From a virus (lineage: Duplodnaviria > Caudoviricetes): a stretch of 34,865 nt of DNA. The stretch is from IMG/VR virus record IMGVR_UViG_3300033094_000132, positions 1 through 34,865 of that record; one strand, 5' to 3'. How positions within the stretch are numbered: position 1 is the stretch's first letter; each line of letters starts with the position of its first letter. Positions 1 to 34,865 of this stretch are shown one piece after another. The notes beneath the pieces are model-generated. The model was given only the letters and a program-made list of their open reading frames with translations, had not been told where the DNA came from and searched no databases. Position numbers and translations under genes: made by a program.

Positions 1-523
1 TTGATACCACACCATTGTCAATCAAAGGATAATAAACCCCAGTACCACTAATGTTATCCCAACTATTAGCAATGTTGGTCACGTTCCAAGTTTGGTCAGC
101 AATCCCAAAATCTAAGTCCTCAAGTTTGTAATTCCCGAGTGCAGTTATAAACCCACCAAGTTCTCCGAAAACTGCAACCTCATACTCAATGCTCTTGCCA
201 TCAATGATGATTTCAAGCATCCGCAAAACACCTTTAAAGATTTGTATTTTATCTACCAAGATGATACAAGGAACAGATTTGGTTGCGTTAAAGTTGTAAC
301 CCACGTTTGGTTCTGCTGAGTTATACTGATTTGATACCCCGAATTCAAATATATTACCGAATAGTTTATTGTTATTATCATTGCCAGGTAGTACGATTGT
401 TTTGCTAAATGATGTATTGCGGGTTGCAAAGTCTTGGATTTCATCAATTGCATAGGTAAACTCCGCAGAGATATTTTTCGTTAAATCAAGTTCATACCCA
501 TCAATGTATATCTCTGTCCTCAT
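1..523 (-). CDS. 5' part of a 677-aa tail structural protein (continues across the genome junction into 34865..33355)
   Basis: ATG at 523 overlaps the TGA of 520..1707 (ATGA). Reads MRTEIYIDGYELDL...YPLIDNGVVS with no stop to base 1. 523+1511 nt = 678 codons, in frame with the 33355..34824 ORF. Missed by the ORF track. Confidence 0.9.
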   Translation of the reverse strand, partial: MRTEIYIDGYELDLTKNISAEFTYAIDEIQDFATRNTSFSKTIVLPGNDNNNKLFGNIFEFGVSNQYNSAEPNVGYNFNATKSVPCIILVDKIQIFKGVLRMLEIIIDGKSIEYEVAVFGELGGFITALGNYKLEDLDFGIADQTWNVTNIANSWDNISGTGVYYPLIDNGVVS

Positions 524-1707
524 CGGAATTGACTATATTTTTTGTTCGCAATCTGCACATCAAGTTCAAGGTTAAACATCTTATCCGCTATCCTTTTCTT
601 TTCTTCCCAGTTGCTTGTCATTGTAACAATGGGATAGTAGTAACCACCTTGCTCAAAGTAAACTTCAGGGGATTGTATCAACTCTGCCAACCAGTTATAA
701 TCTGTTACATTTAAGTAATTACTTCGCAGTTTGTACATGGTTGAATGCTCTACAACATACTTAACTGCACCAGGGTTGATGATATTGGAATCGTTATAGG
801 TCCGCATTGCAGTAGCACCTGAATTGTACCGCCATTTATTGCCTTCGTATTGCTTTGATTCTACATTCCTTGATTCTTTATTAACCAACCTAAAGTGCAT
901 CGTATCATAACCACCTAATTGATTTAGGAAGTGCAATGCTATCGGTGAGTAATTAGGGTTACAAACAAGTTTAACTTTAGTTTCAGGACCAAAGGAAGTG
1001 CCATTATGCAACTTGATGCCATAGGAATAAGCCGTTGAAGGGATAACAGTTGATCCGTACCAACTATTAATGGCAGCAGGTGAGATGTCTAAAAGGCTAA
1101 AGGCATCTCTCGGGTCTGTTCCCGTTGTTACTGGACTTCCACTCGGTGTCCCATTCTCGTTATAAAGTTGGACTGATGGGTAAACATTTGTAGTTACTCC
1201 TGATGCAGTCATGTACCCAATGTGTAACTTATCGGTAAAAGCACATTCAACATTGCTCAAGTCCCTATTGGTCAGCCATTTATTGAGATATGACTTGAAA
1301 TAGGTAGGAGATTGTGCAGGGTTGTAAAAGTCAGGATAATAAAAGTTGAAAGCTACATAGGTTTGCTCAAGCAAGTTGGTGTACGTAACACCTCCGTACT
1401 CTTCCCCGTACTTTATGGTAAATTCCTTATATATGTTATTTGTTGTACCCGTGAATAGGTCTTGTAGTGTGCTTGGTGTAAAATAAGACTGAGTATAATT
1501 ACGCATAATGTTTCCTGCGTTGAATATCCCCTTTGTACTGCTCACATCAGGGAACTGCTTAATCCTTGCCACCAAAGTTGCATCAACGTAGATATCAAAG
1601 ACATACTTGAAATTGCTTGATGCTTTATTCGTAGAATCCACCACGAACCAAAGGTCATCGTGAAGTGATGCGTATTGCTCGGGTATTGAGTTAACTGTTA
1701 TTGCCAT
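520..1707 (-). CDS. Tail structural protein (possibly distal-tail/baseplate type)
   Basis: 395-aa ORF tightly coupled to its neighbours in the tail block; HFLNQLGGYD motif. Specific role inferred from position only. Confidence 0.6.
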   Translation of the reverse strand: MAITVNSIPEQYASLHDDLWFVVDSTNKASSNFKYVFDIYVDATLVARIKQFPDVSSTKGIFNAGNIMRNYTQSYFTPSTLQDLFTGTTNNIYKEFTIKYGEEYGGVTYTNLLEQTYVAFNFYYPDFYNPAQSPTYFKSYLNKWLTNRDLSNVECAFTDKLHIGYMTASGVTTNVYPSVQLYNENGTPSGSPVTTGTDPRDAFSLLDISPAAINSWYGSTVIPSTAYSYGIKLHNGTSFGPETKVKLVCNPNYSPIALHFLNQLGGYDTMHFRLVNKESRNVESKQYEGNKWRYNSGATAMRTYNDSNIINPGAVKYVVEHSTMYKLRSNYLNVTDYNWLAELIQSPEVYFEQGGYYYPIVTMTSNWEEKKRIADKMFNLELDVQIANKKYSQFR

Positions 1708-1709
1708 AA

Positions 1710-2402
1710 TTACTTGTTCTCATTGTTAATTAGCGTATTCGCTTGTTTTATGTACACTCTCACATCTGCCCCGACTGCTTTGCTCATCTTATCATAGAAC
1801 GCTTGATTAAATACTTGGTCTATGGCATTATCAAAAAACCCAGTCTTGGGTAACCCCCTTTGCTTAATCTTCCTTGCTATTAGATAGGCAGTTGTTCTCC
1901 CCGTGTTTAGTTGTGCAACCGATTTGCGTTTCTTTTGCAGTCCTGACAGATTAAACCTTTGGTCCTCCCTTCTTGATGATAATGCGTTCCGCTTTACCCA
2001 TTTCTGAATGGCAGTAACCATCGGTCCATTCATAGAAGGATAGGCAGACTTAAATGAGTAGGGTGAATTGGGTTGACCTGACTTGAACCCCTTTACCCCT
2101 TTGTTTACAAAGTCATAGTATCTTGCACCATCAGAACTTTGCGGATAACCAATATCAAGTGAATAAGATGAACCTTCCTTAATTAAGTTCCCCTGGGCAA
2201 TATCCGTGCTTAGAGTTCCCGTGTCTACCTTATTTGCCTTCTTTAGATTGTCTTGAACCCTTTTAATGAATATTGAGGCAAACCTTATAATAGTTCTTTC
2301 AACAAAAGGCAACTGCCCTAACTTTTGATAGTCCTCCTTGTTCGCTGCTTGGGATGCAATGATGGCATCATTAATAACTACATCCGTGTCAACCCTTGCC
2401 AT
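1710..2402 (-). CDS. Neck/tail-completion protein, HK97 gp10-like
   Basis: DTGTLS, FVNKGVKG and IARKIKQRGLPKTGFF motifs typical of gp10-like proteins. Confidence 0.55.
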   Translation of the reverse strand: MARVDTDVVINDAIIASQAANKEDYQKLGQLPFVERTIIRFASIFIKRVQDNLKKANKVDTGTLSTDIAQGNLIKEGSSYSLDIGYPQSSDGARYYDFVNKGVKGFKSGQPNSPYSFKSAYPSMNGPMVTAIQKWVKRNALSSRREDQRFNLSGLQKKRKSVAQLNTGRTTAYLIARKIKQRGLPKTGFFDNAIDQVFNQAFYDKMSKAVGADVRVYIKQANTLINNENK

Positions 2403-2670
2403 ATTGTTTCTTAATTAGTTCGTTATCGTGTTCCATCTTTGCTTTAAGGTAGGCAAGGTCATTAAGGAAGTTTATTGTAGGTAGGTCAAATGCTTGGTTA
2501 AGCGTGATGCCTTCAAAGTCGGCAACCAACTTGGTTTGATAAATCCATCCATAATGTTGCATAAAGCCTCCCATCCCTCTACCGCTTTCTTCTCCGTCAC
2601 TCCCCCCTCCATCATCTGCTTGACCAAATAATCCTTGGAATTCTTTATCCAAAGTCTGTAAACTTGATAA
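2389..2670 (-). CDS. -1 frameshift extension of the tail assembly chaperone (fusion ~253 aa)
   Basis: The -1 frame is open from the T9 run to TGA at 2389 (LSSLQTLDKEFQGLF...HYGWIY...) and fills the gap to the next gene. Confidence 0.65.
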   Translation of the reverse strand, partial: LSSLQTLDKEFQGLFGQADDGGGSDGEESGRGMGGFMQHYGWIYQTKLVADFEGITLNQAFDLPTINFLNDLAYLKAKMEHDNELIKKQYGKG

Positions 2671-3149
2671 AAAAAAACCACCGAACCGAGTACGTTTACA
2701 ATAGGTGCTTCAAGGATGTCTTGTGCATATTCAGAATGTTTACTTGCATCGTACTTGTCATCCTTCCAACCAAACCAAGTCTTTTTTTGAGGTATAACCA
2801 TACAAGCCATAATCTTATGCAGATTACCCATTACATCTGAACTGAAGTGCTTGGATTCAATATACCTCGCAGCAGGAATATTCCGTACATCGTAAATGCA
2901 CTTGTAAACCCTGCCGTTTACCTTTATAAAGTCTACTGCTTGGGGTTGGATTTCAGTATGTACAAATGAGATAGATTCAAGCAATGGACCGAGTTCTTTA
3001 ACGGGTAAAGAGTCAATCTGATGCTCAGTCATGTTCTTCAGAATAGAAGTAACCTTGATAGATAAATCAAGGTCAGTCATGTCCTTAGCATTAGCGTAAA
3101 GGTCATTGATTTGCTGATACTGAAATACTGTTACATTGGACCAAGTCAT
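2472..3149 (-). CDS. Tail assembly chaperone, frame-0 product (225 aa)
   Basis: Contains GTT TTT TTT slippery run at 2670-2678 followed by an open -1 frame, as in lambda G/GT-type chaperones. Confidence 0.65.
   Translation of the reverse strand: MTWSNVTVFQYQQINDLYANAKDMTDLDLSIKVTSILKNMTEHQIDSLPVKELGPLLESISFVHTEIQPQAVDFIKVNGRVYKCIYDVRNIPAARYIESKHFSSDVMGNLHKIMACMVIPQKKTWFGWKDDKYDASKHSEYAQDILEAPIVNVLGSVVFFYQVYRLWIKNSKDYLVKQMMEGGVTEKKAVEGWEALCNIMDGFIKPSWLPTLKASRLTKHLTYLQ
2670..2676 (-). promoter_or_regulatory. Programmed -1 ribosomal frameshift heptamer T TTT TTT
   Basis: X XXY YYZ pattern in frame 0; possible stimulatory hairpin CTTTGGA/TCCAAGG at 2633-2654. Confidence 0.65.
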
Positions 3150-3154
3150 ATTAC

Positions 3155-3161
3155 TAAATAG
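3155..3161 (-). promoter_or_regulatory. Candidate late promoter motif CTATTTA
   Basis: CTATTTAGTA, 5 nt before the first structural ATG (3149); same motif recurs before other structural genes. Confidence 0.5.
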
Positions 3162-3169
3162 TTTAAATG

Positions 3170-3418
3170 TGAAGTTATGTCTAAGTGAATATTTATCTAC
3201 TCCCGAACAAGGTTATGAGGGAAGTTGGTCAGAACAGAAGTTGCCCCCTACCCCCAATAGGAAACAACTACTGACCTCTACTCCGTCACATAGGTAATCG
3301 GGTTAGTCGGCTGAAAAGGGAAAAAGTTACATCCTTCTTTTCATTTAACAGATTTAAACTCCTTGAATTCAGAACTTTGAGAGGTAGTGGTCTACTTGCA
3401 GGTCAATCAAGTATGGGC
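3170..3418 (-). ncRNA. Candidate structured non-coding RNA
   Basis: No credible ORF. Stems TACTTG/CAAGTA, TGAAAAG/CTTTTCA, and GGTCAG/CTGACC enclosing AGTTGTTTCCTA/TAGGGGGCAACT. G-U pairs favour the minus strand. Confidence 0.5.
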
Positions 3419-3518
3419 AAAAGAAAACCCACACATTTCGCAGTTGTATGGGTTTAAAGTAAGCGGGTTGCTTAAATCAAACCCGAATAAATACTGCGAA
3501 TATCAATTCGGATTGACT
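3419..3518 (-). promoter_or_regulatory. Kissing-loop attenuator-like leader 1 (hairpin plus intrinsic terminator)
   Basis: Hairpin 3475-3518 with apical TTCGCAGT; terminator AAACCCATACA-ACTGCGAAA-TGTGTGGGTTT-TCTTTT; 8-bp complementarity between the two apices. Confidence 0.65.
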
Positions 3519-3521
3519 AAG

Positions 3522-3529
3522 CAAAAATA
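3522..3529 (-). promoter_or_regulatory. Bacteroidota sigma70 -7 box (TATTTTTG)
   Basis: Matches TAnnTTTG, lies just downstream of a terminator and just before leader hairpin 1. Confidence 0.6.
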
Positions 3530-3570
3530 CTAAATATTTTAGAAAACTAACTTTTTTAGTAAAATATTTT

Positions 3571-3596
3571 AAAAAAAAGGGAGGCGAACCTCCCTT
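3571..3596 (-). terminator. Intrinsic terminator
   Basis: AAGGGAGG-TTCG-CCTCCCTT followed by a T run, 10 nt after the 3607 stop. Confidence 0.9.
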
Positions 3597-3606
3597 CCTC
3601 ATTAAT

Positions 3607-3909
3607 TTAATGACCAGAACATTTTTTGCACGTTATTTGGTATTTTGTCATTTGCAAATTAGATGCACATCCACTTTTATATGATTGAGAACCGCAAGAA
3701 CTTGACAAAGATATTATGACATTTTCGCCATTGATATTTATATAAGAGGCACAAAACTTATGTATTTTTTTTCCATCAATGCCGATATATCCGTAAACAA
3801 TTTGTTCACCGCCTTGGTTTTGTTCAAGGTATTCAACAAAAGATTGTCCTTCAATTTTAGCAGAGATGATGTCTTTTCTGTTTCTCAATCTCAAATTTTG
3901 TGTGTTCAT
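3607..3909 (-). CDS. Hypothetical 100-aa protein with Cys-rich C-terminus, moron-like
   Basis: Start moved to ATG 3909 because the promoter lies inside the longer ORF. H..C..SCGS..C..TCKKC suggests Zn binding. Confidence 0.75.
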   Translation of the reverse strand: MNTQNLRLRNRKDIISAKIEGQSFVEYLEQNQGGEQIVYGYIGIDGKKIHKFCASYININGENVIISLSSSCGSQSYKSGCASNLQMTKYQITCKKCSGH

Positions 3910-3928
3910 GTTGTTGTGATTTGTTATA

Positions 3929-3936
3929 CAAATATA
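3929..3936 (-). promoter_or_regulatory. Bacteroidota sigma70 -7 box (TATATTTG)
   Basis: Exact TAnnTTTG with TTG upstream, 19 nt before ATG 3909. Confidence 0.7.
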
Positions 3937-4016
3937 CAAGCTAAATCAATACCAACATCTTTTTTCTCAATTATTTTAAAAAATATTTCACTCAAGTAGT
4001 TTCCCCCGCTTTCCCC

Positions 4017-5189
4017 CTACATGAAACTATACCTCCCACTGCCCACATTCTTCTGAAGGTGTTGCCAAGCAAGGGACAGACTGACCACGCAGTCATCATG
4101 GAATCCTTGAGGTGCTGAGTATTTTACCCCGTAGGAGGTGTACTGGTACTCAAATATCTCCAACTCATCTACAATAGGACCGATTGGGTAGGTTATCTTC
4201 CTTTGGTGTATTGCAGATGCAAGACCCTCCATAAGCATCTGCTTTGAGGTAGAACTGAACTTATATCCTTGCACATCTAACCCCTCCCGTTGCATATCCT
4301 CAAAGATAGGGTCACCTACACCCGTAGAATCCATCAGGATTGGTGCTTTTGGTAGATTGATGATATACTCCTTTGTCTGCCTCCAATCCCTTTGGAATCG
4401 TTCAAAATGGCAAACAGAACCATTCTTGTCTAACCCCGTTATAACTGTAAAGTCTACCGACTTGGCAAGGTCTATGCCATAACAAGCGACTGGTCCATTA
4501 GACATCGGGTAGATGCATTGCCGAATGAAAGCAGACCCAAAAGGGTTGGCAGCATTCTCGGCAGGGTTTGCCATGTACTCTTGCTCAAAGACCACCTCAG
4601 GCAGTTGCATCCTTGCAGAATCTACCTCACTTTTGTCAATGTATGGGTTATCATAGGTGCTGAACTTGAAACTTGCCCAATCTTCTTCACCTCCGTTTCC
4701 CTTCATAAAAAGAGAGTAAAAGTAGTTCTTACCCTTTGGGGTTGACAAAAACAATGCCTTGCCCTTGTAATCTGTTAGGGTAGGTCTGATGCTATTTAAC
4801 CACCCATCCTCAAGGTTAGGAATGAAAGATGCCTCATCTATAATACAAAGGTGAAACTTCAACCCTCGGAGATTATCCAACCTTTCACCCGTAAAGAATC
4901 GGATTGAACCACCCGTGATAAAGGTAATTACAAGGTCTGCCTCATTCTTTTTATAAATCTCATTGGGTAGCATATCAAGCAACTCCTGAAAGAATATCTT
5001 ACCGAGTTGATAGGTTGGAGTTATGTATGCAACCCTCTTACCCTCTATTGCTGATTCTAAGGCGATTGTCTGACTGATAAGGGACTTACCAAACCTTCGC
5101 CCTGCCATCATAACAATGAACCTTTTAGGGCATTCTATGACCTTTTTTTGGGCATCATGTGGATTATGTAGTTTTACCTCAACGGTCAC
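4017..5189 (-). CDS. terL: Terminase large subunit
   Basis: Walker A GRRFGKS, Walker B IIDEA, STPKG coupling motif, GIDLA and HDD nuclease residues. Confidence 0.95.
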   Translation of the reverse strand: MTVEVKLHNPHDAQKKVIECPKRFIVMMAGRRFGKSLISQTIALESAIEGKRVAYITPTYQLGKIFFQELLDMLPNEIYKKNEADLVITFITGGSIRFFTGERLDNLRGLKFHLCIIDEASFIPNLEDGWLNSIRPTLTDYKGKALFLSTPKGKNYFYSLFMKGNGGEEDWASFKFSTYDNPYIDKSEVDSARMQLPEVVFEQEYMANPAENAANPFGSAFIRQCIYPMSNGPVACYGIDLAKSVDFTVITGLDKNGSVCHFERFQRDWRQTKEYIINLPKAPILMDSTGVGDPIFEDMQREGLDVQGYKFSSTSKQMLMEGLASAIHQRKITYPIGPIVDELEIFEYQYTSYGVKYSAPQGFHDDCVVSLSLAWQHLQKNVGSGRYSFM

Positions 5190-5607
5190 GAGTGATTTTT
5201 ATTTCAGACACCTCATGCTTATTCTCGGTTTTCTCTACCAAGTTGTTCAATCTTTGGGTTATGCTCGGGTTATAAATACCTGCCATACCCCCTCTGATTT
5301 GGTCTTGCCTGATTGTTTCCTTTATACGCGAACAGATGAGTGAAAATTCTTCGTATGCTCCATTTTGATTCTTAAAATAATCATGCACTGACCTTGCTAT
5401 TCCATTATTGAAACACCAAATAGAAAAGCCTTCCATCGTCAAAGGTGCTTCCTTTTCTCTTATTACTTGCTTTGCCATTCCTCCTACCCAGTCCTTCACC
5501 TTAATGGGGTTACTCTTTTCATATTCTACATATTGCAGAAATAAGTCAAGCATTATTTCGGGGGTATCTATTTTTCTTGGTCTTCCAACCTTATTGCTCT
5601 TTGCCAT
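5179..5607 (-). CDS. terS: Terminase small subunit, P22 gp3-like
   Basis: GRPRK, PLTMEGF and GIYNPSITQRL motifs; overlaps terL start. Confidence 0.85.
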   Translation of the reverse strand: MAKSNKVGRPRKIDTPEIMLDLFLQYVEYEKSNPIKVKDWVGGMAKQVIREKEAPLTMEGFSIWCFNNGIARSVHDYFKNQNGAYEEFSLICSRIKETIRQDQIRGGMAGIYNPSITQRLNNLVEKTENKHEVSEIKITRDR

Positions 5608-5608
5608 T

Positions 5609-6280
5609 TTACTTTAATTTAGTTAATACACGATTATGTACAAGGTTCAGTTCATGCTTCCAATACTCTGTACTCCCTTCCCTTGGGAGAACCTCATCTA
5701 CTGCTACTGACACCGATTGAATACCTTGAAAGTAACCCCAAGGCATCGGGATTGCATTATTGCAGTCATCTATGACAAGTGTACCACCTACTTTGAGGAT
5801 AGGAAGGTAGTGAGTTAGGTCTGACTTTACTACCTCATAAGTATGTCCTCCATCAATGTAAAGGACATCAGGAGGATTCTGTGAGGCTAACTTGATTGCA
5901 TTGGGGTTGGTTGAATCTAAACGGATTAATTCATAATCATCAGGAATATTGAACACATCGTGCAGTCTTATTATGTCTGCTTCGTAGTCACTTTCCCAAT
6001 GCCCATCAGAAGTATCAAGAGGGGTTATTCCTATTCGCCTTACCTTCTTGCCATGCCGTTCTGCCAGTAGGCTGACAATTGCAAGTATCTGCCCTCTGAA
6101 CACCCCGATTTCCATAAAGGTAAACTCATCAGGCATCTTTGCGACTATGTCATTCCACATCCAAAGGAAACATCTTTCTCCGAATCCGAATGCGTTTGCT
6201 TCTATCCAGTCCCTATATGCTTTAAGTTCTTTATCGGCATTCACCTTGTCGGTGTAATCCTTAACCAGTTCATCCATCAT
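5609..6280 (-). CDS. Class I SAM-dependent methyltransferase (Methyltransf_24-like)
   Basis: EIGVFRG, LYIDGGHTYE and LKVGGTLVIDD motifs. Confidence 0.85.
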   Translation of the reverse strand: MMDELVKDYTDKVNADKELKAYRDWIEANAFGFGERCFLWMWNDIVAKMPDEFTFMEIGVFRGQILAIVSLLAERHGKKVRRIGITPLDTSDGHWESDYEADIIRLHDVFNIPDDYELIRLDSTNPNAIKLASQNPPDVLYIDGGHTYEVVKSDLTHYLPILKVGGTLVIDDCNNAIPMPWGYFQGIQSVSVAVDEVLPREGSTEYWKHELNLVHNRVLTKLK

Positions 6281-6897
6281 AGTTGATAAAATTTAGTCAT
6301 GTCGGTCTTTCCGTTTCCGTGAATAAACATAGGGAAGGTATGGGTTTTATTGTTATACAATCTATTGTACGTTAAAGTAAAGTCACCTTCAACCTCAAAA
6401 GCAACCGATTGAAAGATGTTGCAGTAATCAAGTCCAATCTTGTCAGGCATAGCAAGGTACCGGTCCGTGTACCATCTTTGGTCATCATCCTCAAACCTCG
6501 GAGGATTGCTATTGTAAACATTAATAAACTGTTCCTTTGTGCCGTATATCTGCCCACTGTTAAGAAACTTCCACTCATGATTAACTACTGGGAACATTCC
6601 CATCTTATGCGTGTCGGGGTAACATCCTTTCTCAGATGATACTATCATTGAATAGTTCTTCTTTTTAAACTTGAACTCATGCGGACTTGCGATACAGTAA
6701 TTATCGTAAGCATCAAGGTACATGAACTCATCAATATCGGTTGAGCAAAGGTATTCATAAAGTCCGATTACCTTAGTACCAAACCCTTTCCATTCCCTTA
6801 CGATTGGGTGATATGCCCATCCGTGTTGCTTGAGGGATTCTTCAAACTTTAACCAACCTGCATGATTAGGATTGTCAAGCGATACGATTACTTTCAT
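6277..6897 (-). CDS. Glycosyltransferase resembling the PLOD/LH3 N-terminal GT domain
   Basis: DAYD, SEKGCYPD, FLNSG, DDDQRWYT, IFQS and HGNGK match the ordered motifs of the PLOD GT domain. Confidence 0.8.
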   Translation of the reverse strand: MKVIVSLDNPNHAGWLKFEESLKQHGWAYHPIVREWKGFGTKVIGLYEYLCSTDIDEFMYLDAYDNYCIASPHEFKFKKKNYSMIVSSEKGCYPDTHKMGMFPVVNHEWKFLNSGQIYGTKEQFINVYNSNPPRFEDDDQRWYTDRYLAMPDKIGLDYCNIFQSVAFEVEGDFTLTYNRLYNNKTHTFPMFIHGNGKTDMTKFYQL

Positions 6898-7676
6898 TGG
6901 AATGGGTTATAATATATTGGTCTTGTCCCATGATAGTATTCATGAGTTATCTGTATTACCCTTTGGGTTACCTCTGAACTGTGTTTCTCCTTCCAAGACT
7001 GGTACTCTGTTTCTCCCTTGTCAATGTGGTCTATCTCAATGTGAGGCAAGAATACGTTCCACATCCCTGCAACTGTGGACCTATGACTTGCAAGGACATC
7101 ATCATAACCATATAGGCAAGGTTGGTAAAGGTAGCCTATTTTGTCCAACAATGCTGATGAGTACATTTGGCAAGTCCCTATAATGTGATGACACTTCTCA
7201 ACGATTATCCATCTTTGTCCTGCCATGTGTGGAATCATTAACAATTCACTTCTCCAATCAGGCAAGGCGTGATTCGGTTCTTCCCAACAATCTTTTCGTT
7301 TTAACCCAATAATCCCTATTCTTGGTTCACGTTCAATTGCCTCAACCATTTCCTTAACCCAAGAATCAGAATAGATTACAACATCATTATCCATCTTTAT
7401 GCAATACTGCCCAGGTACTCTGTACTTCCAAGCAAGATTAACCGCCTCGGCAGTTCCTATGTTGTGTTCATTGGTAATTACATTAATGTACCCATCATCT
7501 GCATATATTTTAAGGATGTCCTTTGTTGCTTGGCAAGAGTTGTTATCTACTACCCAAAAGTCATGGTTCTCAAAAATGTCTGTAATAAATATACTATCAA
7601 GGACTTGCTTTGTTAGTTCAGTCCTCTTATTTTCCTCCGTATCATGCACCGCCATTGCTATTAATACTTTGTCCAT
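6894..7676 (-). CDS. GT2-family (GT-A) glycosyltransferase
   Basis: VVDNNS, NIGTAEAVN, KMDNDV (DxD) and YGYDD motifs. Confidence 0.85.
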   Translation of the reverse strand: MDKVLIAMAVHDTEENKRTELTKQVLDSIFITDIFENHDFWVVDNNSCQATKDILKIYADDGYINVITNEHNIGTAEAVNLAWKYRVPGQYCIKMDNDVVIYSDSWVKEMVEAIEREPRIGIIGLKRKDCWEEPNHALPDWRSELLMIPHMAGQRWIIVEKCHHIIGTCQMYSSALLDKIGYLYQPCLYGYDDVLASHRSTVAGMWNVFLPHIEIDHIDKGETEYQSWKEKHSSEVTQRVIQITHEYYHGTRPIYYNPFQ

Positions 7677-7677
7677 T

Positions 7678-7797
7678 TTATTTATTTATAGTTCCACAAT
7701 GACCGCACTTGCTTTCCTTTGCCTTTGATTTGATGATTGTAATGGTGTACTTCTTGTGGCAATTTTTACACGTTACCCACTTTGCTTGGTATTTCAT
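7678..7797 (-). CDS. 39-aa zinc-ribbon protein
   Basis: MKYQAKWVTCKNCHKKY...KCGHCGTINK; ATGA overlap; fills a gap; below ORF-track cutoff. Confidence 0.7.
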   Translation of the reverse strand: MKYQAKWVTCKNCHKKYTITIIKSKAKESKCGHCGTINK

Positions 7798-8036
7798 ATT
7801 ACAAGTTTATCTATGTCTATGTTATGCTCTTTAAGTATTTCCCAAAACTTTTCATATACTAAATTTATTGCTTCATAAGCATCAAGGTCTTTTGCTTCTG
7901 CTTCATTCTTCAAACCCTTCTTTGTATTGTAAATAAATTCATGAATGGCACTGCATAACTCAGTAGACTGAACACATCTAAGATGCTCTATCTTATCATC
8001 GTAATCATCAAGGTTAAAGTGTAACTCTGCTTTCAT
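7794..8036 (-). CDS. Hypothetical protein
   Basis: 80-aa ORF with ATGA coupling at both ends. Confidence 0.75.
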   Translation of the reverse strand: MKAELHFNLDDYDDKIEHLRCVQSTELCSAIHEFIYNTKKGLKNEAEAKDLDAYEAINLVYEKFWEILKEHNIDIDKLVI

Positions 8037-9037
8037 ATTATTGATTTAAATACTTGACTTCTCAACTCGTTTACCTTAAGTAAGTTAAATTTCTCCCTGC
8101 ACCATTCACCATTAGCAAGACCCATCTCTTGTCTATAAATAGCATCTTTGACAACTTTTTTAATATTTTCAAACCATCCGCCTTGATGACCTACTGGTAT
8201 AATGTATGGGCATTCAGAATAAGGTTTAACATTAGATACTATAACGGGTGCGTTCTTTGTGGCTGCCTCCAATACTTTAAGGTTGGACTTCATTGAGTTG
8301 AACTTTGAATCTACCAAAGGAATCAAACAAGCATCTGCCTCATTATAAAATTTCATATACTCATCAACTGGTAACGCTTCCCGTATGTAACCATCAACCT
8401 TGAATGCACAAAGATAATCGTTAATCATCCTTCCCCATTCATTTGCTACTTGCTTGTCTTGACTATAACCGCAAAGTATGAATCTTGAGTTATTCCTTGT
8501 TATAACATCTGTTGCAACACGCTTCATTGGATTCTTTAGGATTGCAATGTCTTTGCCGTGAGTTATTGAACCTGCGTAAACAAATCGTACTCTATCGGAT
8601 TCAGTCTTGACATCTGTAAACTGGTCTTGCCCATAAGGCAATGCGTTTGGTATTACTATCCAATTCGAGTTTAGTTCATCAATATGGACCGCCAAATCAT
8701 TATTTGAGCAGATAACCAAGTCAGCTATCTTGATATGGTCTATAACCTTTTGAGTTGGGTATTTGCCATAAAGGATGTGCCACGGGTCAAGATGCCAATA
8801 GTCATCAATATCAACCACTAACTTGAATCCGTACTTTTCACGCAGTCTTACCAATTTATCAACCTCCATACCTGCAATGTATCGGTTAATGAAAACAATG
8901 TCATACCCCTTCTCAAGTTCTTCCTCGGTAAGTACATCGGTCATCATTGCGAAGTCTTTAGGAAGATAGATAATCGGATTGAATAACCTATGAAAAGATA
9001 CCCCTGAGTTTCTTTGTCCGACTGTGATTATTCTCAT
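8033..9037 (-). CDS. GT-B (GT4-like) glycosyltransferase
   Basis: DIDDYW, YAGSITH and FNSMKSNLKVLEA...VIVSNV motifs. Confidence 0.85.
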   Translation of the reverse strand: MRIITVGQRNSGVSFHRLFNPIIYLPKDFAMMTDVLTEEELEKGYDIVFINRYIAGMEVDKLVRLREKYGFKLVVDIDDYWHLDPWHILYGKYPTQKVIDHIKIADLVICSNNDLAVHIDELNSNWIVIPNALPYGQDQFTDVKTESDRVRFVYAGSITHGKDIAILKNPMKRVATDVITRNNSRFILCGYSQDKQVANEWGRMINDYLCAFKVDGYIREALPVDEYMKFYNEADACLIPLVDSKFNSMKSNLKVLEAATKNAPVIVSNVKPYSECPYIIPVGHQGGWFENIKKVVKDAIYRQEMGLANGEWCREKFNLLKVNELRSQVFKSII

Positions 9038-9330
9038 TGCTTATTTTTAAATGGTCTGCCTTTCTTCTTTGGTGGTTCTTGGATGGGTTGCTCAACGTCT
9101 ATCAACTTAGTTGCTTGGTATTCATCCCAGTAATTACTTAACCGCTTCATCATGTCGGCAACACAATTGGCACACCATGAAGTAAGGATAAACCCACCAT
9201 CTAAGTACTTTCTGTAAATCTGCTCATATCCCACCAAGATATGCAAGGGTAGGTTCTTCATAAACCCTGCCTTAACACACTCAAAGTTGTAGATATTTTC
9301 TTTTATAAACTTTTCATCTTCTTGTGTCAT
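9034..9330 (-). CDS. Hypothetical protein with CxxC
   Basis: 98-aa coupled ORF, WCANCV, basic KKKGRP tail. Confidence 0.75.
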   Translation of the reverse strand: MTQEDEKFIKENIYNFECVKAGFMKNLPLHILVGYEQIYRKYLDGGFILTSWCANCVADMMKRLSNYWDEYQATKLIDVEQPIQEPPKKKGRPFKNKQ

Positions 9331-9332
9331 AG

Positions 9333-9545
9333 TTATTGATTATAATTTTCGTTGTAGTATTGTTCTGCCCTACCCATATTTGGGTCAAAGTTTGTACTCA
9401 TTCCATCATAGACTGCTTTCATTATCTGCTCCTTCTCCATTGCTTTTGCTTCTTCAATAAATTCATTCATTATAACACTATCTTTCGTTATATAATTTGA
9501 TTCAATCAATCCATTTATGAACCATTGTAATGCAGTCTGTGCCAT
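9333..9545 (-). CDS. Hypothetical protein
   Basis: 70-aa ORF, AKAMEKEQI...AEQYYNE. Confidence 0.75.
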   Translation of the reverse strand: MAQTALQWFINGLIESNYITKDSVIMNEFIEEAKAMEKEQIMKAVYDGMSTNFDPNMGRAEQYYNENYNQ

Positions 9546-9602
9546 AGTTTATCTGTTTTGATTTTAAAGGTGATTTACTACGTTATTTGTTATTTAATTA
9601 AA

Positions 9603-9773
9603 CTAAAAGATATCAAACATTGCATCTCTTTTGCGTTCTTCAAGTTTCGCTTTTCTCTGTGCGTTATCACACATCTTGCAATATACCGCCATTCGGTCAG
9701 TCCTTGCAGTTGATTTGCTAAACTTTGCTTTCTCTTTGTAGACTTTACACTTTGGGCAGATTTTTCCTTCCAT
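9603..9773 (-). CDS. 56-aa zinc-finger protein
   Basis: MEGKICPKCKVYK...YCKMC...; starts 3 nt after the upstream stop; below ORF-track cutoff. Confidence 0.75.
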   Translation of the reverse strand: MEGKICPKCKVYKEKAKFSKSTARTDRMAVYCKMCDNAQRKAKLEERKRDAMFDIF

Positions 9774-9776
9774 GAT

Positions 9777-10004
9777 TTACTTTTTAAAGAATTTATTTTT
9801 AAAATCTTCGTCTGTTACTATTCCGCTATAATCAGCAAATTGAGATTGACATTCAGCACATTCTAAAAACTCCGGTAATTTATATTCCTTTTTACCAATC
9901 AATTCTATGTATTCAACTTCAATTATTGCAGTCCATTTATAATTGCAATTTTTACAATGTGCATGACTAATTAAATAATTAATCCCCGAATCCATCTTCC
10001 TCAT
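9777..10004 (-). CDS. Zinc-ribbon hypothetical protein
   Basis: CKNC...CAEC; start could be the second Met. Confidence 0.7.
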   Translation of the reverse strand: MRKMDSGINYLISHAHCKNCNYKWTAIIEVEYIELIGKKEYKLPEFLECAECQSQFADYSGIVTDEDFKNKFFKK

Positions 10005-10155
10005 TTTTTATTTTATATATTTCTAAACATGCCCATTGGATTAGTGCTGATAATATTTCCTCTTTTTTATCATGCTCTAAATCATGGTAGTCAGGATAAA
10101 TTTGGAATATTTTATGCTGAATTTTGCCTTCTTCGTTAATACTTAATGTACTCAT
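9979..10155 (-). CDS. 58-aa hypothetical protein
   Basis: MSTLSINEEGKIQHKIF...EDGFGD; fills the gap between two ORFs. Confidence 0.6.
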   Translation of the reverse strand: MSTLSINEEGKIQHKIFQIYPDYHDLEHDKKEEILSALIQWACLEIYKIKNEEDGFGD

Positions 10156-10158
10156 TGT

Positions 10159-10410
10159 TTATTTTTTAAAGAATATGTTATTTAATAAGTTCCTGAATAG
10201 TGGTGCAGATACACCTGAAACGAATGCCACCAAAACGCAATTGAGAACGATTGTAGGCAGTAGGTACAGAATAACTGCTACATACACAGACATGCACATA
10301 TTGCAATTGAATGGTTTAAAATTGACTTTCAAGCGTTCAGGCAGTCTTGCCATATCTATTATGTAAAAGACAGAGAAAAGTGAGGCAATAACAACTTTAA
10401 GTAGTAACAT
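10159..10410 (-). CDS. Small membrane protein with KPFNCxxC motif
   Basis: Hydrophobic segments flank KPFNCNMC. Confidence 0.7.
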   Translation of the reverse strand: MLLLKVVIASLFSVFYIIDMARLPERLKVNFKPFNCNMCMSVYVAVILYLLPTIVLNCVLVAFVSGVSAPLFRNLLNNIFFKK

Positions 10411-10912
10411 GGTTTTTGATTTTATATTTAAGAAGTGTTCGTGTTTTCTTAATCGTTTTCATTAAGGACCTATAAGGTATGCCAGTATCCCTTGAAAGGG
10501 ACATTATGTTTTGTCCATTCTCTGAGTATAAGCGGAAGATTTCAAGTTCATACCAATGCAGAATCTTTAGGGAGTTGTTTAGTTTAACCGCTATTTCATC
10601 TGCTTGGATGGTATCACTTGAATCAGGTGCATCATGCTTCTCGGTCCATTCGGTAAAGGTTCTCCTAAACTTGTTGAAGAAGGTTGACCTATCAGATTTT
10701 ATCATTGAAAGCATAGTGCGTACCAAGTAGAACTTTATAAACCCGTTTTGATACATTGACATAAACTTTACCTCATCCATCTCACAAAGAACCATAAACA
10801 TCTCCTGCCTCAAGTCATCCTGCAACTCTATTGGTTGCATCTTCTTGATGGCATTGTCTATATCCTTGTCGGTGTATAGACTTTGGATGATATCGTTCTT
10901 TGTTATTGCCAT
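10397..10912 (-). CDS. ECF/sigma70-like RNA polymerase sigma factor
   Basis: Region-2-like DDLRQEMF and region-4 HTH LHWYELEIFRLY...SLSRDTGIPYRSL. Confidence 0.75.
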   Translation of the reverse strand: MAITKNDIIQSLYTDKDIDNAIKKMQPIELQDDLRQEMFMVLCEMDEVKFMSMYQNGFIKFYLVRTMLSMIKSDRSTFFNKFRRTFTEWTEKHDAPDSSDTIQADEIAVKLNNSLKILHWYELEIFRLYSENGQNIMSLSRDTGIPYRSLMKTIKKTRTLLKYKIKNHVTT

Positions 10913-11208
10913 TCGTTTATCTCAGGGATTCCTTTGTTATCAGTTGCAAGGTAGCACAAACAACCTGCATTTTTTGCTCTATTGAGAAAAACTATTTGAT
11001 AATCACTTAATTTATCCGCAATAGTTTTAACCTCACAATAGACCGCCTTGCCAGTTGACTTATGGAATCCAATAATGTCAGCAACACCTCTCTCACCAAT
11101 AAACTTTCTGCCTGGGATAGACAGATTGTTGTTTCGCCAAACATAGCACCCAAGTCCTTCCAACTTGATTAATGCAAACTTTGTAATCATCCCTGCGGTT
11201 AAGTCCAT
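10903..11208 (-). CDS. VRR-NUC domain nuclease (resolvase-like)
   Basis: GVADI, CEVKT and LSDYQIVFL PD-(D/E)xK pattern. Confidence 0.85.
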   Translation of the reverse strand: MDLTAGMITKFALIKLEGLGCYVWRNNNLSIPGRKFIGERGVADIIGFHKSTGKAVYCEVKTIADKLSDYQIVFLNRAKNAGCLCYLATDNKGIPEINEWQ

Positions 11209-11969
11209 TATCCTCTATTTATCAGTTTAGTAAAGTATTCAGAAACCGCCATTCGGTAGCATTGATGCTCCATATAATCCTCATCCTTCATCCGATTCTT
11301 CACGTCTATCTTGTCTTGTCTGCTACCTTCAAACATTTTCTCATTCATAGCGGTCAGGACCTTCTCATAGGTTTCTGAAGGTGTGACAATGATGCTACCA
11401 CGTTTATGCAAGATATTAAACACATCCACTCCGAATACTATGTTATCCCATTGCCTGAACTTCTTGAAGCAATCAAAAGCAGTTTCTATCTTTTCATCAT
11501 CTGAAATAAATCTTGGATTCCACTTGCTTTCTTCCTTTGGCTTAATATCATTAAGTTTCTGCATACCATACCTTGCAAATGCCCTTAGAAGTCTGTGAAG
11601 GTATAATACTGAAAAGTTTTGATAGGTTTCTGCTTCCATATCAAGTTTACCTTTACTTGCCAAATCAAAAGCAAGGGTTAATTCACCTAACTTAATGTTA
11701 GGGTATTCCTCAACGATTGACTTATACATTACAGATAGTTCCTCTTTATTGGGTATCTTATCTCCTTTAATGCCAAGTTTATGCATACCCCTTATGAGTT
11801 CATCCACTACCAAAGCAATGCTGACAGTATTTAACTTTTCAGAAGTTCTTGCATATTTAAACCTTTCCAGGTCCAATGCCTCTGATTCGGTCAATCTCGG
11901 AGAAGTAGTCATGGTATTCGTTTCGTTTCTCATTATAGACGTCAAAGTTTGACTTAGTGCTTGTTCCAT
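11208..11969 (-). CDS. Replication-associated protein (possible helicase loader, lambda P position)
   Basis: 253-aa ORF immediately after the initiator; function inferred from position. Confidence 0.5.
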   Translation of the reverse strand: MEQALSQTLTSIMRNETNTMTTSPRLTESEALDLERFKYARTSEKLNTVSIALVVDELIRGMHKLGIKGDKIPNKEELSVMYKSIVEEYPNIKLGELTLAFDLASKGKLDMEAETYQNFSVLYLHRLLRAFARYGMQKLNDIKPKEESKWNPRFISDDEKIETAFDCFKKFRQWDNIVFGVDVFNILHKRGSIIVTPSETYEKVLTAMNEKMFEGSRQDKIDVKNRMKDEDYMEHQCYRMAVSEYFTKLINRG

Positions 11970-12615
11970 TTTTATTTTCTTTAAGTTTAAATAATCCTTT
12001 GTAATTGTTTGAGATACTTTGATTGATAACTTTTTTCGCAGTTTCTAAGTCGCCACCTGAAAGGTCTACCAAGTTGTTAATGGCAGTCTGTTCGGTTTTA
12101 GAACTTTTGAACTTGTTACCATGCTCAACTTTTTTATATTCCATCCATCCTTTCCAAACATCTTCCCAATCATCTGAAATAAACACTAACTCTTTTATTT
12201 GTATTAAATCTTTCTTTTGTATGGAATTAGTCTTTTGTATAATGGCACTTTCACCGAAGTCGGTAATTTCCGAAGTCGGTGTTTTCCGAACTCGGATATC
12301 TTGGTTCTCGGCAGGTAAGTCATATACTACATGATTCCATCCTACAAACCTACCAGTACCAAGGTCATGCATCTTTATTGATAAGATATAACCTTTGTTT
12401 TGCAATCCTTTAAATGCTCTGTCTATTGTGCCAGGTTTATCGGGTAGGTTGTTGTAGAGATTCTTTTTGTAAATAACCCAATCTGAAGGAAGTGATAATA
12501 AATAACTTAAAAGACCTTTCTCATCAAGTGACAAAGTCTTGGACTTTATCAACTCATTTGGCAGAGTTGTGAACCTTTCGGTTGACTTGCTCTTTACTAT
12601 TTGCCCAGTGTTCAT
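11857..12615 (-). CDS. Phage replication initiator/replisome organiser (N-terminal wHTH)
   Basis: FTTLPNELI..LSLDEKGLLSYLLSLPSDW N-terminus; W..WMEYKK C-terminal domain. Confidence 0.75.
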   Translation of the reverse strand: MNTGQIVKSKSTERFTTLPNELIKSKTLSLDEKGLLSYLLSLPSDWVIYKKNLYNNLPDKPGTIDRAFKGLQNKGYILSIKMHDLGTGRFVGWNHVVYDLPAENQDIRVRKTPTSEITDFGESAIIQKTNSIQKKDLIQIKELVFISDDWEDVWKGWMEYKKVEHGNKFKSSKTEQTAINNLVDLSGGDLETAKKVINQSISNNYKGLFKLKENKNGTSTKSNFDVYNEKRNEYHDYFSEIDRIRGIGPGKV

Positions 12616-12621
12616 AAAAAT

Positions 12622-12714
12622 AAAAAAGGGAAACCGAGTGTAGTATGTTTACCCGATTCCCCATTATTGTCTGTACTTACAAACAAGCATCTGCATACTA
12701 CCTCAAATGCTTGT
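12622..12714 (-). promoter_or_regulatory. Kissing-loop attenuator-like leader 2
   Basis: ACAAGCATTTG-AGGTAGTATG-CAGATGCTTGT then GGGGAATCGGGT-AAACATACTAC-ACTCGGTTTCCC-TTTTTT; loops pair GTAGTATG/CATACTAC. Confidence 0.75.
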
Positions 12715-12722
12715 CTACTTTG

Positions 12723-12730
12723 CGAAGATA
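12723..12730 (-). promoter_or_regulatory. Bacteroidota-type -7 box (TATCTTCG)
   Basis: One mismatch from TAnnTTTG, directly before leader 2. Confidence 0.55.
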
Positions 12731-12735
12731 CAAAA

Positions 12736-12984
12736 CTATTCACTTATTGCATCTTTTTTCTTTACTCGGACCGCATAGGTTTTGCCATCAAGTCTGCTAA
12801 TTACCTTCCTCCCAACCTGCCTCAAGTCTGAAATCTTATTAGGAGGATATCCCATGAAGTTGCAGACACACTTCCCAGACCGATAAGTAACCGCCTTTTT
12901 CTTCCTTTCTTGTATATCCTCAATGGAAAGGTCATAGACCAAGTACTCAACCGCATTCTCCAAATGATATGTTATGTCCTTCAT
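12736..12984 (-). CDS. Hypothetical basic protein (possible NUMOD1-like HTH)
   Basis: 82-aa ATGA-coupled ORF; VYDL...YRSGKCVCNFMG pattern. Domain call is weak. Confidence 0.65.
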   Translation of the reverse strand: MKDITYHLENAVEYLVYDLSIEDIQERKKKAVTYRSGKCVCNFMGYPPNKISDLRQVGRKVISRLDGKTYAVRVKKKDAISE

Positions 12985-13091
12985 TTAAACCTAATTTTGA
13001 GCATCAAAACGATAGATGCTAATGAATAAATAACAATTGCAACTGGTATGGCTACAAAGATGAAATAAAGCCATTCAAATAATATTTTCAT
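12981..13091 (-). CDS. 36-aa single-pass membrane peptide
   Basis: MKILFEWLYFIFVAIPVAIVIYSLASIVLMLKIRFK; ATGA overlaps at both ends. Confidence 0.75.
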   Translation of the reverse strand: MKILFEWLYFIFVAIPVAIVIYSLASIVLMLKIRFK

Positions 13092-13555
13092 ATATCCATT
13101 ATTAGTCGGTCTTGAGAGATTCCGTAGGTATCTCCATAACCAAAGTTTACAATATTCTCAGGCTTAAAGACTTCAGAACCTGGGAAAAACCCCTTTAACT
13201 CATAGGTAGGCATCTCACCAACCATTAAAACATAGTAAGCAGGTTTAAGGTAATTCTCTTTCCACTTACCAATCAATAGCATTCCGTGAGGTTTATTGGT
13301 TGTTTTAACATCTATGAATCCGATGTTATTAATTGCACAATCAAATGCCATAGGTTGCTCAATAGACATATCAGGGTAGATGTTTTTTATTTTACAAAAA
13401 GCAAACTCCCCACCAGTTCCTTCAAGGTTAATTTGTAGGTCATCCCCATTACCCATCTTGTATGATTTGGTACCTCTATCAATATTGGTCAGATGCCTTG
13501 CAAGTGCAATCTCTTGTACAATTACTTGCTCTTGATAATTAAGTGTTACTTTCAT
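13088..13555 (-). CDS. Putative PD-(D/E)xK-like nuclease-fold protein (155 aa)
   Basis: GEFAF, FD and IDVKTT motifs; start moved to ATG 13555 behind the AAATCACA motif. Confidence 0.6.
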   Translation of the reverse strand: MKVTLNYQEQVIVQEIALARHLTNIDRGTKSYKMGNGDDLQINLEGTGGEFAFCKIKNIYPDMSIEQPMAFDCAINNIGFIDVKTTNKPHGMLLIGKWKENYLKPAYYVLMVGEMPTYELKGFFPGSEVFKPENIVNFGYGDTYGISQDRLIMDI

Positions 13556-13573
13556 TGTGATTTGATTTAAAGT

Positions 13574-13596
13574 GGGTGAGGTGATTAACCCCACCC
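13574..13596 (-). other. Intergenic hairpin after the SSB gene
   Basis: GGGTGGGGT-TAATC-ACCTCACCC with no strong U tract; mRNA stabiliser or processing site. Confidence 0.55.
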
Positions 13597-13603
13597 GTTT
13601 AGA

Positions 13604-13870
13604 TTAAAATGGTACATCCCCGTAGTCATCGTTCTGTGCAGGTTTGCTTCCGCTTACTAAGAACTTGGCATTTCCTAAGATAGTACCCTTCTGCCCTGCT
13701 TCCCTTTCTTCCTTTGTGATGGATTCAACGATAAAACCATTGTTACCATACTGGTCTACTTCTTCCTTCAGGAACAATGTTGCGGACAAATACTGTCCTT
13801 TTTTACCCTTGTAGAGTCTTTTGGCATCAATTTTACTTACATCAATTGAAAGGCTGATTAACTTTTGCAT
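13604..13870 (-). CDS. Single-stranded DNA-binding protein (phage type)
   Basis: Short beta-rich protein with acidic DDYGDVPF C-terminus, near the annealing protein. Confidence 0.7.
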   Translation of the reverse strand: MQKLISLSIDVSKIDAKRLYKGKKGQYLSATLFLKEEVDQYGNNGFIVESITKEEREAGQKGTILGNAKFLVSGSKPAQNDDYGDVPF

Positions 13871-13876
13871 ATTTGT

Positions 13877-14308
13877 TTATTTACTGAGTTGAATTTTGAA
13901 TGTGGAAGATGCGGACTTTATTGATAGGTCGCCTTTGTGATAGGTCCTCTCTTTATCCTCAATCTCCTTTTGTTGTTCCTTTAACACCTTGATTTGTTCT
14001 TCAAGTTCGTTCCACCCTGGGAGGTCTGAGTAATCATACTTGATTGTAACCATCTCGCTAACTGATGCACCAAGTACCTCTGCCTTACCTTTTGGATGCT
14101 TTACAAGTTCTGCAAGAACATTCTCGGTAATTCGGATTTTTACCGACTTAGCAAGTTGTTCTATACTATTGAACTTGATTGCAACATCTAATGGGTCAAG
14201 CAGTCCTTCGTTTATCTGCTCTTGAATGCTATCGGCAAGAAGTTCAATGCCAAACTTAGTGGGTGCAATATCCCCCACCTTTAAATCATTTACTGCTAAT
14301 GAGTTCAT
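13877..14308 (-). CDS. Hypothetical protein of the recombination module
   Basis: 143-aa ORF with coiled coil, between SSAP and SSB. Confidence 0.7.
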   Translation of the reverse strand: MNSLAVNDLKVGDIAPTKFGIELLADSIQEQINEGLLDPLDVAIKFNSIEQLAKSVKIRITENVLAELVKHPKGKAEVLGASVSEMVTIKYDYSDLPGWNELEEQIKVLKEQQKEIEDKERTYHKGDLSIKSASSTFKIQLSK

Positions 14309-15008
14309 TCTTTTTAGTTTTAAGTGCTTCCTTTACAAATTGGTTAGTTTCAATCTTATGCTTATTGGCATCATATACCGCTTTCAAATCTGCAATAGTT
14401 TCAGACTTATTAATGGCAATCATTAGCTTTCCGATAGATAACTTTTCTGCTTCTGCATCTTCAATAATCTCTACTGCTTCCACTTCCATCTGAGGCAATG
14501 CTTCTACCATTGTCTGCAATGCCCCTACGGTTGCATTAGGGATTGATTCTGCCTCTGATTCATCCAAGACACCTAATCCCAAGAGGTCAAGTGTTGCCCT
14601 CCGTTTTGCCTTGGTTTCTGCCTTCATAATGGCATTAGCATAAGCCTCACCTTTAAGACCTTGGATGTTGACTGCCCCAAGTGATTCTGTACACCTACCA
14701 TCAGGAAGGGATGCCTTTGAGGTTACAATATAAACCCCTGCATCTGTATTGGTGTCACGGGAAGTAATCAAGTGAGATACTTTGTGGAGTTTGTTAAGTT
14801 GCTGGGTACCTGACCTTGTACAGTAAAGGACCTCTTTACCATTAAGTCTGAGCAAGTCAAAAGGCTTTGTAAATGGGTCAAGTCCCATTCTTTCGCAATA
14901 CCCGTTATAGTACCTTACTTTGTCGTTTGCCGACAACTTGCTCAAGTCCCCCTGAAGGATTAGCTGATTCGCAATTGATGTCTGTTGATTCTGATTCTGT
15001 TGATTCAT
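14286..15008 (-). CDS. Single-strand annealing recombinase (RecT/Sak-like)
   Basis: GLDPF and MKAETKAKRRA..LGLG..DESE motifs; next to SSB. Confidence 0.7.
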   Translation of the reverse strand: MNQQNQNQQTSIANQLILQGDLSKLSANDKVRYYNGYCERMGLDPFTKPFDLLRLNGKEVLYCTRSGTQQLNKLHKVSHLITSRDTNTDAGVYIVTSKASLPDGRCTESLGAVNIQGLKGEAYANAIMKAETKAKRRATLDLLGLGVLDESEAESIPNATVGALQTMVEALPQMEVEAVEIIEDAEAEKLSIGKLMIAINKSETIADLKAVYDANKHKIETNQFVKEALKTKKNELISSK

Positions 15009-15243
15009 TGTTTTGTGATTTGATTAAATATGGAAAAGGCTTTTCTATTCTGTGAGGTGTTGAATTCTTCATCTTAGATACTTGGGTTATGTATATCTCC
15101 CATTCTTTAACGCTTTTTAACCCATAAAAGTAATACCATTGATGTCTAATTCTTTCTATGCTTTCGTGATTCCTTAATGGGAATGCGGTTGCTCTAACTT
15201 CTCCCTTAACCTCCAAGATCATCTCTATTCTTTCATAGTACAT
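14905..15243 (-). CDS. Hypothetical protein
   Basis: 112-aa ORF; its tail overlaps the recombinase start. Confidence 0.65.
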   Translation of the reverse strand: MYYERIEMILEVKGEVRATAFPLRNHESIERIRHQWYYFYGLKSVKEWEIYITQVSKMKNSTPHRIEKPFPYLIKSQNNESTESESTDINCESANPSGGLEQVVGKRQSKVL

Positions 15244-15487
15244 AATCTTCCTGCTTTAGTTTTTCATCTGCATACTTTTCAATGCACTTCTGCTCTATGA
15301 GTTCATAAAGGTCTTGCTTATACTCAGGCAGGAAATGGAATGCCCAATACCCTGGGGAAGTAATTACATCAACCTTAACATCCCAAGAATCATCTACAAT
15401 ATTTACAGATGCATAAACAGAAATACTAATGTCAATTGTTGAGTTAAACCATTCTTTGGGTAACTTAAGAAAAATAGAAGTAGTCAT
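15233..15487 (-). CDS. Hypothetical early protein
   Basis: 84-aa ORF with AAATCACATG start context. Confidence 0.75.
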   Translation of the reverse strand: MTTSIFLKLPKEWFNSTIDISISVYASVNIVDDSWDVKVDVITSPGYWAFHFLPEYKQDLYELIEQKCIEKYADEKLKQEDYVL

Positions 15488-15508
15488 GTGATTTGATTTG
15501 ATTTAAAG

Positions 15509-15679
15509 TTAAGAAATTTTGTCTAATGTATAAAACAATTTCTGCATAGTTTCAAGCCTAACCTTGCCCGTTTTCTCTGCTCGGTTAATGGTTGCAAGGC
15601 TGATGCCTGAGATAGATGCAAGTTTCTCTTGGGTCACATCCTTTCCCCTTCTAATCTTTCTGAGTTCTTCTTTTGTCAT
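15509..15679 (-). CDS. XRE/Cro-family HTH regulator (56 aa)
   Basis: LRKIRRGKDVTQEKLASISGISLATINRAEKTG is a canonical HTH_3 pattern; missed by the ORF track. Confidence 0.9.
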   Translation of the reverse strand: MTKEELRKIRRGKDVTQEKLASISGISLATINRAEKTGKVRLETMQKLFYTLDKIS

Positions 15680-15690
15680 TGTTTGGTTTT

Positions 15691-15933
15691 TTATTCGTTA
15701 TTTAAAATAATTACGCATTCATCGCAGCCTTTACCTTCGCACTCGGGACACGGTTGCTCTATTGCATCAGGCATGATTACTGACCTCACCCATCCCATTG
15801 CTCGGAACTGCTCAACACTTGTGCTAAGATAGTTGACCGCTTCGCCTGAGTATATCATGGCATCTATTAACTCTCCAAGTAACTTGTGCCGTTCATAAGT
15901 GTTTAGGTCGCCCCATTTTGGTAGTTGGTTCAT
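15691..15933 (-). CDS. Hypothetical early protein with CxxCxGxGCxxC
   Basis: C-terminal CPECEGKGCDEC. Confidence 0.75.
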   Translation of the reverse strand: MNQLPKWGDLNTYERHKLLGELIDAMIYSGEAVNYLSTSVEQFRAMGWVRSVIMPDAIEQPCPECEGKGCDECVIILNNE

Positions 15934-15944
15934 GTGATTTAATT

Positions 15945-16019
15945 TTAAAGGTTATCTGCAAAGCAGAATGCAAGACAAAGAATGATGATGATGATGGTTT
16001 GAACAGTTGACTTTTTCAT
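15945..16019 (-). CDS. 24-aa hydrophobic peptide, first early gene
   Basis: MKKSTVQTIIIIILCLAFCFADNL; AAATCACATG start context 22 nt after the promoter box. Confidence 0.65.
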   Translation of the reverse strand: MKKSTVQTIIIIILCLAFCFADNL

Positions 16020-16041
16020 GTGATTTGTTTTGATTATTTAC

Positions 16042-16049
16042 CAAAAATA
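16042..16049 (-). promoter_or_regulatory. Main early promoter -7 box (TATTTTTG)
   Basis: TAnnTTTG match with upstream TTG and an AT-rich tract, after the late-operon terminator. Confidence 0.7.
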
Positions 16050-16114
16050 AACTTTTTTTTCATATAAACAATACTTTTTTAATCTTTTTAAAAATATTTT
16101 TTTGCAGTTATCCC

Positions 16115-16150
16115 AAAACAAAAACCCCCAATGTAGATACATCAGGGGTT
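16115..16150 (-). terminator. Intrinsic terminator ending the late/lysis operon
   Basis: AACCCCTGATGT-ATCT-ACATTGGGGGTT then TTTGTTTT. Confidence 0.85.
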
Positions 16151-16192
16151 CAAATCACATTAAAACTTTAAAAATCAACAGTCTATGTCATT
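16115..16192 (-). ncRNA. Candidate late sRNA antisense to early-gene start regions
   Basis: CTATTTAATA at 16201-16192, then unpaired ATGTGATTTG (16160-16151), then the terminator. Confidence 0.55.
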
Positions 16193-16420
16193 ATTAAATA
16201 GCGTTTCGTGCATGGATTTTACCGAAAATTCCAACATCTCAAAACAAAGTTTCTTTAGTTCTTGGACCTTTTCCACTTCCTCCTTGGTCATAGGGTTGGC
16301 AGATTCAAGCATAGTAAGTACCTCAACGGAGGCAGATATGTAGTCGGGGTAACCATACCCTTCCGCTTCCTCTACATATTCAACCTCATCCGATTCTCCT
16401 AAAACAAGGTCCTGCTCCAT
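16175..16420 (-). CDS. Acidic hypothetical protein
   Basis: 81-aa ORF, last gene before the terminator. Confidence 0.75.
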   Translation of the reverse strand: MEQDLVLGESDEVEYVEEAEGYGYPDYISASVEVLTMLESANPMTKEEVEKVQELKKLCFEMLEFSVKSMHETLFNNDIDC

Positions 16421-16422
16421 AG

Positions 16423-17127
16423 TTAAAGGATTTTGATTGTTCTTACAAAAGTATATCCTCCAGTATGATTTCTCCTTCCCTTTAACACTGCTGATATTTT
16501 AGTTGCAGTAACATTCAATTTATTTGCTGCATCATAAATACCTTCATAAGTATTTACAAGTAAACCATCTTTGTATGCTTCAATAATCCCTTTAAACGGG
16601 AAACTGTCTTTGCCAGTTTTACCTTTAGATGGGTTGTTAACTTTCATTCTTATAGATGCAGCAATGTTTTGCTCAGGAGTATTTTTTCTGTTCTTATTCG
16701 CTAAACTTATTTTCCTTCTTGCTTCTTCAGAATTTTTTATTCCTAACCTAAATTTCCTTAATTTTTCCTTTTGTTCTTCGCTTAATATTTTCTGTTTCGC
16801 CTTTTCGCTTAACTTCTTTTTATGAGATTCTGTGAATATATACCCATTTAATCCATCTCCACCATCTGTCATGTTGCATAAAGTACCAGTTCTTTTATCT
16901 ATTCTCCCGTACAGTTTTATAAACTCAATCTCCTTTTCCTTTGCAAATTCAACAGATACTTCATCTGCAATTATCTCAACAAAATAATCTGATTTTGCAG
17001 TAATCTTTTTCCATAGTTCACTTCTTCTTGCTCTTTCATTTGCTCTTTTATATTCAGCATCAGAACCTATTCCAATATAAAAAGGTTGATTTTTGTCTAA
17101 TCTTATATGTCTGTAAACGTATGCCAT
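16423..17127 (-). mobile_element. Free-standing GIY-YIG-like homing endonuclease with NUMOD3/NUMOD1 domains
   Basis: YVYRH...FYIGIG, NMTDGGDG, (S/T)EE..KKIS-type repeats and a C-terminal NUMOD1-like HTH. Confidence 0.8.
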
Positions 17128-18098
17128 TAGGATATTTGTCCTTTATCTATTGTGTAATTTCTAACATTGAAATCTTTGCCATCAACATCCACAATAGCAA
17201 AACCATGATTCCATTTATTTATTGGAAGATAAGCAGGATGGAGTTCACACAAACAACCTAAAGACCATGTCTTTACTACCCCTCCATTCATATCTCTTTC
17301 AACATGAGAACTGGTGCAATGGTTATGACCTTGCATAGCAGACACCTTGCCCCTTAGGAATAACCCCCTTGCAATGTTTACTGGACTGAATACCGAACCA
17401 CCGAACTCATGCCCGTGTATAATATTCAAATCACCTGCTTTCATTATACGCTTGTCCTTGATTATCTCAATTCCTTCTGCCCTTGCTTTAAGTATATTCT
17501 CAATCTCAAATTCCTCTACCCCGACCAGTTCATGTGCTTTCATCCAAAGAAAATGCTCATACCTTTCGCAATGGTTTCCCATCTTGTAATAGATTTTAGC
17601 ACTGAAAGTCTTTTTAAGAATCTCCATAAAGTCTTTAAAGATTGCCAACTCACTTGCTATTGACCTTTTCTTGGGGTCTTTCATAAACCTACTCAACCCA
17701 AAAAAGTCAAGTGTATCACCATTCAAAAGTATGGCATCGGGTTTTTCTCCTTTCGCAAAATCAAAAGCACAAGTAAGACTTTCAATGTTATGATAAGGGA
17801 TGTGTATGTCGGAAAGAACCAACAACCGCTTCGCTTTCAGTTCATAAGGTTCGTAAATTGCCTCATCGGATTCAGGTAAGTTGTACGGGTTCTTGGGTCT
17901 GTCTGGTATCACTTTATTCGTTTTATATCTTTGTTCTTTTCCTTGCTTACTCTCAATTGCTCTCAACTTACCTCTTGCGTGTTCAAGTCCGCTAAATAGT
18001 AAAGGATTTTCAATATACATTAAACGTGCAAGTTTTAAGGTGGGCATATCCCATCCGTACTTTTCACGATACTCTCTTGCTATGTCTACCTTTTTCAT
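17127..18098 (-). CDS. Calcineurin-like metallophosphoesterase
   Basis: SDIH, GD..D, GNH, HGH and GHNH motifs. Confidence 0.9.
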   Translation of the reverse strand: MKKVDIAREYREKYGWDMPTLKLARLMYIENPLLFSGLEHARGKLRAIESKQGKEQRYKTNKVIPDRPKNPYNLPESDEAIYEPYELKAKRLLVLSDIHIPYHNIESLTCAFDFAKGEKPDAILLNGDTLDFFGLSRFMKDPKKRSIASELAIFKDFMEILKKTFSAKIYYKMGNHCERYEHFLWMKAHELVGVEEFEIENILKARAEGIEIIKDKRIMKAGDLNIIHGHEFGGSVFSPVNIARGLFLRGKVSAMQGHNHCTSSHVERDMNGGVVKTWSLGCLCELHPAYLPINKWNHGFAIVDVDGKDFNVRNYTIDKGQIS

Positions 18099-18538
18099 TT
18101 AAAGTATAGGTTTGCTTCCGCTTCCCTTCGCCTTGTAAGACCTGCAAGAACCTTGCCACCTGCTTTGTTCCACTTCAAGAACTCTGTTTTTATGCTTGGA
18201 TCATTAGGATTGGAATTGACTTTTTTAAGTAGTGTTGACTTTTGTAGGTTTGCAATACCGCAGTTATATGCAAATGATGTTAATGCACCGAATTGGTTCT
18301 CACTAACTTTTGACGTTACTAATTTAGCAACTTTTGCAGAAAAGTCATTTGCTATTATCTCAAACAAATCCTCTGCTTTCTGTTGAGTTATTGCATTTCC
18401 TGCAACAACTGGTGTACCATCCTCAAAGAAGGTGTTGCCGTATCCAATAGTCCACTTTTTAGCAGAGCATTGGTATGCTTTCAACTTACATCCTTCAAAC
18501 TCCTTAATCAAGTCTGCACCTGCTTTGTTTAGTTTCAT
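18095..18538 (-). CDS. Endolysin, GH24 phage lysozyme
   Basis: FEG..L.AY.C....WTIGYG and GLTRRREAE motifs. Confidence 0.95.
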   Translation of the reverse strand: MKLNKAGADLIKEFEGCKLKAYQCSAKKWTIGYGNTFFEDGTPVVAGNAITQQKAEDLFEIIANDFSAKVAKLVTSKVSENQFGALTSFAYNCGIANLQKSTLLKKVNSNPNDPSIKTEFLKWNKAGGKVLAGLTRRREAEANLYFK

Positions 18539-18984
18539 ATTCTATCTCTTAAGTAACGTATAAGTAACCAAACTCCAATCAATGCAAATATCCATAATTG
18601 CCTTCTTTTTGCCTTACCTTTCCAAGTTATTGAATCATTACTTAAACGGGTGCTATCGGCTTGTAATAGCCTCACACGAGCATTATCAACAATGAAGGAC
18701 TTTAATGTATCGTGAATGGTAGTAGACTTGATTATGTCCCTTGTTTTCCATTTCGTGATGTAGGTTGTATCGTTTACGATTTCAGAAAAAGTTTCTGTAT
18801 CTATTCGCACCAATGTATCAACCTCGATAAGTGTATCGGACTTGGTGATGAAGGTAGTATCATTTGCACACCATCCCCCTTTAACCACAACCTTTGCAAC
18901 CTGCTCAAGTTTGTCTTGGTCACGCAAAACTTGTTTAACTGGGTTGCAGCTAACAAAAAGTAAAATCAAAAATATGTACCTCAT
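18535..18984 (-). CDS. Candidate unimolecular spanin
   Basis: Lipoprotein signal (LLFVS-C) plus C-terminal TM helix, within the lysis cassette. Confidence 0.65.
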   Translation of the reverse strand: MRYIFLILLFVSCNPVKQVLRDQDKLEQVAKVVVKGGWCANDTTFITKSDTLIEVDTLVRIDTETFSEIVNDTTYITKWKTRDIIKSTTIHDTLKSFIVDNARVRLLQADSTRLSNDSITWKGKAKRRQLWIFALIGVWLLIRYLRDRI

Positions 18985-19166
18985 TTCTTAAATATTTTTT
19001 CAGCAGATGAGAACCCAAGTGCTGATGATACTATGAATGTAACCGCAAAGATTGAGGCATCATTAGGCTTGGCAATCATAGTGGCACAAAGTGACAAAGT
19101 GCCAATAATGGCACAAAGTCGCTTCATGCTCAATCTATTGCTATCTTCCGTAAAGAATTGCCTCAT
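18981..19166 (-). CDS. Candidate holin
   Basis: 61 aa, two hydrophobic helices, basic C-terminus, upstream of lysin. Confidence 0.6.
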   Translation of the reverse strand: MRQFFTEDSNRLSMKRLCAIIGTLSLCATMIAKPNDASIFAVTFIVSSALGFSSAEKIFKK

Positions 19167-19321
19167 CCTTTTATTTCTTTATACATACGATAAGCATTAT
19201 AGACTATCGTTGAGATTCCTGCTAAAATAGCAACGACTACACCGACCTCGGAGATGGCAATATCTGCCCACACCTTTATCAGTATAGTCGCTGCACACAT
19301 TCCAATAGATTTGCTATCCAT
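19163..19321 (-). CDS. Small membrane protein (holin/antiholin candidate, 52 aa)
   Basis: Start moved to ATG 19321; VGVVVAILAGISTIVY helix. Confidence 0.6.
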   Translation of the reverse strand: MDSKSIGMCAATILIKVWADIAISEVGVVVAILAGISTIVYNAYRMYKEIKG

Positions 19322-19445
19322 TCTCGTTTTTCTCTTTTTGGAGTTCTTCGCCAATCTTAGCGTTAGTTTCTTGGAGTTGCTTTTGAAGGTACTCAATCTG
19401 AGCAAGGATGTCGTAGGCTTGTGCCTTCAGTTCTACAAGTGTCAT
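19314..19445 (-). CDS. 43-aa coiled-coil protein
   Basis: MTLVELKAQAYDILAQIEYLQKQLQETNAKI...; fills a gap; below cutoff. Confidence 0.75.
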   Translation of the reverse strand: MTLVELKAQAYDILAQIEYLQKQLQETNAKIGEELQKEKNENG

Positions 19446-19469
19446 AGTATATATTTTAAGGTAAATTTA

Positions 19470-19748
19470 CTAAATTATTGTCAAATTCAGCTTTCCCGCC
19501 ACCCAATCCCATGCGAATTCATCTTGCTCCCATGATTGATAATCTTCTCCGACCATGTCAAGATTTCCGCTTGTTACAAGTTCGCCAGGTGATTCTACCC
19601 CTTCTGCATCTACAACTTTTGTAGACAATGAATAATAGAACCTTGAACTAACGCCCAATGTTAGTTGGATGCCATAAGCATCTAAAAACTCTGCTACTTT
19701 TACTTCGCCATTTACCCATACATTGACGGGAGAGATTTGTTTCGCCAT
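19470..19748 (-). CDS. Fibre-associated small protein, paralogue B
   Basis: I.P...W..G, G.L...G.DY..W and W.W.A.KLNLTII shared with 19751..20032. Confidence 0.75.
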   Translation of the reverse strand: MAKQISPVNVWVNGEVKVAEFLDAYGIQLTLGVSSRFYYSLSTKVVDAEGVESPGELVTSGNLDMVGEDYQSWEQDEFAWDWVAGKLNLTII

Positions 19749-19750
19749 TT

Positions 19751-20032
19751 TTATATAATTGTTAGGTTTAACTTACTTGCTGCCCATTGATATATCCATG
19801 CGTTTGCATCAACTTCTGCATCCCATTGCTCATAGTCTGCACCATTAATCGCAAGTTGACCAATAATTAATGTTTGAGAATTTAATTGTTCATCAACAAT
19901 AATTTCTTCAATTAATTGATATTGAAATGTTGCTGAATTAATAAGATTATCTCCTGTTGAATAAAGACTAAAAACATTTGCTTGATGTTCTGCCCCTTTA
20001 AACCATGTTGTAATTGGTTGTATTTGTGCCAT
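19751..20032 (-). CDS. Fibre-associated small protein, paralogue A
   Basis: Shares the motifs of paralogue B (19470..19748). Confidence 0.75.
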   Translation of the reverse strand: MAQIQPITTWFKGAEHQANVFSLYSTGDNLINSATFQYQLIEEIIVDEQLNSQTLIIGQLAINGADYEQWDAEVDANAWIYQWAASKLNLTII

Positions 20033-20034
20033 AA

Positions 20035-20973
20035 TTAATAAATTGAATAATATGAATTTATATTGTTTTGAATTGCAGTATTATTTCCTAATTGATTGCT
20101 TAAATAAAAAACAAATTCTTGATAATTACCTCTCATAGTTGGGTCTGTTACTGGTGGAGTATTAGTATTATTATAATTTCTGCCTCCCAAAATTATATTA
20201 TGATTTCCACTACCCGTAGATAACCAATCAGATAATGGCATAGTTCCAAGTGAAGTACTTAATGTTTGAAGATTAGCATTTTTATAAATAGAAATACTTG
20301 ATGTTGATATATGTGATGATGATAGTTGTTGTATTGTTGGGTCAAATGTAAAATCTTTAAGATTTGAATCACCTAAACTACCTCCTCCTGCACCTCTACC
20401 TAAAATAATTCTATTTAAATTTCCTCCATCAGTTGCAATAAGCAATAATCCACTTGTATAGTCTGCCAATCCACTTCTACGCATAGCATAGTAATTACCA
20501 CTAAGGTCTGAAGTAGACTTTGTTACACTAAAAATAGATGCCAACTTATTTGTTGATAAATTAAATGAATATGTTGTTTCAAGATATTGTGCATAAGTAA
20601 CTGTTTGTATTATTGCTGGTTTGCCGTTTTGTGTTTGCACTACACCATTTACAACAATTTGAGGTTGAGCGCCAGTAAAAGCATCTATTCCATTACCACT
20701 TTGGTCATACCACTTTGCCACAAATCCATTCAAACCAGCACACGCTGCAACCAAAAGTGCTACATCTATTACACCATTTGCATCAAATCCAACATCAAAT
20801 TGTGCATTGTCTAAAGACCTTTGACATCTTATGCAAGGGCCAGTATATGCAGTTCTTAACTTACGCAATGAATAAGCAGCAGCAGCACCCGGATATGCAT
20901 CAAGCAGTAATCCACTTGGAGGCGGTGCAGCGGTACCTCTTGATGATGCTATGATTCCTAAGTTTAAACTCAT
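20035..20973 (-). CDS. Putative receptor-binding protein, ConA/LamG-like fold with GH54-like N-terminus
   Basis: AAAAYSLRKL..AYTGP and WYDQSGNG motifs; follows the fibre gene. Confidence 0.6.
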   Translation of the reverse strand: MSLNLGIIASSRGTAAPPPSGLLLDAYPGAAAAYSLRKLRTAYTGPCIRCQRSLDNAQFDVGFDANGVIDVALLVAACAGLNGFVAKWYDQSGNGIDAFTGAQPQIVVNGVVQTQNGKPAIIQTVTYAQYLETTYSFNLSTNKLASIFSVTKSTSDLSGNYYAMRRSGLADYTSGLLLIATDGGNLNRIILGRGAGGGSLGDSNLKDFTFDPTIQQLSSSHISTSSISIYKNANLQTLSTSLGTMPLSDWLSTGSGNHNIILGGRNYNNTNTPPVTDPTMRGNYQEFVFYLSNQLGNNTAIQNNINSYYSIY

Positions 20974-20974
20974 T

Positions 20975-23836
20975 TTATACAGTTATATCTCCGAATAAAT
21001 ACCACTCATTAGTCGCTATCTTGACAAGTGTTGCACCGCTATATTGTAACGATAATTTTAACGCACCTCCTGCACTTCTTACAGTCACACCACCCGTTGC
21101 AACAACTGTTGTCTGCCCTGCTCCGTATTGTGCCAAATCAATCTTTGTACCGATTGCAAAAGCGACTGATGAGTTAAGAGGAACAGTTAAGTTGTTTGCA
21201 GTTGCCACGTTCATTTCAACCAACTTATCAGCATCAGTCAATGCAAGTGTGTAAGATGCAGTTTGTCTATTTGTTGATATTAAACCACCACCAGTAGTGA
21301 CCGAACCATCTGCCATCAAATATTGTGATGATGTACCACCACTCTTGATGAATGATGTTGCTAAAACATTTCCCGAAACCTGCAACTTTTCCCCAGAATC
21401 GGTTCCACCTACACCAATTCCTAAATTGCCCGTAGCAAATAATGTCATTGTTTGGGTGAAACTAATTGCGTTTCCTGCCGTGCCTGATGGTGCGGTGTAC
21501 CATTGGTGAGAACCTTGGTATTGAAAATATCTTGATGATTCAACACCACTATTTTTATAAACTGGTGTGCCTCCTGCGTTATAATAAAAGTTTAAACCAA
21601 GTATAAGTGAATTAAACGAACTTGAAGCAGTTTCGCTCCATATTACACCATTTGCACCAATTTCTAAAGTGTTACTTCCTATAAAAGCATTACTTGGAAC
21701 AACGGCAATACCTACGTTTCCATTTGCATCATTAAATAAATTACTATTCCCAATCACACTCCCACTTGTCCATTTCGGTAGGTAGTTCGTTGTACCCGTT
21801 CCCGTTACGGGGTTGGTAAGTGTGTTTTGTTTGTTGTTGAACGTAGTCCAGTCGGTTGATGATAGGAACCCGTTCACACTTCCACTCGCTTGTGCGATTG
21901 TGAACGCACCAGTTGTGTTGTTGTATGACAAAGGTGCTGATGCCGTTAACGCAGTTAATGCGATGTATGCACTTGGGTTGGAGGCGAGGTAGTAGGTTGA
22001 GTTATCATACGAAATTGTAGTTCCGCTAATCTTTACGAAACCCGTTCCGTTTAATGCTGCTTGTTTGCCATTGAATGTGGTCCAATCCGTTGATGATAAC
22101 GCACCCGTTGTTGATGCGCTTGATAATGCCAATGATAGCGCCTGGGTGCTTAAACTTAATCCGTTTGCCGTTCCAATAGTTACCGCATCGTGTACTGGTA
22201 TAGTCCAAGACCTATCTGCACTAAGGTCATAAGTTGTGCCATTGATAGTTAATGTCCTTGTTGTTGGAACACCACCCAATCCGCTTAATGTGTAAGTCGG
22301 AATGTTTAAGGTATTAGATATAAACGTACTTGCCCCACTCGTTCCCGTAGTTGTTAAAGTAATCGCATTTTGTTTGGAGTTAAATGTTGTCCAATCAGTA
22401 TTGCTTAACTTCCCCGTATTTGTTCCCGATGCGATAGGTAGGTTAAATGTATGAATATCTGTTGCTGAACTAATCGCAAAGTCTGTACCACTCGTTCCCG
22501 TTGCAAAGTATTGCACTTGGGCAGTTAATCCGTTAAGTGCATTAAGTCCCGTTGAGAATGTAGTTAATACCTCGCAAAGATTGCTATTCTCAGTATGTAA
22601 GGTGATGTTTCTTCCATCAGGTGTTACAAAGATTCTTACCGCTATTCTATCAGTAGCAAGTAATGCCGTTTGAGCAACGGGAATGGAAGTAAAGTATTGG
22701 TCAACAACAGTCCCTTGTGTAATCCCTTCGGGGTTAGTAGAACCACTTGATACAAGAGTAAATACGTTTGATGAACTTACTTTATAAAGTTCAGCATAGA
22801 AAGATGGAGTGCCACCACCGCTACTTGCATTGAAATAGAATTCTAAGTTCCAGTTACCACCAGGGATAACCAAAAGAGATGGGTCATTGGCATCAGTTAT
22901 AAATGATGCGATATAACCATTCCCTTGTGCGGATGTCCTTGTAAAATTAGTTCCTGCACCTGCAATCGGAGATTTACTCATCTCATAGTAAGTATCTCCA
23001 CCGAATGTTCCTTGTGAAACACTACCATTTAAGTAGTAATTAACCGATGAACCACCTCCGCCATTTGTCGGGAAGTTGGCAAGTTGCCCATCACCTCTTA
23101 CATATTGTGCTGATGTACCTGCACCCGTTACCGCAAGTGTTCCATTGCTTGTTAGAGGCGAATTGCTGACCGAAAATGCTGAAGGCATAGAAAGACCAAC
23201 GGAAGTCAATCCGGTGTCCGTATCGGTGTTATTTACCCAAGTAGTGCCATTGTACTTTAATACTTGTCCATTGGTAGGACTTGTCAAAGTAACATCACCA
23301 AGTTGGGTTAAAGTGTAATCTCCTTCCGTTGCAACCACCGCACCCGTTCTCCCAAATACAGATGTAACTGCATCGGTATTTAAATCACTCCAACTTGCCG
23401 TTACACTTCCACCATCTTGCTGATTAAGTGTAAGTGTCTTTGTAGTTGTTCCCGTTACTGCTGCACTAACTATGCTATCATTATAAGCAGTGTTCCAAGT
23501 TGCTTGTGATGCCGTTGTTGGTATTGAGTAACCACTTGCCAATCCAACTGCTAATGTTCCATTTGTAGTTAAAGGACTATTTGTAACAGTCAAACCCGTA
23601 GGAACAGAAAGTCCAACGGAGGTTAAACCCGATGCATCTGCTGCCCAATATGTATCGTAATTGGTATTGGTAAACTTTTTTAATACTTGACCAGTAGTTC
23701 CACCAACGGGAACACCCACACCGGCAGCACCCGCAGGACCTTGTGGACCTGCTGCATTGCTCACATTGACAACTATGTCCTCAGTTGTTTCGGTTACTAT
23801 AACTAAATCATTCTGAACATTTACATCAATACTCAT
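20975..23836 (-). CDS. Tail fibre protein (953 aa)
   Basis: Thr/Gly/Ser-rich; VTSVFGRTGAV, short GPQGPAG, internal repeats. Confidence 0.85.
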   Translation of the reverse strand: MSIDVNVQNDLVIVTETTEDIVVNVSNAAGPQGPAGAAGVGVPVGGTTGQVLKKFTNTNYDTYWAADASGLTSVGLSVPTGLTVTNSPLTTNGTLAVGLASGYSIPTTASQATWNTAYNDSIVSAAVTGTTTKTLTLNQQDGGSVTASWSDLNTDAVTSVFGRTGAVVATEGDYTLTQLGDVTLTSPTNGQVLKYNGTTWVNNTDTDTGLTSVGLSMPSAFSVSNSPLTSNGTLAVTGAGTSAQYVRGDGQLANFPTNGGGGSSVNYYLNGSVSQGTFGGDTYYEMSKSPIAGAGTNFTRTSAQGNGYIASFITDANDPSLLVIPGGNWNLEFYFNASSGGGTPSFYAELYKVSSSNVFTLVSSGSTNPEGITQGTVVDQYFTSIPVAQTALLATDRIAVRIFVTPDGRNITLHTENSNLCEVLTTFSTGLNALNGLTAQVQYFATGTSGTDFAISSATDIHTFNLPIASGTNTGKLSNTDWTTFNSKQNAITLTTTGTSGASTFISNTLNIPTYTLSGLGGVPTTRTLTINGTTYDLSADRSWTIPVHDAVTIGTANGLSLSTQALSLALSSASTTGALSSTDWTTFNGKQAALNGTGFVKISGTTISYDNSTYYLASNPSAYIALTALTASAPLSYNNTTGAFTIAQASGSVNGFLSSTDWTTFNNKQNTLTNPVTGTGTTNYLPKWTSGSVIGNSNLFNDANGNVGIAVVPSNAFIGSNTLEIGANGVIWSETASSSFNSLILGLNFYYNAGGTPVYKNSGVESSRYFQYQGSHQWYTAPSGTAGNAISFTQTMTLFATGNLGIGVGGTDSGEKLQVSGNVLATSFIKSGGTSSQYLMADGSVTTGGGLISTNRQTASYTLALTDADKLVEMNVATANNLTVPLNSSVAFAIGTKIDLAQYGAGQTTVVATGGVTVRSAGGALKLSLQYSGATLVKIATNEWYLFGDITV
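21826..22412 (-). repeat. Three G.LS.TDWTTFN.KQ peptide repeats in the fibre
   Basis: Near 21850, 22085 and 22395. A second duplicated unit GLTSVGLS.P...V.NSPLT.NGTLAV lies near 23130-23213 and 23550-23630. Confidence 0.85.
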
Positions 23837-23839
23837 CTT

Positions 23840-24187
23840 CTATGGTTTAGTAACATCATCATAAACAATAAAATCACCTTCCAGGTATGTCTTAACTGTC
23901 AAGTCAGCAAAGGTTACTTGCATATCCCACACGTAATTCCCTTTATCTATATTAACCAATTTGTTAACTGTTACTTGGTTATTACTCGCCCCTCCAATTG
24001 TTACACCGCTGCCATTCGTTAAAGTCAAAGCAAGAACCCCTCCACACCCTTTGCGGACCTGAATGTAAACAGTTGCACCGACTAGGCTGATTGGTGTAGT
24101 ATCTGCAAGAAGGGTAAATACCTGCTTCCAAGTATCATTCCTCCACATTTGAATATCAAGTTTTCCGGGTCTAAAATCTGATGCCAT
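23840..24187 (-). CDS. BppU-like baseplate/fibre adaptor (115 aa)
   Basis: Start moved to ATG 24187; G.YVWDMQVT..D..VKTYLEG.F motif. Confidence 0.6.
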   Translation of the reverse strand: MASDFRPGKLDIQMWRNDTWKQVFTLLADTTPISLVGATVYIQVRKGCGGVLALTLTNGSGVTIGGASNNQVTVNKLVNIDKGNYVWDMQVTFADLTVKTYLEGDFIVYDDVTKP

Positions 24188-24198
24188 TTCTTTTCTTT

Positions 24199-24205
24199 TA
24201 AATAG
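24199..24205 (-). promoter_or_regulatory. Candidate late promoter motif CTATTTA
   Basis: Intergenic, 11 nt before ATG 24187. Confidence 0.45.
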
Positions 24206-24207
24206 AT

Positions 24208-24654
24208 TTATGAAGGATATGTGTAGTCTGTTGGAACTACGCACCTATTTTGTAAATATGGTAAATCAAGTGAGATTGTTGCTGATACACCTGCCAAGTA
24301 TTCGGGTGTATCCTCAGTAAAGAAATCAAGGGTTACCGCATCTTGCAAAACAAAATCAAACTCATTATAATGAAGTTGAGCAATGATATCTTCAGCCGTT
24401 AGTAGTTGGTCCGATAGAACCTCTTGTTCGTTTGATTGCTCGGGAAGTATCCTATCACAAAAGAATAAGGTGAAGTTCAAGGTTGAGGTCTTGCCATTGA
24501 TAGATGCACCCGTTAGGTCAAAGAAAAAAGCAGGGTAGACATTATCAGAACCCTTGCTCAAGAAGTCAAAAGCATTACCGTAGAAGGTTGTCTTTATTTG
24601 ATCGTGAGCATTTCCCAAGTCCTCTATTGTCTTTATTGTTTGGTTTAGGGTCAT
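24208..24654 (-). CDS. Tail terminator-like structural protein
   Basis: 148-aa acidic ORF after the adaptor; role inferred from size and position. Confidence 0.55.
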   Translation of the reverse strand: MTLNQTIKTIEDLGNAHDQIKTTFYGNAFDFLSKGSDNVYPAFFFDLTGASINGKTSTLNFTLFFCDRILPEQSNEQEVLSDQLLTAEDIIAQLHYNEFDFVLQDAVTLDFFTEDTPEYLAGVSATISLDLPYLQNRCVVPTDYTYPS

Positions 24655-24724
24655 CCTTTTTTATTTTTTCAAGATAGACTTTTAGCTTCTCTTGGTTCTT
24701 TTTACTATATGTTTTATTCGCCAC
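24575..24724 (-). CDS. Possible 49-aa basic peptide (GTG start)
   Basis: MANKTYSKKNQEKLKVYLEKIK... bridges the 24655-24713 gap and overlaps both neighbours. Confidence 0.35.
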   Translation of the reverse strand: MANKTYSKKNQEKLKVYLEKIKKDDPKPNNKDNRGLGKCSRSNKDNLLR

Positions 24725-25307
24725 AGCAACGATTTATATCTCCTTGATATTTTTCTTCAAAAGTTTTATACCTATCGCAATACAAGTCGCCAAGATAGAT
24801 GGTGGTAGTGTATGCATCATTGTCGGGAACGATGGTATCTACTCCAGTGCCTGGGTTTATGTATTCAGGGAACTTAGCACTCGCTTGGCTTTCTTGCTTT
24901 AAGTATTTTATCAACCTTTGCTTGTAAAACTCCGCCCTTGCAGAATACCTATTCGCTACATCTGCCAATTCTGATGCACTCGGTTCTGTTTGGTTATCTC
25001 CTGACTTCCTTACTACTCCCTTATTGTAAAATTGATATGACAAAGCCATAGGCAACTCACTCATAACATAGTAAACCAAACAAGGTGTTATATAGGTATT
25101 AAGCAAAGTTTCTTCATCACAATTCAAGTCACCGCACTCAATACCGCTTTGTAGCCTTTCATACAATGCCGTACCAAGTGCAGGGAGAATGTATGCATCT
25201 TGGGCATACAATATGTCAGGGAATACCAATTTAGGGTCTACGTTAACGTGCAACCCAGTTCTATCTTTTATCGTATCTACTGAAATGAAAAGTATATTTC
25301 TGCTCAT
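24714..25307 (-). CDS. Head-tail adaptor-like protein
   Basis: Helical 197-aa protein with AQD.YI.P.LGT.LY motif, downstream of portal. Confidence 0.6.
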   Translation of the reverse strand: MSRNILFISVDTIKDRTGLHVNVDPKLVFPDILYAQDAYILPALGTALYERLQSGIECGDLNCDEETLLNTYITPCLVYYVMSELPMALSYQFYNKGVVRKSGDNQTEPSASELADVANRYSARAEFYKQRLIKYLKQESQASAKFPEYINPGTGVDTIVPDNDAYTTTIYLGDLYCDRYKTFEEKYQGDINRCCGE

Positions 25308-25316
25308 TTTATTTCT

Positions 25317-25955
25317 TTAAGTATATTGGAATTTATACCCTTTAACAATTTTGTTATTTTTTAGACCTCTCATAACAGAATGCCTACTCATATTTAAATC
25401 TTCAGCACATAATGACTTTGCTATATATCTTCCAATATAATTATCATTTTTATACACATCAAACTCTTTGCATCCTTTATTTTGAGATATTTTTATTTTA
25501 GAATAATCTGAATGCTTTTTACCAAACAAAGGATGATTTTCTCCCTGAAGAGCATCAGACATTTTTCTTCTTGCATCTTCAGTATGAGTTCTACCTTTAG
25601 TCAAAGAACCATATGTATTACCCAAATTTCTTATAGATATACTTTTTCTTCTTTCTTGACTAAATTTTATATTTAATGTTCCTTCTCCACCATCTGTCAT
25701 ATTTGCTAATATTCCAGTGTTTGTATTTTTCCTTCCATATAGACTTATCAACTCCTTTTCTTTTTCACAAGCCTCTTCCCAAGTTAAATCATCCATGAAT
25801 ATTTCTACTTCATAACTACTATTATTGACTATATTATTCCAAATCGGATTTCTTTTTCTTGATGAATATGCTCTGTAATATCTTTTATCCGTACCTATTC
25901 CTATGTAGAAAGGTTCGTTTTTATCTGTCCTAATATGTCTATAAACGTATGCCAT
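25317..25955 (-). mobile_element. Free-standing GIY-YIG-like homing endonuclease 2 (212 aa)
   Basis: True start ATG 25955 (MAYVYRHIR); FYIGIG, NMTDGGEG and NUMOD3 GENHPLFGKKHS motifs. Confidence 0.8.
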
Positions 25956-25956
25956 T

Positions 25957-27954
25957 TTACTTCTTCTTAACCACAACATTTCTAACCCACTGATGCCTAC
26001 AACTTGGTGAATCTCCCCACCATCCACCGCCTCTATCAAAAACAGAGTAACCAAGTCTTGCACTCAGCATCTCAATTCCTTTCCTTGTCCAAAACTTATC
26101 CTCTGCAATCAACTTCCTGCAAAATTGCCTTGAAGGATGTGCAGCCGTATCACGCTGAGAAGATGGGACAATCGGTTTCCACTCATAAGAGTATCTAACC
26201 TCAAATGTTGTTACCTCCATGTCATCAACCAACTTGCTCAAAGGTTTAGTCAGTTTCCTTTCTTCTATTTTAGGATTGTAATTGATTGCACCCGATTCAA
26301 CCAAGTAACTCAATCTACCCTGAACTACATCACGACTTTTTTTTACCGCCCCTGCAATGTCATCAATGCTTATTTTCGGGTCTTTATCAATCAAGGCAAG
26401 GATTTGCTTATCCAATGCTCTATCTATCAAGGAATCGTCTGCAAATGCCTCTCTCGCACTAAATACTGCCTTTGATGCAAGGATGTTATAATTGCTCTTA
26501 GGTTCACCACATTCACTGAACATACCAATAACTGTATCCTCATCCAATGCCGAAAATTGGAAGTCATCAGTACTTGGGTCATCATCTATCCCGAGCATTG
26601 TGTTTATTTCATCATCCTTCATTCCAAGACCTGCTTTAAGCATAGTGGTTGCAATCTCTTTGGTTATCTTACCTTGAGAGAACTGCCTGATAACTCGCAT
26701 AAGTTGCTGATATTGTCTACCGCTTAAGTTCTTTAAGTTATCGTTTACCTCGGCTTGTACTTGGTCTACTGTTGGTTGATTAGTAATATTTTCATCTATT
26801 ACTGGCTGATATTTAGATACATCGATACCCGCCTTCTCCAATAACCACTCTTTAGGTGCAATCTGCAAAAGTGCTGCCTCACTCAACTCAAACCCAATAG
26901 GTTCTACTGGTATAATTGTAATTTCGGAAGTGGCACCCCTCAACCTTGCAAGTTGATTAAATACCGCCTCAATGAATTGTTGCTTATCATTTACATAGGT
27001 GTTCTTAAATATCTCATAAGAATCACGCATCTGTGTACGACTGCCCAACTGCCCAGGTTCAGCAATACCGAAAAGACTTGGTGAGGTAATCTGATGCCCT
27101 GCGAAAAGGTTATTCTGTATAATCAAATCAACCCTTGTGAAATCCTCCTTTGTGATATCTGATGCACCTAAGTCCTCAATAATAGGTTTCCTTGCAGGGT
27201 CGGTTGTAAATGATAAGATAAATTTCTTACCATCTGAACCGCTAAACCTATCCGTAAACCTTCTTTCAATGTTCCTTTTCTCATCAGGGGAAGGTTCACC
27301 ATTGGGAAGGGTAATAAGTTTGGATGCACTGAATCCGGTTTGAGCATTCCCCAAAACGTGTCTTGAGACTTCTATATCGGATTCTATATAGTTCAATGCA
27401 CCCATGTAACCCGGCAAAGCGTAAGTATCTAAACCCGGTCTATATTCCTTTACATAAAGTATCTGCTTACCTTGTTTAACTTGGGTATTAAATGCCATCA
27501 TTGGCATTGCATCCATCTTGTTGTCCTTCCAATCTTTTTTGTACCAAAACTGGGTATTGTCATAGTTGCACCTCATCTTGGTGTAGTCAATATGCAATAC
27601 ATCAACCAACTTACCACCCGTCAAGGACCAAATAACCTCAAGGTAAGCACCACCGAATATCTCAATGTCAATAGATACCTTCCTCGTTAAATCGTTCAAA
27701 GATTCAAACTGATTAGGTTGAGCAATGAACTGTTCTGCAATAGGGTCTTGCTCATCACTTCTCCAACCATTACCGATAATGTAATTAACCTTGCCTTTAA
27801 CGATTGCGTTATGTTTGGCACTCTTATTGTAAAGCGAAAGCAAATAGTTTGGGTAATCGTTCTTTTCACCAAACTCAATATACCCCTTACCCCTCTTTTC
27901 TCTGTACTCGGGTTGCCTTGCCTCTTGGAAATTTAATATTACTAAATCATTCAT
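25957..27954 (-). CDS. Portal protein with C-terminal wHTH and MuF-like extension
   Basis: Portal-like core (SAKHNAIV, GGAYLEV, GHQITSPSLFGI); AsnC-like HTH; RQFC...GGG...CRHQW terminus. Confidence 0.8.
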   Translation of the reverse strand: MNDLVILNFQEARQPEYREKRGKGYIEFGEKNDYPNYLLSLYNKSAKHNAIVKGKVNYIIGNGWRSDEQDPIAEQFIAQPNQFESLNDLTRKVSIDIEIFGGAYLEVIWSLTGGKLVDVLHIDYTKMRCNYDNTQFWYKKDWKDNKMDAMPMMAFNTQVKQGKQILYVKEYRPGLDTYALPGYMGALNYIESDIEVSRHVLGNAQTGFSASKLITLPNGEPSPDEKRNIERRFTDRFSGSDGKKFILSFTTDPARKPIIEDLGASDITKEDFTRVDLIIQNNLFAGHQITSPSLFGIAEPGQLGSRTQMRDSYEIFKNTYVNDKQQFIEAVFNQLARLRGATSEITIIPVEPIGFELSEAALLQIAPKEWLLEKAGIDVSKYQPVIDENITNQPTVDQVQAEVNDNLKNLSGRQYQQLMRVIRQFSQGKITKEIATTMLKAGLGMKDDEINTMLGIDDDPSTDDFQFSALDEDTVIGMFSECGEPKSNYNILASKAVFSAREAFADDSLIDRALDKQILALIDKDPKISIDDIAGAVKKSRDVVQGRLSYLVESGAINYNPKIEERKLTKPLSKLVDDMEVTTFEVRYSYEWKPIVPSSQRDTAAHPSRQFCRKLIAEDKFWTRKGIEMLSARLGYSVFDRGGGWWGDSPSCRHQWVRNVVVKKK

Positions 27955-28328
27955 CGTGTTATGTATGTATTGTCAACCTCGTGTTGAGTGTACTCAAAAG
28001 TTGTTGATGGTGACAGTTTCATTATCCCTTCTTCAAGCAACCCAGTCGCTTGGGTATAGTCTACATTATATGCACTCGTTTGCTCATAGACATAATACAA
28101 CCATTCTCCTATGTTGCCCAATCCAAAGTATTTAGGTACTTTGATGCTGAATTTATTGTATCTATCCTTATAAACAGATACATCCGCAGCATTAAGCAAA
28201 ACAAATGCTACCTCATCCCTTGTGGTTCTATTCACAAAACGGAAAAGATAGTTAGGAGAAGTCAATGTCTGCTTCTCCGTTAAGGTTAAATAAATGAACT
28301 CGGTTGCCCCTTGTGTCAATTGTATCAT
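27951..28328 (-). CDS. Structural hypothetical protein (125 aa)
   Basis: Start moved to ATG 28328, downstream of a terminator and CTATTTA. Confidence 0.7.
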   Translation of the reverse strand: MIQLTQGATEFIYLTLTEKQTLTSPNYLFRFVNRTTRDEVAFVLLNAADVSVYKDRYNKFSIKVPKYFGLGNIGEWLYYVYEQTSAYNVDYTQATGLLEEGIMKLSPSTTFEYTQHEVDNTYITR

Positions 28329-28334
28329 CAATAC

Positions 28335-28341
28335 TAAATAG
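28335..28341 (-). promoter_or_regulatory. Candidate late promoter motif CTATTTA
   Basis: CTATTTAGTA between a terminator and ATG 28328. Confidence 0.55.
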
Positions 28342-28362
28342 ATAATCCCTTGACTTTTACCC

Positions 28363-28392
28363 AAAAAGAAAGGCAACCGCTATGGGTTGCCC
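28363..28392 (-). terminator. Intrinsic terminator after the tail tube gene
   Basis: GGGCAACC-CATAGC-GGTTGCCT-TTCTTTTT. Confidence 0.85.
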
Positions 28393-28419
28393 TACTCATT
28401 CTAAACCTTATGTCCTATG

Positions 28420-28932
28420 TTACGCAGTCAGACCTGCTATAATTGAACTTGATACCTCGGGTGCAAGTGCAGGTTCATTGCCAGTGAAGGTCAATGTGTA
28501 ACCATTCCTATCTCCGAAGGCAGTACCAGTAGCACCATTTCCACCAGTCAAATCAGCACCATTTACCTTACCAAGCAACCAATATTTATCGTTACCATCC
28601 TGAACTACTGCAAGAAGGTTATTCTTAGCAAGTAACAAGATTTCGTTACGGGTATTTGCTTGAAGTTTGTTAAGGATAATTGACAATTCTTGAGCATAGA
28701 AAACAGTGCCATTTTCAACGGATGCAGTAATGTTTTCGGTCAAAGAAGATGTCTGCTTGACAAGTTGGTACTTGTAAAACACTTTACCTGCACTCTTGGT
28801 GATTGTAGTAACAACCCCTGATGCTTCTGTAATTGTGGTAACATCAGAGAAAGGAATAAACCAAACGGCTTTGATACCGCCTATTGACTCTTTGCAGTCT
28901 AATGTATAACCTTGAGTTAATGCACACGGCAT
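28420..28932 (-). CDS. Probable major tail tube protein
   Basis: 170 aa, beta-rich, GGIK and GYTLTFTG.E motifs; co-transcribed with MCP up to a strong terminator. Confidence 0.6.
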   Translation of the reverse strand: MPCALTQGYTLDCKESIGGIKAVWFIPFSDVTTITEASGVVTTITKSAGKVFYKYQLVKQTSSLTENITASVENGTVFYAQELSIILNKLQANTRNEILLLAKNNLLAVVQDGNDKYWLLGKVNGADLTGGNGATGTAFGDRNGYTLTFTGNEPALAPEVSSSIIAGLTA

Positions 28933-28950
28933 AGTATTAATATTTAAGAT

Positions 28951-28982
28951 AAGGAAAGGGATGGAAACCCACCCCTCACCTT
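28951..28982 (-). other. Hairpin between MCP and tail tube genes (weak terminator or stabiliser)
   Basis: GGGGTGG-GTTT-CCATCCC within AAGG/CCTT. Confidence 0.6.
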
Positions 28983-28990
28983 AAAGTTAT

Positions 28991-29941
28991 TTAAACGAAG
29001 AACTTAACAATCTCATCAGGGAAGGCAAAGTTAACTCCCATTTTGAATTCTGCTACAAAGCGAACTTGGTCTGCTTCTTTAGCGTAGAAGATTTCAAATC
29101 TTTCTTCTTCGTTCAAAAGGTCTGTACCCAAGAACAAGTTAGAAATCCTACAAGCAACAATCTTGCCAGTACCATTCAAGCCTTGAACTGCCATTACTTT
29201 CACGTTAGTACCTGGGAGGAAAAACTCACCATTTGCCTTACCATCAAACTGATAGTGATAAAGGTTAGAAGATTTCAATTTTACTGTGTAAGTACGGAAA
29301 ACATCCATACCGCAGAAAATAGTGATATCATCTTTATCAACAACAGATGCAGGGATTGCCTTGTAGATATCATCAAAAATGCTGATAACGTTTGCATCAG
29401 TGATTGCAGTTTCTACAACACCATGAAGTGCTACGCTATTTGCGTTTACAACTGCTGCACCTGCTGCGGTTATCAAAGTTGTGATACCTGAAAACTTGTT
29501 CAAGTTTACATCAACGCTTCCGGTGTTACCTTGCCAAATAGTGTTCTCAAGTTGCAAAGCGATTTTTTCAGCCTTACGGTTAGAATACTCTTCAGAATAA
29601 ATCATGCTATCGTAAGAAGAACCGGCAGGGAGTGCCTTCTGCAAATACTTTGCTTCCAAGTCCTTCAAGCACAATGCTTCGTTAACTTTGATTTTACCAA
29701 CGGTTACAGTCCTTTGTGTGAAAGAAGTTGTACCTGATGCATTGAATCCGCAAGATGAACCATCTTGGAAGATAGCATCTGTGTCCATGATGTTGATGGT
29801 TTCGGCAGACTTAACTCCGACCATTACGTTACCTTGCTCTTTAATCAAAGAAGCAGTTTTGCTACCAAGAACTGAAGATGCAACGAGGAGTGCCTCGTTC
29901 TCTTTAGTATATGCAGCCAATGTTCCTACTGAAAATGCCAT
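28991..29941 (-). CDS. Major capsid protein
   Basis: 316 aa after protease and scaffold; IWQGN and FSGI motifs typical of the HK97 fold. Confidence 0.85.
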   Translation of the reverse strand: MAFSVGTLAAYTKENEALLVASSVLGSKTASLIKEQGNVMVGVKSAETINIMDTDAIFQDGSSCGFNASGTTSFTQRTVTVGKIKVNEALCLKDLEAKYLQKALPAGSSYDSMIYSEEYSNRKAEKIALQLENTIWQGNTGSVDVNLNKFSGITTLITAAGAAVVNANSVALHGVVETAITDANVISIFDDIYKAIPASVVDKDDITIFCGMDVFRTYTVKLKSSNLYHYQFDGKANGEFFLPGTNVKVMAVQGLNGTGKIVACRISNLFLGTDLLNEEERFEIFYAKEADQVRFVAEFKMGVNFAFPDEIVKFFV

Positions 29942-29972
29942 TTTATTTAATTTTTATTTGTTTGAGAATTAA

Positions 29973-30554
29973 TTACTTTATTGATTTTGCGAATGCGAGG
30001 AAACGACCTACTTTGTCATCCTTGCTTTCAACATGAACGTTAAACTTGTCTTTGGGTTGCTCGGTTGCGTTTGCAGATGGAGTGTTCAAGATTTGAACTA
30101 AAACATCAGAAATGTCGCTGATACCTTTACTGAACTTCAACTCTTGATTAGCCAACTTCGCATCATAACTCATCTTGATTTCATCAAGTTGCTTCTGCAT
30201 TTCCTCAATCTTCTTCTTCATTAGGTCCTCGGCAACGGGCATTTCTACCTCTACCTCAATCTCAGGAACTTCTACCTCGGGAACTTTAACTTCAAGGATA
30301 GTTGCTGCCTCATCAAGAACGATGATAGAACCATCAATCAACTCATGTTCTCCGGCAGGTGCAGGGGTTTCAACTCCTGCCTCATCAATAAGGGAAACCT
30401 TACCGCCTACTTCCAACTTATCAATCATGACTTTAGCACCACTCTTAAGGGAGTATTCTGCGAAAGACTGGGTAGGTTCAACAGATGCTATTGGGAGTTC
30501 CCCTGCTTCTGCGAACATTTGCTTAATCTTGTTTATCGCTTCTAATGTTGTCAT
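29973..30554 (-). CDS. Scaffolding-like protein
   Basis: Acidic with coiled coil, APAGEHEL.DG motif, between protease and MCP. Confidence 0.65.
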   Translation of the reverse strand: MTTLEAINKIKQMFAEAGELPIASVEPTQSFAEYSLKSGAKVMIDKLEVGGKVSLIDEAGVETPAPAGEHELIDGSIIVLDEAATILEVKVPEVEVPEIEVEVEMPVAEDLMKKKIEEMQKQLDEIKMSYDAKLANQELKFSKGISDISDVLVQILNTPSANATEQPKDKFNVHVESKDDKVGRFLAFAKSIK

Positions 30555-30569
30555 AAATATCTTTAGTTA

Positions 30570-30576
30570 TAAATAG
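30570..30576 (-). promoter_or_regulatory. Candidate late promoter motif CTATTTA
   Basis: Intergenic, 15 nt before the scaffold ATG. Confidence 0.5.
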
Positions 30577-30609
30577 TTAGGTTTTCCCCATGTACCATAT
30601 AGGGCATTT

Positions 30610-31662
30610 TTAGCCGATTTGGGCGAGTACCCCCAATACGTTCTCCCATAGTTGCTCAATGCGTTTATCTCCCGTTTTTCGGTAGTTAAATTGCCCCTCA
30701 ACACTAAACCCTCTAACCTTGCCATCTTTTACCATCTGCCATACCTCATCATTGTCAACTTTGAACGAACCGAACCAAGACCCATCAGGTACATCCTCAA
30801 AACCTTTCATTGCTTTGATTCCCCTCTTGTCATCCTTAATCCAAGATTCAAACATTGTCATTCCCTCGGTTAGATTACCTTGCTCATGCATCAAGTTCAC
30901 ATTTGACTGGTAACCCTTCTTAAAGAACCTTTGTGCAATCTTTTTTATCGTTTCTTTAGTGAAAACCACATAATACTCCCCATTGTCATCGTTTCTGTAA
31001 ATGGGTGTATCTGCCAACATCAAAGGACCACTTATGATTCTTTCATCCTCGCTTTGGATTGCAAAGGTTTGTCTTTTTATTTGCTTAATCTTTGATTCTG
31101 CCCAACTCAAAGCAGTTTTACCACCCCAAGCATCGTACATCAACTTTCCGCATCCATCTTTATAACCTTTGGAGTTCTCCAAGTCTACTGCGTGTCTTGA
31201 AAGGTATGAGTACATTCTCTTAATGGTTTCAATGCTTATAGGTTCTCCCTTTGCCAACTGGTTTGCTCTTTGCTTTCCTACATCAGTACCGCAAGAACCC
31301 CAACCATTCTCCTTTGCCCAATCAAGTGCATTTTGTGCGTTATTCTTTACAGAATCGGGATAGTCATTATAGGAATCCTCTGCGAAGTGTTCAGTCCAAA
31401 TAGAGTTGCAGATTGCTACTGCTTGTTCAGTTTCTTTACCTTCATTGATTACATAAGATATGCATCTTGGGAGGAACTTGTCTTTACCTTCCCCGACTAT
31501 CGGATTAATAAACTTGTCATCCTTAAACATAAGGAACGACCTTTCAATTGCAGGTCGGTCAACAAGACTAACCACATCCACCTCAACATCATCCATTAAA
31601 TCACTGGTTATCTCTAAATTGTAAATTGGTATATTCTTTTCCATTGCTTTAATTTTATCCAA
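30610..31662 (-). CDS. Prohead protease, XkdF-like, with internal insertion
   Basis: SLVDRPAI, NLMH, PDGSW and GKVRGFSVEG motifs; start may be 31644. Confidence 0.85.
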   Translation of the reverse strand: MDKIKAMEKNIPIYNLEITSDLMDDVEVDVVSLVDRPAIERSFLMFKDDKFINPIVGEGKDKFLPRCISYVINEGKETEQAVAICNSIWTEHFAEDSYNDYPDSVKNNAQNALDWAKENGWGSCGTDVGKQRANQLAKGEPISIETIKRMYSYLSRHAVDLENSKGYKDGCGKLMYDAWGGKTALSWAESKIKQIKRQTFAIQSEDERIISGPLMLADTPIYRNDDNGEYYVVFTKETIKKIAQRFFKKGYQSNVNLMHEQGNLTEGMTMFESWIKDDKRGIKAMKGFEDVPDGSWFGSFKVDNDEVWQMVKDGKVRGFSVEGQFNYRKTGDKRIEQLWENVLGVLAQIG

Positions 31663-33355
31663 GTCTTGCTGCTCGGTTGATTCTTATTATTTTTTCTTGT
31701 TGGTTTGTAATGTCAGATTCTACAACGTATGCTCTACCCGTAGCAGAACCCATTTGATTTATAGATTGTTGATTTAACTGTGTAATGGTATTTTGAATTG
31801 GTGCAGTACTTGCTATTGGTGCAGCCGTATCTATTGCAGGTGTATTTCCACCTCCGACATTCCCTCCACCAGTTGCGGATGGTATTTTTGTGCTAATTAT
31901 TTTCCTAACATTAATCAATCCTGCTGCGATGGTCGCTGCTGCTGCTACTGGTCCAAAGATACCGCCTTGAGCAATCGCTTTGGATGCACCTTGATAAGTA
32001 TTGATAATTGCTTGAGTGACTGCGATTGCTTTTCCTGCTGCACTATTTTGGTCAACAAGACCGCCAATAATTGACAGAGATTGTTGTGCAAGACCTACTT
32101 GAGCATCAAATTTTTGTTTTTCTAGTTGCTTTTCATAATCGGTTAACTTCTTTTTAGCATCTGCCTGCTCTGTTGCTGATACTACAATTGCATTGGTTAC
32201 ACCTTTTGCGACTACTTGGGTAGCAACAAGTGCTTCTTGACCTGCTGAAGTAACTCCTAAGATTTGAGTTTTGACAAGATTTGCAGCAAGTTCCCTATCT
32301 CTTCTGATTAATTCTTGACCTTCGGCAAAGTCTTTTTTTTCTTGTGCAATCCTATCTCTTTCCTTTTGTGCCTCTGCTTCTCTTATTGCTTTTTTTCTTG
32401 CAACCTCTGCGCCTTCTGCATTAAGGTTCGCAACCTGCGAAGCAATTAATTGCTTTTTTATTTCAAGTTGATTCTTGTTTGCAGCATCTTGGTCTATGTT
32501 TGCTATTTCATTTTGAAATCTTTTTCTTGCTGCTATTCTTAATCTGCCTGATTGCTCTTCTATTGCCCTAATCTCTGCTTCACTTTTACCCTTTGCTTTT
32601 GCTTGTGCTACAAGTAATTGATTCTGTAAATCTATTGTTGCAAGTTCTGCCTCAAGTGCTACCTCTGCTCCTTTCTTTGTTGATTCATTCAGGTCATCTT
32701 GTGCCTTCTTGGCTTTCTCTGCTGCTGATGTGTAGTTTTGAAAAGCATTAACCAACTCGCCTACTGCTACTACAAGTAAACCTATACCAGTTGCAGCAAT
32801 AGCACCTTTGAGAACCTTGAAGGATGTTGATGTTGTTTCTACTGCAAACCCCAATGTTTTCATCACAGTACCAGTCAAAGCGGTTACTGCATTGTTTATC
32901 TTTTGGAAAGCAGTAGTGCTTTGGATTACTGCACCCAATTGCTTAAATGAGTCAACTGATTCACCTATTGCTTGGATTCCTTGAGAGAATGCCATTGCAG
33001 ACTGAACCTTCAAAAGTGTTTTTTCTACCTCTTCACTTTCTGCACCAAATAAACCAATAGCACCCTGGACCGCTGCGAATCCACCTGCAACACCTGATAA
33101 AGATGCAGTTAATGCTTTGAACTTTGCGTCAGGATTAAATGCATCTGTTAAGGCTTTAGCATCTCCTATGGCATCCTTTAACTGTGCTGCCTTCTTTGCT
33201 GCATTGATTGCCTCTTTTGATGTTGCACCAAACTTTTCAGATAGTGCATTTACCTCACCTTGCGCTTCTCGCAGTTGTTGCTTTAGAGAACCTACTGACT
33301 TACCTACATCACTCGCATCAACTTGTACCTTGACACCAATTATTTCTTCTGCCAT
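31655..33355 (-). CDS. Tape measure protein (566 aa)
   Basis: Ala-rich helical protein with hydrophobic segments; about 85 nm tail by the ~0.15 nm/residue rule. Confidence 0.8.
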   Translation of the reverse strand: MAEEIIGVKVQVDASDVGKSVGSLKQQLREAQGEVNALSEKFGATSKEAINAAKKAAQLKDAIGDAKALTDAFNPDAKFKALTASLSGVAGGFAAVQGAIGLFGAESEEVEKTLLKVQSAMAFSQGIQAIGESVDSFKQLGAVIQSTTAFQKINNAVTALTGTVMKTLGFAVETTSTSFKVLKGAIAATGIGLLVVAVGELVNAFQNYTSAAEKAKKAQDDLNESTKKGAEVALEAELATIDLQNQLLVAQAKAKGKSEAEIRAIEEQSGRLRIAARKRFQNEIANIDQDAANKNQLEIKKQLIASQVANLNAEGAEVARKKAIREAEAQKERDRIAQEKKDFAEGQELIRRDRELAANLVKTQILGVTSAGQEALVATQVVAKGVTNAIVVSATEQADAKKKLTDYEKQLEKQKFDAQVGLAQQSLSIIGGLVDQNSAAGKAIAVTQAIINTYQGASKAIAQGGIFGPVAAAATIAAGLINVRKIISTKIPSATGGGNVGGGNTPAIDTAAPIASTAPIQNTITQLNQQSINQMGSATGRAYVVESDITNQQEKIIRINRAARLG

Positions 33356-34865
33356 TAAATATAGTTTAATTCAATTACTTTAAGTAGTTCTACTTTGGTA
33401 GTGTTAAAGTCCATAGGGTTGTAATCCATGACTTTATTCAGCCTCCAAAGTGAACCATCAATATAAATCAGTTTACTAAAATCAAGGTTGTAGATATCAA
33501 CCTCATTTAACTTCAAAGAGCAAGTAAGTAACTTACTATCCTTATCCGTTATCTCTGCAATATACTCGGACCAATAACCTGCAAACAAGTTGGCTGCCGT
33601 TACTGCTGATGCATTATAAAACACTTCCTTAGTTGCACCCCAATTGATATCCGCTTGAGGATTGAATGGGTCATCAAGATGCCCTGCGTAACCGTATGCA
33701 GTATATGATGCCAATGTAGAACCACCTATTCCGTTCTGTATTGCCCATGTAGTCCTACCCGTTATCTTCTTTGCTTGAAGAATGCGGATAACGGAATCCA
33801 TCTTATCTTCTTTTGTGTTTTCATTAGATAGTTTGTAAATCGCAGAATATACCTTATCAGTTGCAGTCTTTTGGTAAAGTATTGTAGATGCAAAAGTTAA
33901 CTCGGTTGAATCCACCTCTTTTACAAACTCATTCTCACTATCATAAATCAAATCACCATATCCCTCATTGTACTTCTTGCGATAATTCTCAGCATAAAAG
34001 TCATTGTCTTGCTTATACTTATAATCATAGTACCGAGCAGTAAACTCCGACATTGGTTTAATCCTAATAACGCTACCTCTATCTACCTTATCGGTCCAAT
34101 CAATCTGACTGCCATCGTAAAAGTCAATGAATGGTTTAATGATAAGTTTCTTCTCAACCAACTTGTCCTCATAGACATAAAGGTTGAACATCTTAACTAT
34201 AGAGGCAAAGAAATCCTTTTGAAAGATTCCCTTTGGTATTGTGTCATCAATAACAATCGTATCACCATAATTGACAGTAACAAGAGTTGGATTGCTTGAT
34301 ACTACGTTAAAGTTTCCCGATTCAATATCTAAGTCTGAAAAGTTTCCTACAAGGTCAACATCTAAAGTATCGGTATTGACAAGTGTAACCGATGCCACAC
34401 TTAGGTCAGCATTAAAGTTGTAACCGCTTCCAGGGGTAGTGTAAGTAACACCCGAAATTGGTGTACCATTCTTTCTAAGTTGTATTGTAAAGTCACTTGA
34501 TGGACTTATTGCGTTAATAACTCCCGATATGCTTAATGCTATGCTTCCTGAGAATGCCGTGCCTGAGTTATAGGTAAAGTCGCTACCGCTTCCCGTAATA
34601 GTGAAGTTACCTGCATTTACAATATCAAACTCAACATTACCACTTGCATTGATATAGTTTTTAACTTTTGCAGTTGCTAATAATACTGTTGATGAACTTT
34701 TAGTTAAAGTCTTTTGATTGTTTGGTATAACTAAGCGATTCATCAAAGCCGTGCTAAGCAAAGGGAAATCGTAGGTATAACCTGACCCATCAAGTATCTT
34801 GGTTAGATATTGCTTTACAAACAAAGCAGGTCTAAATGCATCAAACGAAAAGTCAACCTTATTCG
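33355..34865 (-). CDS. 3' part of the 677-aa tail structural protein beginning at 523
   Basis: Open to the window edge; junction reads ...GVVS-T-NKVDFSFDAFRPALFVKQY. Confidence 0.9.
   Translation of the reverse strand, partial: NKVDFSFDAFRPALFVKQYLTKILDGSGYTYDFPLLSTALMNRLVIPNNQKTLTKSSSTVLLATAKVKNYINASGNVEFDIVNAGNFTITGSGSDFTYNSGTAFSGSIALSISGVINAISPSSDFTIQLRKNGTPISGVTYTTPGSGYNFNADLSVASVTLVNTDTLDVDLVGNFSDLDIESGNFNVVSSNPTLVTVNYGDTIVIDDTIPKGIFQKDFFASIVKMFNLYVYEDKLVEKKLIIKPFIDFYDGSQIDWTDKVDRGSVIRIKPMSEFTARYYDYKYKQDNDFYAENYRKKYNEGYGDLIYDSENEFVKEVDSTELTFASTILYQKTATDKVYSAIYKLSNENTKEDKMDSVIRILQAKKITGRTTWAIQNGIGGSTLASYTAYGYAGHLDDPFNPQADINWGATKEVFYNASAVTAANLFAGYWSEYIAEITDKDSKLLTCSLKLNEVDIYNLDFSKLIYIDGSLWRLNKVMDYNPMDFNTTKVELLKVIELNYI

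Follow-up and report, generated by a model that had tools for sequence, protein, structure and literature searches.

The DNA analysed here, called the window throughout, is a virus record of 34,865 bases whose long reading frames lie on the minus strand. Family scans recognised a terminase, a portal, the capsid region, a tape measure, an endolysin and a metallophosphoesterase and, in addition, two homing endonucleases, a replication initiator, glycosyltransferases and an XRE-type HTH protein. An integrase was recognised neither among 52 window proteins compared with PHROGs nor among 47 compared with Pfam, and the family scans of the phage proteins returned no antirepressor, no site-specific recombinase, no RNA chaperone and no match to RegA or RegB. 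The best bacterial matches of the recombinase-like protein belong to Flavipsychrobacter and other Chitinophagaceae, and the early promoter contains a Bacteroidota-type TANNTTTG element. Judged from these two sequence features, the host of the phage is likely a Chitinophagaceae-type bacterium. The capsid protein had no relative among cultured phages and the recombinase only three partial matches there, and there is therefore no ready model phage. The features on which the following analysis is based are listed in Table 1.

Table 1. Features of the window connected with the early start codons and the late terminator
Feature	Position	Strand	Remarks
Host-type (Bacteroidota -7) early-promoter element TATTTTTG	16042..16049	-	consensus TANNTTTG (PMC6847099)
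Tag on first early gene (15945-16019, 24 aa)	16019..16026	-	overlaps the ATG
Tag on 80-aa early gene (15691-15933)	15933..15940	-	complement of at least 7 nt in clade orthologues, 11/11
XRE/Cro-type HTH gene in the early operon	15509..15679	-	from family scans; carries no tag
Tag on 84-aa early gene (15233-15487)	15487..15494	-	complement of at least 7 nt in clade orthologues, 11/11
Tag on probable single-strand annealing recombinase gene (14286-15008)	15014..15021	-	clade orthologues 11/11
Tag on 155-aa early gene (13088-13555)	13556..13563	-	orthologues with complement 6/7
Tag on isolated 100-aa gene (3607-3909)	3915..3922	-	sixth coding-strand copy of AAATCACA
Last late gene, 81 aa	16175..16420	-	no family match; stop 26 nt before hairpin core
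Terminator hairpin of the late operon	16122..16151	-	followed by U tract to about 16115
Main seed UUUUAAUGUGAUUUG, antisense to the early start tag	16151..16165	-	core TGTGATT
Second, alternative pairing register (UUUAAA part)	16164..16178	-	complement of CTTTAAA, which precedes some tags
Candidate antisense RNA, about 77 nt	16115..16191	-	if made from the internal late promoter; putative 5' end
CTATTTA, putative late-promoter element	16195..16201	-	inside last codons of 81-aa gene
CTATTTA before scaffold gene	30570..30576	-	22 nt upstream
CTATTTA before other structural genes	28341, 24205, 3161	-	motif search
ECF-like sigma factor gene	10397..10912	-	presumed reader of CTATTTA

The promoter consensus element of Bacteroidota is described as TANNTTTG (PMC6847099). 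A sigma-70 promoter scan of the window stayed at chance level; the model used does not cover Bacteroidota promoters. Upstream of all three host-type promoter elements of the window lies an A/T stretch centred on AAATATTT (minus strand, 16080-16105, 3965-3990 and 3530-3570). This stretch is kept in relatives and is, rather than the start tag AAATCACA described below, a candidate for an XRE operator or an UP element.

Three glycosyltransferase-like genes and a methyltransferase are located between the sigma gene and the terminase genes (5609-9037), a cluster with a possible role in DNA or virion modification. Two related homing endonuclease genes are found among 16423-17127, 25317-25955 and 25957-27954, in the lysis block and 3' of the portal gene, the one in the lysis block being absent from most relatives. 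The 665-aa portal has an HTH-like stretch near residues 513-557. A structured RNA occupies 3417-3517 on the minus strand between the terminase region and a 225-aa gene and was found by motif search in 11 of 40 genomes. Its host-type element TATTTTTG lies at 3529-3522. Two of its hairpins, the first and the terminator-like last one, have loops that change together as complements (z -6.2), which suggests a kissing-loop or switch RNA; Rfam has no family for the RNA at 3420-3515.

Early start tags and the late terminator

Studying the start regions of the window confirms what the first-pass annotation had described, one motif recurring at six start codons. The octamer AAATCACA has seven copies in the window, six on the minus strand and one on the plus strand, and all six coding-strand copies lie 0-5 nt from an ATG. 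The count itself is marginal, as shuffles gave a mean of 3.44 copies and reached seven in 5 out of 100 cases. The signal is carried by the placement at starts, compared with which 27 out of 260 other 8-mers of the same composition fall in start windows; the nominal probability of 1e-6 for this placement is optimistic, the motif having been picked after being seen. Tagged starts make up 5 of 16 in the early block versus 1 of 37 elsewhere (Fisher p 0.007), and the exact tag is missing from 11 of the 16 early genes. All tags are A/C-rich and without G. The product of the tagged gene 14286-15008 matches Rad52_Rad22 with an E-value of 0.004, below the cut-off. The isolated gene 3909, whose tag sits 12 kb from the junction of late terminator and early operon, possesses a host-type promoter element of its own (TATATTTG, 3936-3929).

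The sole reverse copy of AAATCACA (plus strand, 16152-16159) lies within the 26 nt that separate the stop of the last late gene from the terminator, the stem of which (16151-16122) is the strongest terminator within bases 1-20000. Thus a single opposite copy adjoins the late-operon terminator, as had been claimed, and the pairing lengths given earlier are likewise correct. Exact complements to the seed measure 10 nt at 16019 (14 of 15 with one mismatch), 11 nt at 15487, 9 nt at 15933, 10 nt at both 15008 and 13555, and 9 nt at 3909, and at three tagged starts the pairing extends to the AU of the AUG. When 54 starts are ordered by predicted pairing including opening costs, the tagged ones take ranks 1, 2, 3, 5, 17 and 20, a ranking that is partly circular because the tag itself is defined by complementarity. 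The recombinase start (15008) is the strongest predicted target of the candidate RNA, and two of the six targets are predicted to bind modestly (-7.5 and -6.5 kcal/mol). In the predicted fold of the RNA of the window the seed lies partly in a weak 5' helix (mean unpaired 0.35-0.63). With respect to starts matched by 8-mers, the seed belongs genome-wide to the top 0.04% of sequence windows, tied with a T-rich coding window, and this ranking was for that reason given no weight. Rfam gave no match at gathering score in the window and none for the element. Public RNA data comprise four runs, all as assembled contigs, and one RNA run contains 0.53 of the words. In run X1 the phage or close relatives are present and one contig covers 16075-16403; such contigs give no strand, ends or level and speak neither for nor against the RNA, and the low summed depth across the element likewise carries no weight.

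The end of the 81-aa gene is overlapped by CTATTTAATA (16201-16192), which includes the heptamer CTATTTA. The same heptamer is found upstream of four structural genes of the window, 12-22 nt from the ATG. Three of these structural-gene sites are conserved in 11/11 genomes of the clade of the window and one in 10/11, and at the junction CTATTTA stands 51-54 nt before the hairpin in 11/11. Here the heptamer always uses the Leu codon CTA, which accounts for 74 of the 827 Leu codons in the window, while the codon after CTA occurs in six forms with its first A always kept. With CTA kept while the codon behind it varies, it is apparently the DNA that is constrained, the sequences being related and not independent events. 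The late motif which had been noticed before structural genes and near the junction is therefore a conserved one. Since one ATG lies 12 nt from the motif, transcription would start about 10 nt past the first CTATTTA base, near 16191, and would yield an RNA of about 77 nt. If the internal late promoter is not used, 16115..16191 would instead be the 3'-terminal part of the late lysis mRNA.

In 12/12 clade genomes versus 3/20 others a motif resembling a promoter is present 30-80 nt upstream of the hairpin, and outside the clade the seed may act as part of the 3' terminus of the late mRNA or of a processed piece. Because the motif occurs in only 3/20 non-clade genomes, "RNA ending at the late terminator" is the safer wording for the whole family, not "independent sRNA". 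Of the original proposal of an sRNA or 3'-UTR fragment, the seed and its target tags are supported by the co-variation reported below, whereas the motif of a putative separate sRNA promoter is regular within the clade and present in few genomes outside it.

The gene at 10397-10912 probably encodes an ECF-type sigma factor. Its product matches TIGR02937 with an E-value of 0.002, which is under the curated cut-off, and 26 of 34 homologues match at E <= 0.05. The top Foldseek rows are ECF sigma factors, with a best E-value of 0.003 and none below 0.001, and several of the homologues are annotated in their sources as ECF-type sigma factor. A sequence search with the sigma alignment against solved structures gave nothing relevant. 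The phage sigma factor which the first-pass annotation had postulated thus has a probable counterpart in an ECF-like gene, by computational matches below the curated cut-off. An RNA-guided sigma system of the dCas12f-sigmaE kind was also weighed and set aside, because the family scans gave no Cas12f/TnpB match.

Conservation and co-variation in related phages

Scans of viral contigs for close relatives yielded 238 loci. They contain 51 distinct junctions behind the 81-aa gene, 38 of which have TGTGATT just before the hairpin. CTATTTA is also present in all 38, and the other 13, which form a sister group, are without either motif. These 13 junctions provide a natural control, as they share the lysis genes, and they are followed by 1.7 copies of AATCAC per next 3 kb versus 6.8. 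In an alignment of 39 junctions, selected by CTATTTA, TGTGATT is invariant (39/39) and unpaired in the consensus fold while the flanks vary. The consensus consists of one hairpin and an unpaired 5' part, and three of the ten pairs of the hairpin show changes on both sides.

Orthologues of three tagged genes keep a complement of at least 7 nt in 11/11 clade genomes, compared with 2/11 for orthologues of the XRE gene. The capsid gene also reaches 7 nt in 9/11, apparently via A/T runs, so that 7 nt alone is a weak criterion. Two subtypes of seed and leader can be distinguished. In one of them the UUUAAA of the second register is replaced by UGUGUUU; this seed accompanies AATCAC..AAACAC leaders (1.48 vs 0.18 per locus), as the UUUAAA seed accompanies TTTAAA..AATCAC leaders (1.55 vs 0.33 per locus). 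The two subtypes represent essentially one phylogenetic contrast.

Mosaic phages (G017, G023, G038 and the sister-group loci L085-L137) have the lysis genes and the 81-aa gene in common with the window. They do not have its capsid, recombinase and sigma genes, and their junction seed is different and weak; in G017 and G023 another G/U-rich element is found before a different terminator. The terminator loops TTTCTAC or TTTCCAC recur at junction and other terminators of distant phages and are steadier than the stems.

Distant relatives were studied in 39 related genomes together with the window, and in 31 of them and the window a terminator could be placed behind the lysis or tail block and ahead of the early promoter. 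The junction seeds vary widely and, by eye, each mirrors the early leaders of its own genome, often including the AUG. For 18 representatives every 32-nt seed was scored against the first 12 starts of every genome, with row and column means removed. The excess for the own genome was reached in 0 of 200,000 permutations, both by energy and by exact length. All lineages enter this test as independent ones, although those of G000/G001/G004, G011/G039 and G017/G023 are related. The co-variation is kept without gene 1 or genes 1-3 (p 2e-5 each, the floor of the test). It is absent for the last 12 late starts (p 0.93/0.48), for gene interiors (p 0.44/0.2) and for a window 38 nt further upstream (0.16/0.18). 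The first-pass annotation had named co-variation of seed and start motif in relatives as a check, and this co-variation proves to be strong, confined to early starts and not dependent on the adjacent gene.

In total 32 of the 40 genomes were kept and 8 were left out of the matrix; 18 served as representatives and 12 entered the strict test. This strict test uses a rule blind to complementarity, which called a junction in 27/40 genomes, 26 of them coinciding with the picked junctions, and for the 12 genomes with junctions called in this way the co-variation has a p of 4e-5. For three of the 18 representatives (G015, G029, G035) the match count was known when they were chosen; two of these, G015 and G029, also came up independently with the RNA model. 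Low- and high-GC subsets both keep the co-variation. A covariance model built from the clade only gave 10 weak matches in distant genomes, all of them on such junctions by their coordinates. Start errors of the simple gene caller in the relatives should dilute the signal. Among the eight genomes left out, the junction of G027 was missed by the terminator finder and has on inspection a matching seed, G018 has a weak match, and in G014 no terminator was found before the early promoter. G021, G022 and G025 have another layout, G025 with a rule-called terminator without an evident seed, and G034 and G037 show no junction in the stretch examined.

Exact complements of at least 8 nt were found at 68/216 own early starts, 549/3672 foreign early starts and 16/216 own late starts. 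Complement coverage peaks at -13 to +3 relative to the start, and CAU is present in 13/18 seeds versus 4.6 expected. The G+T content is 0.72 before the 32 junction hairpins compared with 0.54 before 97 other intergenic terminators. The signal is not uniform. In 8/32 genomes the seed was equalled by more than 5 of its 100 shuffles, and five of 32 seeds (G017, G020, G036, G038, G039) have a z weaker than -1.5 versus shuffles. The own genome is the top match for only 8/18 seeds by energy and 9/18 by exact length, in part because tags are common to near relatives. The seeds of G029-G032 also find matches in the second half of the genome (z -2.0 to -3.9). Sequences before other terminators give a weak own-genome signal (p 0.05-0.08 by energy, 0.008-0.047 by length), probably in part because some of them are second elements of the same kind.

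Some other terminator regions of the relatives deserve mention. Six genomes (G002, G004, G005, G007, G009, G010) possess a second unit, reaching from CTATCTA to a terminator, between the protease and scaffold genes (e.g. L325:2667-2740). This unit, absent from the window, has in its middle a U run followed by CAU, complementary to ATG-AAA starts, and is a candidate for a second anti-start RNA. In G011, G012, G013, G019 and G039 a terminator with a G/U-rich 5' flank is located at the protease-scaffold site. tRNA-like sequences lie by a terminator with a G/U-rich 5' flank in G021 (7850-8050) and G025 (17570-17990).

Proposed mechanism and alternative readings

The tags, the single mirror copy, the conservation and the co-variation specific to early starts represent a real element. 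Its function has to be read from sequence, and we consider it likely that a late RNA, probably about 77 nt long here and simply a late 3' UTR in many relatives, pairs across early start codons and blocks translation. In this proposal late synthesis, pairing in trans and repression are the parts which we infer. The early operon and gene 3909 each have a host-type promoter element upstream, which would drive them, and their leaders present AAAUCACA at or beside the AUG. The ECF-like sigma factor would then start late transcription at CTATTTA, including the site 53 nt before the terminator hairpin, and initiation at this junction site would give an RNA of roughly 77 nt; where the junction CTATTTA is missing, this seed would be supplied by the long late mRNA or by a 3' fragment processed from it. 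The G/U-rich seed would pair over 9-14 nt with about -13 to +3 of the tagged mRNAs, a step which the co-variation supports. Initiation in Bacteroidota is described as tuned by mRNA structure and by adenines at -3, -6, -12 and -13, with A-rich leaders on whose unstructured state it depends (PMC6847099). Because -13 to +3 is the region of these determinants, the proposed pairing would affect initiation and, in terms of the same description (PMC6847099), may keep the 30S subunit off the tagged starts. Early products such as the recombinase would fall while untagged late genes would still be translated, and new early genes could enter the regulon by gaining a tag.

The pairing could also be real and serve another purpose, either the exclusion of a later-arriving kin phage or the activation or stabilisation of tagged mRNAs. 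Phage antisense RNAs with roles in immunity or exclusion are described, namely C4 (PMC5320573) and STnc6030 (PMC12197685), and the tags differ among lineages like immunity determinants. However, pure exclusion would favour the loss of tags by escape, and orthologous starts keep the tag in 11/11; in addition no integrase was found in the family scans, and the pairing covers the region that is described as needing openness in Bacteroidota (PMC6847099). We therefore regard another purpose as unlikely.

Very unlikely is a safeguard acting in cis only, in which a transcript reading through the terminator would bring its seed, by folding, to the start of the first early gene some 125 nt further on, and cassette duplication would have left the other tags as side effects. 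The first gene has indeed the longest match in the window (14/15), and for a close relative there is a metatranscriptome contig that continues about 40 nt beyond the terminator, although contigs may be DNA. Against this stands that the co-variation is unchanged without gene 1 or genes 1-3, and that in 4/18 phages the first called gene is without a 7-nt match while later genes have 10-12 nt. Moreover, the isolated gene 3909 is tagged 12 kb away, and the best predicted binding is that of the recombinase start.

The first-pass annotation had offered as its alternative that the motif is a DNA operator for the XRE protein, and the same could be said for another DNA-binding protein. An XRE/Cro-type gene is part of the early operon, the reverse copy lies about 110 bp upstream of the early promoter, and protein and site could co-vary among lineages. 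Yet the motif is asymmetric and not palindromic, uses one strand in 6/7 copies and is fixed to the start codons of operon-internal genes. The complement of AUG within the reverse copy of 13/18 phages is something an operator does not need, and many matching phages are without a tblastn match to the XRE protein, some having other small DNA-binding-like genes. On these sequence grounds the operator is disfavoured and has, in our opinion, very little probability.

A similarly low probability is assigned to a mirror of composition or mutation, where A/C-rich leaders and U/G-rich 3' UTRs match by chance or as idle template-switch copies. The marginal raw count of AAATCACA would agree with it, as would the A-rich leaders described for Bacteroidota (PMC6847099), the weak signal at other terminators and the five of 32 seeds which do not beat shuffles. 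But in the same genomes no signal is seen at late starts or gene interiors, GC-matched subsets keep it, the G+T excess distinguishes junctions from other terminators, and the seed core is invariant (39/39) between variable flanks.

Least probable of all is that the reverse copy serves as leader to a small divergent gene or to a decoy RNA from the plus strand, or that it marks where a promoter segment capable of inversion ends: a plus-strand ORF of 52 aa opens at 16185 and 16013-16027 forms an inverted repeat with 16151-16165 around the early promoter, but an opposite-strand TANNTTTG lies within 125 nt in only 2/32 genomes, the antisense frame ranges from 1 to 130 aa across genomes, terminator and early promoter keep the same orientation in the 61 junctions compared, and the family scans gave no site-specific recombinase.

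Known systems and significance

As is general for trans-acting sRNAs, the element combines a conserved seed with complementarity to several initiation regions, co-variation and an intrinsic 3' terminator. The C4 RNA of P1/P7 is described as a trans-acting phage RNA of about 77 nt which partly occludes ribosome-binding sites and whose variable part sets the specificity (PMC5320573). The candidate RNA is also short, proposed to act in trans and aimed at ribosome-binding regions. C4, however, has three stem-loops, is cut by RNase P and serves lysogenic immunity (PMC5320573), whereas the candidate RNA has one terminator hairpin, a linear seed, a putative late promoter and six or more dispersed, predicted early targets. 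The C4 covariance model had no match up to E 5 in 15900-16400. Membership in the C4 family was rejected, as there is no Rfam match, there are no three stem-loops with a'/b' loops, and the proteins scanned include no integrase or antirepressor that would point to temperate immunity.

In T4 the RegB endoribonuclease and the RegA repressor are reported to bring about a post-transcriptional shut-off which eases the early-to-late transition, RegA binding about 30 A/U-rich starts (PMC3014915, PMC1702504). Here as well a class of the phage's own mRNAs would be shut off via a feature of the initiation region. RegA and RegB are proteins, in contrast to the proposed system, in which the specificity would lie in an RNA seed co-varying with the tag.

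In anatomy the nearest published counterpart is the SAS repeat of cluster K mycobacteriophages, which we take as a lead and not as a test. It is described as an asymmetric repeat that stands, always in the same direction, a few bases before non-structural starts, while four genomes each have one copy of opposite direction that is not at a start; its function is left open in the accessible part of that study, where an RNA partner is mentioned as possible (PMC3203893). The arrangement of copies in one orientation before starts with a single reverse copy is that of the window. The sequences are unrelated and the host phylum differs, the SAS being a 13-bp GGGATAGGAGCCC with a Shine-Dalgarno core (PMC3203893) while the tags of the window are A/C-rich and without G. 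In the 40.8 kb of phage Anaya (JF704106) examined, we found 16 forward copies and 1 reverse copy of the SAS. The reverse copy (L398:39871-39883) lies in the loop of a long predicted plus-strand hairpin in the gap between genes 96 and 97, beside a second strong hairpin, and, unlike that of the window, is not before a U-tract terminator. According to this prediction, the gene 96-97 gap is a candidate for an anti-SAS RNA.

Cis-encoded antisense RNAs which repress phage genes are described for P22 (sar), lambda (OOP and aQ) and PAK_P4as15, and the other phage RNAs in the accessible part of the same review act on one overlapping gene, an antirepressor or host genes (PMC12197685). The cis-encoded RNAs repress phage genes by base pairing and shape development. 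They overlap one target on the opposite strand, whereas the candidate RNA is on the same strand as its many targets, which share a tag. The cis-encoded antisense class was rejected for this element, since RNA and targets lie on the same strand without overlap.

Small RNAs derived from 3' UTRs, such as CpxQ and DapZ, have their seed in the 3' UTR, share the terminator with the mRNA and arise from an internal promoter or by processing. The phage element resembles them in the seed, the shared terminator and the options for its origin. CpxQ- and DapZ-type sRNAs are Hfq-dependent and act on host genes, in contrast to the phage element, which would be aimed at the phage's own early regulon. To our knowledge the phylum Bacteroidota lacks Hfq.

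For a phage RNA complementary to many early starts of its own genome, the open-access literature gave nothing relevant. The translational early-to-late shut-off of T4 acts via the proteins RegA and RegB; an RNA in this role with a self-written, lineage-specific tag was absent from the open-access results as well. A wider reading, to which we give even chances, is that small Bacteroidota phages possess a programmable RNA clock, in which private start-codon barcodes are read by an anti-barcode in late 3' ends that silences the early regulon without a repressor protein, and which also explains the repeats of cluster K. If this is true, a newly acquired gene could be enrolled simply by gaining the tag, and the same logic would cover the start-associated repeats of cluster K with their one reverse copy. 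The puzzle of the SAS, which has one reverse copy there too (PMC3203893), becomes testable in this way, and the co-variation supplies natural compensatory pairs of seed and tag. A short cassette of seed plus terminator could serve as a compact multi-gene silencer for Bacteroidota. For the biology of these phages, the proposed system would illustrate the joint regulation of a group of start sites that have no Shine-Dalgarno signals.
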